Assembly (NCBI GenBank): GCA_963767945.1
Contig: CAVYGH010000013.1
Location: 162,576 to 226,575 of the forward strand
Origin: an uncultured Chloroflexia bacterium
Lineage (GTDB): Bacteria; Chloroflexota; Limnocylindria; Limnocylindrales; CSP1-4
Reading direction: 5' to 3'
DNA: 64,000 nt
The notes beneath the pieces are model-generated. The model worked only from the letters and a program-made list of their open reading frames with translations. It was not told the DNA's origin and did no database searches. Shown here piece by piece: positions 1 to 64,000 of this stretch (within the stretch, counting starts at the first letter, position 1; each line of letters begins with the position of its first letter). The position numbers and the translations under genes were made by a program.

Positions 1-1642
1 GGACCTCGGCGAACCGGAACCGCGAGCCCCAGCGACGCAGCGCGGCGGCGACGAAGAAGCCGAGCAGCAGGTAGACCGCGAACGCGACGATCAGGAACCG
101 GCCGACCGCCTCGTATTCGCTGTAGGGGACCCCGATGATCAGGAGGTCGCCGGTCTGGAAGAGGTAGTTGCCCGTCAGGCGGGCCCACGCCTGGGCGATC
201 ACGAGCCCGATCAGCAGGACCGCGAGGCCGAACGTGAGCCAGCGCCACGGCGACCGCCAGGCGCGCGCGCCGACGTACCAGCGCAGGCCGCGCGGGACCT
301 CCCAGGATGGGCGCAGGCGCGGGTCGGGCGCGGCCGCCGAGGGCGCCGCCGGCGCATCCGCTGACTGACCGCCGGCTTCCGAAGACTGGCGCTCGGCCGC
401 CTTGGCCGCCCGGTTGCCGGTGATCGCATCCAGCACCCAGACCGTCGCCCCACTGGGCGGCGCCTCGCGATGCAGCGCCGCGGAGAGCCGATTCCAGGGT
501 CGCGTGCCGTCGACCAGCCGCTCGGCCGCCGCGGCCGGGCCCTCCGGCTCGACCATCGCCGCGTCCGACCGCAGCCAGTCCGCGAGCAGCGAGACCGACA
601 CGCCGTCCGCCTGTCGCTCGGCGGCGCTCTCGAGCAGCTCGCCGACGCGCGCCGCCGGATCGTCGCCCTCCTGGGCAAGCTTCGGGAGGTCGTCCCCGAA
701 CACGATGCCCCCGAGCGCCTTATCCAGCGCCGCCGCCCCGATCGGGTCGATCCCCGGTCTCCCGTCCCGCCGCCGCTCGGACTCGCGCAGCAGCCTCGCC
801 AGCTCCTGCGGCCGATCCTCGAGCTCGCCGATGACCGTGCGTACGCCCTCGTTGTAGGCCTCGAGCCGGCGGGACAGCAGCCGGAACGGCCCGTCGTGGG
901 CGACGCCCGCCAGACCCCGGACCGGCGCCGGCAGCTGACCCATGCTCAACGACGGCTGCGGGTACGGGGCCTCGGCCGGCAGGAGCCGCTTGTCGACCTC
1001 CCAGCGCGCCGGCAGCTTGCTGCCCATGTACGGATCGCTCGCCGGGTCGAGCTCGCGGCCCAAGCGCAACGCCAAGTCCGCAACCGCGCGCTCCCGGCCT
1101 TCCCCGAGCGAGGCGACGCGCATCCCGACGGTGGCGGGTCGATCGGCGGGGACGGTCGACCAGACGGCGTCGAAGATCTCGACCTGCATCAGGTGCGCGA
1201 CCAGGTCCCGCACGAATGCCTCGGGCCAGCCGTGGCCGTCGTCGCCGGTGAGCCGCGTCAGCCCCGTGCGCGGGTGGCCGAACGACAGCATCTCCGCCCG
1301 CAGGTCCAGGAACCGGACGTCGGGGTGGCGGCCCAGGGCCACCGGCAGCGTCCGCGCGTACGCGTCCGAACGGTGTGGCGACCCGGTCGTGCCCGCACCT
1401 CCGGCGACCAATGCGACCAGCGTGCGCGGCGACGGGTCCGACCCCAGCAGCTTGAGCGCCAGCTCCTCAGCGTCGGTCGCCGCGATGTCGTCGAGTGGGA
1501 CGATCAGGAGCAGCCGGACCGGGAGATCCGTCAGCGCCGAGCTGTCCGAGAACGGGAACGGATCGGTCGACGCGGGCGGCTTGATCTCGCGCAGCCGGGC
1601 CCGGACGGCCGGCTGCCGGAGGTCAACCCGGACGACGGTCAT
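1..1642 (-). CDS. Hypothetical protein, partial (runs off window start). Third gene of the tubulin-like/vWA operon. C-terminal part has hydrophobic TM-like segments.
   Basis: Minus-strand ATG at 1642 overlaps the stop (1623-1625) of the upstream tubulin-like gene by 20 nt, suggesting translational coupling. My hand translation gives a protein-like sequence ending in hydrophobic stretches (LTFGLAVLLIGLVIAQAW, FLIVAFAVYLLLGFFVAAAL). Not listed in the ORF track because it has no stop inside the window. Confidence 0.4.
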   Translation of the reverse strand, partial: MTVVRVDLRQPAVRARLREIKPPASTDPFPFSDSSALTDLPVRLLLIVPLDDIAATDAEELALKLLGSDPSPRTLVALVAGGAGTTGSPHRSDAYARTLPVALGRHPDVRFLDLRAEMLSFGHPRTGLTRLTGDDGHGWPEAFVRDLVAHLMQVEIFDAVWSTVPADRPATVGMRVASLGEGRERAVADLALRLGRELDPASDPYMGSKLPARWEVDKRLLPAEAPYPQPSLSMGQLPAPVRGLAGVAHDGPFRLLSRRLEAYNEGVRTVIGELEDRPQELARLLRESERRRDGRPGIDPIGAAALDKALGGIVFGDDLPKLAQEGDDPAARVGELLESAAERQADGVSVSLLADWLRSDAAMVEPEGPAAAAERLVDGTRPWNRLSAALHREAPPSGATVWVLDAITGNRAAKAAERQSSEAGGQSADAPAAPSAAAPDPRLRPSWEVPRGLRWYVGARAWRSPWRWLTFGLAVLLIGLVIAQAWARLTGNYLFQTGDLLIIGVPYSEYEAVGRFLIVAFAVYLLLGFFVAAALRRWGSRFRFAEV

Positions 1643-4600
1643 CGAAGACCCCGGTGGGGTATGGCGACTCGACCGTGTCGTCCTGCGCCGGCACGCCGGC
1701 GTTCGGCGCGCGCCGCAGCATCTGGATCTCCGCGATCACCTCGGCGAACGACCCGTAGCCCAGCGTGCCGAACGACAGGTTCAGCGCGTGCGGCAGGGCC
1801 CGCTCCCAGAACGCCACGTACTCGTCGACCTGGTGGATCCGCTTCGCCTGCTCGGTGGGGGAGCGACGGAGCTCGTCGCGCAGGTGCCGCAGCTCGGCAC
1901 GCTCGGCGCTGCCGCGGCCCGTGGGATCGAGCTCGGGGACGAAGTCAATGAACAGCGGCCGATCGGCCAGCTCGTCGCTCGTCGGCCGGCGCCGCTCCAC
2001 GAAGCCCGCCGGCACCGTCCGCGACAGCCCGCGCAGGATCTCGGAGACGGCCTCCGTGTCGGTCACGTAGCGGTGCGAGATCTCACGCAGATATGCGTCG
2101 GCGAGGGGCGCGAGATGGTTCGCGAACGGCATGTCGTCGAGGCTGATGGCGAGCTGCGGCGCATCGGGCGCCCCGAACCGCACCCGGAGCGTCCCGAACG
2201 AGCCGGTCTGGCCGTTCGAGGGGATCCGGTCCGCCGTGAGCTCGCCGTTCCAGGCCGCCGCCAGCAGGCGCTGGAGCAGCTCGGCGCGCGCGTCCTCGTC
2301 GATGAAGTCGATCGGGTCGCGGTAGCCCTCGCGCTGGCGCCAGGCCAGCCGGTCCGTGGGGTCGGGCCGGAAGGCGCTCTCGACCCAGGTGTTGAGGCCC
2401 TCGGCGCCGTCGGGCACGTCCATGACGCCCTGGCCGACGAGCGCGACCGAGATCACGAGCGCCGTGTCCGCGGAGCGCGGGACGAAGGTGGGCGAGGCCT
2501 GCTGGAGGAACCGCGACAGCGAGGGGTGGGTCGCCAGCGTCTCCGCCAGCCGCGCCTCCACGCGCGAGTTCTGCTCGCCCGGGTAGGCGATGGCGACGAT
2601 GGCCTCGATCTCGCGGTCGGTCGCCGGGGGCACCACCGAGTCGGTGATCGACGTCAGCATCTTGGTCCGGAACTGGCGCACGTCGGGCGACAGCGCGCCT
2701 TCCTCCTGCTCGGCCCACTCGCGGAGGATCTCCGTGATCCCGGCATACACGCCGGGCTGGCCGAACACCCGCTCGACGTCCTCCCGGATGGCCTCGACCA
2801 GCCGCTCGGCAAGCCGGGTGGGCTCCGCGAGGTCCGACTTCTCCCAGGTCTCGAGGACGTCGTCCTGGTGGCGGAGGACGAGGGCCCGGGCGATGGTGTT
2901 GGTGGTCGGGTCCGAGAGGGACAGGTCCACGCCCAGCGCCCGCACGACGTTCTCGGTCAGCTGCTCGACGTTCACCCCGGCGGCGAACCGCTCGACGATG
3001 CTGGCCGCCTCGTCGATGAGCGTCTCGTTGGTGGCGCCCTTGCTCCACTCGTCGAGGCCGCGGAGGGTCGCGTCCAGCCGGGCTCGGAGCGTGCCGCTGG
3101 CGGCCCGGAACTTGACCGCGGTGCCCTTGGGGTTGGCGAGGTAGGCGCGCCAGGTGGCGTCGACCTGCGATTCCTCGGCCTGCCGGACCTGGCGGACGGC
3201 GCCCGGGTCGATCTGTGGCTCGCCGCGGCGGAACAGGCCGCGCTGGTGGACGACCATCTCCTGCGAGGACGGGAACTCGACGACCGAGCGGCCCTTGCGC
3301 TTCTCCGTGCCGACCAGCTGGCCCGACGCCCAGCGCGCGGACGTCTCGCGGCCGGCGTCCATCGCGCCGACGAGGTCGAGGTCCGTGGTGTTCGACGTGC
3401 GCCGGACGAGCGTGACCCACTGGGCGCCGTGGTCGCCCAGCGACGCCGCACGCTCGAAGGCCGTGGCCGCGCCCGCGGACAGGTTGTCCGGGACGCCGCC
3501 GTCCTTCTTCGTCGAGGGGCTGATCATCACCTGGCGGATCGCCGCCTGGTAGGCCTGCATGGCCGAGGAGACGTCCTCGGGCTCGGTCGAGATCGGCTGG
3601 ATGACGGCGGTCCGGTAGCGGCCGTCGATCGGCGCGAGGAGCGGCGGCTGGACGCCGGCCCGCTCCTGGAACAGCTCCGTGCGCCGGGTGCGGGTCGCGT
3701 CGTCGAGCCCCGTCCGGACGTCGGTGAGGAACGTCGCGAGGAGCCGCTTGGACACGAGGTGGACGAGCTGCTCGCGGGCATCGGGGACGGCGACGGTCGC
3801 GGCGCTCGCGAACGGCCGTCGGCCGACGAACGTGGGATGGCGCTCCTGGAGCAGCCCCGAGTTGTTCACGAGCTTGTCGAGCAGCGTCATCGTCCGTCCG
3901 GACCCGAGCGGCCCCGACGCGAGGTTCGAGATCGAGGGCTGCCGGACGAGGTTGGTGGCGAAGCGCGCGACGCGCTCGGCCAGCGCGCTGTCGGTCGGCA
4001 CGTCCGCCGGGCGGTGGAACAGGAACGCCGTCTTCACAGCGGCGGCCGGCATCACGACCCGCAGCGAGCCGGTGCCCGCCGAGCCGCCGGGGTAGTCGTG
4101 GGTCGGCGGCTCGCCCTCGGCAGTCGGGGCGTTCTGGGCGTCGATGAGCTGCCCGAGGTCGGCCAGGGCGCGGATCGCGTTCAGCGAGCCGTTCTTGCGC
4201 TTCGAGGGCGCGAGGACGTTGTCGAACGCGCTCGGCAGCAGGACCAGCGGCACGATCACGAACGGCGTCCCGCCGAGCTGCGTCGACCCCTCGTGCGCGA
4301 TCAGGCGCATGACGTCCATGAACAGGCCGCCGCCCGTGCCGCCCGAGAGCGAGCAGCCGACGAGGAACACGACGTTCCGCGACGCCGCCGCGCCGCCCGT
4401 GAACTCCTCGAGCTGGCCGACGGAGCCGACGATGCGCTCGATCGGCCGCCGGAAGTCGCGCAGCAGCGCCTCGGCGCCGTAGCGCTCCATGAAGGCGAAC
4501 ATCGCGGCCCGGCCGATGGTCGGGTACTGGCCGGCGCCCGTGGAGAGGGGCGCGAACGTGGGCTCGTTGCCCCACTCGCTCATCTTGGGCGGCAGCCAGT

Positions 4601-4961
4601 TGTCGGTGGCGTCCTTCGCGGTCTTCGAGCCGCGCAGGAGGTTCGTCACGTCGGCCGAGGAGTGGCCGGCGCTGCCGAGCGCCTTCACGAACGTCGCCGT
4701 CTTGAGCGCCACGTCGGGGGAGCGGGGGAGGAGGTCCGACTGGAGCGAGACCAGGTCCTGCTCGCTGAAGTCGATGTACAGGGTCTGGATGAACCCCGGC
4801 AGCTCGTACGGCTTGAGGCCCGTGAAGGTGCCGCCGCGGCTGACGAGCTTGCGCCCATCGGGCCCGGTGACCTCCTCGCGGAGCAGCCGCTCGAAGGCCT
4901 TGCCGATCTTGAGACCGGTCCCGCCGATGCCGATGTAGACGAAGCGTGTTGAGAAGCTCAT
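1623..4961 (-). CDS. FtsZ/tubulin-superfamily GTPase (1112 aa): N-terminal tubulin-like GTPase domain of about 330 aa plus a C-terminal extension of about 780 aa of unknown function
   Basis: N-terminus VYIGIGGTGLKIGKAF matches the glycine-rich T1 nucleotide-binding loop. VGCSLSGGTGGGLFMDV matches the tubulin/FtsZ signature motif (GGGTGSG/T4 loop). The ORF is intact over 3.3 kb and is adjacent to the vWA gene on the same strand. Confidence 0.65.
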   Translation of the reverse strand: MSFSTRFVYIGIGGTGLKIGKAFERLLREEVTGPDGRKLVSRGGTFTGLKPYELPGFIQTLYIDFSEQDLVSLQSDLLPRSPDVALKTATFVKALGSAGHSSADVTNLLRGSKTAKDATDNWLPPKMSEWGNEPTFAPLSTGAGQYPTIGRAAMFAFMERYGAEALLRDFRRPIERIVGSVGQLEEFTGGAAASRNVVFLVGCSLSGGTGGGLFMDVMRLIAHEGSTQLGGTPFVIVPLVLLPSAFDNVLAPSKRKNGSLNAIRALADLGQLIDAQNAPTAEGEPPTHDYPGGSAGTGSLRVVMPAAAVKTAFLFHRPADVPTDSALAERVARFATNLVRQPSISNLASGPLGSGRTMTLLDKLVNNSGLLQERHPTFVGRRPFASAATVAVPDAREQLVHLVSKRLLATFLTDVRTGLDDATRTRRTELFQERAGVQPPLLAPIDGRYRTAVIQPISTEPEDVSSAMQAYQAAIRQVMISPSTKKDGGVPDNLSAGAATAFERAASLGDHGAQWVTLVRRTSNTTDLDLVGAMDAGRETSARWASGQLVGTEKRKGRSVVEFPSSQEMVVHQRGLFRRGEPQIDPGAVRQVRQAEESQVDATWRAYLANPKGTAVKFRAASGTLRARLDATLRGLDEWSKGATNETLIDEAASIVERFAAGVNVEQLTENVVRALGVDLSLSDPTTNTIARALVLRHQDDVLETWEKSDLAEPTRLAERLVEAIREDVERVFGQPGVYAGITEILREWAEQEEGALSPDVRQFRTKMLTSITDSVVPPATDREIEAIVAIAYPGEQNSRVEARLAETLATHPSLSRFLQQASPTFVPRSADTALVISVALVGQGVMDVPDGAEGLNTWVESAFRPDPTDRLAWRQREGYRDPIDFIDEDARAELLQRLLAAAWNGELTADRIPSNGQTGSFGTLRVRFGAPDAPQLAISLDDMPFANHLAPLADAYLREISHRYVTDTEAVSEILRGLSRTVPAGFVERRRPTSDELADRPLFIDFVPELDPTGRGSAERAELRHLRDELRRSPTEQAKRIHQVDEYVAFWERALPHALNLSFGTLGYGSFAEVIAEIQMLRRAPNAGVPAQDDTVESPYPTGVFDDRRPG

Positions 4962-4980
4962 CGCTGGTCAGCCCCTTCTG

Positions 4981-6895
4981 TTAATCCCAGTCGTCGTTGG
5001 AGGCGTTGGTGGAGCCGGGTCGATCGGGGACCGCGGACGAGCCCCAGTCGTCGTCGACGACGGGATTCGCCTGCCTCGGCCGCCGATCGCTGGCCTGCAG
5101 GGTCAGGTTGTGGGATCCGCCGTCCGGATCGATGACCTCGACGTCGTCGCCGACCTTGGCGGCGATGAGGCCGCCGGCCGACCGCACGTCGAAACGGTTC
5201 GAGCCCTTGTACTGGACCTGGACGTCCGCGTTGCCCGCGCCGGTCCATCTGGATCTCGTTGCCCACGAACGCGAGGCCCGTGCGCGGCCCGCGGCCGAGC
5301 GGAATGGCCTCGGAATCGTCGACGTAGGCGGTGATGTACGGCCGCAGGCGGTTGCGATACCACGCGACGACGTACCAGGCCGCGGCGAGCGCGGCGGCGG
5401 TGACGAGGCCGCCCACGATCCAGCGGAGGAGCGGGTTGCAGTCGAAGACACCGCCACACGGCGAGAACGGGTTCGAGGCGGGGGAGAGGGCGCTGACCCC
5501 GGTGGCGTTCTCGGCCGTCGCCCGACAGCTGTACTCGGTGCCGTTGGCGAGGCCGGTGACGTCGATCGAGGTCGAGGCGGAGACGGGCTCGTTGACCGGC
5601 TGCCAGGTCGTGCCGCCGTCGGCGCTGCACTCGTAGTGGTAATCGACGATCGGCGAGCCGCCGTCCGATCCGGCGACGACCGAGACGACCGCCGATTGAT
5701 CGCCGCGATCCGCGTTGACGCCTTCGGGAGCGGCGGGGCGGCCGGCCGGCGTCGCTGACCCGTCGGTGGGCGTCCAGGGGCCCTGGCCGACCTCGCTGAT
5801 GGCGGCGACCTCGCACGCGTAGCTCGTCCCGTTGTCGACGTCGTCGACGACCGCCTCGTGCTCGGTCTTTGGCAGCTCCTGGGTCGGCAGCCAGTCGGCG
5901 GAGCCGTCGGCGCGGCAGCGGGCCTGGTAGGCGTCGACCGGCTTCGTCCCCTCGTCCGCGGGCTCGGCCCAGGACAGGTCGATGAACCCGTCGCCGGCCT
6001 CCGCCTTGACGTCGCCGACGGGGCCGGGGGCGTTCTCCGGCTTCGGCGTGGGCGTCGGCTTCGGGGTGGGGCTCGGCTCGACCGTGAACGAGCAGGTCAC
6101 CTGCTCGAGCGCGTCGGCCACCGCGTGACCGGCGTCGACCGCGCTCCCGAACACCACGGTGTCCCACGCGAACGCCTCGCCGCCGGGACAGGGCTCCATG
6201 TCGTGGGTCAGGCCGGACAGGTCCTCGAGGCCGGATCGAAGCGCACCCCGCTGCTTCGGATCGAGGCCCATGCCGACGGGCAGGAACGCGAACGGTGTCC
6301 GGTCGCCGAACAGCCGTTGCGCCGCCGGGAGGACCTCGCTGGCGGGGACGCCCGCGACATCGTGCTTGCCGTCGGTGAAGAAGACGACCGCCGGTCGCTT
6401 CGAGTCCGCCGGCAGGTGCTTGGCCGCCTCCCGCAGCGCGGCGACGTAGTTGGTGTCGGTCCCGACGTCGCCGACGATCTGCGCGTCCGGACCGCGCCGG
6501 TACTGGCGCGCGGCGAGGCGAAGGCAGTCGGCCAGCTTGTCGACGGCGGCGGGGTTCTGGTGGAGCTCGAGACCCTGGCAGCCGGGATAGCCCTGGGCGC
6601 GGCTCGCGAACGGGACGAGCGAGATCACGGCGTTGCCGTTCACCAGGTCGTCGCGGGTGACCTCGACGCGGTCCGCGATCTCGACGAGGGCGTCCGCGAA
6701 CCGCGTGCGGTTGGGCTTGTCGCTCAGGATCGAGTCGGAGAAGTCGAGCGCGACGACGACGTCGGACGGCTCGGCCGGCTCCGCGGCGACGGCGGTGGCG
6801 ATGCCGACGGCCACCATGACGATGGCCAGCGCGCCCCCGACCGCTCGGCGAAGTGCGCCGCTGAGGCGGGCGTCGGCCTGTGGCGTCCGGATCAC
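4981..6895 (-). CDS. Secreted, membrane-anchored vWA-domain protein. Domain order: signal peptide, vWA, PT-rich linker, 2x FN3, TM helix, cytoplasmic tail. One frameshift near 5235 in the tail.
   Basis: N-terminal signal/TM segment (GALAIVMVAVGIATAVAA). MIDAS motif DFSDS in VVVALDFSDSI. VVFFTDGKHD is typical of vWA. PTPKPTPTPKP linker. Two FN3-like modules (…SYACEVAAISEVGQGPW, …EYSCRATAENATGVS). C-terminal TM LLRWIVGGLVTAAALAAAWYVVAWY. The tail continues in the frame of ORF 4981..5457 (…VQVQYKGSNRFDVRSAGGLIAAKVGDDVEVIDPDGG…). Confidence 0.7.
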
Positions 6896-7059
6896 GCAGC
6901 GACTCCTTCCCGCCTGCTGGAGTGGGCGGACAGGGTACTACTGCTACCTGTTCGGCCTGAGAAACGGGTGAGAGGGCCTGAGATCACGCGATGCCGGTCC
7001 TCGTCGCGTCGTGTGCTGGCCGGCGAAGCGGGCCGCCACCATGTTCGGACCGCTTCCTT

Positions 7060-7077
7060 CGTGACGCGCGCGTCACG
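7060..7077. promoter_or_regulatory. Perfect 18-bp palindrome CGTGACGCGCGCGTCACG in the divergent intergenic region between the vWA operon and the endonuclease VII-like gene
   Basis: Read directly from the sequence (7060-7077). The reverse complement is identical. It sits in a 324-nt non-coding spacer between divergent genes. Confidence 0.4.
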
Positions 7078-7218
7078 CACGGGCCACTTCACGCGCGATT
7101 GCTCCCCGCGTAGTGGCCATACCCCTGTTGCTCGGCCCGACCGTCGGGCAATCTGCGGGCCGCCAGCCCCCAGGACGTTCGACCGGGATGCGGCACGACA
7201 GCTCGAAAGGGAGCACGA

Positions 7219-7648
7219 ATGACGACCAACGATCCGACCGACCGACCCCTGCCGAAGCCACGCCGACGACACGGCCTCGGCGCTGACGGCATCGAGGCCT
7301 TGCGGTCACGCCAGGATGGCAAGTGCGCGATCTGCCGGAAGCCCGAGACCGATGCACCCGGCGGTCGCCTGGCCGTCGACCACGACCATGCCCACTGTCC
7401 GGGCAAGATCGGGTGCCCCGACGTGCGTCCGCGGTCTCCTCTGCGTGAACTGCAACAACCTCCTCCGATCGGCTCGAGACGATCAGCGGATCCTGCGGGC
7501 GGCCATCGACTACATCGCCGGTCCGGCGGCGATCGAAGCCCAGCGATCGAGGACCTGCCGGTCACCGAGTTGCTCCGTCGGCTGCGCCGCGAGGACGCGG
7601 ATCCGCGGCTCATGCCGAGGCAGGGTCGGCGCGATCGGTTCTTCATGA
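7219..7648 (+). pseudogene. Endonuclease VII-like (recombination endonuclease VII family) gene with a +1 frameshift near 7420
   Basis: CAICRKPETDAPGGRLAVDHDHAHC in one frame, continued by TCVRGLLCVNCNNLL…AAIDYIAG in the +1 frame (ORF 7316..7648). Together they match the Endo VII CxxC…VDHDH…RGLLCxxCN pattern. Confidence 0.5.
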
Positions 7649-7991
7649 TGATGCTCGACGCCCCTGCCGCGGCTGCGACGGTCGCCGAGGCCGGATGGAT
7701 GCTGGACAACGACCCGCAGGGATACCGCGACGCGATCCGGCGGGCCGACGAGTTCTACGGCGGACCCGGCGCTCTCGACGCCCACCTCGCGACGGTCCTG
7801 CCGCGAACACCCGACGACGAGGGCGGCCGGGCCTTCTTCCAGGAGGTGGCCGTCGAGCGCGCCAAGCTCGGGATGTCATCGCCCGGCATGCCGGGCGGCC
7901 AGGTGACGCTTGGCGACGTCAATGCCTACCTTCACGCCCAGGCTCACAACAAGTGAACCGGGCGTAGGAGCCAGCAGCTTGGCGGTCTTCC

Positions 7992-8015
7992 ACGCGCGCG
8001 CGCACGCGCGCGCGC
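7992..8015. repeat. Alternating (CG)n tract of about 24 nt with Z-DNA potential (ACGCGCGCGCGCACGCGCGCGCGC)
   Basis: Read directly from the sequence in the non-coding stretch downstream of the Endo VII remnant. Confidence 0.5.
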
Positions 8016-8553
8016 CCTCGCATCCACCCGAATCCATGCTAGAATTGGTGTTACCGCCGAACCACTCGGCGGACCTATCCAGAGCGCCTGAGAGCCCCGG
8101 CTCAATGACGGCGCGGCAACCGGTCCGACCCCCATCCGGACACGGTGCCAAGGCCGGGTCCGATAGGAGAGGGACCGTGTCTCAACGTCAACGCCCGGGC
8201 ATCCCTGTGCCCTAACCGCCACTGATCTCGCGCGCCGACGAACGCCCGCTCCAGGTCCGCCAGGGCGACGTCCTGCTCGTCCGCCATCGAGGCCATCCCC
8301 GACACGGCCAGGCCCGTCGCCCGCGACAACGGTCGCGTCGTGCTCGCCGTACGGCGAGGCCACCGGCCACGCCCATGCGATCTCGTCGAGCGGCCGCCAC
8401 GCAGCTCCACGACGACATCGAGCGCTACCTGCGCTCGTCCGCTCGGCCGCGACGCTCCAGCACGAGGAGCACGCCGCGATCGAGCTCGCGCCCGGCACCT
8501 ACCGCGTCGTCATCCAGCGCGAGTACGTCCCCGCGCCGGTCCAGTAGACCGTC

Positions 8554-9925
8554 GTGGCGCCGGGTGGTCGACTGATGTCGGACCCCAAGGATCGTCCAGG
8601 CGGTCGCGGATCGCGTCCGCGACTACGGCGAGACGTGGAGGGCCACGTCCGTCGCCACCGAGCTCGCCGATCGCCCACGGGCCGAACGGGCCGATCCGGT
8701 CGCTCTATCGCGCCGCGGACAGGCCGCGCCCAAGGTCCTGTGGGTCGCCGTCGCCCACCGCCGGCCTCGTGGCGGCCGCGTTCGCGCGCCGAGACCAGGC
8801 CGTGGATCCGGGGCCGGCACACGACGGGCGACGTCGGATCCGGCTCGAACCAGCCGTGGAACGCCCTCGCCGAGCCACTCGACCTCGACCTCCGCTGGAT
8901 CCGCCGACTCGCGAAGCGCCTCGAACACCACCTCGCCGAGGTGACGCGGCCGCCGGCCGGCAGGCGTCCTGGGATCCGATGGTGAACGGCGCCCGCGCCT
9001 TCGCCTTCGAGGGGACGTCGACGATCCTGCCGTCACTGCGCCAGGCGGCCGCCGAAGCCCGCGTCAGGCCGGACTCGATCGACGGAGCGCGACCCGACGC
9101 CACCGACGTCCGGCGCCTCGGTGCCCAGCTGCTCGGTGAGACCGTGGACGGTCCTCACGCGCACGATCGGCGACGACCTCGCGGTCGAGATGTTCGTCGA
9201 GGCGGCGCCGCGCCGCCGCGCACGAGCTCGTGGACGCCCCGTATGCGCTGCGGGAGGCCGTCCAGGCCATGCAGCCGGGGCAGTTCGACGTCGAGACGCC
9301 CGCCTTGCCGCCGTGCGCGAGGTGTTCGGCAGCGGCTCTGGCGCTACCGCACGGGTCGTCCTGCACGGGTCGGGATCGACGCCCGTCTCGACCTGGCCCG
9401 CAGCGCGGGTCCGTGGTGGGCGCTCGACGGGCTCGCGATCGTCTCCGAGCGACCGCTGGTGGCAGCGTCGACGAGCGCGGCCGGCTCCACGCCGAGCACG
9501 GGCCGGCGCTCGCCTGGGGCGACGGGTTCGAGATCTGGGCGTGGCATGGCGTCCGGGTGGACCGGAGATCGTGCTCGACGCCCGACTCGATCACGGTCGC
9601 GTCCATCGACGCCGAGCGGAACATCGAGCTGCGTCGCGTGCTCATCGAGCGGTTCGGCGAGGAGCGGCTGCTGCGCGAGGGCGGCGCAAAGCTGGTCGAC
9701 GAGGACGCCACGGGCCGGCTCTGGCGGCGCGAGATGCCGATGTCGTGGCCGCGCGACGAGGCCGTCGTGATGGTCGAGGTCCTGAACTCCACGCCCGAGC
9801 CGGACGGCTCGCGGAAGACCTACTTCCTGCGGGTGCCACCGACGACGAGCAGCGCCCGGACAGCGGTCGCCTGGACGTTCGGGCTGCGTGGCGACGAGTA
9901 CCGGCCGGCCATCGAGTCATGAGCA
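8554..9925 (+). pseudogene. Decayed gene of unknown function. Protein-like segments are spread over all three + frames with a frameshift roughly every 50-150 nt. The clearest fragment is the C-terminal about 120 aa at 9560-9922.
   Basis: Protein-like fragments: GSNQPWNALAEPLDLDLRWIRRLAKRLEHHLAEV; SWDPMVNGARAFAFEGTSTILPSLRQAAAEARVRPDSIDG; SAGPWWALDGLAIVSERPLVAAS; DERGRLHAEHGPALAWGDGFEIWAWHGVRV; and IDAERNIELRRVLIERFGEERLL…DEAVVMVEVLNSTPEPDGSRKTYFLRVPP. They lie in successive different frames on the same strand. Confidence 0.35.
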
Positions 9926-9968
9926 CCGCGGCTTGACGGAGTCACATCGCTTTGAGCATGGTTCCGGA

Positions 9969-10211
9969 ATGGCACATGCGCGGGTGACTGCCGTGGCACG
10001 GCTCCGCGAGCGCAACCAGCTGACGCTCCCGGATGCCGTGGCCAAGGCGGCCGGGATCAGGGCTGGCGAGCGCTTCGTGGTGACGTTTGAGCCTGAGAGT
10101 CCGGACTCGCTTCGGCTCGAGCGGATCCGCAGTTCGTACGCGGGCGCCCTCAAGGACGTGTACGGCGACCCGGCTGCCTACTTGCGCTGGGTGCGCGAGG
10201 GTTGGCGTTAG
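9969..10211 (+). CDS. AbrB/MazE-type (SpoVT-AbrB fold) DNA-binding protein or antitoxin-like protein, orphan
   Basis: MAHARVTAVARLRERNQLTLPDAVAKAAGIRAGERFVVTFE resembles the looped-hinge helix (swapped-hairpin) motif of AbrB/MazE. No cognate toxin gene is evident downstream. Confidence 0.45.
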   Translation: MAHARVTAVARLRERNQLTLPDAVAKAAGIRAGERFVVTFEPESPDSLRLERIRSSYAGALKDVYGDPAAYLRWVREGWR

Positions 10212-10363
10212 CCGTCGACACGCCGGTGCGCGCGGGAACCGTCGCCAAAGGTCAGGGCTTTCGTGGACCGTATCCGGCCCGTAGAGTGCCGTCGTCGGGG
10301 AATGGACAGGGGAGTACCAATGCGACGACGGCGTGACGGTGCGGGACCCGCGCGACGGGCCTC

Positions 10364-12254
10364 GTGTTCGCGGTCGCGTCCGTCACGTTGCTGTCGCTGC
10401 TGGCGATCGTGCCCGCCGGCGTCATCGCCTCGGGCACGCAGTTCGGGCCGTACCGGGTCACGTCGGTCGGATCGGAGCCAGAGGCGGTCGCGATCGGCGA
10501 CGTCACGAGCGACGGCATCGCCGATATCGTCCTGACCACGGGTTACGCAGGCACGCCGGCCGACTTCGGGCTGTTCGTGTTCGCCGGCCTGGCCGACGGC
10601 ACGCTCGCCGCGCCGGTCAGGTACGCGACCGCGGGGACGTACCCGCAGCGGCCGGAGACCGTCGACATCGGCGACGTGGACGGCGACGGGCGGCCCGATG
10701 TCGTCGTCGGCCTCTCCGGGCTCGGCGATCCAGCTCTTCGCGCAGGCCGCGGACGGGACGCTGGGCGCGCCGGTACTTCGTCCCGAGCGCGGACAGCCAC
10801 AAGATCGCGGTGGTCGACACGTCCGCCGGAACGGCGGTTGCCGGGATCGGGTGGGGGACCGACACCGTCACGATCTTCGCCGACACGGGCGCGGGACTCG
10901 CGGTCGACCGCGACCTACCCGGCCCGGCACGATGGCTGGGACGACATCGAGGCCGGCGACGTCACCGGCGACGGGCGACCGGACATCGTCGTGATGTCCG
11001 GCCAGGGCCTCGTGCCCAACCTCAGCGTGCTCCCGGCGCTCGCGGACGGAACATTCGGCACGGCGGCCGAGTACGCGGTCGGCGACAACCAGCTCACGCG
11101 GGGAATCGGAATCGGCGAGGTGAGCGGCGACGGGCGGGACGACGTCGTCGCGGCCTACGGCGGCAACAGCCCGAACGGGCGGCTGGGGATCTTCGCCCAG
11201 GCGCCGACGGGAGCGCTCGACGCGCCGCCGATCCCGTACCAGAGCTACGACATCCCGGGTGCGGTCGAGGTCGTCGGACGTCAATCGGCGACGGATGGTC
11301 CGAGGCGATCGTCGTCCACGAGGGCTGGCTGCGCATCGGCGTGTACCGGGGCCAGGTGGGCGGACAGTTCGCCGGGGAGGACCTGTATTCCGTCCCGTTC
11401 TCGAACGGCGGCAACCCGCATGGCCTGGCCGTCGGCGACGTGACCGCGGACGGGTGGCCGGACATCGTCATCGCCGATGACCTACACGGGCTGCTGATCC
11501 TGCCCAATGTCGGGCAGTCCTGAGGCCGACGCCGACGCCGACGCCGACGGCATCGCCGTCGTTCACCTACCCGCCGCCCACGTTCCCGCCTCCGACACCG
11601 ACGCCGGCGCCGACGCCCACTCCCGTCCCCGACGCCGTCGCCCACGCCCACCCCAACGCCCACGCCGACCCCGGCGCCCGTCCCGCCGTCGGCACCCCAG
11701 TCGCTCGCGGCGAGCCCCAACCTGGCCGCCGGCGTCGGCCTCACCTGGCAGCCGCCGGCCGACGCAGGGCACGTTCCCGGTCACCGGCTACCGGATCTAT
11801 CGCGGGACGGGGGGCGCGACGCCGACGCCGCTGGTCACCGTGGGCGACGTGCTCGCCTTCACCGACGCGTCGGTCGCGAACGGGACGTCGTACCGCTACC
11901 GCGTCGCGGCGATCAGCGCCGCCGGCGAGGGGGCGGCCTCGGCGGAGGTCGCCGCCGTGCGCGGGTACCGCCCCGACCGCTCCCCGAAACCTGACGGCGA
12001 CCACGACCAAGTCCGGCATCGCCCTGACCTGGGCCGCCCCGTCGTCGACCGGCGGCACCGCGATCACCGGCTACCGCGTGTACCGCGGCACGGCGAGCGG
12101 CGGCGAGACGCTCTACGTCAGCTACGGGCCCGACGCGATCGGGATGACCGACACGAGCGTCGCCAAGCGCTCGACCTACTTCTACCGGGTCAGCGCCGTG
12201 AACGTCCTGGGTGAGAGCGCGTTCTCGGCCGAGGTCAACGCCACGGCGCGCTGA
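10364..12254 (+). pseudogene. Secreted FG-GAP-repeat protein with a PT-rich linker and two FN3 domains. Interrupted by about 6 frameshifts and one in-frame stop (or an assembly-error-ridden CDS).
   Basis: Signal peptide (VASVTLLSLLAIVPAGVIA). FG-GAP/VCBS-like calcium-binding motifs (GDVTSDGIADIV, GDVDGDGRPDVVV, GDVTGDGRPDIVV, GEVSGDGRDDVVA, GDVTADGWPDIVI) distributed over three frames. PTPTPTPAPTP linker. FN3 modules (…GTFPVTGYRIYRGTGGATPTPLVTVGDVLAFTDASVANGTSYRYRVAAISAAGEG…; …TGYRVYRGTASGGETLYVSYGPDAIGMTDTSVAKRSTYFYRVSAVNVLGES…). Stop at 12252-12254. Confidence 0.5.
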
Positions 12255-12293
12255 GGCGGACCCGAAGAGCCGGGGCGTAGACTGCCGATCGGG

Positions 12294-13223
12294 ATGAGCA
12301 GGGTCCGAATCCGGCGACTCGATCCGTGGCAGGCGCCCGGCGCCCCGGGGCGCGGCGTGCCCCGCCCAACGTCCGGGCGCCTCGCCGACCGCGTCGCCGC
12401 CGCCGGCGACCTCGACCTCGGCGCCCGGATCGGGCTCGCCGCCGACGTCCAGTCGACCGCCGGCAACGCGGCGATGCGCCACCTCGTCGGCCTCGTCCGC
12501 AGCGACCACAAGACCGACCCGCCCGGCGGCCTCGCCGAGATCATGGCCTTGAGCGGGCCCGGCAACCGCGGCCTGACGAAGACGTCCTACACGGCCAACC
12601 CGCCGCTGTTCAGGGGCGGCAAGGTGGAGCAGCAGGGCGAGAGCTGGGCGGTTCGACCCGCCTCGGTCAAGCTGCCGAAGCTCGAGCACGAGGTCTACTG
12701 GCCTGCGCCCGGCCTGCACAAGATCCGGTCGCTGGGCAAGGGCGCGCAGTTCCTCGACGTGACCGAGGACTGGTCGAAGACGCTCGGCACCGGCGAGACC
12801 GAGCACGTCACCGACAGCGATGCCGCCTACGCGATGACCTGGGGCAAGGTCGCCGCGGTGCTCAACAAGATGGCGGAGGAGAAGTTCGTGGGCTCGTCCG
12901 TCGAGGCGGCGCAGCAGTCCGCATGGCAGGCCTTCAAGAGCCGCTTGCCGGCGGGCCTGCGGCCCGAGGGTGACACGCCGACCGCCGAGGCCCAGGAGAA
13001 GAAGTGGGGGGTCGACGACAAGAACACGATCTTCCGCAAGCTCATGAACGAGACCAAGCGCGCCCGGGACAACCAGGGCTGGCACACGCCGGACCAGAGC
13101 GTGAAGGAGAACCGCGGCGACGACCGCATCGACGAGCTCTCGAAGGGCAACTCGCGGATCGGCGAGGTGACGACCGACAAGCTCATGAAGGACGCCTGGG
13201 ACCGTCTTACCGGGGGCGGGTAG
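12294..13223 (+). CDS. Hypothetical protein (309 aa) with an Arg/Ala-rich N-terminus and a Lys/Glu-rich C-terminal half. Composition differs from neighbouring genes.
   Basis: Intact ORF. N-terminal motif LAADVQSTAGNAAMRHLVGL resembles the Q/R-x-x-GN-x-A-x-x-LL motif found at the N-termini of some DUF4157/polymorphic-toxin-associated proteins, but no HExxH is present. The C-terminal half is K/E/D-rich with locally lower GC. Confidence 0.45.
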   Translation: MSRVRIRRLDPWQAPGAPGRGVPRPTSGRLADRVAAAGDLDLGARIGLAADVQSTAGNAAMRHLVGLVRSDHKTDPPGGLAEIMALSGPGNRGLTKTSYTANPPLFRGGKVEQQGESWAVRPASVKLPKLEHEVYWPAPGLHKIRSLGKGAQFLDVTEDWSKTLGTGETEHVTDSDAAYAMTWGKVAAVLNKMAEEKFVGSSVEAAQQSAWQAFKSRLPAGLRPEGDTPTAEAQEKKWGVDDKNTIFRKLMNETKRARDNQGWHTPDQSVKENRGDDRIDELSKGNSRIGEVTTDKLMKDAWDRLTGGG

Positions 13224-13279
13224 CCGGGGAGGACCGGTGGGAGCCGGGCGTGGCGACTCCCACCGACCAGATGGCCGTC

Positions 13280-14311
13280 CTACAGGACTGAGACCTGGAC
13301 CAGACCGTTGACCGCGGCGTCGACGGCGACCTGGTCATCGCCGCCGAGGGTGTCGATGTCGAGCCTGTCGCCCTCGGGGTCGGCGTGAGTGACGCGCACC
13401 GCGGCCGCCAGGCCCTCGACGCTGATCGAGCCACCGCTTGCGGTGAGGGCGATGGTGTCGACCCCGGCCGTGCCGGTGACGGCGACGAAGTCCTTCTGGT
13501 TGTCGGTCGTCGTGCCGCCGCGGACCGCCGCGAGGTCGACGTCGACGCGGGCGAGGTCGGTCCCGGTCACGTCACCGATGGTCACATGCTCATTCCCCAG
13601 GAGGGTCTGGAAGCGGATCGCCTCGACGGCGTCGAGATCCATGACGACGTTGCCGACGTCGCGGGTCACCGCGACCCGGTCGGCGTTGGCCGTGACGTTC
13701 AGGACCTCGTCGCCGTCGGACCCGGTGAAGACGAGGGCGTCGGCGCCGGCCCCACCCCGGACGACGTCCGAGCCATCGCCCGGATCCCAGGCGAAGGTGT
13801 CGTTGCCGCCGCCGAGAGACGCGGTGTCGGCACCCCCGTTGCCGTCGACGACGTCGTTGCCGCGGCCGCCGACGAGAGTCTCGTTTCCAGTGCCGCCGAT
13901 GAGGGTGTCATCGCCGTCCTGGCCCTCGATCCGCGTCGGTTTCGCGTTCGTGAAGCCGCCGTTGCCGGTGTCGATCCGGACCCGGTCGCGGCCGTCGCCG
14001 GCCTCGACGCTGATGGCCGTGAAGGACCGGAGGCGGAACACGTGGTCGGCCGACCCGTTGTCGCCGACGTCGACCTGGAGCCGGCTCGGGCGCGAACGAC
14101 TCAGGCGAAGGGTGATCAGGTCGCGTGATGGGGTTCCCGAGACGACGAGGCTGCCGTTGACGATGACGGCACTGACCGTGGACGCCGCACCGACTGGCGT
14201 CGGGGCGGTGACGAGGAGGAAGAGGAGAGCCAGCGCGGTGGCTGCCGCGGCGGCGGCGAGCCGGCGTTCGACGCCGGGCTCGGCTCGTGGGTTGTGGTTG
14301 ACGATGGACAT
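13280..14311 (-). CDS. Secreted calcium-binding beta-roll (RTX/hemolysin-type repeat) protein
   Basis: Signal peptide (AAAAATALALLFLLVTAPTPVGAAS). Tandem GGxGxD nonapeptides (LIGGTGNETLVGGRGNDVVDGNGGADTASLGGGNDTF…GGAGADALVFTGSDGDEVL). Confidence 0.7.
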   Translation of the reverse strand: MSIVNHNPRAEPGVERRLAAAAAATALALLFLLVTAPTPVGAASTVSAVIVNGSLVVSGTPSRDLITLRLSRSRPSRLQVDVGDNGSADHVFRLRSFTAISVEAGDGRDRVRIDTGNGGFTNAKPTRIEGQDGDDTLIGGTGNETLVGGRGNDVVDGNGGADTASLGGGNDTFAWDPGDGSDVVRGGAGADALVFTGSDGDEVLNVTANADRVAVTRDVGNVVMDLDAVEAIRFQTLLGNEHVTIGDVTGTDLARVDVDLAAVRGGTTTDNQKDFVAVTGTAGVDTIALTASGGSISVEGLAAAVRVTHADPEGDRLDIDTLGGDDQVAVDAAVNGLVQVSVL

Positions 14312-14380
14312 GACGTGGCTCCGGGGAGGGATGGGTGGGGGCGGAGGAAGGCCCCCACCCATCGAAAGCGGGTTGGTCTC

Positions 14381-15364
14381 CTACTTGACGGTGACCTGGA
14401 TCAGCCCGTTGACGGCCTGGGCGACCGAGACGTCGTCGTCGCCCGCGCCGGAGTCGACGACAAGGGCGTCGAACGCGGAATCCGCGTGGGTCACCCGGAC
14501 GGCGCCGGCCAGGCCATCCACCTCGACGGCATTGCCGTCAGCCGTGGCGGCGATGGTGTCCTTGCCGGCCGTGCCGGTGACGGTCACGGTGTCGGCCGCG
14601 CGGTCGCTGTCGGCGCCGTCGATCGCGCCCGCGAGGTCCACGTCGACGTTGGTCAGGTCGGTCCCCGTCAGGTCGTTGATCGTGACGCTGTCCGCCCCGC
14701 CAAGGGCCCGGACGTCGAGCGCCTCGATGCTGTTGAGGTCCATGACGATGCCGCCGGTGTTCCGGGTGAACGTGACCCGGCCGCCGTTGGCGGTGGCGGC
14801 GAAGATCTCGTTGCCGCCCGCCCCGTTGAAGATGTGGGTGTCGAATCCGCCCTGGCCCTCCACGACGTCCGAGCCATCGCCCGGGTCCCACACGAAGGTG
14901 TCGGCACCCTCGCCCAGGAACGCCGTGTCGGCCCCGCCGTTGCCGTCGACGAAGTCACTGCCGCGGCCGCCGAAGAACAGCTCGTTGCCGCTGCCACCGA
15001 TGAGCGTGTCATCGCCTTTCTCACCGTCGACCACGGTCGGCTTCGCCGTCGTAAACGCGCCGTTCGCGGTGTCGAGGCGGACGGTGTCGTCGCCGTTGGC
15101 GGCCTCGACGTCGATGGTCGCGAAGGCGTCGAGATCGAATGCGCCATCAACCGACCTGTCGTCCCCGATGTCCAGCTGAAGCAGGCTCGAGTCCGTCGCG
15201 CTGACGCGCAGCGCGATTCGGTCGGCGAACGGGGTCCCCGAGACGCGCAACGCGCCGTCGATCACCCTGGCCCTGACGGTCGGCGCGGCCGTGGCAACGG
15301 GCACCGCGATGGACGTCGCCATCGCCGCGAGCGCGGCGGCGGCGAACACTGTGTTCCGATTCAT
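14381..15364 (-). CDS. Secreted calcium-binding beta-roll (RTX-type repeat) protein, tandem paralog of 13280..14311
   Basis: Signal peptide MNRNTVFAAAALAAMATSIAVPVATA. GGSGNELFFGGRGSDFVDGNGGADTAFLGEGADTFVWDPGDGSDVVEGQGGFD. Shares the C-terminal …NGLIQVTVK/…NGLVQVSVL end with the paralog. Confidence 0.75.
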   Translation of the reverse strand: MNRNTVFAAAALAAMATSIAVPVATAAPTVRARVIDGALRVSGTPFADRIALRVSATDSSLLQLDIGDDRSVDGAFDLDAFATIDVEAANGDDTVRLDTANGAFTTAKPTVVDGEKGDDTLIGGSGNELFFGGRGSDFVDGNGGADTAFLGEGADTFVWDPGDGSDVVEGQGGFDTHIFNGAGGNEIFAATANGGRVTFTRNTGGIVMDLNSIEALDVRALGGADSVTINDLTGTDLTNVDVDLAGAIDGADSDRAADTVTVTGTAGKDTIAATADGNAVEVDGLAGAVRVTHADSAFDALVVDSGAGDDDVSVAQAVNGLIQVTVK

Positions 15365-15471
15365 CCCGAAAATCTCCTGTCCGCCATCGCTCGAGCCGGC
15401 CAGGTGTTCGCCGGCTTCGGGATGGCGTGCACAGGCCCTACGCCATCCGGGTCCGCCGCAGATTTCGGCGG

Positions 15472-15969
15472 TCAGTCGGGGAGCTCGAGCCCGCCCAGGA
15501 GCTTGCGCAGGATCCCCTCGAGCACCACGACCTCCTCCGGATCGAGACGATCCAGGAGTTGGCGATCGCTGATGGTGTTCGCCTCGACCGCGGCATCGAC
15601 GGCCTCGAGGCCCTCGTCGGTCAGCTCGATCAGGACGCCGCGACGATCGTTCGGGTCGGGGAGCCGGCGGACGTAGCCCCGGCGTTCCAGCCGGTCGATG
15701 CGGCTCGTGACACCCGCCGACGAGAGCATCAGTCCCCGGGCCAGCTGGGTCGGGGAGAGGCGATGCGGCGGCCGTGAGATCCGCAGGGCGCTCAACAGCC
15801 CGACCTCACCGCGCCCGAGGCCGAAGCGCCCGAAGACGGCTTCCTGCCGCCGGGCGAGGTGCGCACCGATGCGACTGAGGCGCGCGGTCACCTGGAGCGT
15901 GCCCACGTCGAGATCGGGGCGGATCTCGTCCCAGGAGCTGAGCAGTCGGTCCACGAGGTCATCGGCCAT
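15472..15969 (-). CDS. MarR-family transcriptional regulator
   Basis: Winged-HTH MarR pattern (…LSPTQLARGLMLSSAGVTSRIDRLERRGYVRRLPDPNDRRGVLIELTDEG…). Confidence 0.8.
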   Translation of the reverse strand: MADDLVDRLLSSWDEIRPDLDVGTLQVTARLSRIGAHLARRQEAVFGRFGLGRGEVGLLSALRISRPPHRLSPTQLARGLMLSSAGVTSRIDRLERRGYVRRLPDPNDRRGVLIELTDEGLEAVDAAVEANTISDRQLLDRLDPEEVVVLEGILRKLLGGLELPD

Positions 15970-16059
15970 GGGCGGCATTCTAGCGACATAAGTCTCATTG
16001 ACGTAAGTATCTTACCTGCGAGAGACTTATCCGGAGTAGAACAACGCAGGAGCTTAGCG

Positions 16060-16782
16060 ATGGGGACGCAAACGGCGTTCGGTGCGATGGCCGACTCAGT
16101 GACGGAGCCGGCATCGCCGATCGGCTCCGACGCGGCCCTCGTGCTCGAGCTGATCGGGGGATCGCACGAGGCGCTGGCGACGCTCTATGACCGGCACAGC
16201 GCGACGGTGTTCGCGGCGGCGATGCGGGCGAGCCGAGATCACTGGATTGCCTCGGAGGTCGTGCAGGAGACGTTTCTCGCCCTGTGGGATCGCGCGGAGC
16301 GGTTCGACCCGTCGCGGGGGTCGCTGTCCGGGTGGCTGGCGACGATCGCACGCAACCGGGCGGTCGACCGCCTGCGGGCGGATGCTCGTCACCAGCGAGC
16401 CACGACGTTCTCATCGTTCGCCGGGGCCGCGGGGGAAGACGAGTGGTCGGGTGACTGGCTCACCGCAACTGGCGAGCTGATCGGGTCTGCCGAACCGGAG
16501 CCCGCCCCGGAAGCCGCCTTTTCCGGCAAGGAGACACGTGCGGCGGTCCACGACGCAGTCGCCTCCTTGAGCCCGTGGGAACGGAGCGTGATCGAGCTCG
16601 CCTACGCGGGCGGACTGACCCAGGCCGAGATCGCGACGCGGCTGGGCTGGCCGATCGGGACGGTCAAGACGAGGACGAGGCGAGCCCTCCACCACCTTCG
16701 CGATCGGATCGAGGCATCGCCCAGCGGAACGCTGGCTCTCGCGACGCCGTGCTCGAGCGGTCTCGGGGCGCCCTGCCAGTAG
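16060..16782 (+). CDS. ECF-subfamily RNA polymerase sigma-70 factor
   Basis: Region 2 (…ETFLALWDRAERFDPSRGSLSGWLATIARNRAVDRLR) and region 4 HTH (LSPWERSVIELAYAGGLTQAEIATRLGWPIGTVKTRTRRAL). Confidence 0.8.
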   Translation: MGTQTAFGAMADSVTEPASPIGSDAALVLELIGGSHEALATLYDRHSATVFAAAMRASRDHWIASEVVQETFLALWDRAERFDPSRGSLSGWLATIARNRAVDRLRADARHQRATTFSSFAGAAGEDEWSGDWLTATGELIGSAEPEPAPEAAFSGKETRAAVHDAVASLSPWERSVIELAYAGGLTQAEIATRLGWPIGTVKTRTRRALHHLRDRIEASPSGTLALATPCSSGLGAPCQ

Positions 16783-16931
16783 GTCGCAATCGAGGCAGAT
16801 CGGCGGGTCCAAGCTGCCGGCCCCGGGCAGGTCACGACCAATGAGGGTGGCGCTGCCCGAGGATTGCGCTTTGACACATCCGCGCGCATCCTCCGCCATC
16901 GACTCCGATGGCGAGTTTGGGGAGGGCGGAG

Positions 16932-17958
16932 CATGTCGGAACGCAGGATGGCCGCCTCGATCGCGGCGAGGCTCGACCGGCTTAATTCGGCGACCAGTGC
17001 CGGCGCGGTGCCGCCGCCGATTGTGGTCACCGGGGACACATCACTCGCGATCGACCCGGGACCTCGACCAACGCCGGTGCCGAAGGCCGATCCAGCGGTG
17101 GGTCCACCTCTCGCTGACGCAACGCGGCCCCCCACGGAGGCGCATCGTCCGCATGCGCCGGGGACGGTCGTCTGCAAGGTCTGCGGCACGGCCAACAACG
17201 CTGGCGACCAGTTCTGCATGGCCTGTGGGTCATTCCTCGAGTGGTCATCACCAACAAGGGCAGGGGTGGCTGACGAGATTGCGCCGAGCGCGAGCCAAAT
17301 GCCGGCCCAACCGGTGGTCCCGCGTGACACACCACCTGAGGTCAGGGCGCAGCCATCCGCCGAAACAGCATCTCCCGAAGGCACCGTGATCTGTACGGCG
17401 TGCGGGACCCAGAACGCGTCGAGTCGCACCTTCTGCGTTCGATGCGGCACTGAACTGGCCCCGGCTGCATCCGTTGGCACGCGCCCGAGCCCCTCGCCCG
17501 GCGGTCCGTCTCAACGCGTGGATCTCGAGGGCCTTGGGGACTATGTCACCGCCTACGTCCCGACCTGGGTGGTGTCGCTCTTCCTGCCACTCTGGGGCGC
17601 GCTCATCGCAGCCGAGGCCGGTGGCAACGCCTTCGGGCAGCCCATGAAGTTCGGGATCGCGATCGCAACTGGCATCACCGCAGGCCTGTGGGTCTGGGGC
17701 GAGGGCTACCGGAAGGCACTGGCCGAACAATCACGACGACCTCGCCCCGTTCGGTTCCGTCCGATCGATGCCTTGCGAGTCGGCGCCTGGGAGGTGTTTG
17801 CAGCCACGATCGCGGCGTTCGCCTGGGCCACGGCCGCGCCGTCCAGCTGGGCGAGCTTCAGCAGCGCGTTCTGGCCCCTTGCGACCGTCATCCTCGCGGC
17901 GGTCGTGCTCGGGATCGCCGGGAACTTCATCGCCCCGCTCGAAGGTGAGCCGACCTAG
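16932..17958 (+). CDS. Putative anti-sigma factor: double zinc-ribbon protein with C-terminal transmembrane segments
   Basis: Immediately downstream of the ECF sigma gene. Two CxxCG…CxxCG zinc ribbons (CKVCGTANNAGDQFCMACGS; CTACGTQNASSRTFCVRCGT), followed by several hydrophobic helices. Confidence 0.6.
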
Positions 17959-18010
17959 CTGCCCGATCCGGTGGACGAGGCGCGGCGTCGGATCGACCGG
18001 GCAGAGCCGA

Positions 18011-19718
18011 TCAGTCCCCGCGGCTCAAGTTGCGGACGTAGTTGAGCATCCAGACGACAAGGAGGAGCAGCAGGATCAGCAGCCCGAGATTGACCCAGGA
18101 CATGGGCATCTCGCGTGGGACCACGCGGCGGGCGTCGTCGGGGCGGGCCAGCACGAGATAGAGCAGGGCGCCGACGCCGAGGATCGCGACGCCGATCCGC
18201 ACCAGCGTTCGCTTCGCGCTCTGCATCTTGTTGCGGAAGCCGAACAGCGCATTCTCCGCCTCCATGATCGCCGGCTCCTGGGCCTCGATGAACTCCAGGA
18301 AGTCGAGCGCCCGCTGCGCTTTTCCTGTCCCCGCGTACAGCCGGTCGACGACCAGGCGCGGGTCGAGCCAGCTGAGGCTCTGTTGGCGGGCGAGCCGACG
18401 GACGAAGCGCCGCACGTTGTCGGGCAGGTCATAGTCGACGGCCAGCTGGTGCCGGAGGGCGCCGAGGGTGACCAGCATCTTGAGGTAGCCGACGATGGCG
18501 GGCGACATCGTCAGCTTCTGGACGCGGATGGTCTCGAGGATGTCGACGGCGAGCTTCGAATACGGGTTCGCGCGGTTCTCCGCCATCGGCCCCGGGGCCG
18601 CGCTGGTCACGCGGCTGCGATCGGCCGTGGCGTCGTACAGGAACGCCTGGTGCAGGCGGATCAGCTGCCGGCTGGCGTCATCGACGTCCGTCGCGGTCGA
18701 CGGTGCCAGCCAGCGCATGAGCTCGCGCACCGCCGGCTCGATCTCGCCGCGGAACAGGAGCCAGCTGTAGCGGGTCAGCGACTCCCGAATGCGGTTGGGG
18801 AGCTGGCCGACGATCCCGAAGTCGATGTAGCCGATCGCGTCGCCGTCGAGGACGAAGATGTTGGCCGGGTGCAGGTCCGCGTGGAAGTAGCCGAACACGA
18901 AGACCTGGTTGAGCATGTTCCAGTCGAGATGGCGGCAGATCCGGTCGAGGTCGTGGCCATCTGCCTTCAACCGGGCGAGGTAGGCTCGGTCGCCGTCCCG
19001 CTTCGGCGACCATCACCTCGATCAGCGGGATGCCCTCGATGAGCTCCGCCGTGAGCACGCGCGACGTCGTGTAGTCGCGGTACACGCGGGCGATCCGCTC
19101 GTACTGGTCGCCGCGGGCGTGCTCGTGGAGGAGCACGGCCTGCCGCGCCTCGACCAGGTAGTCGAGCTCGTCGGCGGTCCAGCGGGCGAACTCGTCGATG
19201 ACCTCGCGACTCCTGACGCCGCCGAACACCCGGGAGAAGTCGAGCAGCCAGGTCACCGAGTACATCAGGTGGATGTCGGCCGCCAGGATCTCGCGGATGT
19301 GCGGCCGCTGCACCTTGACCGCGACCCGGTCGCCGTTGTGCAGCGTCGCCCGATGCACCTGGCCGATCGAGGCCGCCGCGAACGACTGGTGCTCGAACGT
19401 CGCGAACACGGTCTCGGGCTCGCCGTTCAGCTCCTGGCGGATGATCGTGCGGACCTCGTCGTAGCTGAACGGCGCGACCTTGTTGAGGAGCCCGAACAGC
19501 TCGTCGCAGTAGGCGACCGGCAGCAGGTCGTAGCGCAGCGCGAGCATCTGGCCGAGCTTCACCCACGCCCCCCCGAGCCGCTCGAACGCGACGCGCATCC
19601 GGACCGGGCCGGGTCGCTTGTCCGAGCCCGGCAGGTGCAGCGCGGGCGCGATGAACAGGCCGAAGAAGACCGCGACGACGCGCGCGACCCTGCGCGGATG
19701 CCGGAAGAGGTTCCTCAC
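18011..19718 (-). CDS. ubiB: UbiB/ABC1 (aarF-domain) atypical kinase, with one frameshift near 18985
   Basis: WVKLGQMLALRYDLLP, VAVKVQRPHIREILAADIHLM, and catalytic loop FHADLHPANIFV in the downstream frame (ORF 18011..18970). The joint reads …IEVMVAEAG / RDGDRAYLARLKADGHDLDRI…, consistent with a single 1-nt indel. Confidence 0.75.
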
Positions 19719-19789
19719 GCGGCGGTGCGCCGATCCGCGGCTAGCGCGAGGTGCGGATGCGGGGCGCTAGGTGCGGAGGTTGGACCGGC

Positions 19790-20200
19790 TCAGTCCGTGC
19801 TGTCATCGAACGGGACGCGGCGGCGACGGCTCGGCATCGCCGTCTCCTCCTCCCACTCCCGTCCGGCCTTCACCAGCTCATGGAAGATGTGTCGCGACCA
19901 CGTGTACGCGAGGCTGACCGCGCCCTCGGCGGCGAGCTGGCCCTCGCGGCCGTAGTGCAGGCCGCGCTTGACGGTCTCGTCGATGCGGTGCTCGCCCTCG
20001 TCGAACATCTCCGCGAAGCGCCGGTTCTTGAGTCGCTTCGCGTAGGCCCGCTTCTCCTCCTCGGTCGGCCCGTCGAGCCAGGCCTTGCGGCGGGCCTTCT
20101 CCTGGGAGACCCACGCGTCGATCTCGGCCTGCGTCGGTTCCAGGGACTCTTCGTCGTCGTCGATCGAGACAGCCGAGCTCTTCGGCGCCACATCACTCAT
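19790..20200 (-). CDS. Hypothetical charged protein (about 137 aa)
   Basis: Intact ORF with protein-like, highly charged composition (…EIDAWVSQEKARRKAWLDGPTEEEKRAYAKRLKNRRFAEMFDEGEHRIDE…). No recognisable domain. Confidence 0.4.
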   Translation of the reverse strand: MSDVAPKSSAVSIDDDEESLEPTQAEIDAWVSQEKARRKAWLDGPTEEEKRAYAKRLKNRRFAEMFDEGEHRIDETVKRGLHYGREGQLAAEGAVSLAYTWSRHIFHELVKAGREWEEETAMPSRRRRVPFDDSTD

Positions 20201-20362
20201 GTCGATCACCCACGGTGTGCCGTCGGAACCCGTTCGGACCCCGCCCCTGTTTGCACGCGAGTCTACCGCGCGACGATCACCGCGACGTCAGGCGAATCGG
20301 GTGAAACGGCCGTCGCCGCGAGCGCGGCCGGCCACGATGACCGGCCGCGCTCGCAGACGGGG

Positions 20363-20839
20363 TCAGTCGAGCTGGGCCCGCACGGCGCCCGGCGGGTAGA
20401 CCGAGCTGTGGATGTTCACGTAGAACCCCGACGGGTTGGTCACGAGATCGTCCGCGTAGCCGAGGGCCGGGACGCAGCCGCGGGTGCGGTCGGTGCCGTC
20501 GAACGTGCCGGAGAACAGCGGGACCGCGACCGGGCCCGGGACGCCCACCGGCGCCGGGTGGATGTGGGCCGCGACGACCGTGCCGTCGATGTCCCGCCAC
20601 TTGGTCACGAAGCACACGACGTCCTTGCGCGGCAGGACGAGCACGATCATCTTGGCCGACGCATCGGGATCGCCGCACACCGCCGGCGGCGCACAGGTCG
20701 GTGTCGCCTCCTGGTCGCCGGTGAGATGGAGCAGGAACACGCGGGCGTGGAGCCCGCCGGCCGAGACGGTGCCCGCCGTCAGGGTCAGGACGATGGCGAG
20801 CGCCGCGAGCAGGGCGATCGCGGGTCGAAGCAGCCGCAT
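20363..20839 (-). CDS. Secreted CHRD-domain protein
   Basis: Signal peptide MRLLRPAIALLAALAIVLTLTAGTVSA. CHRD-like hallmarks (AAHIHPAPVGVPGPVAVPL; FYVNIHSSVYPPGAVRAQL). Confidence 0.6.
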   Translation of the reverse strand: MRLLRPAIALLAALAIVLTLTAGTVSAGGLHARVFLLHLTGDQEATPTCAPPAVCGDPDASAKMIVLVLPRKDVVCFVTKWRDIDGTVVAAHIHPAPVGVPGPVAVPLFSGTFDGTDRTRGCVPALGYADDLVTNPSGFYVNIHSSVYPPGAVRAQLD

Positions 20840-21222
20840 GGGGTCCTCCTGGCTGATCCCCCTCGCTGGTGACACGCGCCCGCCACGCTAGGCGGACGGG
20901 CGGTCTCGCCGTCTCATGCCCGGTCGCCGCGGGATGTCAGCTTCGTGAAAACGGCATCGCAGCGGGCCTGCCCTGCCAGCACCGTCGTCTCCGCCTGGGC
21001 GGCAGCGATATGCGTGACAGGCTTAGGGAATCGTTGAACAGCTGGGCGGGCAGCCTGGACGCGCCTGAACGGCGCGTTGCCGGTCGCGGATATGCCCGTC
21101 AGGCATAAACCCGCGTCCAGGGCGCCGAAGCGCGGTGGATTGCCGTTTCCTACGCGTGGTACGCATACGCCGAGGGCGGGCGTCCGTGGCGCGGCACGGG
21201 CGGCGCCGCGCGGGTCGCGGAA

Positions 21223-21712
21223 TCAGAGCCAGACGTTGTCGTGCTCGGCGTAGAAGCGCTCCAGCTCCTCGGGGCCCGGCCGGCCCTCGGTCGCGAAGCG
21301 GGCCAGGCCCTCGAAGTAGCCCTCGCGCGGCGCACCCGGCGCGAAGTGGAGCAGCATCGACGCCGGCTCGCCGGACTCGTTGCGGAAGCCGTGGATCCCG
21401 CCCGGCGGCACGTGCACGAAGTCGCCCGGCGTGCAGTCGACGCCACGCGCGGCCGTCGTAGATCTTCACCGTGCCGAGCAGGACGTAGAACGACTCCGCC
21501 ATCGTCCGGTGGAAGTGCGGGCCGGGACCCGAGGGCTCCGCGCTCATGTTCCAGCGGTACAGCCCGAACAGCCCGCCCGTGGACGCGCCGGTCGCGAGGT
21601 AGTCGGCCGTGCCGCCGCTCGCGTACGTGATGTCCGACGCGGCGCCGTTCGGCCGGTAGGTCGCCGAGGCCTCGCCGCCGTCGCCGAGGTAGCGCGGTTC
21701 GGGGTAGCTCAT
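21223..21712 (-). CDS. Cupin-domain protein, with one frameshift near 21440
   Basis: …PGPHFHRTMAESFYVLLGTVKIYDGRAW continues in a second frame as …DFVHVPPGGIHGFRNESGEPASMLLHFAPGAP… (ORF 21223..21417). This is the two-beta-strand motif layout of cupins. Confidence 0.55.
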
Positions 21713-21768
21713 CGTGGAGGTCCTCCCGTGTCCGATGATGCGGGTCCGATGACACCGAACGTACCCGC

Positions 21769-23011
21769 ATGAGCCCGGATCCGCCGCCCCGCCGCGCGGC
21801 CGTGGTCCTCGTCACGCCCGACGGCACGCCGATCGGCCGCCTGCCCGAGGTGCCGGTCGCGACCCGCTGGTGGCCGGACGTCCAGGCCATCGTCCAGGCC
21901 GTCCGCGAGGCGTACGGGATCGAGGTCGTCGTGCTCCGGATGCTCGATTCCGAGCTGCCGCGTCCGCACGGCGGCGGCGTCACCTACCTCGCCGAGACCG
22001 CCCAGCCGCATCGAGCGGTCGCCGCTCGCCGCCGAGTCCCTGCTCCCGTTCGACGTCACGCTCGACGACCAGCCGCTCCGCCTGCGCTGGGCCGATCCCC
22101 GGCGGCCCGGACCGCGACCTCGCCTGGGCCGAGGACGTGCTCGCGGGCCGGCGGATCGAGCGCGTCGGACCCGCGGAGCAGATGCGCAGCTGGAACCTGT
22201 CCAGCATCTGGCGCCTGCCGCTCGCGGACGGCACGTCGGCGTGGCTCAAGGTCGTGCCGCCGTTCTTCGCCCACGAGGGCGACATGCTGCGCCGCCTCCA
22301 GTCCAACGCCGTTCCGCGGCTCCTGGGCACCGACGGCGACCGCGTGCTGCTCGCCGACGTCGCGGGCGACGACCAGTACGACGCGGCCGAGCCCGAGCTG
22401 CTCGAGATGGTGTCGATGCTGGTCGACCTCCAGGCCGCCTGGATCGGCCGTGTCGACGACCTGCTGGCGATCGGCCTGCCCGACTGGCGGGGGCCGGGGT
22501 TGACCGCCCGGATCGCCGACGTCGTCGAGCGGCGCTCGGCCGGGGTGTCGGACGAGGACCGGAGCACCCTCGACGGCGTTCGTCGCCGGGCTGCCCGCCC
22601 GGTTCGCCGAGATCGTGACGTGCGGGGTCCCGGACACGCTCGTCCACGGCGACTACCACCCCGGCAACGTGCGCGGCACGCCGGGCCGCCTGGTGATGCT
22701 CGACTGGGGCGACACGGGCGTCGGCCAGCCGCTGCTCGACCTGCCGGCGTTCCTCGAGGCGGTCGCCGCCGTCGTCGGTGGAGCGGATCCGCACCCACTG
22801 GCTCGATCGGTGGCGCGCCGCGGTCCCCGGCTGCGACGCCCGGCGCGCCGCGCAGCTCCTGGCGCCGGTCGCGGCCGCCCGCCAGGCGGTGATCTACCAG
22901 ACCTTCGTCGACCACATCGAGCCCGTGGAGCGGCGCCACCACGACGCCGACGTCATCGACTGGCTCGGGCGGTCCGCCGCGCTCGCGCGGGCAGGGGAGG
23001 GCGCCGGCTAG
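21769..23011 (+). pseudogene. Phosphotransferase-family (APH/choline-kinase-like) enzyme gene with about 3 frameshifts
   Basis: Fragments in four successive frames include SIWRLPLADGTSAWLKVVPPFFAHEGDMLRRL and the catalytic LVHGDYHPGNVRGTPGRLVMLDWGDTGVGQPLLDL (Brenner/HxDxxxxN motif and the D-W-G-D Mg-binding motif). Confidence 0.55.
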
Positions 23012-23841
23012 GCGGTCCGCACCCAGTTCCGACGCGCGTAGGCGAGCCGGAAGCCGGAGCGCAGCATGTTGCGGTACGAGTGGTTGACGGGCTCCTCCTC
23101 GGTCTCCTCGCCGGTCTCGGTGACCGCCCAGCGGCAGCCCGCCGCCTTCGCGTCGCGGAGCCGCGCCGCGAAGATCGCCGACTGGCCGCCGCGGCCGCGC
23201 GCCGCCTCGAGCGTGGCCCCGAACCCGAGCCAGGCCACGTCGTCCGTGATGCACATGGCGGCGACCGACACGGGCGTGGCGCCGTCGAAGCCGCCGTAGT
23301 GGGTCCAGCCCTCGCGGCCGAACGACGAGGCGGTCAACGGCGCGACGACCGGCGGCAGCCCGAGGGCCTCGCCGGCGATCCGCGCGAAGTCCGACGCGTG
23401 AGCGGCGTCGATCCGCTCGATCCGGAGCGTGGTCGAAGGCGCCGGCAGCTCGTCGAGGTCGTGCCACAGCTTGACCCAGCGCCGGCCCGGGGCGTACCCG
23501 CGCGCCGAGAGCCAGCCCTCGACCTCGGGCGTGAGCAGGGGCGGCGCGAGGTGGACCACGGACTGGGTGCGGCCGTGGTCGAGGAAGAACTGCGAGGCCG
23601 ACTCGATGTCGTCCTCGGTGACCGGGTGCTCGCCGCCGATGCCGACGGCGCGGTTGAAGAAGCCGATGTCGAACACCGTCAGCGCGACGGCCACGCCGTC
23701 GCCGATCGGGGCGACCTGCGCACCGACGGGGTCCCCGGGCAGCGCGGCGCCCGCGGCGTAGAGGTCGGCGATCGCGAGCGCCTCCGATCGCTCGAGCCAG
23801 CGGGCGAGCTCGGGATCCATGTCTGTCTCCATGCCCGCCAT
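23008..23841 (-). CDS. GNAT-family N-acetyltransferase (two-lobed, about 277 aa)
   Basis: Intact ORF. GNAT acetyl-CoA motif region (…EAARGRGGQSAIFAARLRDAKAAGCRWAVTET…). Its end is convergent with, and overlaps by 4 nt, the phosphotransferase gene. Confidence 0.7.
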   Translation of the reverse strand: MAGMETDMDPELARWLERSEALAIADLYAAGAALPGDPVGAQVAPIGDGVAVALTVFDIGFFNRAVGIGGEHPVTEDDIESASQFFLDHGRTQSVVHLAPPLLTPEVEGWLSARGYAPGRRWVKLWHDLDELPAPSTTLRIERIDAAHASDFARIAGEALGLPPVVAPLTASSFGREGWTHYGGFDGATPVSVAAMCITDDVAWLGFGATLEAARGRGGQSAIFAARLRDAKAAGCRWAVTETGEETEEEPVNHSYRNMLRSGFRLAYARRNWVRTA

Positions 23842-23931
23842 CGTATCCAGCGGCGCGGGCTGCGTGAGGTCCCGGACATGCCGACGCCGCCGGCGGTGCC
23901 GGCGGCGTCGGGTTCGCAGCGCGGGAGGACG

Positions 23932-26900
23932 CTACTTGAGCACGACGTAGGTGTCGAAGTTGGCGCGCTTGCCGTTGGTGCTGACGTTGATGACCTTGAT
24001 CCGGTGGGCGCCGCTGGAGCCCCAGCTCCGGGCGACGATGATCCGGCCGAACTTGGTCACCTTCGCCCCCAGGCTGAACGTGCCCACCAGCTTGCCGTCG
24101 ACCCTGACCCGGACCAGCGCCGGAGGTCTTCGACTTCGTGGCGACGTAGAGGATCGACCGACCGCGGAACTGGGCTCGCGGCGCTGGCGCCGGGGTCGTT
24201 CGTGACGGCATAGCCCGCACCCGATGCGCGGGAGTCGATCACGGAGCGCCAGGTGCCCTTGTACGTCACGACGTTCTTCGAGCCGCTGTTCAGGGCCACG
24301 AGCCTGCGGCTGCCCGAGACGGCCCACGCCGAGGTGTTGCCCTCGACGTCGGTCGCCCGGACGCGCCAGACGAGGGACTGCTTGAAGGGGTACCAGCGTC
24401 GGACCGTGGTGCCGAGACCGGTGTAGACCTTCTTGAAGGCGGCGCCGCCGATGCTGACCTGGACCTCGTACTTGGCGAGGCCCGAGCCGGTCGTCCGTCG
24501 CGCCCCACGAGATGCGAAGCGGGGCGGTCTGGTCGACGCGGCCCTTGGCGAACGCGACGACCGGGGCCGAGACGACCGGGGCGATCGTGTCCGGCGTGAC
24601 CGTGACGGTCAGCGTCGCCTGGTCGGTGAGGTGGCCATCGCTCACGGTGTACGTGATGACGGCCGGACCGTTGAACGAGGCCGCCGGCGCGAACCGGACC
24701 TGGCCGCCAACGATGCTGACGGCTCCGGCGTCGACCGGGAGCACGGAGGCCAGGGTGGCCGACAGCGTGTCGCCGTCGACGTCGGTGTCGTTGCTGACCA
24801 CGTTGTAGACGACCGCGCCGCTGCCCTGGGCGACGGTGGCGACGTCATCGACGCCCACCGGGGCATCGTTGACGCAGGTGATCCAGATGGTGACGTGGCC
24901 CGTGTCGCTGCCGCCGTTGCCGTCGCCGACCGTGTAGTCGAAGCCGGCGACGCTCGGGCCGCACAGGTTGGCGTCGGGAGTGAACGTGATGGTGTCGCCG
25001 ATCAGGTCGACCGTCCCGCCCGTGGGGTTCGTGACGGCGGTGACGGTGAGCGTGTCGGGATCGGTGTCGGTGTCGTTGCCGACCAGGGTCGCGCCGTCGA
25101 TGACGACGTCGGTGTCCTCCGTGCCGGTCGCGAGGTCATCGACCGCGACGGGGGGCACGTTGGCCACGCAGTTGATGTCGACGATGACGTGGGCCGAGTC
25201 CGACCCGCCGTTGCCGTCGCTGATCGAGTAGTCGAAGCTGCCCTCACCGGTGCCGCACAGGTCGTCGGCGGGGGTGAAGGTGACCACGCCGGCCGTCAGG
25301 TCGACGGTGCCGCCGGTCGGGTTGGAGACGCTGTCGACGACGAGCGTGTCGCCGGAGTCGATGTCGCTGTCGTTGGCGAGGATCGCGGCGGTGACGTCGT
25401 TGGCGCCGGAGTTCTCGTCGACCATGATCGTGTCATCGTCGGCGTCCGGGGCGTCCTCGGTGCAGGTGAGGTCGACATCGGCGTAGCCGGTGTCGGTCCC
25501 GCCGTTGCCGTCGCTGATCGTGTAGTCGAAGCCGTTGCCGATGTTGCCGCAGGCGTCAGCATCGGGGGTGTAGGTGATCGTGCCCGCATCGAGCGAGACC
25601 GTGCCGCCGACCGGGTTCGAGACGCCGGTGACGACGAGGGTGTCGCCCTCGGGGTCGGTGTCGTTGGCCAGGAGCTCCGCGTCGGTCACGAGGAAGTCCG
25701 TGTCCTCGGTGCCCTGGAAGTCGTCGTCGACGGCCACCGGGGCGTCGTTGACGCACGTGATGTCGACCGTGACGGTCGCCGTGGCGGTGCCGCCGTGGCC
25801 GTCGGAGATCGCGTAGTCGAAGCCGCCCTCGCCCGTGCCGCACAGCTCGGCATTGGGCGTGAAGGTGACCGTGGTGCCGTCCAGCTCGACGGTGCCGCCG
25901 ACCGGGTTCGAGACGCCGGTGACGACGAGGGTGTCGAGGTCGATGTCGGAGTCGTTGACCAGGAGGTCGGCCGCGTCGACGACGAGGTCGGTGTCCTCGG
26001 TGGCGGTCAGCGTGTCGGCCGTGGCCACCGGGTTGTCGTTCGTGCACTCGAGGTCGATGGTGACGTGGCCCGTGTCGGTGCCGCCGTTGCCGTCGTCGAC
26101 CGTGTAGTCGAAGCCACCCGCGCCCACGCCGCACTCGTCGGCGTCGGGCGTGAAGGTGATCGTCCCGGCCGTCAGGTCGACCGTCCCGCCGGTGGCGTTG
26201 GTCACGTCGCTGACGGTGAGCGTGTCGCCGTCCACGTCGTCGTCGTTGCCGACCAGCGTGGCGGCGTCGATGACGACGTCCGTGTCCTCGGTGCCCGAGG
26301 CGGTGTCGTCGACGGCGGTCGGGCCGTCGTTGACGCAGGTGACGTCGACCGTGGCATGCGCCGTGTCGGTGTGGCCGTCGCCGTCGTCGACCGTGTACTC
26401 GAAGCCGCCGTAGCCGTCGCCGCAGGCGCCGGCGTCGGGGGTGAAGGTGACCGCGCCCGCGACCAGGGCGACCGTGCCGCCCGTGGCGCCCGAGGCGTCC
26501 GTGATCGTGAGCGTGTCGCCGTCCGCGTCAGAATCGTTGGCCAGGAGGCCGGCGGTGACGTCGGTGTCGGCCGAGTCCTCGGCGACCGTGACGGTGTCGT
26601 CGCCGGCGACCGGGTCGTCGGACGTGCACGCGAGGTCGATCGAGACGTGGCCGTTGTCCGTGCCGGTGCCGTCGCTCACCGTGTAGGTGAAGCCGGCGGT
26701 GCCGCAGAAGTCGGCATCGGGGGTGAACGTCACGTCGCCCGAGTCGAGCGACACGGTGCCGCCGCTGGGGTTCGAGACCGCCGACACGTGGAGGCTGTCG
26801 AGCTCGGTGTCGGTGTCGTTCGCGACGAGGTCCGCGCCCGGGATGACGACGTCCGTGTCCTCGGTGCCCGAGGCGGTGTCGTTGACCGCGTGCGGGTCGT

Positions 26901-27610
26901 CGTTGACGCAGGTGATGTCGACGGTGACGCTGGCCGAGTCCGACCCGCCGTTGCCGTCCGAGATCGTGTAGTCGAAGCCACCCTCGCCGTTGCCGCACAG
27001 GTTGGCGTCCGGCGTGAAGGTGACGACCCCGGCCGCGAGGACCACCTCACCGCCCGAGGCGTTCGAGACGCCCGTGACCGTGAGGGTGTCGCCGTCCGGC
27101 GTCCGTGTCGTTGGCCTTGATCGCGGCCGTGACGTTGGTCGGCGTGTCCTCGGAGACCGCGATCGTGTCGTCGTTGGCGACCGGCGGATCCGGCTGGTTC
27201 TGCACGACGATGTTGATCGCGGCGGGCCGCGTGTGCTTGTCGTTGGCGACGTTGTACGTCGTCGACGCCGAGCCGAAGAAGCCCGGCGCCGGCGTGAACG
27301 TGTAGTCGCCGTTGGCGGCCACGACCAGCGTGCCGACCGTCGGGCTCAGCGTCGGGAACGGCGCGACGACCGTGAGCGTCCCCTCGCCGGGGTTGTCGTC
27401 GTTCGTCAGGACGTTGCCGGTCGCCGGCGTGTCCTGGAGCGTCGTGATGGTGTCCGGATGGGGGTCAGGCGGGGTGCCGGGTCCGGCTGCCGCCGTGGCT
27501 GGCACCAGCAGGGCGTTCGCGATGATGAGACCGGCGGTCGCCGTCCCCACCAATCGCGCACGGAGCGGGCTCGTTGACAGTTTGATCACGGGGACGACAA
27601 CCTCGGGCAA
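23932..27610 (-). CDS. Giant secreted adhesin-like protein (about 1200 aa): N-terminal signal peptide, 11 or more tandem repeats of about 95 aa (VCBS/cadherin-like), and a C-terminal domain. One frameshift near 27080 and about 3 in the last 300 nt.
   Basis: N-terminus in ORF 27047..27610 (signal peptide LVGTATAGLIIANALLVPATAAA). Repeat unit is roughly VNDAPVAVDDxxxGTEDTDxxIxxAxLLANDTDxDGDTLxVTxVSNPxGGTVxLxxGTxTFTPDAxxCGxGxGGFDYTxSDGNGGTDTGHVxIDxxC, repeated with about 60-70% identity. The C-terminus ends …IKVINVSTNGKRANFDTYVVLK, with fragments in other frames (…LNSGSKNVVTYKGTWRSVIDSRASGAGYAVTNDPGASAA…). Confidence 0.7.
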
Positions 27611-27822
27611 TCGGACGCGCGACGGCCCACTGCCGCCGGACTGGTCGAACCGAGGGTGCGTGAGTGCACCGCGGGCGGGTACCGGACGATGGTCCTACCG
27701 GCACCCGCCATTCGCGGGGGGTGCGGGGTGGAGCGGCACGGATCGGCGGGGTGCCACGGCCCCGTCGCCGGGCGCCGACGCCGCCGGCGGGGCCGGCGGC
27801 GTCGAAGCCTCGCGGTGGGCAG

Positions 27823-29928
27823 CTAGGCGACCGGTTCGAGCGCCTCCTCGAACTGGGACGCGTAGAGCTCGTGGTAGAAGCCACCCTTGGCCATCAGCTG
27901 GTCATGCGAGCCCTGCTCGATGATCCGGCCCTGGTTCATCACCAGGATCACGTCCGCGTCACGGATCGTGGACAGCCGGTGCGCGATCACGAACGAGGTC
28001 CGGCCGCGCATCAGCCGGTTCATCGCCTTCTGGATCAGCACCTCGGTCCGGGTGTCCACCGACGAGGTCGCCTCGTCGAGGATGAGGACCGGCGGGTCGG
28101 CCAGGAACGCGCGCGCGATCGTGAGCAGCTGCTTCTCGCCCGCCGACACGTTGGTCGCGTCGTCGTCGAGCACCGTGTCGTAGCCGTCGGGCAGGGTGCG
28201 CACGAAGTGGTCCACGTGCGCGGCCTCGACCGCCTCGCGGAACCGCGCCTCGTCCGGCTCGCCCTTGGCGCCGTAGGCCACGTTCTCCCGGATCGTGCCC
28301 CGGAACAGCCACGCGTCCTGGAGGACCATCCCGAACGTCCGGCGCAGGTCGTCCCGGGTCAGCTCCCGGGTGTCGATCCCGTCGACGGTGATCCGCCCCT
28401 GGTCCACGTCGTAGAACCGCATCAGCAGGTTCACGAGCGTGGTCTTGCCGGCGCCGGTCGGGCCGACGATGGCCACGGTCTGGCCGGGCTCCACGACCAG
28501 GTCGAGGTCCGCGATGAGCGGCTTCTCGGCGACGTAGCGGAACGCGACGTCCTCGAAGGTGACGCGGCCGATGGCCGGGTCCGGGAGCAGCCGCGGGGCG
28601 ACCGGGTCGGCGATCTCCTCCGGCTCGTCGAGCAGCTCGAACACCCGCTCGGCCGACGCGACCGCCGACTGGAGCACGTTGGCGATCGAGGCCGCCTGGA
28701 TGATCGGGAAGGTGAACTGGCGCGAGTACTGGATGAACGCCTGGACGTCGCCGAGGCTCATCTGGCCGTTGGCCACCTGGATGCCGCCGATCACGCAGAT
28801 CAGCACGTAGTTGATGTTCGAGATGAACGTCAGCGCGGGCTGGATGAGGCCCGAGATGAACTGGGCCCGGTAGCTCGCCTGGTACAGCGCCTCGTTCTGC
28901 TCGTCGAAGGCCTCGATGGCCTCCGGCTGGCGGCCGAACACCTTGACGATCGCGTGCCCGGTGTGCATCTCCTCGATGTGGCCGTTGAGCGACCCGGTGC
29001 GGGCCCACTGGGCGACGAACTGCTTCTGCGAGCGGCCGGCGATGAGCACCGTGACCGCGATCGACACCGGGACCGTGATGAGCGAGATCACGGCCAGCAG
29101 GGGGCTGATCGTGAGCATCATGATCAGCACGCCGATGACGGTCAGGACGGACGTGATCAGCTGGGTCAGGCTCTGCTGGAGCGTCTGGCTGATGTTGTCG
29201 ATGTCGTTGGTGACGCGGCTCAGGATGTCGCCCCGCGACTGGCCGTCGAAGTAGGCCAGCGGCAGGCGGCCGAGCTTCTCGTCGACCCGCCGGCGGAGCC
29301 GGTACACGGTCCGCTGGGTGACGCCGGCCATGATGTACGACTGGCCCCAGGCGAAGACCGAGCTGATGATGTACAGGACCGCGGCCAGCGACAGGATCTG
29401 GGCGAGCAGCGTGAAGTCGATGCCCTGGCCGATGACGACCCCGTTCATGTTGGCGAGCATGTCGGCCTGCTGCGTCTGGCCGGCCGCATTCAGGCCGTCG
29501 ACGGCCTGCTGGACGGTGGTGCCGGGCGGCGACTGCTCGCCGATCTGCTGGCCGACGACGCCGGCGAAGATGACGTTGGTCGCCTCGCCCAGGATCTTGG
29601 GCCCGACGATCGCGAACAGCACGCTGCCGACCGCGAGGACCAGGACGAGCAGGATCTTCGGCCCCTCCGGTCGCAGCTCGCCGAGCAGGCGCCGGAACGA
29701 CGACTTGAAGCTCTTGGGCTTGGGCGCGGGCAGGTTCATCCCGCCCATGAACCCCGGACCGCCGCCGGGCCTGCCCGCCGGCGGGCGCGCAGCCGTCGCG
29801 GGTCCACCGATCGCCGGCTGGTTGCCGACGGCGCGCACGGGCCTGGACCCGCTGCCGGGGGCCGAGCCGTCGCCGGGAGTGCCGTTGCCGCCGGGAGCGG
29901 CGCCGTTGGTGTCGTCGGGCCCGTTCAT
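27823..29928 (-). CDS. ABC exporter subunit (fused TMD-NBD, MsbA/MdlB type) with a Gly/Pro-rich N-terminal extension. True start may lie at an internal Met.
   Basis: Six-helix TMD followed by Walker A GPTGAGKTT, ABC signature VSAGEKQ, and Walker B ILDEATSSVD. Confidence 0.85.
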   Translation of the reverse strand: MNGPDDTNGAAPGGNGTPGDGSAPGSGSRPVRAVGNQPAIGGPATAARPPAGRPGGGPGFMGGMNLPAPKPKSFKSSFRRLLGELRPEGPKILLVLVLAVGSVLFAIVGPKILGEATNVIFAGVVGQQIGEQSPPGTTVQQAVDGLNAAGQTQQADMLANMNGVVIGQGIDFTLLAQILSLAAVLYIISSVFAWGQSYIMAGVTQRTVYRLRRRVDEKLGRLPLAYFDGQSRGDILSRVTNDIDNISQTLQQSLTQLITSVLTVIGVLIMMLTISPLLAVISLITVPVSIAVTVLIAGRSQKQFVAQWARTGSLNGHIEEMHTGHAIVKVFGRQPEAIEAFDEQNEALYQASYRAQFISGLIQPALTFISNINYVLICVIGGIQVANGQMSLGDVQAFIQYSRQFTFPIIQAASIANVLQSAVASAERVFELLDEPEEIADPVAPRLLPDPAIGRVTFEDVAFRYVAEKPLIADLDLVVEPGQTVAIVGPTGAGKTTLVNLLMRFYDVDQGRITVDGIDTRELTRDDLRRTFGMVLQDAWLFRGTIRENVAYGAKGEPDEARFREAVEAAHVDHFVRTLPDGYDTVLDDDATNVSAGEKQLLTIARAFLADPPVLILDEATSSVDTRTEVLIQKAMNRLMRGRTSFVIAHRLSTIRDADVILVMNQGRIIEQGSHDQLMAKGGFYHELYASQFEEALEPVA

Positions 29929-31651
29929 GCGACCTCCTCCTCGGTCACCTGGGACAGGACGATCTCCCGGTAGGTCTCACAGGTCCGCATCAGCTCGTCG
30001 TGGGTGCCGATGCCGGCGATCCCGCCGTTATCGAGGACGACGATCCGATCGGCGCGCAGGATCGTGCCCACGCGCTGGGCGACGATGATCACCGTCGCGT
30101 GGCCCAGCTCCCGCCCGAGCGCGGCCCGCAGCCGCGCGTCGGTCCGGAAGTCGAGCGCCGAGAAGCTGTCGTCGAAGACGTAGACGTCGGGCTTCTTGAC
30201 GAGGGCGCGTGCGATCGCGAGCCGCTGGCGCTGCCCGCCCGAGACGTTGGTGCCGCCCTGGGCGATCGGGCTGTCGAGCCCGGCCTCCATCTCCTCGACG
30301 AACTCGCGACCCTGCGCGATCGTGAGCGCGGCCCACAGGTCGTCGTCGGTCGCCTCCTGGTCGCCGAAGCGCAGGTTGCTGGCGATGGTGCCGCCGAACA
30401 GGAACGCCTTCTGGGGCACGATCCCGATCCGGGACCACAGGTCCTGGCGGTCCATGTCCTTGACGTCGACCCCGTCGATGAGGACCGCGCCGGACGTCGC
30501 GTCGTAGAAGCGCGGCAACAGGTTGATCAGCGTGGACTTGCCGCTCCCCGTGGACCCGACGATGGCCGTGGTCTCGCCGGGGTTGGCTGCGAACGAGATG
30601 TGCCGGAGCACCGGCTCCTCGGCCCCCGGGTAGCGGAACTCGACGTCGCGGAACTCGACGTGGCCGCGACGGATGGGGGCGATCGGGGTGGGCGGGTCCC
30701 AGATCGTCGGCTCGGTCCTGAGGACCTCCTGGATCCGGGCGCCCGAGACCTGGCCGCGAGGGACCATCACGAACAGGATCACCGCGGTCATGATCGAGAA
30801 CAGGATCAGCGAGATGTACTGGAGGAACGCCGTCAGGTTGCCGATCGGCATGTCGCCGCTGTCGACGCGGTAGGCGCCCAGCCACAGCACCGCCACCGTG
30901 GACAGGTTCATGATCAACATCAGTGCCGGGAGGGTGATCGCGAACAGCCGGTTCACCCGGAGGCCGGTGTCCATGAGGTCGAGGCTGGCCTCGTCGAAGC
31001 GGGCCTCCTCGTCGCGGGTGCGGACGAAGGCGCGGATGACGCGGACGCCCGCGAGGGTCTCGCGCATCACGAGGTTGATCCGGTCGATCTTCTTCTGGAG
31101 CGCCCGGAACAGCGGGATCGCCTTGTACATGACGGTCCCGATGAGCGCGATCATGATCGGGATGATCACGAGCAGGACGCCCGACAGCGGCACGTCCTGG
31201 CGGAGGGCCATGATCAGGCCGCCGACGACGAGGATCGGCGCCGAGATCATCTGGGTCAGCGCGAGCAGCAGGACCTGCTGGACCTGCTGGACGTCGTTGG
31301 TGTTGCGGGTGATCAGGCTCGCGGCGCCGAAGGTGTTGACCTCGACCTGCGAGAACGTCTCGACCTTGCGGAAGATGCCGCTCCGGACGTCACGCCCGAA
31401 GGCCATCGAGACCTTGGCGCTGTAGTAGACGCCGATGACGGCGGCGACGCCGAGGATCCCGGTCACGAGGAGCATGAATCCGCCCGTGCGCAGGATGTAG
31501 TCGATGTCGCCCGTGACGACCCCGTTGTTGATGATGTCGGCGTTGAGCTCGGGCAGGAACAGGTTCGCCACCGCCTGGATCGACAGCAGGACCAGCACGA
31601 ACACGAGCGGCCAGCGGTAGCTGGGCAGGTAGCTGCGGAACAGGTCGATCA
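29925..31651 (-). CDS. ABC exporter subunit (fused TMD-NBD), partner of 27823..29928. Likely heterodimeric.
   Basis: Start MIDLFRSYLPSYRWPLVFVL… The ORF-track N-terminal 131 aa is Arg/Pro-rich and not protein-like. Walker A GSTGSGKST, signature VSGGQRQRLAIARAL. 4-nt overlap with the downstream ABC gene. Confidence 0.85.
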
Positions 31652-32200
31652 TCGCGAGGCCTCGTCGGATTCGGGGAGGACCCATCTCGCCCCGAGCCGG
31701 ACGCGCGCCTCGCGCAACGCCCGCATGCCGCGGAGGAAGCCCTCGAGCTCGTCGTCGGTCAGCTCGCCCAGGAGCACGGCCAGGCGCTCGCGCCGCTCGG
31801 CGGCGACGCCGGCGAGCAGCTCGCGCCCGTCGACGGTGAGGGCGACCCGGATGACCCGGCGGTCCTCGTCGTCGCGCTGGCGGACGACCAGCCCGCGCTG
31901 CTCCATGCGGTCGACGATGCCGGTCGCGCTCGCCTGCGAGACGTCGAGCGACTCGGCGAGGGTGCGCATCGGGACGGACCCGTCGGCCTGCAGCACCGTC
32001 AGCACGTGCAGATGGACGAGGCTCAGCGGCCCCGACCGCCATCGCCGCATGCTGCGGATGACGTCGGCGGGGGTGTGCGACGACAGCTCGTCGAGCAGCT
32101 CGGTGAGCAGGCGCTGCCGCTCGGCGGCGGGCTGCTGGTGGGGCGGCGCGAGTCGCGCCGGGGGACGTCCGAGTCTGCGGACGTCGAGTCCTTCGGTCAT
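31649..32200 (-). CDS. MarR-family regulator, first gene of the ABC exporter operon
   Basis: …MRTLAESLDVSQASATGIVDRMEQRGLVVRQRDDEDRRVIRVALTVDGREL… Overlaps the start of the ABC gene. Confidence 0.75.
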   Translation of the reverse strand: MTEGLDVRRLGRPPARLAPPHQQPAAERQRLLTELLDELSSHTPADVIRSMRRWRSGPLSLVHLHVLTVLQADGSVPMRTLAESLDVSQASATGIVDRMEQRGLVVRQRDDEDRRVIRVALTVDGRELLAGVAAERRERLAVLLGELTDDELEGFLRGMRALREARVRLGARWVLPESDEASR

Positions 32201-32308
32201 GGCGTGATCCCTGGTGTGGGTTCCCCGCGTGCCCTTCATGGCACGTAGATGGTCAATGCGACATAAAGCATATTCGGCCGGCACGGGGTTGTCCAGCGGC
32301 GGGACGAC

Positions 32309-33484
32309 CTAGCCGACGATCGCCTTGCGCAGCCGCCAGCTGGCGAGGCTCAGCAGCACGACCGCGAAGCCGGCCAGCACGGCGAGGTTGGTCGCGACCG
32401 ACGCGATCCCGCCGCCGTCCGCGATCAGCGACTGCAGCCCGGTCAGCGCCCACGACTGGGGGATCAGCCGCGCGATCGACTGCATGGTGGCCGGCATGAT
32501 CTGGAGCGGGATCATGCAGCCGCCGAGGGCGCCCAGGGCGAGGCCGAGGAACACGCCCAGCGATGCCGCCTGGTCGGCCGTGCCGGCCACCGCACCGAGG
32601 AGCATCGCCGCCCCCGCGCAGACGAGGGCGAACACGAGGATGATCGCCGCGGCCGCCACCGGGTCGCCCCACGAGACCCCGAACAGGAGCGCGGACACGA
32701 TCACGATGTAGGCCGCCTGGAAGACGGCGACGCCGTATCGGCCGATCGCCTCGCCCGCGATGATCGTGGCCGGCGACGTCGGCGTGGACACCATCCGCCG
32801 TGAGACGCCCAGCTTGCGGGTGAGGACCAGGCGCAGCGACGCGGTCATCGACGTGAGGAACGTGAACATCACGAGCTGGGTCGACGCGCCGAACGTGAAC
32901 TGGGTGAAGCCGGCGAACGAGCCGGGCTCGCCGATCCGGCTTACCGACACCGCGACGCCCGGGACGCTCCCGTAGCCCGCCTCGGCGGCCGCCCGGGCCT
33001 GGTCCCAGCCCGCGAGGCCCTCGGCCTCGGCCACGCGCGCGGCGATCGCGATCGCGGAGATGCGCGCCGCCGCCGCGTCGATCGGAGCCCGCAGGCCCTG
33101 GGCGAGCGCGCCGGTCGTGCCCAGGTAGCGGAGCTCGGCCGTGCCCGTGCCGCGCAGCGCCGCCGCGAACCCCTCGGGGATCACGAGGCCCGCCTCGAGC
33201 TCGCCGTGCTCCACCTTGGAGCGCAGGGTGGCCTCGTCGCCGACCGGCCGCACGTCGAGGCGCGCGTCGTCCGCACGCAGGAGCTCGATGAGGGCCGCGG
33301 CGTCCGCGTCGCCCGCGGGCACGACGACGCCGACCCGCGCCGCCGTCGAGCCGCCGAACTGGAGCCCGAGGGCGACGATGATCAGGGTCGGCAGCACGAG
33401 CACGAAGAACAGGTCGCCGCGATCGCGCAGCTGGCGGATGAGGTTGACCCGCCCGATCTCGAGCGCCTTCCGGAGGCCGCTCAC
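32309..33484 (-). CDS. ABC-2 type transporter permease
   Basis: N-terminal cytoplasmic segment plus first TM, then a large periplasmic loop, then 5 TM helices. Typical ABC-2 permease layout. Overlaps the upstream permease gene by 4 nt. Confidence 0.7.
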   Translation of the reverse strand: MSGLRKALEIGRVNLIRQLRDRGDLFFVLVLPTLIIVALGLQFGGSTAARVGVVVPAGDADAAALIELLRADDARLDVRPVGDEATLRSKVEHGELEAGLVIPEGFAAALRGTGTAELRYLGTTGALAQGLRAPIDAAAARISAIAIAARVAEAEGLAGWDQARAAAEAGYGSVPGVAVSVSRIGEPGSFAGFTQFTFGASTQLVMFTFLTSMTASLRLVLTRKLGVSRRMVSTPTSPATIIAGEAIGRYGVAVFQAAYIVIVSALLFGVSWGDPVAAAAIILVFALVCAGAAMLLGAVAGTADQAASLGVFLGLALGALGGCMIPLQIMPATMQSIARLIPQSWALTGLQSLIADGGGIASVATNLAVLAGFAVVLLSLASWRLRKAIVG

Positions 33485-34671
33485 GGGGTCACCAGCCGCC
33501 GCGCGCGGAGCACGCCGATCGACCCGCAGACGAGCCCGATCCCGAGCAGCACGAGGACCGCCGGCGCCGCCGTCGCGATCCCGCCGCCCGCCCCGTGCAG
33601 GTCGCCGAGGCCCCGCAGGAACCAGCCGTGCGGCGTCAGCAGCGTGAGCGTGGCGAAGGCCTCGGGTGCCTGCGAGCTGGGCGCGAACGTGCCGCCGATG
33701 ATCGCGAGCGTGATGCCCACCGCCGCCGTCGCCGATCCGGCGGCGTCCTGCGACGTCGCGAACGAGATGACCAGCGCGGACACGCCGAGGGCCGCGACGA
33801 TGGCGGCCAGCAACAGGGCGATCACGCCTTCGGGCGGCCCCCAGTCGGCGCCGATCAGCAGGGTCGTCGCGACCACCAGCGTGACCATCGCGACCACGCT
33901 CATCGCGAACGCGCCAAGCAGCTTGCCGACCACGATCGTTCCCGGACCGACGGGCGCGGCGAGGATCCGCCGGAGCGTGCCCTGGCGCCGCTCCTCGAAT
34001 ACGCTGAGCAGGCCCGACTGCGCGGAGAAGAACAGGAACAGGATCGCCATCGAGGCGCTGAAGAAGGTCGCCAGATCGAGCGTCCGGAGGTCGGCCGTGA
34101 CCTCCACCACCGCGATCGGCGGCGGGGCGGTGCGTGCGGCCTGGGCGAGCCGGGTGAGCTCGTCGGGCGACAGCGAGGCGCCGGCCAGCGACGCGGCGGT
34201 GGTCACCGCGAGCTGCGTGCCCGCGACCCCCTCGCCGAACCGCGCGGCGACGGCTCGCGCCACGTCCGTGGCGAGGCCGCTGGTCCGCGAGCCGATCACC
34301 TGGATCGCGGTCGGTCGGCCGGCCTCGATCGCAGCCGTGAAGCCCTGCGGGATGACGAACGCCGAGTCGGCGTCGCCGGCCTCGACCGCGGCCCGGGCCG
34401 CCGCCTCGGTCGGGACGCTGGTGACGTCCGCGACGCCGGCGGTCGCGAGCGACCCGATCACGTCGTCGCGCAGCACGAGCGCCAGCTCGCCGCCATCCAT
34501 GTCGGCCACCACCCAGGTCGCGTGGAAGCCGCCGCCGGGGCCGATGAGCCGGCTGAAGATGAGCGCGAGCCCGAGCGGGGCGACGATCGCGAAGATCAGC
34601 GCCGACCGGTCGCGGAACCGCTGGCGGAGGTCCTTGGCGGCGATCAGCAGGGCGACGCGGAGTGGCGACAC
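33481..34671 (-). CDS. ABC-2 type transporter permease (paralog)
   Basis: MSPLRVALLIAAKDLRQRFRDRSALIFAIVAPLGLALIF… Same architecture as 32309..33484. Confidence 0.7.
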   Translation of the reverse strand: MSPLRVALLIAAKDLRQRFRDRSALIFAIVAPLGLALIFSRLIGPGGGFHATWVVADMDGGELALVLRDDVIGSLATAGVADVTSVPTEAAARAAVEAGDADSAFVIPQGFTAAIEAGRPTAIQVIGSRTSGLATDVARAVAARFGEGVAGTQLAVTTAASLAGASLSPDELTRLAQAARTAPPPIAVVEVTADLRTLDLATFFSASMAILFLFFSAQSGLLSVFEERRQGTLRRILAAPVGPGTIVVGKLLGAFAMSVVAMVTLVVATTLLIGADWGPPEGVIALLLAAIVAALGVSALVISFATSQDAAGSATAAVGITLAIIGGTFAPSSQAPEAFATLTLLTPHGWFLRGLGDLHGAGGGIATAAPAVLVLLGIGLVCGSIGVLRARRLVTP

Positions 34672-34672
34672 G

Positions 34673-35776
34673 TCACTCCACGGTGTCGCGGAGGGCGCGT
34701 CCGGTCAGGTGCAGGAACACCGCCTCGAGGTCGGGCTCGACGACCTCGACGCCCCGGACCGCGGCACCGGCGCCTTCCGCCGCGCCGAGCAGCCGGGTCA
34801 GCAGCCCCCGCGCGTCGGCGACCAGGATCTCCAGCTCGTCGCCGCGCACGCCCACCTCCGTGACGCCCTCCACGTGTCGGACCGCCGCCGCGGCCGCGAC
34901 GACCTCGCCGCTCAGCATCAACCGGACGCGGTCCTGCTGTCCGATCGACGCCACGAGGTCGCGCGTCGTCCCCTCGGCCCGGATCTCGCCGGCATCGATG
35001 ATCCCGACCCGGTCGCACAGCCGCTCGGCCTCCTCGAGGTAGTGGGTCGTGTACAGGATCGCCATGCCCTCGCGCCCCAGTGCGGCCACCGACTCGAGGA
35101 TCGCGTTCCGGCTCTGGGGGTCCACGCCCACCGTGGGCTCGTCGAGCAGCAGCAGCCGTGGCCGATGGAGCAGCCCGACCCCGATGTTCAGGCGCCGCTG
35201 CATGCCGCCACTGAAGGTGTCGACGCGGTCCTTCGCACGCTCGGTCAAACCGATCAGGGCGAGGACGCCCTCGATGCGCGTCTTGAGCTCGGCGCCGCCG
35301 ATCCCGTACAGGCGGCCGAAGAAGGCGAGGTTCTCGCGCGCCGTGAGGTCCGGGTAGATCGCCAGCTCCTGGGGCACGTAGCCGATGCCCGCCTTGGCGG
35401 CGACCTCGCCCACGTCGATCGGCTTGCCGTCGAGCCTGACCTCGCCCCCGTCGCGCGCCAGCAGGCCGCAGACCATCGAGATCGTCGTCGTCTTGCCGGC
35501 GCCGTTCGGGCCAAGCAGGCCGTAGGTCTCGCCCTCGTGGATATCGAAGCCGACGCCGCGGACCGCCTCGATCGCGCCGTACCGCTTGCGGAGGTCGCGA
35601 GCCTGCAGCACGACCGGTCGATCGCCGAGGTCCGTCGGCCGGTCCGCGGCGTCGGGCGTTTCGGGGGCATCGGGCGCCCCGGGTGCTTCGGGCGCCGCGC
35701 GCTCGCCGGGCGAGGCCGGCTCCCCGGGCGCGTCGGGGCGGGGGGCGACCGAGTCCGGGTCGGCGGCGAGCGACAT
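34673..35776 (-). CDS. ABC transporter ATP-binding protein (ABC-2 system), possibly with an Ala/Pro-rich N-terminal extension
   Basis: Walker A GLLGPNGAGKTT, Q-loop, signature FSGGMQRRLNIGVGL, and Walker B LLLLDEPTVGVD. I took the start as MSLAADPDS at 35776. Confidence 0.8.
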   Translation of the reverse strand: MSLAADPDSVAPRPDAPGEPASPGERAAPEAPGAPDAPETPDAADRPTDLGDRPVVLQARDLRKRYGAIEAVRGVGFDIHEGETYGLLGPNGAGKTTTISMVCGLLARDGGEVRLDGKPIDVGEVAAKAGIGYVPQELAIYPDLTARENLAFFGRLYGIGGAELKTRIEGVLALIGLTERAKDRVDTFSGGMQRRLNIGVGLLHRPRLLLLDEPTVGVDPQSRNAILESVAALGREGMAILYTTHYLEEAERLCDRVGIIDAGEIRAEGTTRDLVASIGQQDRVRLMLSGEVVAAAAAVRHVEGVTEVGVRGDELEILVADARGLLTRLLGAAEGAGAAVRGVEVVEPDLEAVFLHLTGRALRDTVE

Positions 35777-36017
35777 GCGAGACGAACCCTCCCTGCGCCC
35801 GGGGCGGCGCCAAACGTTGGTCATCGTGGCGATGCGGACCGGCCGATGCAAGTCGGATCGGGCACGCGTCACGCCGAGGTCCACCGATGCGAGGCGCGCG
35901 CAAGCCCGTTGTCAGGCCGTTGCGAGCCCTTTCCGTTTCGATCGGTGGTGGCGTACCCATCGGGGCCGATAAGTTCGGGGGAGTCCGAAGAGACAACCAC
36001 CAGGAGGCCACCGCTCA

Positions 36018-36538
36018 TGCATCTGACCATCACCCGCGCTCGTATCCGACGCGTCGTCGTCGGGACGACCCTCGTCGCGGCCCTCGCCCTGCCGGCGACG
36101 GCCATGGCGGCCAACATCACCGGGACTCCGGGTCCCGACACGCTGAACGGGACGCCGAACGCGGACAACATCCGTGGCCGCGGTGGCGACGACACGATCA
36201 ACGGCCGCGGCGGGGCCGACGACATTCTCGGCAACGGCGGCGACGACTCGATCAGTGGCCGCGGCGGGGCCGACGACATCGTCGGTGGTCGCGGCGACGA
36301 CGTGATCCACGGCAATGCCGGTCGCGACACGATCGCCGGTGGCAAGGCCAACGACACCTTGTTCGGCGATGCCGGGGCCGACACGATCTCGGGCGGCACG
36401 GGCAACGACGTGATCGTGACCGGCGGCGACAACGCCACGGACACCGTCAGCTGCGGTGGCGGCTGGGACGTCGTGGTCGCGGGCTCGAACGACACGATCG
36501 GCGCCGACTGCGAGCGCACGGTCGAGGTCGAGGACTAG
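36018..36538 (+). CDS. Small secreted calcium-binding beta-roll (RTX-repeat) protein
   Basis: Signal peptide MHLTITRARIRRVVVGTTLVAALALPATAMA. GRGGDDTINGRGGADDILGNGGDDSISGRGGADDIVGGRGDDVIHGNAGRDTIAGGKANDTLFGDAGADTISGGTGND. Only this last 173 aa of the spurious 1110-aa ORF 33206..36538 looks real. Confidence 0.7.
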
Positions 36539-36603
36539 CCTCGGCCACCCACCTCGCTGTTCACTCGGGCCGGTCTCCTGCACGGGAGGCCGGCCCCTTC
36601 GAT

Positions 36604-37413
36604 TCAGCGGACCTTGCGCGCCTGCCAGGCCTCCTCGGACGGCCACTGCCGGGCCCACTCGGCGGTGATCCATTCGTAGGTCGTGGTCGCGCCCTCCGGC
36701 ACCTGGAACTCCACGAGGTCCTCGACCTCGAAGCCGTTCGCGCGCAGCAGGCGGATCCAGTCGCCGTGCGCGAGGTGGAACTCCACCGAGTCGTCCTCCG
36801 GCCAGAGCGATCCGGTGCATGCCGAACATCGGCCGCTTCAGCCGCTCGTCGGCGGGACCCTCCGTCATCCGTGTCGGGCACCGTCAGGTACGCGAGCAGG
36901 TGGTTGGTCAGGAACAGGAGCCGGCCGCCCGGGCCGCAGGAGCCGCGCCGCCTCCGGGATCCAGGCGTACGGGTCGGCCCACAGGGCGGCGCCGTACTCG
37001 CTGATCGCGTAGTCGAACGACGCGTCGGGGTAGGGGACCCGCTCCGCGTTGCCGAGCAGCAGCGGGAAGTCGAGCCCGTGCTCGCGCTGGAGGCGCGTCG
37101 CCGTCTCGAGCTGCTTGGGCGAGTTGTCGATGCCGACCGGTCGCGCGCCGCGGCGGGCGAGCCACGCCGAGACGTAGCCGGTCCCGCAGCCGAGCTCGAT
37201 CGCGTCGAGGCCGTCGAGGTCGTCGGGCAGCAGGTGGAGGTCGGCCTCCGGGACGCCGAAGGTGCCCCACTTCTCCTTCCCCGGCTCGAGGGCCCAGCTC
37301 TCCTCGCCGTTCGCGACGAACTCGTGGGCGAACGAGTCCCACGAGGCGCGGTTGCGGGCGACGTGGTCGGGCAGCTCCGCCAGCTGGGCGTCCGTCCATT
37401 TCGACCCGGTCAT
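36604..37413 (-). CDS. Class I SAM-dependent methyltransferase, with about 3 frameshifts in the C-terminal third
   Basis: Motif I AIELGCGTGYVSAWLARRGARPVGIDNS. Later fragments GRLLFLTNHLLAYLTVPD and …VEFHLAHGDWIRLLRANGFEVEDLVEFQVPEG… are in other frames. Confidence 0.6.
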
Positions 37414-38325
37414 GCCGGGACCCCGTCGAGATGCTTCTCGCGGGCGGCGAGCAGGATGTCGATCGTCCGCTCCTCGATCGGTCGCAGGTCCACCTGGACG
37501 TGCCCGACGCCGAGGTCCCGCCAGGTGTCGAAGGCGCGGGCCACGGCGTCGACGTCGGGCGGCAGCGCGTCGGCCGCTCCGGGGCGCGTCGACGGGCCCT
37601 TCGCGTCGAGCGTGAGGCCGACCGTGACCTCGAGCGTGGCCGGATCCCGGCCCTCGGCCTCGCATGCGGCCAGCAGGTCGGCGTGGCGCTGGGCGAACCG
37701 CTCGTTCGGGAGCCCGAACCAGGCGGTGTTCCAGGCGTCGGCGTGCTTCGCGGTGAGGCGCAGGACGCGCTCCCCCTTGGCGGCGATCAGGATCGGCATC
37801 CGTGCCCGGCCGGCGTGCGGGGCGCGGCGGCGGCGGGATGAGGACGGCGTCGTCGACGTCGTGCCACCGCCCGTGGAGGGTGACGCGCTCGCCGTGCACC
37901 AGCGGGACGATGATCTGCAGCGCTTCGTCGAACCGTCCAGCGCGATGGTCGAAGGGGTAGCCGAAGGCCCGGTACTCGGGCTCGTGCCAGCCGGTCCCGA
38001 GACCGAGGGTCAGGCGCCCGGCGGCGACCTCGTCGAGCGTCGCCGCCATCTTCGCCGTTAGGGCCGGCGGCCGGAAGCCCGTGCCGAGCACGATCGTCCC
38101 GAGCTCGGCCCGTTCGGTGACGGCGGCGACGGCCGCCAGCAGGGTCCACGCCTCGTGGATGCCGTCTTCGGGCTCGTCGGGAGTTCGGAAGATCAGGTGG
38201 TCGTAGACCCACAGGCTGTCGATGCCGCCGGCCTCGGCCCGCTGGGCCAGCTGGCGCAATCGCGGCCACGCCGAGGCGCCTTCGCCATCGGAATCATTCA
38301 TGGGCAGGACCATGCCGATCTTCAT
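37410..38325 (-). CDS. LLM-class (luciferase-like) F420- or flavin-dependent oxidoreductase, with one frameshift near 37800
   Basis: MKIGMVLPMNDSD…LWVYDHLIF…TLGLGTGWHEPEYRAFGYPF… then continues in ORF 37410..37799 (…LRLTAKHADAWNTAWFG…). Stop is adjacent to the methyltransferase start. Confidence 0.65.
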
Positions 38326-38530
38326 GTCCCGAATGGTACGGTGCGGTTCGGGGTGGAGCGGAGATCTTGACGGGCCTGAGAGACTCCTCATCGGTGGCCT
38401 ATGCCGCCATTGGCCTTATTCACTCCCGCGCTGCGAACGCGACCTCGACGACCGACGGACACCCGTCGGTCGTTGGGATTCCTGGGCCCGGATTGGTCCT
38501 CGTCGCGGGTCAGCAGCCCCATCGTCGACA

Positions 38531-39430
38531 ATGGCGCCCGTCATGCGCCGCCCGTTCGACATCCACGACCCGCGCCACCTCGCCGGCCTCGCCGTGGCCG
38601 TCGCGATGTGGGTGCTGGTCGTCGTGCTGTCGAACCCCGCCATCGACGTCAGCGACCCGTTCTCGGGCCAGGTCGTCACGGCGCAGGACGCGCGCTCCTA
38701 CTACGGCCTCAACCTGGCCGACCTGTACACGGGGCGGAGCGACTGGAACACGATCGGCGCCTACCCGTACTCGCCGGCGTTCGCGCAGCTGGTCTATCCG
38801 CTCGACCTGCTGCCGTGGCCGGCGTTCGTCGGCGCCTGGACGGCGATCCTGATCGCGGCCGTCTACTGGCTGACCGGACCGGACCTGTTCCTGCTCGGGC
38901 TGGTGGTCGGGGCGATGGAGATCGCGGGCGGCAACATCACGCTGCTGCTGGCGGTCGCGATCGTGGCCGGGTTCACCCGGCCGTGGACGTGGGCGCTGGT
39001 GATCCTGACCAAGATCACGCCGGGCGTCGCGCTGATCTGGTTCGCGCTGCGACGGGAGTGGCGGGCGCTCGCTGTCGCCCTGGGCGCGACGGCCTTGGTG
39101 CTGGGCGTGTCCTTCCTCGTCCTCCCCGGCCAGTGGCGGGCGTGGGTGGAGCTGCTGATCGCGAACCAGGGCAAGGGCGGCACGTGGGCGGCGATCCCGA
39201 TCCCGCTGATCGTGCGTCTGCCGATCGGCGTGCTGCTGATCGTCTGGGGCGCGCCGCGCAACCAGCGCTGGACGGTGCCGGTCGGCGCGATGCTGGCGCT
39301 GCCGGCGCTGTGGTACGGCTCGCTGTCGATGCTGCTCGCGGTGATCCCGCTCACGACGCCGGAGGAGCGTTCGCGCGCGTGGGCCCGGGTCCGCGGCCGG
39401 TTCGCGCGGTCAGAGGCGGCGGCCTCGTAG
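38531..39430 (+). CDS. Polytopic membrane protein, possibly DUF2029/GT87-like glycosyltransferase. N-terminus uncertain.
   Basis: About 8 predicted TM helices (…LAGLAVAVAMWVLVVVL…, PWTWALVILTKITPGVALIWFAL…). Confidence 0.45.
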   Translation: MAPVMRRPFDIHDPRHLAGLAVAVAMWVLVVVLSNPAIDVSDPFSGQVVTAQDARSYYGLNLADLYTGRSDWNTIGAYPYSPAFAQLVYPLDLLPWPAFVGAWTAILIAAVYWLTGPDLFLLGLVVGAMEIAGGNITLLLAVAIVAGFTRPWTWALVILTKITPGVALIWFALRREWRALAVALGATALVLGVSFLVLPGQWRAWVELLIANQGKGGTWAAIPIPLIVRLPIGVLLIVWGAPRNQRWTVPVGAMLALPALWYGSLSMLLAVIPLTTPEERSRAWARVRGRFARSEAAAS

Positions 39431-39705
39431 GTCGTCGCGGCGCCCCGCTCCGCTGCGCGGCCGTCGCTCCGGCGCCGGCCTCGTCGTGAACCGCGTTCAC
39501 GCTTGTCGTGTCGCCGCACGGCACATTTCGTGCACGGCGTTCTCGGACGAAGCGTGCGATCTGGCCGCGCGACGACGGTCAATCCTGGCGGTCCGCGTGA
39601 ACCGCGTGCGCCGCGACGGTCGGGGCGACCACGAGACCGTGAACGATGCGTTCACGCAACGTTCGGGATACGTGCGAGCAAAGTGACTCGTGCTTGACTC
39701 GAGCA

Positions 39706-40315
39706 TGACGCGCACGCGCCTCCAGCTCGAAGCCGATCGTCACGCGGCGAATCTTCAGGGAGCGGCTCGCCGACGACCTCCGGCGTCTCCGGGCAGATGC
39801 GGGCGTCGGTCAGGGCGACGTCGCCCGCCTCGCCGGAGTCGAGCCCATCGCTCCTGTCGAAGCTCGAGGCCGGCGAGTTCAAGCCGTCACTCGAGACGTA
39901 CGCGCGGATCTCGGCCGCGCTCGGGGCGGACCTGGCTGCGCGGGTGTACCCGAACACCGGGCCGCGGATCCGCGATCGGCACCAGGTGCGGATGGCGGAG
40001 CTGCTGATCGGCGCGCTGCATCCTCGGTGGCAGGTGACGCCGGAGGTCGCGGTGCGGCGTCCGGTGCGGGGCTGGGTCGACCTCGCGCTCGAGGATCCGG
40101 GTGCGCGGCTGGTCATCGCGACCGAGCTGGAGTCGGACCTGCGGCGGATCGAGCAGCTCGTCCGCTGGAGCGCCGAGAAGGCCGATGCGATCGGGGCGGG
40201 CTCGCGCCTCCTCGTCGTCAGGTGGACCCGGGCCAACCGCGCGACGGTCGATGCGGCGCGACGCCTCCTTCGGGAGGCCTATCCGGCCGATCCGCTCGAC
40301 GCCTGGAGTCGCTGA
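39706..40315 (+). CDS. XRE-family HTH protein fused to a C-terminal domain of about 120 aa of unknown function. About 2 frameshifts in the HTH region.
   Basis: HTH pieces across frames: …FRERLADDLRRLRADAGVGQGDVARLAGV / SLLSKLEAGEFKPSLETYARISAALGADL. C-terminal domain …RGWVDLALEDPGARLVIATELESDLRRIEQ…. Confidence 0.4.
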
Positions 40316-40422
40316 CGAAGACGGCGGCATGGCCGGGACCGGCGCTGATCTGGGCGAGGATCGACCGCGGCCGGGCGGAGCTGGTCGCCTGAGCCGAGAC
40401 GATCGCGCCCGGAGCTCGCGGC

Positions 40423-41636
40423 CTAGGACGAGGCGAGGACCTCGCCCAGGGCGTCGGCGAACGGGCCGAGGTTGGCGGACGTGAAGCCGGCCACGTTGAT
40501 CCGGCCGTGGCCGACGACGTACACCGCGTGCTCGTCGCGGAGCCGCGCCACCTGGTGCGTCGACAGCCCGAGCAGCGCGAACATCCCGCGCTGGGTCGCG
40601 ATGCCGCCCCAGTCGCCGGCGATCGACCGCGACGCCAGCGCCTCGACCAGCGCCCGCCGGTTGGCGTGGATCCGGTCGCGCATCGCCGCCAGCTCCGACT
40701 CCCAGCGCGCCCGCAGCTCGGCGTCGGCCAGGATCGTGCGGACGATGTCCGCGCCGTGCGCCGGCGGGTTCGAGTAGTTCGTGCGGATCGCCGCCTTGAC
40801 GTGGCTCTGGACGGCCGCGGCGTCGGCGGCCGAGGACGGCGATCACCAGCATCGCCCCGACCCGCTCGGCGTACAGCGAGAAGGTCTTCGAGAACGAGGT
40901 CGAGACCAGCAGCTCGACGCCCGGCCGCGCGATCTCCAGCAGCCCCGCGGCGTCCTCGCGCAGCCCGTCGCCGAAGCCCTGGTAGGCGAGGTCGACCAGC
41001 GGCAGGACCCGCCGCTCCTCGATCAGGTCGCCGATCCGGCGCCACAGCGCCGGCGTCGGGTCCACCCCGGTCGGGTTGTGGCACGCGCCGTGGAGCAGCA
41101 CGACGTCGCCCGGCGAGGCGGTCCCGAGCGCGGCGAGCATCGCGTCCTCGTCGATCCGCCGGCCGGTCGCGTCGGTGTAGGGGTACGTGCGGATCCGGAA
41201 CCCCGCGGTGTGGAACAGCTGCGGGTGGTTGGGCCAGGTCGGCTCGCTCATCCACAGCGTCTGCGAGGCGCCGGTCTGGCGCAGGAGATCCGCCGCCACG
41301 CGCAGCCCGCCGGTGCCGCCCGGCGTCTGCGTCGCGAGCGCCCGGCCGGACGTGACGGCCTCGTGATCGGCGCCCAGCACGAGGGCGCGGACGAGGTCGC
41401 GATAGGCGGGCTCGCCGTCGATCGGCCGGTAGAGCTTGGTGCCGGCGGCGTCGGCGAGCCGTCGCTCGGCCTCGAGGACCGTCGGCAGCACCGGCGTCGT
41501 CCCCGTCTCGTCCACGAACACGCCCGACGACAGGTTGATCTTCCCGGCGCGGCTGTCGTTGCGGTAGGCGTCGGCGAGGCCGAGGATCGGGTCGGGCGGC
41601 GCCGGGATTCGGGCGAGCGACGGCAGGGACACGGTC
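40423..41636 (-). CDS. Aspartate/aromatic-amino-acid aminotransferase (class I, AspC/TyrB family), with one frameshift near 40850
   Basis: …LLHGACHNPTGVDP…LVDLAYQGFGDGLREDA…STSFSKTFSLYAERVGA then continues in the +1 frame as …[62 protein letters not shown]… (ORF 40423..40683). Confidence 0.75.
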
Positions 41637-41789
41637 ACCTCGGTCGATGCGTGACGGGTCTGGCCGCACTGACGATACGGCGTGGATCGCCGCCTCCGCC
41701 ACCGGGATCCCGGCGAACCCGAACGCGCCCCGGCGAGTAGGCTTCCTCGACAGCGACGACGCTGCGCCCGATGGAGGAGCCGCCGCGCA

Positions 41790-42797
41790 TGGCCGACATC
41801 GTGTCCGAGACCGCCGCGGGACGACCGCACCGCGGGCGAGCGACGACCCCGCCGTCGCGGGCCGGCGCCTGTGGTCCGACCTCCGCGTGGCCGTCGGGCG
41901 GGCGGTCGTCGGCGGCGACGAGACCGTGCGCCTGGTCGCGATCGCGCTGCTCGCCGACGGTCACGTCCTGGTCGAGGACGTGCCGGGCACCGGCAAGACG
42001 CTGCTCGCCCGCGCGGTGGCCCGGGCGCTCTCGCTCGACACGTCGCGCATCCAGGGGACGCCCGACCTCCTCCCGACCGACGTCACCGGCGCCAGCCTGT
42101 TCGAGCCCGGCGGCCTCCGCTTCGTCCCCGGGCCCGTGTTCACCAACGTCCTGCTGGTCGACGAGATCAACCGCGCCACGCCGCGCACGCAGTCGGCGCT
42201 GCTGGAGGCGATGCAGGAGCACCAGGTCTCGATCGAGGGGTCGACGCGCCGCCTGCCGGATCCGTTCATCGTGCTGGCGACCCAGAACCCGGTCGAGTTC
42301 GAGGGGACGTTCGCCCTGCCGCAGGCGCAGCTGGACCGGTTCCTGCTGCGCGCCCGGATCGGCTACCCGGACGACGACGGGGAGCGACGGATCGCCCGCC
42401 GCCACCAGGACGCCGCCGACCCGCTGGACACTGATCGAGCCCGTCGTCGACCGCGAGCGGCTGCTCGCCGTCCGCGACCGCGTCCGGACCGTGCGGGTGG
42501 CCGACGAGGTCGAGGGGTATCTCGTCGCCCTGGTCCGGGCGACGCGCGAGCACCCGGACATCGACCTCGGCGCGAGCCCGCGCGCGACGGTCGCCCTGTA
42601 CCGCGCGGCCCAGGCGGCGGCCGTGCTCGAGGGTCGCGCCTTCGTGACGCCCGACGACGTCAAGGGCATCGCGCCGGCCGTGCTCGCGCCATCGGCTGGT
42701 CGTCGACCTCGACCGGACGCTCCACGGCGCGACGGCGGACTCGGTGCTGGCCGAGATCCTGGGCACGGTCGCCGTCCCGCCGGTCCTCGCCGACTGA
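41790..42797 (+). CDS. MoxR-family AAA+ ATPase, with about 3 frameshifts
   Basis: …GHVLVEDVPGTGKTLLARAVARAL (Walker A), LLVDEINRATPRTQSALLEAMQEHQVSIEG, …WTLIEPVVDRERLLAVRDRV…ASPRATVALYRAAQAAAVLEGRAFVTPDDVKGIAPAVLA, and terminal HRLVVDLDRTLHGATADSVLAEILGTVAVPPVLAD in three different frames. Confidence 0.7.
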
Positions 42798-42839
42798 CGC
42801 GGAACGGCGAACCGCGCGACTCACGGAGGCGCTGACCGA

Positions 42840-44074
42840 ATGGCCGCCCGGATCCTCCTCGCGATCGCGCTGATCGTCATCGGCAGCGGCCTGGACGTGC
42901 CGATCGCGATCGTGCTCGGCCTCGTGACGCTGATGGTGGAGGTCGTCCACGCGCTGTGGGCGCGGGCGGGCGTCCGGGACGTGCGCTACACGCGGACGCT
43001 GGCCGCGCGGCGGGCGGCGTTCGGCGACGAGATCCCGATGCAGATCGAGGTCTGGAACCGCCGCCGGCTGCCGCTGCCGTGGCTGCGCGCCGACGACGAG
43101 GCGTCGGCCGGGGTCATCGTCCGCGAGCGCGACCTCGCGGACGGCGACGAGCCCGGGACCGAGGTGCTGCGCAACGCCTGGACGCTGCGGCCGTGGGAGC
43201 GGGTCGTGCGCCGGTTCCACGTGTCCGCCGACCGGCGCGGGGTGTTCCGGCTGGGCCCGGTGGACCTGTCCGTGGGCGACCCGTTCGCCAACCGCGCGGC
43301 CGCGGACCTGCGCCCGATCGTCGACACCTTCCTCATCTGGCCGCGCACGGTGCCCGACGACCGAGATCGAGCCACCCGACCGCTGGGGCGACCTGGACCG
43401 CGCGAGGTCCGGCCTCGCCGAGGACCCGTCGCGGTTCGCCGGCGTCCGCCCGTATGCCGCGGGCGACCCGATGCGGCGGATCCACGCCCGGACCAGCGCC
43501 CGGATGGGCCGGCCGATGACCAAGCGCTTCGAGCCGTCGCGGGAGCGGGAGGTGCTGATCGCGCTCGACGTGCAGACGGTGGAGGGCGCCGCGTGGGAGG
43601 CGGGCTTCGGCAGCGACGACGTCGAGTCGCTGTACGTGGTCGCCGGCTCCCTGGCCCGCACGCTGGGCGCGCGACACGTCGCGTTCGGCCTGATGGCGGC
43701 GGGCTACACCGGCGCCGAGACGCGGATCGCGCGGGTGGCGGTGTCGTCGGCCCCGGGGCAGGTGCAGCGCGTGCTGGACCTCCTGGCGCGCCTGTCCGCC
43801 CACGCCTCGGCGCCCTTCGAGCGCCTCCTCGGGATCGTGGCGCGCTCGGTCCGGCCGGGCACGACGGTGCTGGTGCTCACGGCGCGCGACCCGCGCCCGT
43901 TCGGGCCGGCGCTGCGGCGGCTGGAGCAGGCCGGCGCGGATGTCGTGGTCGTCGCCTGCGGTCCCGCAGGCCGCCGATGGCGCCGCGAAGGCGCGATCGC
44001 TCGGGTTCACGGCCCGGCGGGCGTTCATGGACGCCCACTGGCGGACGGCCGAGCGGCTGGTCCTCGCGCCATGA
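42840..44074 (+). CDS. DUF58-family protein (MoxR partner), with about 2 frameshifts
   Basis: N-terminal 2 TM helices. Core GVRPYAAGDPMRRIHARTSARMGRPMTKRFEPSREREVLIALD (DUF58 hallmark [RK]xYxxGDxxRxIHW). Probable end …RAFMDAHWRTAERLVLAP with TGA overlapping the next start (ATGA). Confidence 0.6.
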
Positions 44075-45624
44075 GCGCCGAGACCACCGAGACCCCGGAC
44101 ACCGCCGAGACCCCCGAGATCGCGAGCCCGCCGGGACCGCCGCGACGGCGCGACGGTCGCATGCCGAACCCGCTCGTCCTCGCCCCGATCGCCCTCGCGA
44201 TCCTCGCCGAGGCCGCCTGGACGGCCGTCCTCGCCGGCCTCCTGGCGGCCTTCGCCCTGCGCGACCCGACGCTGGGCATCCCGGCACGCTGCTCGCGTGC
44301 CTCGCGGGCGTCGCCGCGGCCCGCTGGCTGGCGCCCCGAGCCGGCGACCGCTGGCCCACGGTCGCCGCCGTCCTCACGATCGGCGTCGCCACCGTCGGCT
44401 GGCTCGCGTCGCCGGAGACGCGCTCGATCCTCGCCGAGCGCGGGATCGACGCCCTCGGCGCGGCGATCATCGCCAACCTCGGCGGCTTCGTGGCCGGCGT
44501 CGCGTTCCTGCGTGGCATGCCCTACGCCCGGCTGCCGCCGGATCCGGGCCCGATCGCGACCGCGCTCGCCGTCGGCACCCCGGGGATCGCGATCGCGGCG
44601 ATCGTGGGCGGCATGGTCGGCGACCCGTGGCGGTCGCGGTTCCTCGGCGGAGACCACGACCGAGGTCGTCGTCTTCCTCGTCGCCGGGATCGCGTCGCTG
44701 ACGCTGAGCCGCCTCACGCTGGTCGGGTCGGGCGCCGGGGCGGGCAGCGTGGACTGGCGGCGGAACCCGGCCTGGATCGGGCTCGCCGCCCTGCTGCTGG
44801 CCGGGATCGCGACCACCGCGCTCGCGACGTCGGCCGTCGCCGGCCCGGCGATCGTGGCCGTGCTCGGCGCGGCGATCCCGTCGCTGCTCGTGCTCGGGTT
44901 CGTGGTGGGCTTCGATCGCCGGAGCCTGCGGATCGTCGCGATCTGCCTGGCGATCGCGCTGTTCCTGGGGCAGCTGCTGCGCATCATCGGCTCGGGGTCG
45001 ACGCCCCGGCCGGCGGTGACCCTGCCGGCGACGGTGCCGCCGGCGGACCCGACCGTGGCGACCCCGCTGACGCTCGTCTTCGTGGGGATCGCCGTCGTGC
45101 TGGCCGCGATCGCGATCGTGATCCTCATCACGCTCTGGATGCTTCGGCCGCGGGTCGCCGAGGAGGACCTCGACGAGGAGCGCTGGATCGAGCGCGACGA
45201 CGAGGGCGGGCGCGACGTCGTCCGGCGCCGCCGGCGCGGGTCGCGTCTGGGGCGTGGGCGACCTGCCGACGCCGTGGCGGCGTACCGGATGCTGATCGAG
45301 GCCCTGGCCACCCGCCCCGGCGTGCGACGCGAGGAGGGCGAGACGCCGGCCGAGCACGCGGCACGACTGCGCGAGAGCGGCAGCGGCGCGCTGGGGCTGG
45401 ACCTGCTCGCGGCCGACTACGGCCTGGTGCGCTTCGGCGGGATCCGGCTGACCGACGCCGAGGAGCGGCGGGCGGTCCGCCGCGCCGGCGTCCTGCGCCG
45501 GCTCCTCGCGGGCGACGCGGCGCAGGCGACCGGCGGCCGCGGGCCGGGGGCCGCGGCGAAGCCGGGCGAGGACGCGGCGCCCGAGGGCGGCCCGGGCACG
45601 AGGTCGCGCTTCCGCGTCGGCTGA
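44071..45624 (+). CDS. Membrane protein with a C-terminal DUF4129-like domain (third gene of the MoxR operon), with about 2 frameshifts
   Basis: Multiple TM helices. C-terminal …AVAAYRMLIEALATRPGVRREEGETPAEHAARLRESG…LLAADYGLVRFGGIRLTDAEERRAVRRAG resembles the DUF4129 (AxxxxxxL…xxGxPxxxxxTPxEY) arrangement. Confidence 0.55.
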   Translation: MSAETTETPDTAETPEIASPPGPPRRRDGRMPNPLVLAPIALAILAEAAWTAVLAGLLAAFALRDPTLGIPARCSRASRASPRPAGWRPEPATAGPRSPPSSRSASPPSAGSRRRRRARSSPSAGSTPSARRSSPTSAASWPASRSCVACPTPGCRRIRARSRPRSPSAPRGSRSRRSWAAWSATRGGRGSSAETTTEVVVFLVAGIASLTLSRLTLVGSGAGAGSVDWRRNPAWIGLAALLLAGIATTALATSAVAGPAIVAVLGAAIPSLLVLGFVVGFDRRSLRIVAICLAIALFLGQLLRIIGSGSTPRPAVTLPATVPPADPTVATPLTLVFVGIAVVLAAIAIVILITLWMLRPRVAEEDLDEERWIERDDEGGRDVVRRRRRGSRLGRGRPADAVAAYRMLIEALATRPGVRREEGETPAEHAARLRESGSGALGLDLLAADYGLVRFGGIRLTDAEERRAVRRAGVLRRLLAGDAAQATGGRGPGAAAKPGEDAAPEGGPGTRSRFRVG

Positions 45625-45658
45625 TCGGGCGCTGGTCGCGGTCCGGTAGGGTGTCGGC

Positions 45659-46651
45659 ATGAGCCATCAGGCCGGCAGCGCTCCCGACGGCCCGGCACAC
45701 CCCACGCGCATCGCGATCGTCGGCACGGGCGCGGTCGGGTCGAGCTTCGCGTTCGCCCTGCTGCTGTCGGGCCTGACCAGCGAGATCGTCCTCATCGACG
45801 CGAACGAGTCGAAGGCCGAGGGCGAGGCGATGGACCTCATGCACGCGGTGCCGTTCGCGAGGACCGCCCGCGTCTGGGCAGGGGACGTGGGCGATTGCAG
45901 CGGGGCCGCCGTCACCGTGCTGGCTGCCGGTGCCGCCCAGAAGCCGGGCGAGTCGCGGATGGACCTCGCCGCCCGCAACGCCGCCATCGTCCGGAACCTC
46001 GTCCCCGCGATCGCCGAGGCCAACCCCGACGGGATCCTGCTGGTCGCGACGAACCCGGTCGACGTGCTCGCGTATCTCGCGTGGAGCCTGTCGGGCCTGC
46101 CGCCGGAGCGCGTGTTCGGGTCGGGGACGATCCTCGACACGGCCCGCTTCCGGATGCTCCTGGCCGACCACTACGAGGTGGATCCGCGATCCGTCCACGC
46201 GTTCATCGCGGGCGAGCACGGCGACTCCGAGGTCCCGGTCTGGTCGTCCGCGAACATCGCCGGGATGCCCCTGCGGGAGTTCGGCCAGCTCACCGACATC
46301 GGCCACGACCAGGCGGCGCTGGACGGGATCTTCACCGACACTCGTGACGCCGCGTACCAGATCATCGAGCGCAAGGGCGCCACGTACTACGCGGTCGCCG
46401 CGGGCTTGGTCCGCATCGTCCAGGCGATCCTGCGCGATCAGCACACGGTGCTGTCGGTGAGCTCGCTGATCCGCGACTACCACGGCATCTCGGACGTGTA
46501 CCTGTCACTGCCGGCGGTGGTCGGGCGGGGCGGGATCGAGCGGATCCTGCCGCTCCCGATGGCCGACGACGAGGTCGCCGGGCTGCGACGGTCGGCGGAG
46601 GTCCTGCGGTCGACGATCGACGCGATCGGCGCCGGGTCGTCCGGCGCCTGA
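45659..46651 (+). CDS. ldh: L-lactate dehydrogenase
   Basis: NAD-binding IAIVGTGAVGSSFAFAL. LDH signature …IAGEHGDSEVPVWSSANIAGMPL. Intact. Confidence 0.85.
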   Translation: MSHQAGSAPDGPAHPTRIAIVGTGAVGSSFAFALLLSGLTSEIVLIDANESKAEGEAMDLMHAVPFARTARVWAGDVGDCSGAAVTVLAAGAAQKPGESRMDLAARNAAIVRNLVPAIAEANPDGILLVATNPVDVLAYLAWSLSGLPPERVFGSGTILDTARFRMLLADHYEVDPRSVHAFIAGEHGDSEVPVWSSANIAGMPLREFGQLTDIGHDQAALDGIFTDTRDAAYQIIERKGATYYAVAAGLVRIVQAILRDQHTVLSVSSLIRDYHGISDVYLSLPAVVGRGGIERILPLPMADDEVAGLRRSAEVLRSTIDAIGAGSSGA

Positions 46652-46697
46652 CCCTGTCGGCGAGGCGACGGTCCGTCAGCCGATCGCGTCGGGCAGA

Positions 46698-46970
46698 ATG
46701 CGCGCCATGCCGTCACATCCCATCCACGCGCCCGCCATCGTCACCGTCTACGGCACCGAGCTGTGTGCCGACTGCCGCCGGACCCGTCGCTACCTCGACG
46801 CGACCGCGACCCCGTACACCTGGATCGACGTGGGCAGCGATCTCGCGATCCGGGGCATGCTCGATGCCGCCGGGTATCGCGCGATCCCGGTCGTCTCGCT
46901 GCCGACCGGACAGGTCCTGACCGAGCCCACCGAGGACGAGCTCGCCAACGTCATCGGGACCGCCGCCTAG
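46698..46970 (+). CDS. Glutaredoxin-like protein (NrdH/mycoredoxin-like, CxxC)
   Basis: VTVYGTELCADCRRTRRYLDATATPYTWIDV with a CADC active-site motif. About 90 aa. Confidence 0.6.
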   Translation: MRAMPSHPIHAPAIVTVYGTELCADCRRTRRYLDATATPYTWIDVGSDLAIRGMLDAAGYRAIPVVSLPTGQVLTEPTEDELANVIGTAA

Positions 46971-47296
46971 CCCGGGGACTCCTGGCCGGCGACGCGCCCC
47001 CGCCAAAGCGAGCTCGACGCCGACCCGTCATTCGTCCATCGCGGGCGGCCACGCGCGTCGGGTGCCGCCCGCCGCGCCGTCCGCGACGCTCCGGGTCGAC
47101 GGGCGGCGACCGCCGTCCCGCTTCGTGGAGCCGAACGTGGACGCCATCCTCGGACTCGCCGCCCTCGCCCTGACCGGCCTCGTCGCGACCGTCGCGATCC
47201 TGTGGCTGGTGCCGCTGCTGATCGCCGCCGCGATCGCCGCCTCGCTCGGCGACGCCTGACCGCCCCGGCCCGACGCCTCTCCGGCGGACGAGCGCC

Positions 47297-47653
47297 CTAC
47301 TCGAGGGCCTCCTCGTCGAGCCGGACCAGCAACGCGTACGCCTCGTCGCCCAGGAACGCCTTGGCCGCCGTCGCGGTCTCCTCGGCCGCCTCGGTGCCCT
47401 CGCCGTCCTCGGCCTCCACCTCGCCGCCCGCGAGGACGCCGAGCACCCGCGACGGCGTCGGCTCGACCACCCACTCGTCGCCCGTGTCGGGGTCCACGTC
47501 GAAGAAGGTCACCGACTCGATCTCGAACGTCGCGCCGTCCGGCCGGGCCAGCGTGCACGCCCAGGCACCCTCCTCCTCGTTCGAGGCGCGGAGCGTGAGC
47601 GACAGGTCCAGGGCTCGGAAGAGCTCGTCGAGGGTCGTCGCGGTGGGAGCCAT
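47297..47653 (-). CDS. Hypothetical acidic protein (118 aa)
   Basis: Intact ORF with protein-like composition. No recognisable domain. Confidence 0.4.
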   Translation of the reverse strand: MAPTATTLDELFRALDLSLTLRASNEEEGAWACTLARPDGATFEIESVTFFDVDPDTGDEWVVEPTPSRVLGVLAGGEVEAEDGEGTEAAEETATAAKAFLGDEAYALLVRLDEEALE

Positions 47654-47803
47654 GGGATCACCTGCTAACGGCGTCGCGTCGGGTCAACCGTACCCGACGC
47701 AGGCCGCGCCGCGTCCCGCGGGCTCGGGCTATCCTGCCCCCGAGCCAGCGCGCCCGGCTCCAGCGCCGACGCGGCCGCTGCGGATGCTCGTTCCGGAGGA
47801 CCC

Positions 47804-49213
47804 ATGACCCAGGATCGTCGCGTGGCCATCATCGGGCTGGGCTACGTGGGCCTGCCGCTCGCCATCGCCTTCGCCGAGGCCGGCCTCGAGGTCGATGGCG
47901 TCGACGTGTCTGCCGGCCGCGTGGCCGAGCTCAACGCGCGACGCTCGCCGATCGACGACATCAGCGATCAGAAGCTGGGCGACGCCCTCGATCGCTCGCT
48001 GCGCGTCGTGAGCACCGCCGACGCGCGCCTGGCCGACGCGGACGCCGTGTTCGTCTGCGTGCCCACGCCGATCACGACGACCAAGGACCCGGACCTCGCA
48101 CCGGTGCTGGCGGCGGCCCAGTTGGTGCGCGACAACGTCCGGGCGGGCCACCTGATCGTGCTCCAGTCGACGACCTTCCCCGGCACGACGATGGGGCCCT
48201 TCCGCGCGGTCGTCGAGGAGAGCGGGCTGCGGGCGGGGACCGACTTCGACCTCGCCTTCGCCCCGGAGCGGGTGAGCCCGGGCGATCCCGAGAGCTCCGG
48301 CCGGACGGTGCCGCGCCTCGTCGGCGGGACGACGCCGGCGTCGACGGCCCGCGCGGCGGCCTTGCTGCGGAACATCAACGACCGCGTGATCGAGCTGTCG
48401 TCGCCGGACGCCGCCGAGATGGCCAAGCTGCTCGAGAACACGTTCCGCAACGTCAACATCGCCTTCGTCAACCAGCTCGCGCTGCTGTGCGAGCGGATGG
48501 GGCTCGACGTCTGGGAGGTCATCGACGCCGCGGCGACCAAGCCGTTCGGCTTCATGCGCTTCACCCCCGGGCCCGGCGTCGGCGGCCATTGCATCCCGGT
48601 CGACCCCTACTACCTCGCCTGGCGGGCCCGCGAGTTCGACTTCACCGAGCGCTTCATCGAGCTTGCCGGCGACATCAACTTCGGCATGCCCCGCCACGTG
48701 GTCGAGCTGGCGTCGGAGGCGCTCAACGACCGGGGCAGGGCGCTCAAGGGGTCGCGGGTCGGGGTCATCGGCGTCGCGTTCAAGCCCGACGTCCAGGACG
48801 CCCGGAACTCGCCCGCGGCCGACGTGCTCGCCGGCATCGCCGAGCGCGGCGCGGAGGTCGGGTTCCACGACCCGCACGTCGCGCGCTACGTCGATGCGGC
48901 CGGGGTGGTCCGCGACTCGATGGCCATCGACGAGCTCCTCGGGTGGGCCGACGTGGTCGTGGTGCTGGTCCGCCATCGGGCGATCGACTGGGAGCGCGTC
49001 TACGCGCGGGCCGGACTCGTCGTCGACACCGTCAACAGCTCCGCCGGCCTCGCGACCGCCGATCGGCAGGTCCTCCGCCTGGGCGCCGGCTGGCTCCGGG
49101 CAGCCGTGTCTGCCTCGGCCGATGCGCCGGCGCCGGCGCGGGCCACCGCGGACGTGGCGCCGACCGGGGCGGTTGCGGCCGGCGACGCCGCGACAGCGAC
49201 CACGAGCTCCTAG
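47804..49213 (+). CDS. Nucleotide-sugar dehydrogenase (UDP-glucose/UDP-ManNAc/GDP-mannose 6-dehydrogenase family) with a C-terminal Ala/Pro tail of about 45 aa
   Basis: N-terminal Rossmann VAIIGLGYVGLPLAIAFAEAG. Catalytic region …GFMRFTPGPGVGGHCIPVDPYYL…. Confidence 0.8.
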   Translation: MTQDRRVAIIGLGYVGLPLAIAFAEAGLEVDGVDVSAGRVAELNARRSPIDDISDQKLGDALDRSLRVVSTADARLADADAVFVCVPTPITTTKDPDLAPVLAAAQLVRDNVRAGHLIVLQSTTFPGTTMGPFRAVVEESGLRAGTDFDLAFAPERVSPGDPESSGRTVPRLVGGTTPASTARAAALLRNINDRVIELSSPDAAEMAKLLENTFRNVNIAFVNQLALLCERMGLDVWEVIDAAATKPFGFMRFTPGPGVGGHCIPVDPYYLAWRAREFDFTERFIELAGDINFGMPRHVVELASEALNDRGRALKGSRVGVIGVAFKPDVQDARNSPAADVLAGIAERGAEVGFHDPHVARYVDAAGVVRDSMAIDELLGWADVVVVLVRHRAIDWERVYARAGLVVDTVNSSAGLATADRQVLRLGAGWLRAAVSASADAPAPARATADVAPTGAVAAGDAATATTSS

Positions 49214-49259
49214 GGCCATCGGGCTCGAGCCTCGAACCGCTCCCCGCAATCGAGGGACC

Positions 49260-50370
49260 ATGATCGGAACCGTCGCACACGTCGTCGGCGCCAGGCCCAA
49301 CTTCATGAAGGCCGCCCCGGTCATCGCCGCGCTTCGCGCGAGGGGCGTCGACCAGAAGCTCATCCACACGGGCCAGCACTACGACGCCGGCATGTCGGAC
49401 GTGTTCTTCCGGGACCTCGCGCTGCCCGAGCCGGACCTCAACCTCGGCGTCGGCTCCGGGAGCCAGGCCGCCCAGACGGCCGCGATCATGGTCGCGCTCG
49501 AGGACGCGTTCAGTCAGGTCGATCCGGCGCTGATCCTGGTCTACGGGGACGTCAACTCGACGATGGCCGCGGCCCTCGTCGCCGCGAAGACGCTGCCGCC
49601 CGATCGGGCACGTCGAGGCCGGGCTGCGCAGCTTCGACGACACGATGCCCGAGGAGATCAACCGGCGGGTCACCGACCTGCTCTCCGACCTGCTGTTCGT
49701 CACCAGCCCCGAGGGCGTCACCAACCTCGAGCGGATGGGCGTGGCCGCGGAGCGTGTCCACTTCGTCGGCAACCCGATGATCGACACCCTGCTCGCCAAC
49801 CTCGACCGCTTCCAGCCGGCGCCGGTCCGGGCCAGACTCGGCGTCCCGGAGCGATACGCGGTGGCGACGATGCACCGCCCGGCCAACGTCGACGAGCCGG
49901 CCCAGGCGGCGCGGGTCGTCGCCATGCTCCGAGCCGTCGCGGAGGCGGTCCCGCTGGTCCTGCCGCTCCACCCCCGTGGCCGCCCGGTGCTCGAAGCCGC
50001 GGGCCTCGTCTCGGACGACCGGCTCCGGGTGGTCGAGCCGCTCGGCTACCTCGACTTCATCTCGCTCGTCCGCGGCGCCGCCCTCGTCGTGACCGATTCG
50101 GGCGGGATCCAGGAGGAGACGACGGTGCTCGGCGTCCCGTGCCTCACCGTCCGCCCCAACACCGAACGACCGATCACCATCACCCACGGCACGAACCGGC
50201 TGGCCGAGCCGGAGGCGGTCCCGGCGCTCGCGCGGGCGATCCTGGCAGACGGCCTGGCCGTGCCCGCGGATGGCCCGCCGCTCTGGGACGGCCACGCGGG
50301 CGAGCGGATCGCCGCGATCGTGCACGACTGGATCGACGCGCGGAACGCGGTCTCCCCGCTCGGCGCCTGA
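49260..50370 (+). CDS. wecB: UDP-N-acetylglucosamine 2-epimerase (non-hydrolysing), with one frameshift near 49600
   Basis: MIGTVAHVVGARPNFMKAAPVIAAL…HTGQHYD…ILVYGDVNSTMAAALVAAKTLPP / GHVEAGLRSFDDTMPEEINRRVTDLLSDLLF… (ORF 49645..50370). Confidence 0.75.
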
Positions 50371-50381
50371 TCCGGGACGAC

Positions 50382-52558
50382 CTAGCGCGAGGTCGTCAGG
50401 ATGTCGAGGCTGGGCAAGGCCGCCTCGAGGCGCGACGCCAGGGCCCGGGCATAGGTCGCGGTCAGGTGGTGGGTGTCGCGATAGACGAGGAACCGCCCGA
50501 TGACGCTCGGGCACGGGTCCGTGAAGCACATGAACGATGTCGGGTCGATGAACGTCGCGCCGTTCGCGGGCGCGATGCCGGCATCGTCGGCCAGCCGGGT
50601 CGTCGCGACGGCCTGGTCGAAGGGATTGGAGCAGATCGAGGCGTCGTCGAGGTGTGCGGACAGGCAGGCCGGCGGGTCCTCGCGCATCCGGGCGGTCTCG
50701 CCGATGAGCACGACGGATCGGGCGACCCCGCCCAGCTGCCGGAGCGTCCGCTCGACGCCTGCGGACCAGACGTCCTCGTGGTCCGTCGACCACGCGAGAT
50801 GTCCGTCGATGTCGAGCGGGTAGTTCCTGTCGTTCGCCAGGACGACGAGTGCCGGGTGCTCGTCGGCGATCTGGGCAAGGGCGGCCTCGCGCCATTCGTC
50901 GCACTCGGTGTAGTGGCGATTGAACAGGGTGCTCCAGACGGGGACGTCGATCGACGAACAGGCGGACTTGGTCAGCGAGACGAGCCGCCAGCGGTGTGCG
51001 GCGGCGATCTCCTCGAGCGCCGGATACCACTGCGCGGCATGTGAATCGCCGTACAGGACCACGGTCGTCGCCGCATCCTCGACGCCCGACACGCACAGGC
51101 GGGGGCGGCGATCCGGCGGACCCAGGTGGCAGCCATTCGAGTAGATGATCGGGACGTCGTCGCGCGCCGACGCGAGGTCGGGGGCCAGATCGGCCGGGAC
51201 CGGCGCCGGCGCGAGGGGCGGCAGCGTCGCGCCTGGGCCTGTCGCCCGGCCCCGCACGCCCTGCGGCGGTCGCTCGACGGCGATCAGGCCCGAGGGCAGG
51301 GGGACCTCATCGAGACCGCCGCCCGCCGCCGGGCCGACGCCTTGCAGGCGCCCGCCGGCCCCGACGGCGACCGCGGCGCCGGCGACCGCGATGAGCACCG
51401 TGAAGGCGCCCGCCGTCGCGAGGACACGCGGCGGGTGCGTCCCGACGAGTGCGCCGCGCCGGATCGGCTCCTCGACCCAGCGGTGGCTCGCCGAAGCGAC
51501 CAGGACGGCGAGGCCGACGAGGGCGATCGTCGCCGACCGGCGACAGGGCGCTGCCCAGGGCGACGGCAGGCAGGACGAGGAGCGGCCAGTGCCAGAGGTA
51601 GAGGCTGTACGAGATGCGGCCCAGGTACCGAACCGGCGCGAGGGCGAGCACGGGCTGGCGAGGCGGCGGCGTCGCGGGACCCAAGCCCGCTTGCGATGAC
51701 CATCGCGGTGCCAAGGGTCGGAAGGAGGGCCGCCGTGCCCGGATACGGCGTCGCCTCGTCCAGCACGAGTGCGGATGCCACCACGAGCGCGAGGCCCGTC
51801 CAGCCGACCAGCGGTCCGAGGCGGTTGGGAACGACGCGCGCGGCAACAGGCAGCGCGAGCACTCCGCCGAGCGCGAGCTCCCAGGCCCGGGTCGGCAGCA
51901 GGAAGAACGCCCATGGCTGCTGGACGCCGGTCAGCCAGACGGCAAGCAGCAGCGACGTCGTGAACACGACGACCAGCACCATGCCCACACGGACATGCCC
52001 GCGGGCGACGCCGCCGGTCCTGAACGCGGCTCCGGCGACGAGTGCGAGCAGCGCCGGCCAGAGCAGGTAGAACTGCTCCTCCACCCCGAGCGACCAGAAG
52101 TGGAGGACGGGTGATGGCGGCAGGTCCGAGGCGAGGTAGTCCGTGGCGCCAAGCCCGAACCGGAGGTTGGAGACGTACCCAGCCGCCGCGACGACATCGG
52201 CGGTGACATCCGGGACGCGGAGTGGTGGCAGCAGGATCGCCGACAGCGCGAGCGTCGCGAGCAGCGTCAGTGCCGCCGCGGGCAGCAGCCGCCGCGCCCG
52301 CCGGGCGTAGAACCGGGGCAGGGAGATCCTGCCGGTCGCGGCGAGCTCGCGGACCAGGAGGCCGGTGATCAGGAACCCCGACAGGACGAAGAAGACATCG
52401 ACCCCGACGTAGCCCCCGTCGAAGCCCGGCAGACCGGCATGAAACGCGAGCACGAGGAGGACCGCGACGGCCCGCATCCCCTCGAGGTCGGCCCGGAAGC
52501 CCTCGCCCCGCGCGGCGCCGTCGGCCGCCTCGTCCCTGGGGATCTCGACGCCACTCAC
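50382..52558 (-). CDS. OatA/OafA-like O-acyltransferase: N-terminal acyltransferase-3 membrane domain plus C-terminal SGNH hydrolase domain, with about 3 frameshifts
   Basis: AT3 motifs (LEGMRAVAVLLVLAFHAG…VDVFFVLSGFLITGLL…HFWSLGVEEQFYLLWP). Fragments …YLGRISYSLYLWHWPLLVL… and …RSATIALVGLAVLVASASHRWVEEP… in other frames. C-terminal SGNH (…VVLYGDSHAAQWYPALE…). Confidence 0.65.
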
Positions 52559-52717
52559 GGCAACGGGCGGCCGGCCACGGCTCGGACCCTCGACCGGGCC
52601 GCCTGTGCGTCACGAAGGGCGACAGCGGCGACCCCGGGATCGGACGGCGAGGACATCGGGGTCGATGGCGCATCGGGCGCCAGTATAGGTTGGGTCCCGG
52701 ATCCAGGCTCGTGCGCC

Positions 52718-53940
52718 TCAGCACGTCGGGCGCAGGAGGCTCACGCCCGCGGCCACCAGCCTCGCGAGCCCACGACGAATCGAGCGACGCACCCGCGTCG
52801 CGATGACGGCGACCAGGCGGCGAGTGGCGACGTCGCCGACCCGGAGCTCATCGACTCGTGGCCCGCCATCCCCGTTCGCCGATTCGGCACTCGCGGCACC
52901 CGGCACGGCACCCCCGGACAACAGCGCGCCCATGGCCATCGACCCCGCGACGGCGGCCGGGACCTCGATCTCGGGCAGCCGGTCGCCCGCGAGGGGGCTC
53001 GTCGGCACGACCGTCAGCGCGTCGAGGTCGCCCACCACGCGCACGCCGGACGCCCGGATGCCGGCGACGATCTCACGCTCGATCTCGCCCGCCCGGTCGA
53101 GGGCCCATTGCGGCGTCTCGATCCGCAGCTCGCCCGGGTCGGGCGGCCGGGCCTTCATGAATGCGGCGACCTTCATCCGCACGATCCGATGGAATGCGGC
53201 GCGGCTCAGACCCTCCGCGATGAACTGCTCGCTCAGGGCACGGATCGCCGTGAGCTCGCCGAGCGTCAGCGACCGGTTGGTGACGTCCCGCTGCACCTCG
53301 AGCGTGCCGTCGCGCAGCCCGAGCAGGCGCTCGAAGGCGCGCAGCAGGAACGCGTGGTCGCGATCGTCGACGACGACCGCCGTCAGGCTCGCCGGTCCCA
53401 CCACCTCGGCCCAGCGGGCGATGAGGGCGTCGTGTCGCTGGCGGTGCCAGAAGGTTGGCGTGAGCCGGCCCGGCGGCTTGTTGAGCATCGCGTCGAGCCA
53501 GTTCTCGAACCCCGCCCGGAGCCCGCTCTGGACGTGCTCCTGCCATTCGGACGCCAGGATCCGCTGCAGCGGTCGCAGCGTCACGACGACGTGCACCCGG
53601 TGCGGGTCCAGGTCGTCGACGATCCGCCGGATCGCGTCGGACTGCGCGTAGGCGAAGCCCTCGCTGCTCAGGATCAGGCGGGGCTCGCGAGCCGCGCGGA
53701 TCTCGCGCAGCAGGCGGTCCCAGTTGTCCATCGACGGCGTGCCGCGGTCCTCGTCGAACGACGCCCGGTTCGTCACGGCGAGGACCGCCCGGCTGGAGTG
53801 CCGCGATCGGCCCGCGTAGTGGACGCCCTGGGCCAGCGCGTCGGCGCGCGCCGTCCAGAACGAGGCCTGCAGCGAGGTCGTGCCGGTCTTGGGCGGTCCG
53901 ATGTGGAGCAGGCGCGCGCCGGGCGGCGACGAGCAGCGAC
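52718..53940 (-). CDS. Sulfotransferase-family protein (P-loop PAPS-binding), with a probable frameshift near 53895. N-terminus uncertain.
   Basis: LLHIGPPKTGTTSLQASFW (sulfotransferase 5'-PSB motif PKxGTT) lies in frame upstream of ORF 52718..53776. No in-frame start follows the preceding TGA, so the true N-terminus must be in another frame. Confidence 0.5.
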
Positions 53941-54043
53941 TCGTCGGGCGTGCGGATCACCCGACCGGCGCCTTCCACCGGGTCGCCGCTGCCGGGAGGC
54001 CGGCCGCCGGTTGACGACGCGGAACCGGCATCCTCCGACTTCT

Positions 54044-55468
54044 TCACGCGACGCCCAGCCGCTCGAACACCGCCCGGTACAGCTGCCCGTTGCGGGCCCA
54101 CGTCCGCTCGGCGGCGATCCACTCGCGTGCCCGACGGCCAAGGGCGGTGCGCAGGCCCGGGTCGTCGAGGAGAGACGCGAGCACGTCGGCAAGGTCGACG
54201 GGATTCTCGGGTTCGAAGGTCAGCCCCGTCTCACCCGGGATCACGATCTCGCGGAGGGCCGGCAGGTCGCTGACGACGAGCGGGCGTTCGAGGGCCATGG
54301 CCTCGTAGGGCTTGAGCGGGGTCACGAGCTGCGCCACGCGGTTCGCGGTCCGGGGCACGACGAAGACGTCGATGACCGAGTAGTAGGAGAGGATCTCGTC
54401 GTGATCGACCCGTCCGGGCATGATCAGGGTCCCGTCCGCGTCGAGGCCGAGCCGCCGCGCCGTCGCCCGGATCACCGGCTCCTCGTCACCGTCGCCGACG
54501 AGCAGCACGCGGACGCGCCTGCCCCGCGAGCGGAGGAGGGCCGCGGCCTCGAGCAGACACGGGATCCCTTCGTAGGCGTTGAAGGTCGAGATGTAGCCGA
54601 CCACGCGATCGCCGGGCTCGATGCCGAGTCGACTGGCGAGACCCGCATCTCGCGGAGCCGGGCGGAACCTGTCGAGGTCGACCGCATTCGGTACGACGAC
54701 GACCTTGTCGGGCTCGCAGCCACGTCCGACGATCTCGGCACGCATCACGTCCGACAGCGTCACGACGATGTCCGAGGCGACCATCGCCGCGGTCTCAGCC
54801 TCGCGCGTCAGGCGGTAGCGGTCGGTTTCCATCGCTGCGGCTTCGCCGCGGTCGAGCCGTGCGGTCCAGCTCTCCTCCCAGAATCCGCGGACCTCGTAGA
54901 CCACCGGGATGCCCATCGAGCGCCCGAGCGCCAGGGCGATCTGGGCCTGGATGTGGTTCGAGGCGGGCTGGAGCACGGCCGGCCGGAACCGGCTCACGAG
55001 GTCGGTCGCCGCGATCACGACGCGCGCGATCATCTCGTCCGGCCGACCGGTCCACGGGAGGGGCTCCACCCGGTTGTAGACGACGGGTCCGATCCGGTCG
55101 AAGGTGCCCGGCGTGCCGCCCGTCCCCTTCGGGAACCCCGTCCGGACCATGACCTGCGCGTCGAGCCCGGCCGCGATCTGGCTCTCCACGACGCTCTGGG
55201 TTCGCACCGTGTAGCCGGCCAGCCGGTGTGGCAGCGCGACGGACACGACGTGCATCACGCGTCCGAGCTGCGCACGACCCCGCAGCTGTCGCAGTCGCGG
55301 CTCCACCGCGCCGATCGCCGGTGTCCAGCCGGGCTGCAGGATCGCGAGGTGAGCCTGCGCGAGCGCGACGAGCGATTGCGCCTTCGGGATCCCGGCAGCG
55401 ACGGCGCGCTGCCCGGCCGCGACCGCGTCGCGATAGCGCCCCTCGTCGAACGCGAGCTGGAACCGCAT
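54044..55468 (-). CDS. GT4-family glycosyltransferase with an N-terminal helical extension (possibly extended further upstream by frameshifted TPR-like sequence to about 55880)
   Basis: Intact 474-aa ORF. GT-B C-terminal domain …VGYISTFNAYEGIPCLLEAAALL…LLVGDGDEE…TPLKPYEAMALERPLVVSDLPALREIV… 415-nt apparent gap upstream contains protein-like fragments (RRRLIELVYDAGYKDVAVRGLARLP; SLAFVVRQAGGPEQTAEELATRLLSLTGPD) in other frames. Confidence 0.8.
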   Translation of the reverse strand: MRFQLAFDEGRYRDAVAAGQRAVAAGIPKAQSLVALAQAHLAILQPGWTPAIGAVEPRLRQLRGRAQLGRVMHVVSVALPHRLAGYTVRTQSVVESQIAAGLDAQVMVRTGFPKGTGGTPGTFDRIGPVVYNRVEPLPWTGRPDEMIARVVIAATDLVSRFRPAVLQPASNHIQAQIALALGRSMGIPVVYEVRGFWEESWTARLDRGEAAAMETDRYRLTREAETAAMVASDIVVTLSDVMRAEIVGRGCEPDKVVVVPNAVDLDRFRPAPRDAGLASRLGIEPGDRVVGYISTFNAYEGIPCLLEAAALLRSRGRRVRVLLVGDGDEEPVIRATARRLGLDADGTLIMPGRVDHDEILSYYSVIDVFVVPRTANRVAQLVTPLKPYEAMALERPLVVSDLPALREIVIPGETGLTFEPENPVDLADVLASLLDDPGLRTALGRRAREWIAAERTWARNGQLYRAVFERLGVA

Positions 55469-55883
55469 CGGCTCGAGGGCTCGGGCTGTCGTCGTCGGGG
55501 AGCCGCGCCAGGCCGCGGACGGCGACGTCCTTGTAGCCGGCGTCGTACACGAGCTCGATCAGCCGCCTCCGGCCGCCGGCTGTCAGGTCCGGTGAGGCTC
55601 AGGAGCCGCGTCGCAAGCTCCTCCGCCGTCTGTTCCGGACCGCCGGCCTGGCGCACCACGAATGCCAGCGACGTCAGCCGAGGGGATCCCGGCCGACGAA
55701 GGGCCGCGCTGGTGAGCAGCCCGGCGACCGGCCGCAGCACCCACGTCGGACGGGGCCGGGCAGGCGGACACCGTAGTCGGCGACCGCGGCGACGCCGCGC
55801 GTGCGGATCCGACGGATGACTCTCACCGGCAGGGTCGCCACGCGCAGGAGGCGGGGGCGTGGGCGTGGGCGCGCGGGAGCCGG

Positions 55884-56813
55884 TCAAGGCACGCTTTGAC
55901 CGGCTTCCGGCCCGCTTCCATCCGCCTGGCGTCGCAGGATGGCCGTCCCGCGGGAGGTCTTGACCACCTTCGCCACCCACCCCGGCTCCTCGGCCACCCA
56001 GCGCTCGACCATCTGTCGCTCCGCGTCGCGATAGGCGTCGTCCACGAAGACGAACGCATCACCATGGAGCTGTTCGCGAAACGCGGGCAACGCCGGGTAC
56101 CGCGGCAGCCCGGTCCGATCGATCGCCTGTGGCGGGCCGTCGACCACGAGCACGTCGACGCGGGGCAGGGCTCGGACCTCGGGCGGCAGGTCATACCAGC
56201 GAAACCGCTCACCTCGCACGTCCAGCTCGACGAGCGGTGCGTCGAGCACGGTCACCCACGCCTCCAGGTCGTGCGCCGCGAGATGGCGCCGGGTGAGCGC
56301 TGCGAACGCCGGTTCGTGGTCGAGGCTGTAGAGGTGTCCGCTGCCGGCCTCGGAGAGCTGCTTGCCGATGACGAGGCTCGAGCCTCCCGAGCCGAGCTCG
56401 ACGACCACCGACGGCCGCGCCAGCCCGACCTCCCGGGCAAGCACCACCGCCGCGTCCCACGCGAGCGCCCAGTTCCCGCCCAGCGGCAGGGGATAGGGGG
56501 TGGCGGTCGGCGAGAGGACGGCCATCGCGCCGGCCTCGTGGATGGTGGCCTCGAGACCGCGGACCCGGGTGGCGATCGAGACCGTCCGGCGTTCGATCGC
56601 GGCGAGGGAGGCCTGCGAGCGCTTGCCGGCGCGGCGCAGACGGTCGTTCGTGAGGTGGTTCATCAGGACGACCGTGGCGACGATGACCGCGGTCGGCGCC
56701 GCCAACGTGAGGTCGCCAAGGCCGACGAGCGACGCGAGCACGACCAGCAGCGCTGCGCCGAATCCGGCGACGGCCGCAATCGCGAGCCATCGAATTCGGC
56801 CATCAACTCGCAC
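55884..56813 (-). CDS. Membrane-anchored class I SAM-dependent methyltransferase-like protein (Methyltransf_24/TylF-like), predicted
   Basis: N-terminal TM (WLAIAAVAGFGAALLVVLASLVGL). …VVELGSGGSSLVIGKQL…LYSLDHEPAF…VDVLVVDGP… resembles TylF/MycF-type O-methyltransferase folds. Confidence 0.5.
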   Translation of the reverse strand: MRVDGRIRWLAIAAVAGFGAALLVVLASLVGLGDLTLAAPTAVIVATVVLMNHLTNDRLRRAGKRSQASLAAIERRTVSIATRVRGLEATIHEAGAMAVLSPTATPYPLPLGGNWALAWDAAVVLAREVGLARPSVVVELGSGGSSLVIGKQLSEAGSGHLYSLDHEPAFAALTRRHLAAHDLEAWVTVLDAPLVELDVRGERFRWYDLPPEVRALPRVDVLVVDGPPQAIDRTGLPRYPALPAFREQLHGDAFVFVDDAYRDAERQMVERWVAEEPGWVAKVVKTSRGTAILRRQADGSGPEAGQSVP

Positions 56814-56822
56814 GTCTCCATC

Positions 56823-58106
56823 CTACTCGCGGGGCACTCGCGCGAGGGGAGCCTGGCGCCCGGTGGGGCCGAGCGACGGGGAGCTCAGCCGTGGCGCGGG
56901 CCGGGGGGCGACGCCGATCGCGAGCTGGATGCGGTCCGGCTGCGCCGCCACGCCCCGGCACGGAGCACGAAGGTGAGCAGCGGAGCACTCAGGGCGGGCG
57001 GCAATCGGCTCGCCATGCGCAGCCACGTTCGAGCCGCGCCGAGCCGGCAGCGGGTCGAGGACTCGGGGATTCGCGCGGAGCGCGGCTCGCACGAGCGACA
57101 GGTACGCCACCCTCGCGCGCGCCCCAAGGCCGAGGTAGGACTGGAGCGGCGCGGCGAGGACGGCCGTGCCGATCGCGTCGGTGTCGGCTCGGACGTCCGG
57201 CGGGATGCCGTCGAGGAACGTCCGCATCGCGTCGAGGAGCCCGGCCGTATCGCGATCGGCGCGACGCATCGCGCCCGCGAGCTGGGCCTCGAGGTCGGCG
57301 CGCAGGAGGCGCTCGAGGTATGTCACCGCGATCCGATGGCGCAACTCGGGCTCGACCGTGCCCTCGACCTCGGTCATCACCGTCGAGAAGGCGCGCCCCG
57401 CCATCTCGACCGCCACCGTCGCGAGGGCCGCCGAGCGAGTGCGCGCCGAGGTGATCGTCGGCTTGCCGTGGTCCGCGTGCGGCCGCCGCCACTCGTACGC
57501 GACGGTCGAGAGCACCTCGATGGCGTCGCCGGCCCGCAGCAAGGATCGGATCACCCAGGGTTGGTCCCCCAGCACTCGTCCTTCGAACCGAAGGCCCGCG
57601 GCACAGGTGCGGTGAAACAGCTTGCCGACCGGGCCGGCGTAGTACAGGAGGTCCGGGTTGCGGACGATCGACTTCCGCCCGGGCTCGCGGATGTCCGGCC
57701 AGTCGTACAGGACGGGGATCCAGGTGCGCTCGCCGTCCGTCGAGATCCGCTGGCCGACGACGGCCAGCGCCTCGCGGCTGTCGCCGGCCTCGACCATCGC
57801 TCGCAGGCCGCCGGGGAGCAGCCGGTCGTCGGCGTCGAGGAAGGCCAGCCAGGTCCCATTCGCGACATCCAGAGCGAGGTTCCTGGCCGCGGACACCCCG
57901 CGGTTGTCCGGCGACCGGAGGAGCCTCACGCGCGGATCCCGGCTCGCGATCGCCTCGAGGATGCCCGCCGTGCCGTCGGTCGAACCGTCGTCGACGACGA
58001 TGCACTCGAGCGCGACGTCCGTTTCCTCGAGCACCGACGCGAGCGCGTCTGCGATCGTTGCCTCGGCGTTCCACGCCGCGACGATCACGCTCAGCCGCGG
58101 ATCCAT
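56823..58106 (-). CDS. GT2-family glycosyltransferase
   Basis: MDPRLSVIVAAWNAEATIADALASVL…CIVVDDGSTDGT…LAFLDADD (GT-A DxD). I set the start at Met-115 of the ORF-track ORF because the preceding 114 aa are Arg/Pro-rich and not protein-like. Confidence 0.75.
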   Translation of the reverse strand: MDPRLSVIVAAWNAEATIADALASVLEETDVALECIVVDDGSTDGTAGILEAIASRDPRVRLLRSPDNRGVSAARNLALDVANGTWLAFLDADDRLLPGGLRAMVEAGDSREALAVVGQRISTDGERTWIPVLYDWPDIREPGRKSIVRNPDLLYYAGPVGKLFHRTCAAGLRFEGRVLGDQPWVIRSLLRAGDAIEVLSTVAYEWRRPHADHGKPTITSARTRSAALATVAVEMAGRAFSTVMTEVEGTVEPELRHRIAVTYLERLLRADLEAQLAGAMRRADRDTAGLLDAMRTFLDGIPPDVRADTDAIGTAVLAAPLQSYLGLGARARVAYLSLVRAALRANPRVLDPLPARRGSNVAAHGEPIAARPECSAAHLRAPCRGVAAQPDRIQLAIGVAPRPAPRLSSPSLGPTGRQAPLARVPRE

Positions 58107-58812
58107 GCTGCGATGCCCCCTCCCTCCTGCCTCGCCAGCATACGTTGGGCTGCTGCACGGAATGGGGACATCGTCACCACGGCGCCGACGCCTCGGCGCC
58201 GGGATCGCTGCTATCCTCCCGGCGCCCGGGACGGCTCGGCCGCCGCGAGCTCGGACGGACGGCAACGCCGCGCGTGGAGGAGTAGTGGGCCCCGACCCTC
58301 GACCCGGTAGCTCACCGAGACGTTCGGCCCGCGTCCACGGCCGCGACCTCGTGGAGCGTCGCCCGTCGGGCGGCCCGGCGACGGCCCCGCGCCGCGGCGG
58401 CGGCCCGGCGGTGAGGCGCCTCGTCCGCCGCATCCGCCGACGGCTCATGGGGACCTACGCGGTTCGACTCGCTCGCGCCGGGTCGCGGCCCTGCGCTTCC
58501 TGCTGCCGGCCCACCCCCGGCTCGCGATCACGCTCGGTCGCGCCGAGGTTGAGGGCTCCTCCAGTCCGGCATTGATCCCCGACCTGGATCGGGCGGTCGC
58601 CATCCGGCCGACGCGCCGGCTCCTGCGCCGTCGTGCGTTCGTCCTCTCGACCGCAGGGGAGATCACGGCGGCCTCTTCCGCGTGGCGTGACCTCGAACGC
58701 CGCGGGGACCCCGAGGCCGCAGAAGCGAGCGACGATGCTCACGGGCCGCCTGGTCGAGACCGATCCGGAGTGGTTGCCGCGCGTCGCCGGGCCGCCGACG
58801 CGCCTGGATCCG

Positions 58813-60072
58813 ATGTCGCGCCGCCGGATCCTCCACATCGCGAAGAGCTCCGTTCCGGAACGCTGGTCCGGGTTCACGATCCGCACCCTCCACAACCTCC
58901 GGGCACAACGCGACGCCGGCCTCGACCCGTGCGTGGTGACCGAGATCGGCTGGCCCCGCGAGGCCGGCGTCACCGACGTCCTCCCGGTCGTCGAGTACGA
59001 CGGCTTCGTCCACTACCGACTCGACCGAGGGCCGGACTACCACCCGGCGAACATCCCCAACGACCAGCGCCTGGTCGACACGGCCGAGGCGATGGTTCCC
59101 GTCGTCGAGCGCGTCCGCCCGGCCATCCTCCACGCGCATTCCGGCTACCGGGGCGGCGACCATGCGCTCATCGCGCTGGCGCTGCGCGAGCGCCTCGGCA
59201 TCCCCGTCGTGTACGAGGTGCGCGGGCTGTTCGAGGGCGTCTGGTCCAAGGATCCCGTCCTCGCCGAGGGATCCGAGCTGTACGCCCGCCGCCTGGCCCA
59301 GGAGACGCGGATCCTGCGCGAGGTGGACGGGATCCTCCCGATCTCCGAGGCCCTCGCCGACGAGCTGGCCTCGCGCGGGATCCCGCGCGACCGGATGACG
59401 ATCGTGCCCAACGGGATCGACGCGCCGGCGCTGGGGACGCCCGATCGCGACCCGTCGAAGCGGGCGGCGCTCGGCCTCGACGGCTCGTTCGTCGTCGGCT
59501 ACCTCGGCAACCTCGACCACTGGCGCGAGGGGATCGACGTCCTGATCGAGGCGGTCGCGATGCTCCGCGAGCGGGGCCGCCGCGACCTCGCGCTGCTCGT
59601 CGTCGGGGACGGGACGCGGCGGCCCGAGCTCGAGCGCCTCGCGCGCCGGCGCGGCGTCGCCGAGGCCTGCCGCTTCACGGGCCGGGTGCCGCACGAGGAG
59701 GTCGCCCAGTCGTACGTGCAGATGGACCTGTTCGCGAACCCCCGCGTCGACGAGCGCGCGGCGCGCTACATCACGCCGCTCAAGCCGTACGAGGCGATGG
59801 CGCTCGGCGTCCCGGTGCTCGTGACCGACCTGCCGGCGCTGCGCGAGATCGTGGATCCTCCGAACCGGGGGTTCGTGGCCCCGGTCGGCGACGCCGCGGG
59901 CCTGGCCCGCGTCATCGAGGAGCTGATGGACCAGCCGGAGCGTCGCGCCGCGGTCGCCGAGGCCGCCCGGGCCTGGGTCCACGCCGAGCGCAGCTGGACC
60001 GCCAACGGCCCGCGCTATCGGACCGCCTACGAGGCGATCCTCGGTCCCATCGGCGCCCGCGCCGCCGGCTGA
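58813..60072 (+). CDS. GT4-family glycosyltransferase, paralog of 54044..55468
   Basis: …RRILHIAKSSVPERWSGFTIRTLHNL…GIPVVYEVRGLFEGVWS…VGYLGNLDHWREGIDVLIEAV…TPLKPYEAMALGVPVLVTDLPALREIV… Roughly 50-60% identical to 54044..55468 over the GT domain. Confidence 0.8.
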   Translation: MSRRRILHIAKSSVPERWSGFTIRTLHNLRAQRDAGLDPCVVTEIGWPREAGVTDVLPVVEYDGFVHYRLDRGPDYHPANIPNDQRLVDTAEAMVPVVERVRPAILHAHSGYRGGDHALIALALRERLGIPVVYEVRGLFEGVWSKDPVLAEGSELYARRLAQETRILREVDGILPISEALADELASRGIPRDRMTIVPNGIDAPALGTPDRDPSKRAALGLDGSFVVGYLGNLDHWREGIDVLIEAVAMLRERGRRDLALLVVGDGTRRPELERLARRRGVAEACRFTGRVPHEEVAQSYVQMDLFANPRVDERAARYITPLKPYEAMALGVPVLVTDLPALREIVDPPNRGFVAPVGDAAGLARVIEELMDQPERRAAVAEAARAWVHAERSWTANGPRYRTAYEAILGPIGARAAG

Positions 60073-60083
60073 CCGCGGCCCCG

Positions 60084-61490
60084 ATGACGAGCCCCGCCGC
60101 GTCCGACCATGCCGCCGTCTCGTACTGGCTCGAGGCCTCGGGCGACGACCTGACCCCACGCCCCGGCCTCGACGGGTCGATCGACGTCGACGTCGCCATC
60201 CTCGGCGCCGGGCTCACCGGCCTGTGGACCGCGTTCTACCTCCACCGACGCGACCCGTCCCTGCGGATCACGATCGTCGAGCGCGAGATCGCCGGGTTCG
60301 GGGCGTCGGGTCGCAACGGCGCCTGGTGCGCGCCGGACCTCAACATCTCGATGAGCCGGCTGGCGAAGCTCCACGGCGAGGACGCCGCCCGGCGGACGCA
60401 GCAGGCGACCTACGACGCCGTGGACGAGGTCGGGCGGGTGACCGCCGAGGCCGGGATCGACGCCGGCTTCCACCGGGGCGGCGAGATCATCGTCGCGCGC
60501 GGTCCCCAGGGCGTCCCGTCGCTCGAGGCCTCCCTGGAGGAGTACCGGCGGTTCGGCTTCGCCGACCGCTACCGCCTCGTCGACGCCGCGGAGCTCGACG
60601 AGCGGGTGCGGATCGCCGGCGCGGTCCGGGCGCTCGTGTCCGATGACGCCGCCGTCGTCCACCCTGGCCGGCTCGTCCGGGGGCTCGCGCGGGCGGTCGA
60701 GCGAGATGGGACGACGATCCTGGAGGGGACGCCCGTCACCGGGTTCCGTGGACGGGGCGAGGACGGGTCTGCCGCCCTCGTCACCGCGCGGGGCGACGTC
60801 CGCGCGCCGGTCGTGGTGCTCGCGGGCGAGGCCTACCTGACGGAGCTGCCCGGGCTCCACCGACAGCTGGTCCCGCTGTGGTCGCTGATCGTGCTCACCG
60901 AGCCCGTCTCGGACGCCCAGTGGGCCGAGATCGGCTGGCGGAACCGCGAGCTCCTCGCGTCGACCCGGCTGTCGATCGACTACCTCTCACGCACCGAGGA
61001 TGGTCGGATCCTGTTCGGCGGTCGCGGCGCGCCCTATCGATTCGGCTCGCCGATCCGCCGGGCGTACGACCGTCACGACCCGACGCACGCCCGCCTCCGC
61101 GCCTTCGTGCGCGAGTGGTTCCCGTCGCTCGCCGGGGTCGGGTTCAGCCACGCGTGGGGCGGCCCGCTGGGGATGCCTCGCGACTGGCACCCCACGATCG
61201 CGTTCGACCCGGCGACGGGGATCGCGACCGCGCGCGGCTACGTGGGCCACGGGGTGTCGACGACGAACCTCGCCGGCCGGACGCTGGCCGACCTGATCAC
61301 CGGGGAGCGGAGCCCGCTCATGGACCTGCCGCTGGTCAACCACCGGTCGCCCAACTGGGAGATCGAGCCCTTCCGCTGGATCGGGGTGCGCTACGCGCAG
61401 TGGGCGCTGGGGCGCCTCGACGAGCGAACCGCACGCACGGGCAAGCCGCCCTCGGGTCGGAGCCTGGCGGAGTGGGTCGCGCGTCACTGA
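60084..61490 (+). CDS. FAD-dependent oxidoreductase (DAO/glycine-oxidase superfamily)
   Basis: N-terminal dinucleotide-binding VAILGAGLTGLWTAFYL…ERE. Intact 468 aa. Confidence 0.7.
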   Translation: MTSPAASDHAAVSYWLEASGDDLTPRPGLDGSIDVDVAILGAGLTGLWTAFYLHRRDPSLRITIVEREIAGFGASGRNGAWCAPDLNISMSRLAKLHGEDAARRTQQATYDAVDEVGRVTAEAGIDAGFHRGGEIIVARGPQGVPSLEASLEEYRRFGFADRYRLVDAAELDERVRIAGAVRALVSDDAAVVHPGRLVRGLARAVERDGTTILEGTPVTGFRGRGEDGSAALVTARGDVRAPVVVLAGEAYLTELPGLHRQLVPLWSLIVLTEPVSDAQWAEIGWRNRELLASTRLSIDYLSRTEDGRILFGGRGAPYRFGSPIRRAYDRHDPTHARLRAFVREWFPSLAGVGFSHAWGGPLGMPRDWHPTIAFDPATGIATARGYVGHGVSTTNLAGRTLADLITGERSPLMDLPLVNHRSPNWEIEPFRWIGVRYAQWALGRLDERTARTGKPPSGRSLAEWVARH

Positions 61491-61523
61491 GCCCGGCGAC
61501 GAGCCGCGGACGCGCAGCCTGGG

Positions 61524-62114
61524 CTAGGCGCGCGACTCCGCGAGCAGGCGCTTCTCGGCGCGCCGGACGAGCGCGTCGGCGGACTCGCCGGATCGCGGGC
61601 TGGCCCAGCCGAAGTTGAACACCAGGCCGTCGCCGGCGCGAGGCATCGTGCGCGGGCCGGCCTCCCGGACCCGCTCGACGAAGTTGATCGCCGCGATCTC
61701 GTCGGTCTCGGTGAGCACGACGCCGAACCGGGCGAGCCCGATGCGGGTGCAGTAGTCGGAGGTGCGGGACGTGCGGCGCAGGCACTGCGCGGCCTCGCGG
61801 ATCGCGTGGCGGCCGACGTTCCAGCCCCAGGTGTCGGCCATCGTCTCGACGCCCTCGACCTCGGCGATCACTACCGTGAGGGATCGCTTGTAGCGGACGG
61901 CGCGGGCGACCTCGGCGACGAGGACCCGCTGCCAGAAGTCGGGTCCCTCGAGACCGGTCAGGGAGTCTTCCCAACCGGTCGGTTCGGGAATCGTGGTCGT
62001 GCTCACGGGGCCCGCGGTCTCCTTGCAACGCGTCGATGGCCTGCGGTCAGGTCCTCCGAAATGCTCGGGGGTGGTGCGTGGACGCGCCACCCGCAGGTGG
62101 TACCGGTCCGGCAT
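61524..62114 (-). CDS. Degenerate GGDEF-domain protein, likely catalytically inactive. N-terminus uncertain.
   Basis: …WEDSLTGLEGPDFWQRVL…SLTVVIAEVEG…GWNVGRHAIREAAQCLRRTSRTSDYCTRIGLARFGVVL… The GG[DE]EF position reads GLARF. Confidence 0.45.
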   Translation of the reverse strand: MPDRYHLRVARPRTTPEHFGGPDRRPSTRCKETAGPVSTTTIPEPTGWEDSLTGLEGPDFWQRVLVAEVARAVRYKRSLTVVIAEVEGVETMADTWGWNVGRHAIREAAQCLRRTSRTSDYCTRIGLARFGVVLTETDEIAAINFVERVREAGPRTMPRAGDGLVFNFGWASPRSGESADALVRRAEKRLLAESRA

Positions 62115-63328
62115 CAGTCAGAGGTCCCGGTCGTGCCCGAATCGGCCGCCGGAACGGGCGCCACGGCGGCCCCGGTCGCGAGCCGGCGGTCGCGGATCCC
62201 GCGATAGCGGGCATACGCGTTCGGCTCGCGGTCCGCCAGGAACTCGGCCAGCCGCGCCGCCTCGGCCTCGAGCGCGGCGCGGTCCGCGCGGCGCAGCGGG
62301 CGGAACGGCTCGAGCTCGATCTCCGCGCGTGCGCTGTCGCGGCGCGTCCACCACAGGCCGGCGACGCGGCCGTCGACGAGGAACGTGGGGTACGTGTCGC
62401 CGTTGGCCGCGACCACCCGGGCCCGGTCTTCGTCGTCGATCACGCGGGTGCGGTCCGCATGGCCGAGGACGAGCCCGTCCCACATCGGGAGCAGCCTCGG
62501 CGGCGCCTCGACCTCGGCGCCCGGCCGCGGGGCGTCGACGAGGTCCAGCAGGGCCCGGCCGCGCTCGTCCCGGCCGCGCCACAGCTCGCCCGCCCGGTCG
62601 AGCGACCTCGATCGCCGGCCGCAGCCGGGTCGCCGAGACGCCCGACCACGACGTCGCGTCGCCGACGGTCGCCGGGCCGAGGGCGCCGAGGTAGCGGCGC
62701 AGGAGCAGCGCGAGCCCGTCGGCCTCCGCCCCGAACCGGCGTCCGATCCAGGCCTCCGGCGCGACCATCAGCGGGCGACGCCCGAACGACCACGGCCCGC
62801 CCGTCGGCGCCTGGAGGAGGGGTGTCGTGCGGCGGACCCACCACCACAGCGCCTCGCGCGCCTCGGGGTCGGAGACGTCCTCGAGCTCGGCAATCCGGTC
62901 GCGGAGCTCGACGTTGGGGCGGGGCGTCGCCGCCAGCGCCTCGATCTCGGACCGCAGGCGAGCGAGGCGCCCGGCATCCGGCCGAAGGCCCCGCATGAGC
63001 CGCGAGCTCGCCGAGAACACCGGATCGACGGCCGGCCGAAGGCGCAGGTAGTCGTCCGCGGGCACGGCGTGGAGGGTCGCCCGCATGAGCCCGGCCTTGA
63101 CCAGCGACCGGTCGGCGAAGGCACCCGTCATCTCGTCGGCGTCGAAGCCCTCGATCCGGCTCCACAGGGCGAGGTACGGCGACGCGGGCTCCTGCGCCTG
63201 GAGCCCGCCGACCGCGGCCGCCGCCTCGACGGGGCGCAGCCGCTCCCGGCGGAGCAGCCGCTGACGGGCGAGCGTCGCGCGGTTGAGCTCGTCGCGGGTG
63301 AGGACGGGCAGGGGCGGTTGGTCGGACA
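62114..63328 (-). CDS. Winged-helix DNA-binding domain protein of the YcaQ/DUF1006 family, with one frameshift near 62500
   Basis: …LTRDELNRATLARQRLL…SPYLALWSRIEGFDADEMTGAFADRSLVKAGLMRATLH… plus C-terminal piece MWDGLVLGHADRTRVIDDEDRARVVAANGDTYPTFLVDGRVAGLWW (ORF 62114..62485). Confidence 0.55.
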
Positions 63329-63337
63329 ACGCCGGTC

Positions 63338-63703
63338 TCAGGCGGTCCGGAGCAGCCAGACGAGGACGATCGCGATCACCCCCACCACGATGAGCGCGGC
63401 GGTCGTCACCAGGATCGACCGGTACGCGGGCGAGAAGGCCATCGCGTCGATCTGCTCGCGTCCCCGGACGTACCGCCAGGCGCCGACCAGCGCGATCGCG
63501 ATCCCGCTCGCGACGAGGACGGTCGCGAGGATCTGGACGATCGGGACGCCGCCATCGGCCTCGAACGTGAGGAACTGGGCGGCCGCGAGGCCCAGGGCGA
63601 TCAGCGTGATCCCGGTCCGGAACCAGGCCAGGTACGTCCGCTCGTTGGCGAGGTGGGTGCGGGCGCGGGACTCCGCGTCCGGCTGCTCGGGGCTGACGAT
63701 CAT
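63338..63703 (-). CDS. DUF202 (YidH-like) small membrane protein
   Basis: LANERTYLAWFRTGITLIALGLA hallmark (ERTxLAWxRT), followed by two more TM helices. Confidence 0.6.
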   Translation of the reverse strand: MIVSPEQPDAESRARTHLANERTYLAWFRTGITLIALGLAAAQFLTFEADGGVPIVQILATVLVASGIAIALVGAWRYVRGREQIDAMAFSPAYRSILVTTAALIVVGVIAIVLVWLLRTA

Positions 63704-63751
63704 CGCGCCACCGAGGGTACGCGGGGCTCATGGCCCGCCGCCATCCGACAT

Positions 63752-63812
63752 GTAGTTGCGGACGCAACGACTCGGGTGTAGCGTTGGAAGTAGTTGCACA
63801 GGCAACGACTCG
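63752..63812. promoter_or_regulatory. Two near-identical 23-nt direct repeats, each containing a 5+5 inverted repeat (GTAGTTGC-GGAC-GCAACGACTCG and GTAGTTGC-ACAG-GCAACGACTCG), 15 nt apart. Putative tandem operator between divergent DUF202 and DoxX genes.
   Basis: Read directly from the sequence (63752-63774 and 63790-63812), in the 183-nt intergenic region upstream of the DoxX start. Confidence 0.45.
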
Positions 63813-63886
63813 CGGACCGCCGACGGGACGGGGCGAGGACATCGGGAGACACCGGGGAGCGCACGTCCCCGGGGGAGGCATCACAT

Positions 63887-64000
63887 GGCAACGGTCGACG
63901 TTGCGCTGTTCATCCTGCGCATCGGCGTGGGGCTGATCTTCGCCGTCCACGGCGCCCAGAAGCTGTTCGGGCTGTGGAACGGCCCGGGGTTCGCCGGCTG
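63887..64000 (+). CDS. DoxX-family membrane protein, N-terminal fragment (runs off window end)
   Basis: MATVDVALFILRIGVGLIFAVHGAQKLFGLWNGPGFAG, preceded by a GGGGGAGG RBS-like purine tract. Confidence 0.55.

Follow-up and report, generated by a model that had tools for sequence, protein, structure and literature searches.

The window that we analyzed is a 64,000-nucleotide stretch of DNA from an uncultured Chloroflexia bacterium. At its start lie three co-directional genes on the minus strand, encoding a vWA-FN3 receptor, a tubulin-like GTPase, and a membrane-anchored partner. The tight packing reported by the initial annotation was borne out, with a 19-nt spacer between the first two genes and a 20-nt overlap between the second and third. 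The features of the locus are as follows:

4981..6895, minus strand: vWA-FN3 receptor gene, 637 aa after removal of one inserted base (ORF, Pfam, and frame correction)
6731..6745, minus strand: MIDAS D51-F-S53-D-S55 (DFSDS) of the vWA domain
6449-6463, minus strand: MIDAS T148 of the vWA domain
6368-6382, minus strand: MIDAS T174-D175-G176 of the vWA domain
5456..6013, minus strand: two fibronectin type III (FN3) domains, aa 295-480, extracytoplasmic (Pfam fn3)
5357..5431, minus strand: single transmembrane (TM) helix, aa 489-513, with RNRLR directly after it on the cytoplasmic side (hydropathy scan)
4984..5356, minus strand: cytoplasmic tail, 124 aa, aa 514-637 (corrected translation)
5233..5235, minus strand: G-run with one inserted nt, which puts the cytoplasmic tail out of frame; the window reads CGCGGGCAAC, against CGC-GGCAAC in L008, L005, and L004
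4962..4980, minus strand: 19-nt spacer between the vWA-FN3 and tubulin-like genes, with the Shine-Dalgarno-like AGAAGGGG (sequence)
1623..4961, minus strand: giant tubulin-like (FtsZl1/Tubulin_2) GTPase, an intact gene whose 1112-aa product lacks any credible TM helix
3717..4961, minus strand: tubulin/FtsZ-fold body, aa 1-415, carrying T1, T3, T4, and T5
4914-4931, minus strand: T1 GIGGTG, aa 11-16, GTP loop
4509-4538, minus strand: T3 GAGQYPTIGR (GAGQYP, aa 142-147), GTP loop
4326-4352, minus strand: T4 SLSGGTGGG, aa 204-212 (SGGTGGG, aa 206-212), GTP loop
4224-4241, minus strand: T5 LLPSAF, in the tubulin/FtsZ-fold body
1707..3716, minus strand: conserved C-terminal extension of about 700 aa, with no Pfam family and a high-confidence structure prediction
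2322-2354, minus strand: motif D-R-L-A-W-R-Q-R-x-G-Y of the alpha/beta domain (conservation)
1..1642, minus strand: third gene, "B1" type, truncated at the window edge, with codons 1-547 of about 824 present
185-247 and 38-103, minus strand: TM hairpin (two helices) of the third protein

The reading frames of the three genes have GC3 values of 0.87 to 0.97; the long plus-strand ORFs (e.g., 942..4952), with GC3 around 0.5 to 0.7, are antisense shadows. A scan for promoters and terminators in the region upstream of the operon gave no hits. The organism is uncultured, and its assembly is error-prone. The genes had been described as intact, which holds for the tubulin-like gene; the vWA gene contains the 1-nt insertion, and the third gene ends at the window edge. 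The uncorrected vWA ORF (4958..6895) has one extra G relative to three close relatives, and in L001 and L008 the tail shares one frame with the remainder of the gene. Once corrected, the gene stops at 4981-4983, 19 nt ahead of the tubulin-like ATG. Three close relatives (L004, L005, and L007) have other frameshifts in the three genes, so the breaks look like assembly indels rather than decay. Purifying selection acts on all three genes (dN/dS, 0.14 to 0.34), and this, together with the location of the lone indel in a homopolymer and the differing indels of the relatives, led us to reject a pseudogene reading.

The vWA-FN3 gene starts with a GTG at 6895, with GGGAAGGAG just before it. Its product is a type I membrane protein made up, in order, of a signal peptide, a vWA domain with a MIDAS, a Pro/Thr linker, two FN3 domains, a TM helix, and a cytoplasmic tail. 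The predicted topology, with the MIDAS vWA and both FN3 domains outside and a tail in the cytoplasm, was confirmed; the tail itself, which had been put at about 100 aa, has 124 aa after frame correction. Pfam recognized fn3 in two stretches (5e-17). The VWA_2 match was weak on its own (0.0024), and the MIDAS motif is complete: across 60 neighbor proteins, conservation is 90% or more for D51, S53, S55, T148, T174, D175, and G176. FN3 domains are limited to the Chloroflexia clade (5/60 upstream neighbors), and other clades have other Ig-like domains. PHROG "tail protein" matches of the vWA protein were discarded as FN3-level similarity only. We looked for diversifying selection on the FN3 and vWA parts and did not find it, with no part of the ectodomain having a dN/dS above 1. 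The cytoplasmic tail consists of a beta-rich stretch (a label taken from Kaur et al. 2020), a low-complexity linker, and a C-terminal acidic-aromatic peptide (...VVDDDWG...NDDWD). In nearly all of 75 upstream vWA ORFs, the last TM helix is followed by a tail of 120 to 200 aa, and DDWD, DPWL, DPNF, YDSAF, or a similar sequence closes many of them.

As modeled, the second gene product is a soluble protein with a complete two-domain tubulin/FtsZ fold and conserved GTP-binding loops. The AlphaFold model has a pLDDT of 87.7. Pfam PF13809 (Tubulin_2) matched aa 8-340 with 129.4 bits (cut-off, 27; 2.6e-37) and is found in almost all full-length homologues; the protein missed the gathering score of PF00091 (17.9 bits; cut-off, 33). 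The placement of the N-terminal domain inside the tubulin/FtsZ superfamily, proposed from the loops GIGGTG and SGGTGGG, therefore rests on the modeled structure and PF13809. Homologue searches gave 61 proteins, mostly of 1020 to 1120 aa, and a repeat search with a 21-sequence profile returned essentially the same 62 proteins. In a collection of one genome per species (185,579 species), there were 464 confirmed relatives, and most representatives aligned with the full-length profile as one stretch. Searching PDB sequences with a profile gave nothing significant and no Tubulin_2 member (CetZ at E = 1.5), and no family for the protein was found in NCBIfam, PADLOC, or PHROGs.

The T4 loop is a variant of the canonical GGGTG[ST]G signature in which S204, G207, G208, T209, G210, and G212 are invariant (55 sequences). 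In T1 (pattern GxGxxG) and T3 (pattern GAGxxP), G11, G13, G14, G16, G142, A143, G144, Q145, and P147 are at least 90% conserved. With its acidic catalytic residue, the T7 "synergy" loop of such proteins complements the active site of the neighboring subunit in line and is needed for polymer-activated GTP hydrolysis. In an hhalign comparison with an approximate Escherichia coli FtsZ sequence, only S4 to H5 aligned (4.5% probability) and nothing past H5, so that T7 was not located by sequence; the fold search gave no residue mapping for it either. Beyond the GTPase body, the AlphaFold model is helical through aa 416-780, forms an alpha/beta domain at aa 781-950, and ends in helices at aa 951-1085. 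In the alpha/beta motif, R875, Q876, and R877 are invariant, and D870, L872, W874, and G879 are at least 90% conserved. The tubulin-like gene is the most conserved of the three (dN/dS, 0.14 to 0.18), with a value of 0.09 for the alpha/beta domain.

The ATG of the third gene lies at 1642, inside the end of the tubulin-like gene. Because the window ends within this gene, the downstream side was judged from relatives only, among which full-length homologues have 824 aa (P0063) and 828 aa (P0064). A helical hairpin anchors the product in the membrane, and its two large parts are both predicted to be cytoplasmic. Pfam, PADLOC, PHROG, and NCBIfam have no family for it. An hhalign comparison of its clade with the actinobacterial gene at the same position gave 99.4% probability (E, 1.9e-21; 699 columns), and that actinobacterial gene is family "B1" of Makarova and Koonin (2010), the tie to SGR_3832 being by synteny.

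The order vWA, tubulin-like, and third gene recurs in most of 87 related loci. Among 60 upstream neighbors, VWA_2 was found in 51 and VWA in 47, and the gene was on the same strand in 51/60 loci, mostly ending 15 to 260 nt before the tubulin-like gene. Nearly all loci have a homologue of the third gene downstream, and the genes often overlap by 4 nt. We therefore rejected an incidental adjacency of the vWA gene.

While this three-gene core is constant between clades, the accessory genes vary. In 58 of the 87 loci (actinobacterial), the core is joined by a DO-GTPase (PF19975, 30.6 bits) and by a kinase-like gene. The Chloroflexia clade is without these genes and often has a membrane-anchored SNase instead. 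Neither tblastn nor Pfam lists revealed a DO-GTPase in L001-L016 or L084, and ten selected ORFs on the upstream side of the window, up to about 35 kb, gave no match to PF19975 or PF19993. Within 8 to 10 kb in close relatives, neither the DO-GTPase/GAP1 pair nor the FNIII-HRDC protein was found, and at E up to 1 no Pfam family, those of GAP1 (GAP1-N2, -M, and -C) included, matched the third protein or the other neighbors that were scanned for L084 and L085. In L001, L006, and L008/L084, the third gene is immediately followed by a gene whose product starts with an SDDWD/SDEWD motif and continues with a TM helix and an SNase domain; this position falls beyond the window. The SNase link comprises four species-level loci only, and the L002 copy, a lipoprotein, lacks the motif.

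Fusions to STAND NTPase and trypsin domains occur in some members of the family, and in L086 and L087, Trypsin-TPR and Trypco2 genes adjoin the module. In the close relatives L002 and L084, the surroundings include PIN/PhdYeFM, Fic, Macro, PARG, and ADP-ribosylglycohydrolase genes, as well as a reverse transcriptase with a methylase and MoxR (AAA_5) with DUF2201. The ORFs scanned in the window's own flanks are not defense genes; endonuclease VII, DUF6745, FG-GAP, RTX, and a cadherin-like protein were found there instead. Several surface-protein genes lie near the module in the window. A prophage or plasmid origin was set aside, as the ORFs of the window that were scanned included no supporting genes. 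In PADLOC-DB 2.0, no defense model was matched by any of the three proteins at E up to 1.

The locus is a three-gene vWA/FtsZl1 (Tubulin_2)/"B1" module. It adds no new kind of system; the module has been in the literature since 2010. The supplement of Makarova and Koonin (2010) lists Streptomyces griseus SGR_3834 (vWA), SGR_3833 (FtsZl1), and SGR_3832 ("B1 membrane-associated protein"), and Santana-Molina et al. (2023) equated PF13809 with the FtsZ-like proteins of Makarova and Koonin. The FtsZ-like 1 assignment of the initial annotation was right, given the PF13809 score, the identical gene order in S. griseus, the recurring vWA neighbor, and the B1 homology. The earlier account also cited the computational prediction of membrane remodeling for FtsZl1 by Makarova and Koonin (2010) but missed a second published reading, in which Kaur, Burroughs, Iyer, and Aravind (2020, section 29) placed the actinobacterial form in DO-GTPase "conflict systems" and reported the tubulin theme in actinobacteria, firmicutes, and chloroflexi. 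In agreement with the claim that no member has been characterized biochemically, full-text literature searches found no experimental work on the FtsZl1/Tubulin_2 family.

We tentatively favor an envelope-spanning sensor-switch (probability, about 0.4), whose most likely role would be that of an envelope-linked system for surveillance or "conflict," directed at invaders or at damage to the envelope, a role predicted by Kaur et al. (2020) for the actinobacterial relatives. A ligand would be bound by the vWA/FN3 ectodomain, and the single TM helix would relay the signal to the tail, whose C-terminal peptide may dock on the tubulin-like protein or on B1. Docking would then trigger or place, at the membrane and on the B1 anchor, a GTP-dependent assembly of the tubulin-like protein; this assembly would be the threshold step, perturbing the membrane or recruiting effectors. 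In the Chloroflexia clade, the scheme would run without the DO-GTPase/kinase layer and with the membrane-anchored SNase as the usual fourth gene. Coupling of the three genes is suggested by the recurring TM helix and tail, in many cases with the acidic-aromatic peptide, and by purifying selection. The link from the vWA domain outside to the GTPase inside, which the initial annotation had put forward, remains inferential, and docking on the tubulin-like protein is suggested by motif conservation only. For the conflict role, the loci with DO-GTPase and kinase genes, the STAND and trypsin fusions, the toxin-antitoxin and ADP-ribose surroundings, and the changing accessory genes are all suggestive. 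Against the favored reading stand the literature searches that yielded no experiment on any member, the lack of a PADLOC match, the non-defense flanks of the window, an ectodomain dN/dS that never exceeds 1, and, for the putative polymerization, a catalytic T7 loop that was not located by sequence. Moreover, a sensor outside the cell is unusual among known anti-phage systems.

The published membrane-remodeling prediction would make the module a housekeeping or developmental machine rather than a defense: filaments under the membrane, tied to it by B1 and the vWA protein, would bend or organize it for vesicles, septa, or cell-shape features. The complete tubulin fold with its GTP loops, the membrane location of both partners, the conservation of the tubulin-like gene, which is the highest of the three, and the frequency of the module in filamentous actinobacteria and Chloroflexia are consistent with such a machine. 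However, the patchy distribution (464 relatives among 185,579 species), the variable accessory genes, and the missing T7 assignment count against it, and the fusions and toxin-antitoxin and ADP-ribose surroundings are atypical of housekeeping cytoskeletons; we consider it possible but on the unlikely side. The T6-H7 region was not alignable by sequence in Makarova and Koonin (2010), nor were T6-H7 and T7 here, which fits a switch that forms no filaments, the tubulin fold regulating the alpha/beta domain with its WRQR motif or B1. That domain is as constrained as the GTPase body, and the extension of about 700 aa might hinder longitudinal contacts. Even so, we give this switch the least credence.

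An improbable alternative, to which we give less weight than to remodeling, is an integrin-like organizer of surface proteins: the tubulin-like protein would be a scaffold that gathers or positions membrane proteins bearing short acidic-aromatic cytoplasmic peptides, with the vWA-FN3 adhesin and, in relatives, the extracellular SNase as clients, for adhesion, matrix, or extracellular-DNA handling. The MIDAS vWA and FN3 ectodomain resembles those of adhesion receptors, the acidic-tryptophan ending of the vWA tail recurs in the SDDWD/SDEWD-TM-SNase proteins, and surface-protein genes are close by. Yet the SNase gene is linked in few loci, one copy is without the motif, its position lies outside the window, and the motif match is short and of low complexity; any peptide binding is putative. 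Slightly more doubtful again is a minimal, DO-GTPase-free Chloroflexia form in which the tubulin-like protein and its B1 anchor, as a scaffold inside the membrane, would capture the vWA-FN3 C terminus and the N terminus of the co-encoded SNase through their acidic-tryptophan peptides. If true, it would be a bacterial counterpart of the integrin-to-cytoskeleton link built on a tubulin fold, coupling ligand binding outside to GTP-driven clustering of an ecto-nuclease or adhesin.

The module matters because FtsZl1/Tubulin_2 is among the most divergent branches of the tubulin superfamily and has two incompatible published predictions, membrane remodeling and an immune-like conflict system. The anatomy described here offers handles: a full tubulin fold with conserved GTP loops, the alpha/beta domain with its WRQR motif, a three-gene core common to the clades, and a docking-type peptide that recurs at the C terminus of the vWA tail. 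For experiments, cultivable Streptomyces relatives offer a better way in than the uncultured source.

Compared with the solved structures of TubZ, CetZ, BtubA/B, FtsZ, and eukaryotic or Asgard tubulins, the tubulin-like protein has only 11 to 18% identity, large insertions at S1-S2, S3-H3, and H3-S4, about 700 extra residues, and no assignable T7. Integrin I-domain receptors resemble the vWA-FN3 protein by analogy only, with an outside MIDAS vWA, a single TM helix, and a short tail that, as in integrins, could dock on a cytoskeletal protein; homology is limited to the vWA fold, and the inside partner is a tubulin fold instead of actin adaptors. The GAP1-N2-type DO-GTPase systems of Kaur et al. 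(2020) share one tubulin gene with a C-terminal alpha-helical extension and a membrane-bound protein with FNIII, vWA, and a beta-rich cytoplasmic part, but their defining DO-GTPase/GAP1 pair and FNIII-HRDC protein had no counterpart in the stretches scanned (8 to 10 kb in close relatives and, by Pfam, part of the window), and relatives have the membrane-anchored SNase. With the FtsZl1 operons (S. griseus SGR_3834-3832), the locus shares the Tubulin_2 family, the gene order with a membrane-associated third gene, a secreted or membrane-bound vWA partner with an intact MIDAS, and a tubulin-like protein of about 1,050 to 1,400 aa with a helical extension. Its tubulin-like protein likewise has the FtsZl1 layout of an FtsZ-like domain at the N terminus, a long helical region, and a C-terminal globular domain in about 1,000 aa, and the C-terminal domain described by Makarova and Koonin (2010) is mostly alpha-helical.

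Three head-to-tail genes occupy positions 1-6895 of the window, all on the minus strand, and encode a vWA-FN3 receptor (gene 1), a tubulin-like GTPase (gene 2) and a membrane-anchored partner (gene 3). The window has a G+C content of ~72%, and third-codon-position G+C was 0.87 to 0.97 in the three operon frames, the value expected for real genes in such a genome. On the same measure, long plus-strand ORFs across the operon were rejected as antisense shadows. The initial annotation described the operon accurately, except that gene 1, said to be intact, carries an extra G, and gene 3 runs off the window.

Features of the operon and of the gene just upstream.
GTG 6895, minus strand: start of gene 1, with the ribosome-binding site GGGAAGGAG ahead of it
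1623 to 4961, minus strand: gene 2, an intact ORF of 1112 codons
2322 to 2354, minus strand: D-R-L-A-W-R-Q-R-x-G-Y motif (gene 2 aa 870-880, alpha/beta domain)
ATG 1642, minus strand: start of gene 3, overlapping the gene 2 stop by 20 nt; the window edge cuts the gene after 547 codons
7219 to 7956 and 7316 to 7648, plus strand: recombination endonuclease VII gene (PF02945, 2.9e-07), split between two frames

The uncorrected gene 1 ORF is 645 aa long, and its final ~90 aa are arginine-rich nonsense. Alignment to three close relatives placed an extra G within the G-run at 5233-5235, and in the relatives L001 and L008 the equivalent tail stays in frame. Minus the extra base, gene 1 encodes a 637-aa protein ending in ...VVDDDWGSSAVPDRPGSTNASNDDWD; its stop is then at 4981-4983, 19 nt from the gene 2 start, with AGAAGGGG within the gap. 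The closest loci (92-94% protein identity) come from metagenome-assembled genomes labelled "uncultured Chloroflexia bacterium." All three operon genes (3/3) are intact in L008/L084, a single locus on a 2.69-Mb contig, and L004, L005 and L007 have frameshifts among these genes, different in each. The endonuclease VII gene has its second motif half (VRGLLCVNCNNLLR) in the other ORF, probably through a further assembly indel. Thus, the frame breaks in the operon region most plausibly reflect homopolymer indels introduced during assembly; gene decay was set aside given the intact L008/L084 and the differing frameshifts elsewhere. This reading is consistent with the selection signal, since dN/dS ranged from 0.14 to 0.34 across the three genes (against L008 and L001, respectively: gene 1, 0.32 and 0.27; gene 2, 0.14 and 0.18; gene 3, 0.34 and 0.28) and exceeded 1 in no domain.

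A pattern scan covering 185,579 species, with one genome per species, gave 464 confirmed relatives and 80 kept loci; seven more were added by exact protein look-up, for a total of 87. In nearly all of them, the tubulin-like gene is preceded by a same-strand ORF of 500-870 aa, which ends a short distance away (15-260 nt in most cases), and followed by an ORF of 600-970 aa, whose start lies at the tubulin-like stop codon or overlaps it, in many loci by 4 nt. Among 60 upstream proteins scanned, VWA_2 was matched by 51 and VWA by 47, with MIDAS residues and four cysteines at least 90% conserved across the set; fn3 was matched by 5/60, all from the Chloroflexia clade, and the others had different Ig-like domains. 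The downstream proteins matched no Pfam family, and the gene 3 clade is homologous to the actinobacterial protein at the same position (hhalign 99.4%, E 1.9e-21, 699 columns). Because the vWA gene recurs upstream and the third gene is homologous, the three-gene core is conserved across clades, and the co-occurrence that had been put forward for checking is borne out. The assignment of this neighbourhood to the FtsZ-like 1 (FtsZl1) family was also right: the supplement of Makarova and Koonin (2010) lists, for Streptomyces griseus, SGR_3834 (vWA), SGR_3833 (FtsZl1) and SGR_3832 ("B1, membrane-associated protein"), followed by a kinase, and according to Santana-Molina et al. (2023), Tubulin_2 corresponds to these FtsZ-like proteins. 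We regard it as settled that the locus is a Chloroflexia member of the vWA/FtsZl1 (Tubulin_2)/B1 module. Four freshwater loci (L009-L012), in bins labelled Oxalobacteraceae, Betaproteobacteria and Chloroflexota, share a layout with an upstream ORF of ~500-575 aa, a 1090-aa tubulin-like protein and a third protein of 1240-1285 aa (~50% longer). Their close similarity in bins of different phyla points to recent transfer or mis-binning.

The assignment of gene 2 to the tubulin/FtsZ superfamily held in a Pfam search, where aa 8-340 matched Tubulin_2 (PF13809) at 129 bits against a cut-off of 27; the classical Tubulin/FtsZ model, PF00091, stayed below threshold. Its 61 homologues, mostly 1,020-1,120 aa long, align end to end. 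Invariant or nearly invariant residues were G11, G13, G14 and G16 in loop T1, G142-A-G-Q-x-P147 in T3, S204, G207-G-T-G210 and G212 in T4, and P243 and F246 in T5, plus N261 and N277. Among 1.84 billion cluster representatives, a profile search recovered 1046 relatives at E <=1e-3 and 169 at E <=1e-30, most of which matched the whole profile in a single stretch. Some Tubulin_2 relatives (P0124, P0102 and P0117) appear fused to a trypsin-like peptidase plus STAND NTPase, a STAND NTPase alone, or four TIG domains, and several have N-terminal extensions of 500-700 aa; these may be true fusions or gene-calling merges.

Sequence search of the PDB found no member of the gene 2 family. In a fold search, aligned lengths spanned most of each target, in output without residue-level mapping, which suggests that the protein contains both tubulin domains. 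In hhalign against Escherichia coli FtsZ (an approximate sequence), only S4 to H5 aligned, and neither this alignment nor the fold search located the catalytic T7 loop. Makarova and Koonin (2010) did not find T6-H7 or the C-terminal domain by sequence analysis, and the fold evidence suggests an extension past that result. The remaining ~700 aa match no Pfam family and are confidently predicted to form an extended helical stretch, then an alpha/beta domain of no known family (aa 781-950), with helices again at the end. With a dN/dS of 0.09, the alpha/beta domain is under as much constraint as the GTPase body; its motif, D870-x-L-x-W-R-Q-R-x-G879, has invariant R875, Q876 and R877, and its other positions are at least 90% conserved. 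It may constitute a second functional site.

The gene 1 protein has a signal peptide (AVA|AEP site), a vWA domain with a full MIDAS (D51-x-S53-x-S55, T148, T174-D175-G176), a Pro/Thr linker, two FN3 domains (Pfam 5e-17) and a single TM helix (aa 489-513) followed by RNRLR. Of the 75 vWA partners examined, nearly all have this kind of inside end, a last TM helix with a tail of 120-200 aa, and many of the tails end in an acidic-aromatic peptide (DDWD, DPWL, DPNF, YDSAF, YDSYM, DDWL), a putative docking-peptide signature. Full-length gene 3 homologues are 824-828 aa long. Two membrane helices (window 185-247 and 38-103) form a hairpin with arginine-rich segments on either flank, so both large parts of the protein should be cytoplasmic.

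The actinobacterial loci were assigned by Kaur, Burroughs, Iyer and Aravind (2020) to the "GAP1-N2-type DO-GTPase systems," made up of a tubulin with a C-terminal helical domain, a membrane-bound FNIII, vWA and beta-rich protein, a DO-GTPase and GAP1. According to their prediction, these are immune-like conflict systems associated with a multicellular way of life. Of the 87 loci, 58 have a kinase-like gene plus a DO-GTPase after the third gene (in L085, PF19975, 30.6 bits), and neither lies within 8-10 kb in the Chloroflexia and freshwater clades (L001-L016 and L084). In place of these genes, the Chloroflexia relatives L001, L002, L006 and L008/L084 have a downstream SNase gene (PF00565, 3.3e-20). 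In L001, L006 and L084 it directly follows the third gene, a position beyond the window's left edge here:

L084, 12488 to 13242: SNase gene
L001, 15795 to 16564: SNase gene
L006, 8217 to 9212: SNase gene

In L084 it was read through one frameshift, and its GTG abuts the third gene's TAA. The L001, L006 and L084 proteins have an N-terminal SDDWD/SDEWD, a TM helix, a proline-rich linker and a predicted extracellular nuclease domain; in its acidic-tryptophan motif, the N-terminus is similar to the C-terminal end of the vWA-FN3 tail.

The window flanks carry ordinary surface-protein and miscellaneous genes.

9140 to 9922, plus strand: DUF6745 protein (6e-51), upstream of the operon
10364 to 11443, plus strand: FG-GAP-repeat protein, upstream of the operon
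13280 to 14380, minus strand: RTX-repeat protein
23932 to 27345, minus strand: 1137-aa protein with nine cadherin-like/Big_9 repeats
27823 to 29976, minus strand: fused ABC exporter

Frames are apparently broken around 10.3-12.2 kb. The cadherin-like protein adjoins the exporter and the RTX-repeat protein is nearby, an arrangement suggestive of a locus for an adhesin exported by type I secretion.

Evidence on the module's biological role is mixed. Counting for a conflict system are the DO-GTPase association in actinobacteria, the STAND NTPase and trypsin-domain fusions of some family members, and trypsin-TPR and Trypco2 neighbours. So do the close-relative flanks, which, unlike those of the window, are rich in defence or toxin-antitoxin genes: L002:15976-22478 and the L084 flanks hold MoxR (AAA_5)/DUF2201, N6/N4 methylase/large reverse transcriptase, PARG, ADP-ribosylglycohydrolase, Macro and Fic genes, as well as several PIN/PhdYeFM pairs. 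Counting against it are the ordinary flanks of the window copy, the lack of a PADLOC match and the lack of any sign of diversifying selection in dN/dS by domain. Full-text literature searches turned up no experimental work on this family.

The working model that we rate likeliest, with a probability of about 0.4, is an envelope-spanning sensor-switch belonging to a surveillance system. The MIDAS/FN3 ectodomain would bind a ligand and the tail of the vWA protein would dock on the cytoplasmic GTPase, which would then assemble at the membrane with the B1 hairpin protein as its support, this assembly being the threshold or effector step. Membrane remodelling, as Makarova and Koonin (2010) read the family, is a less likely rival; that the module is an integrin-like organiser of surface proteins seems unlikely, and that gene 2 is a non-polymerising GTPase switch more unlikely still.

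The module has already been described twice. The window operon has the same order, vWA, FtsZl1 and B1, as SGR_3834 to SGR_3832 of S. griseus; it is not a new kind of system, and what it contributes is a variant particular to its clade, together with some detail of the anatomy.
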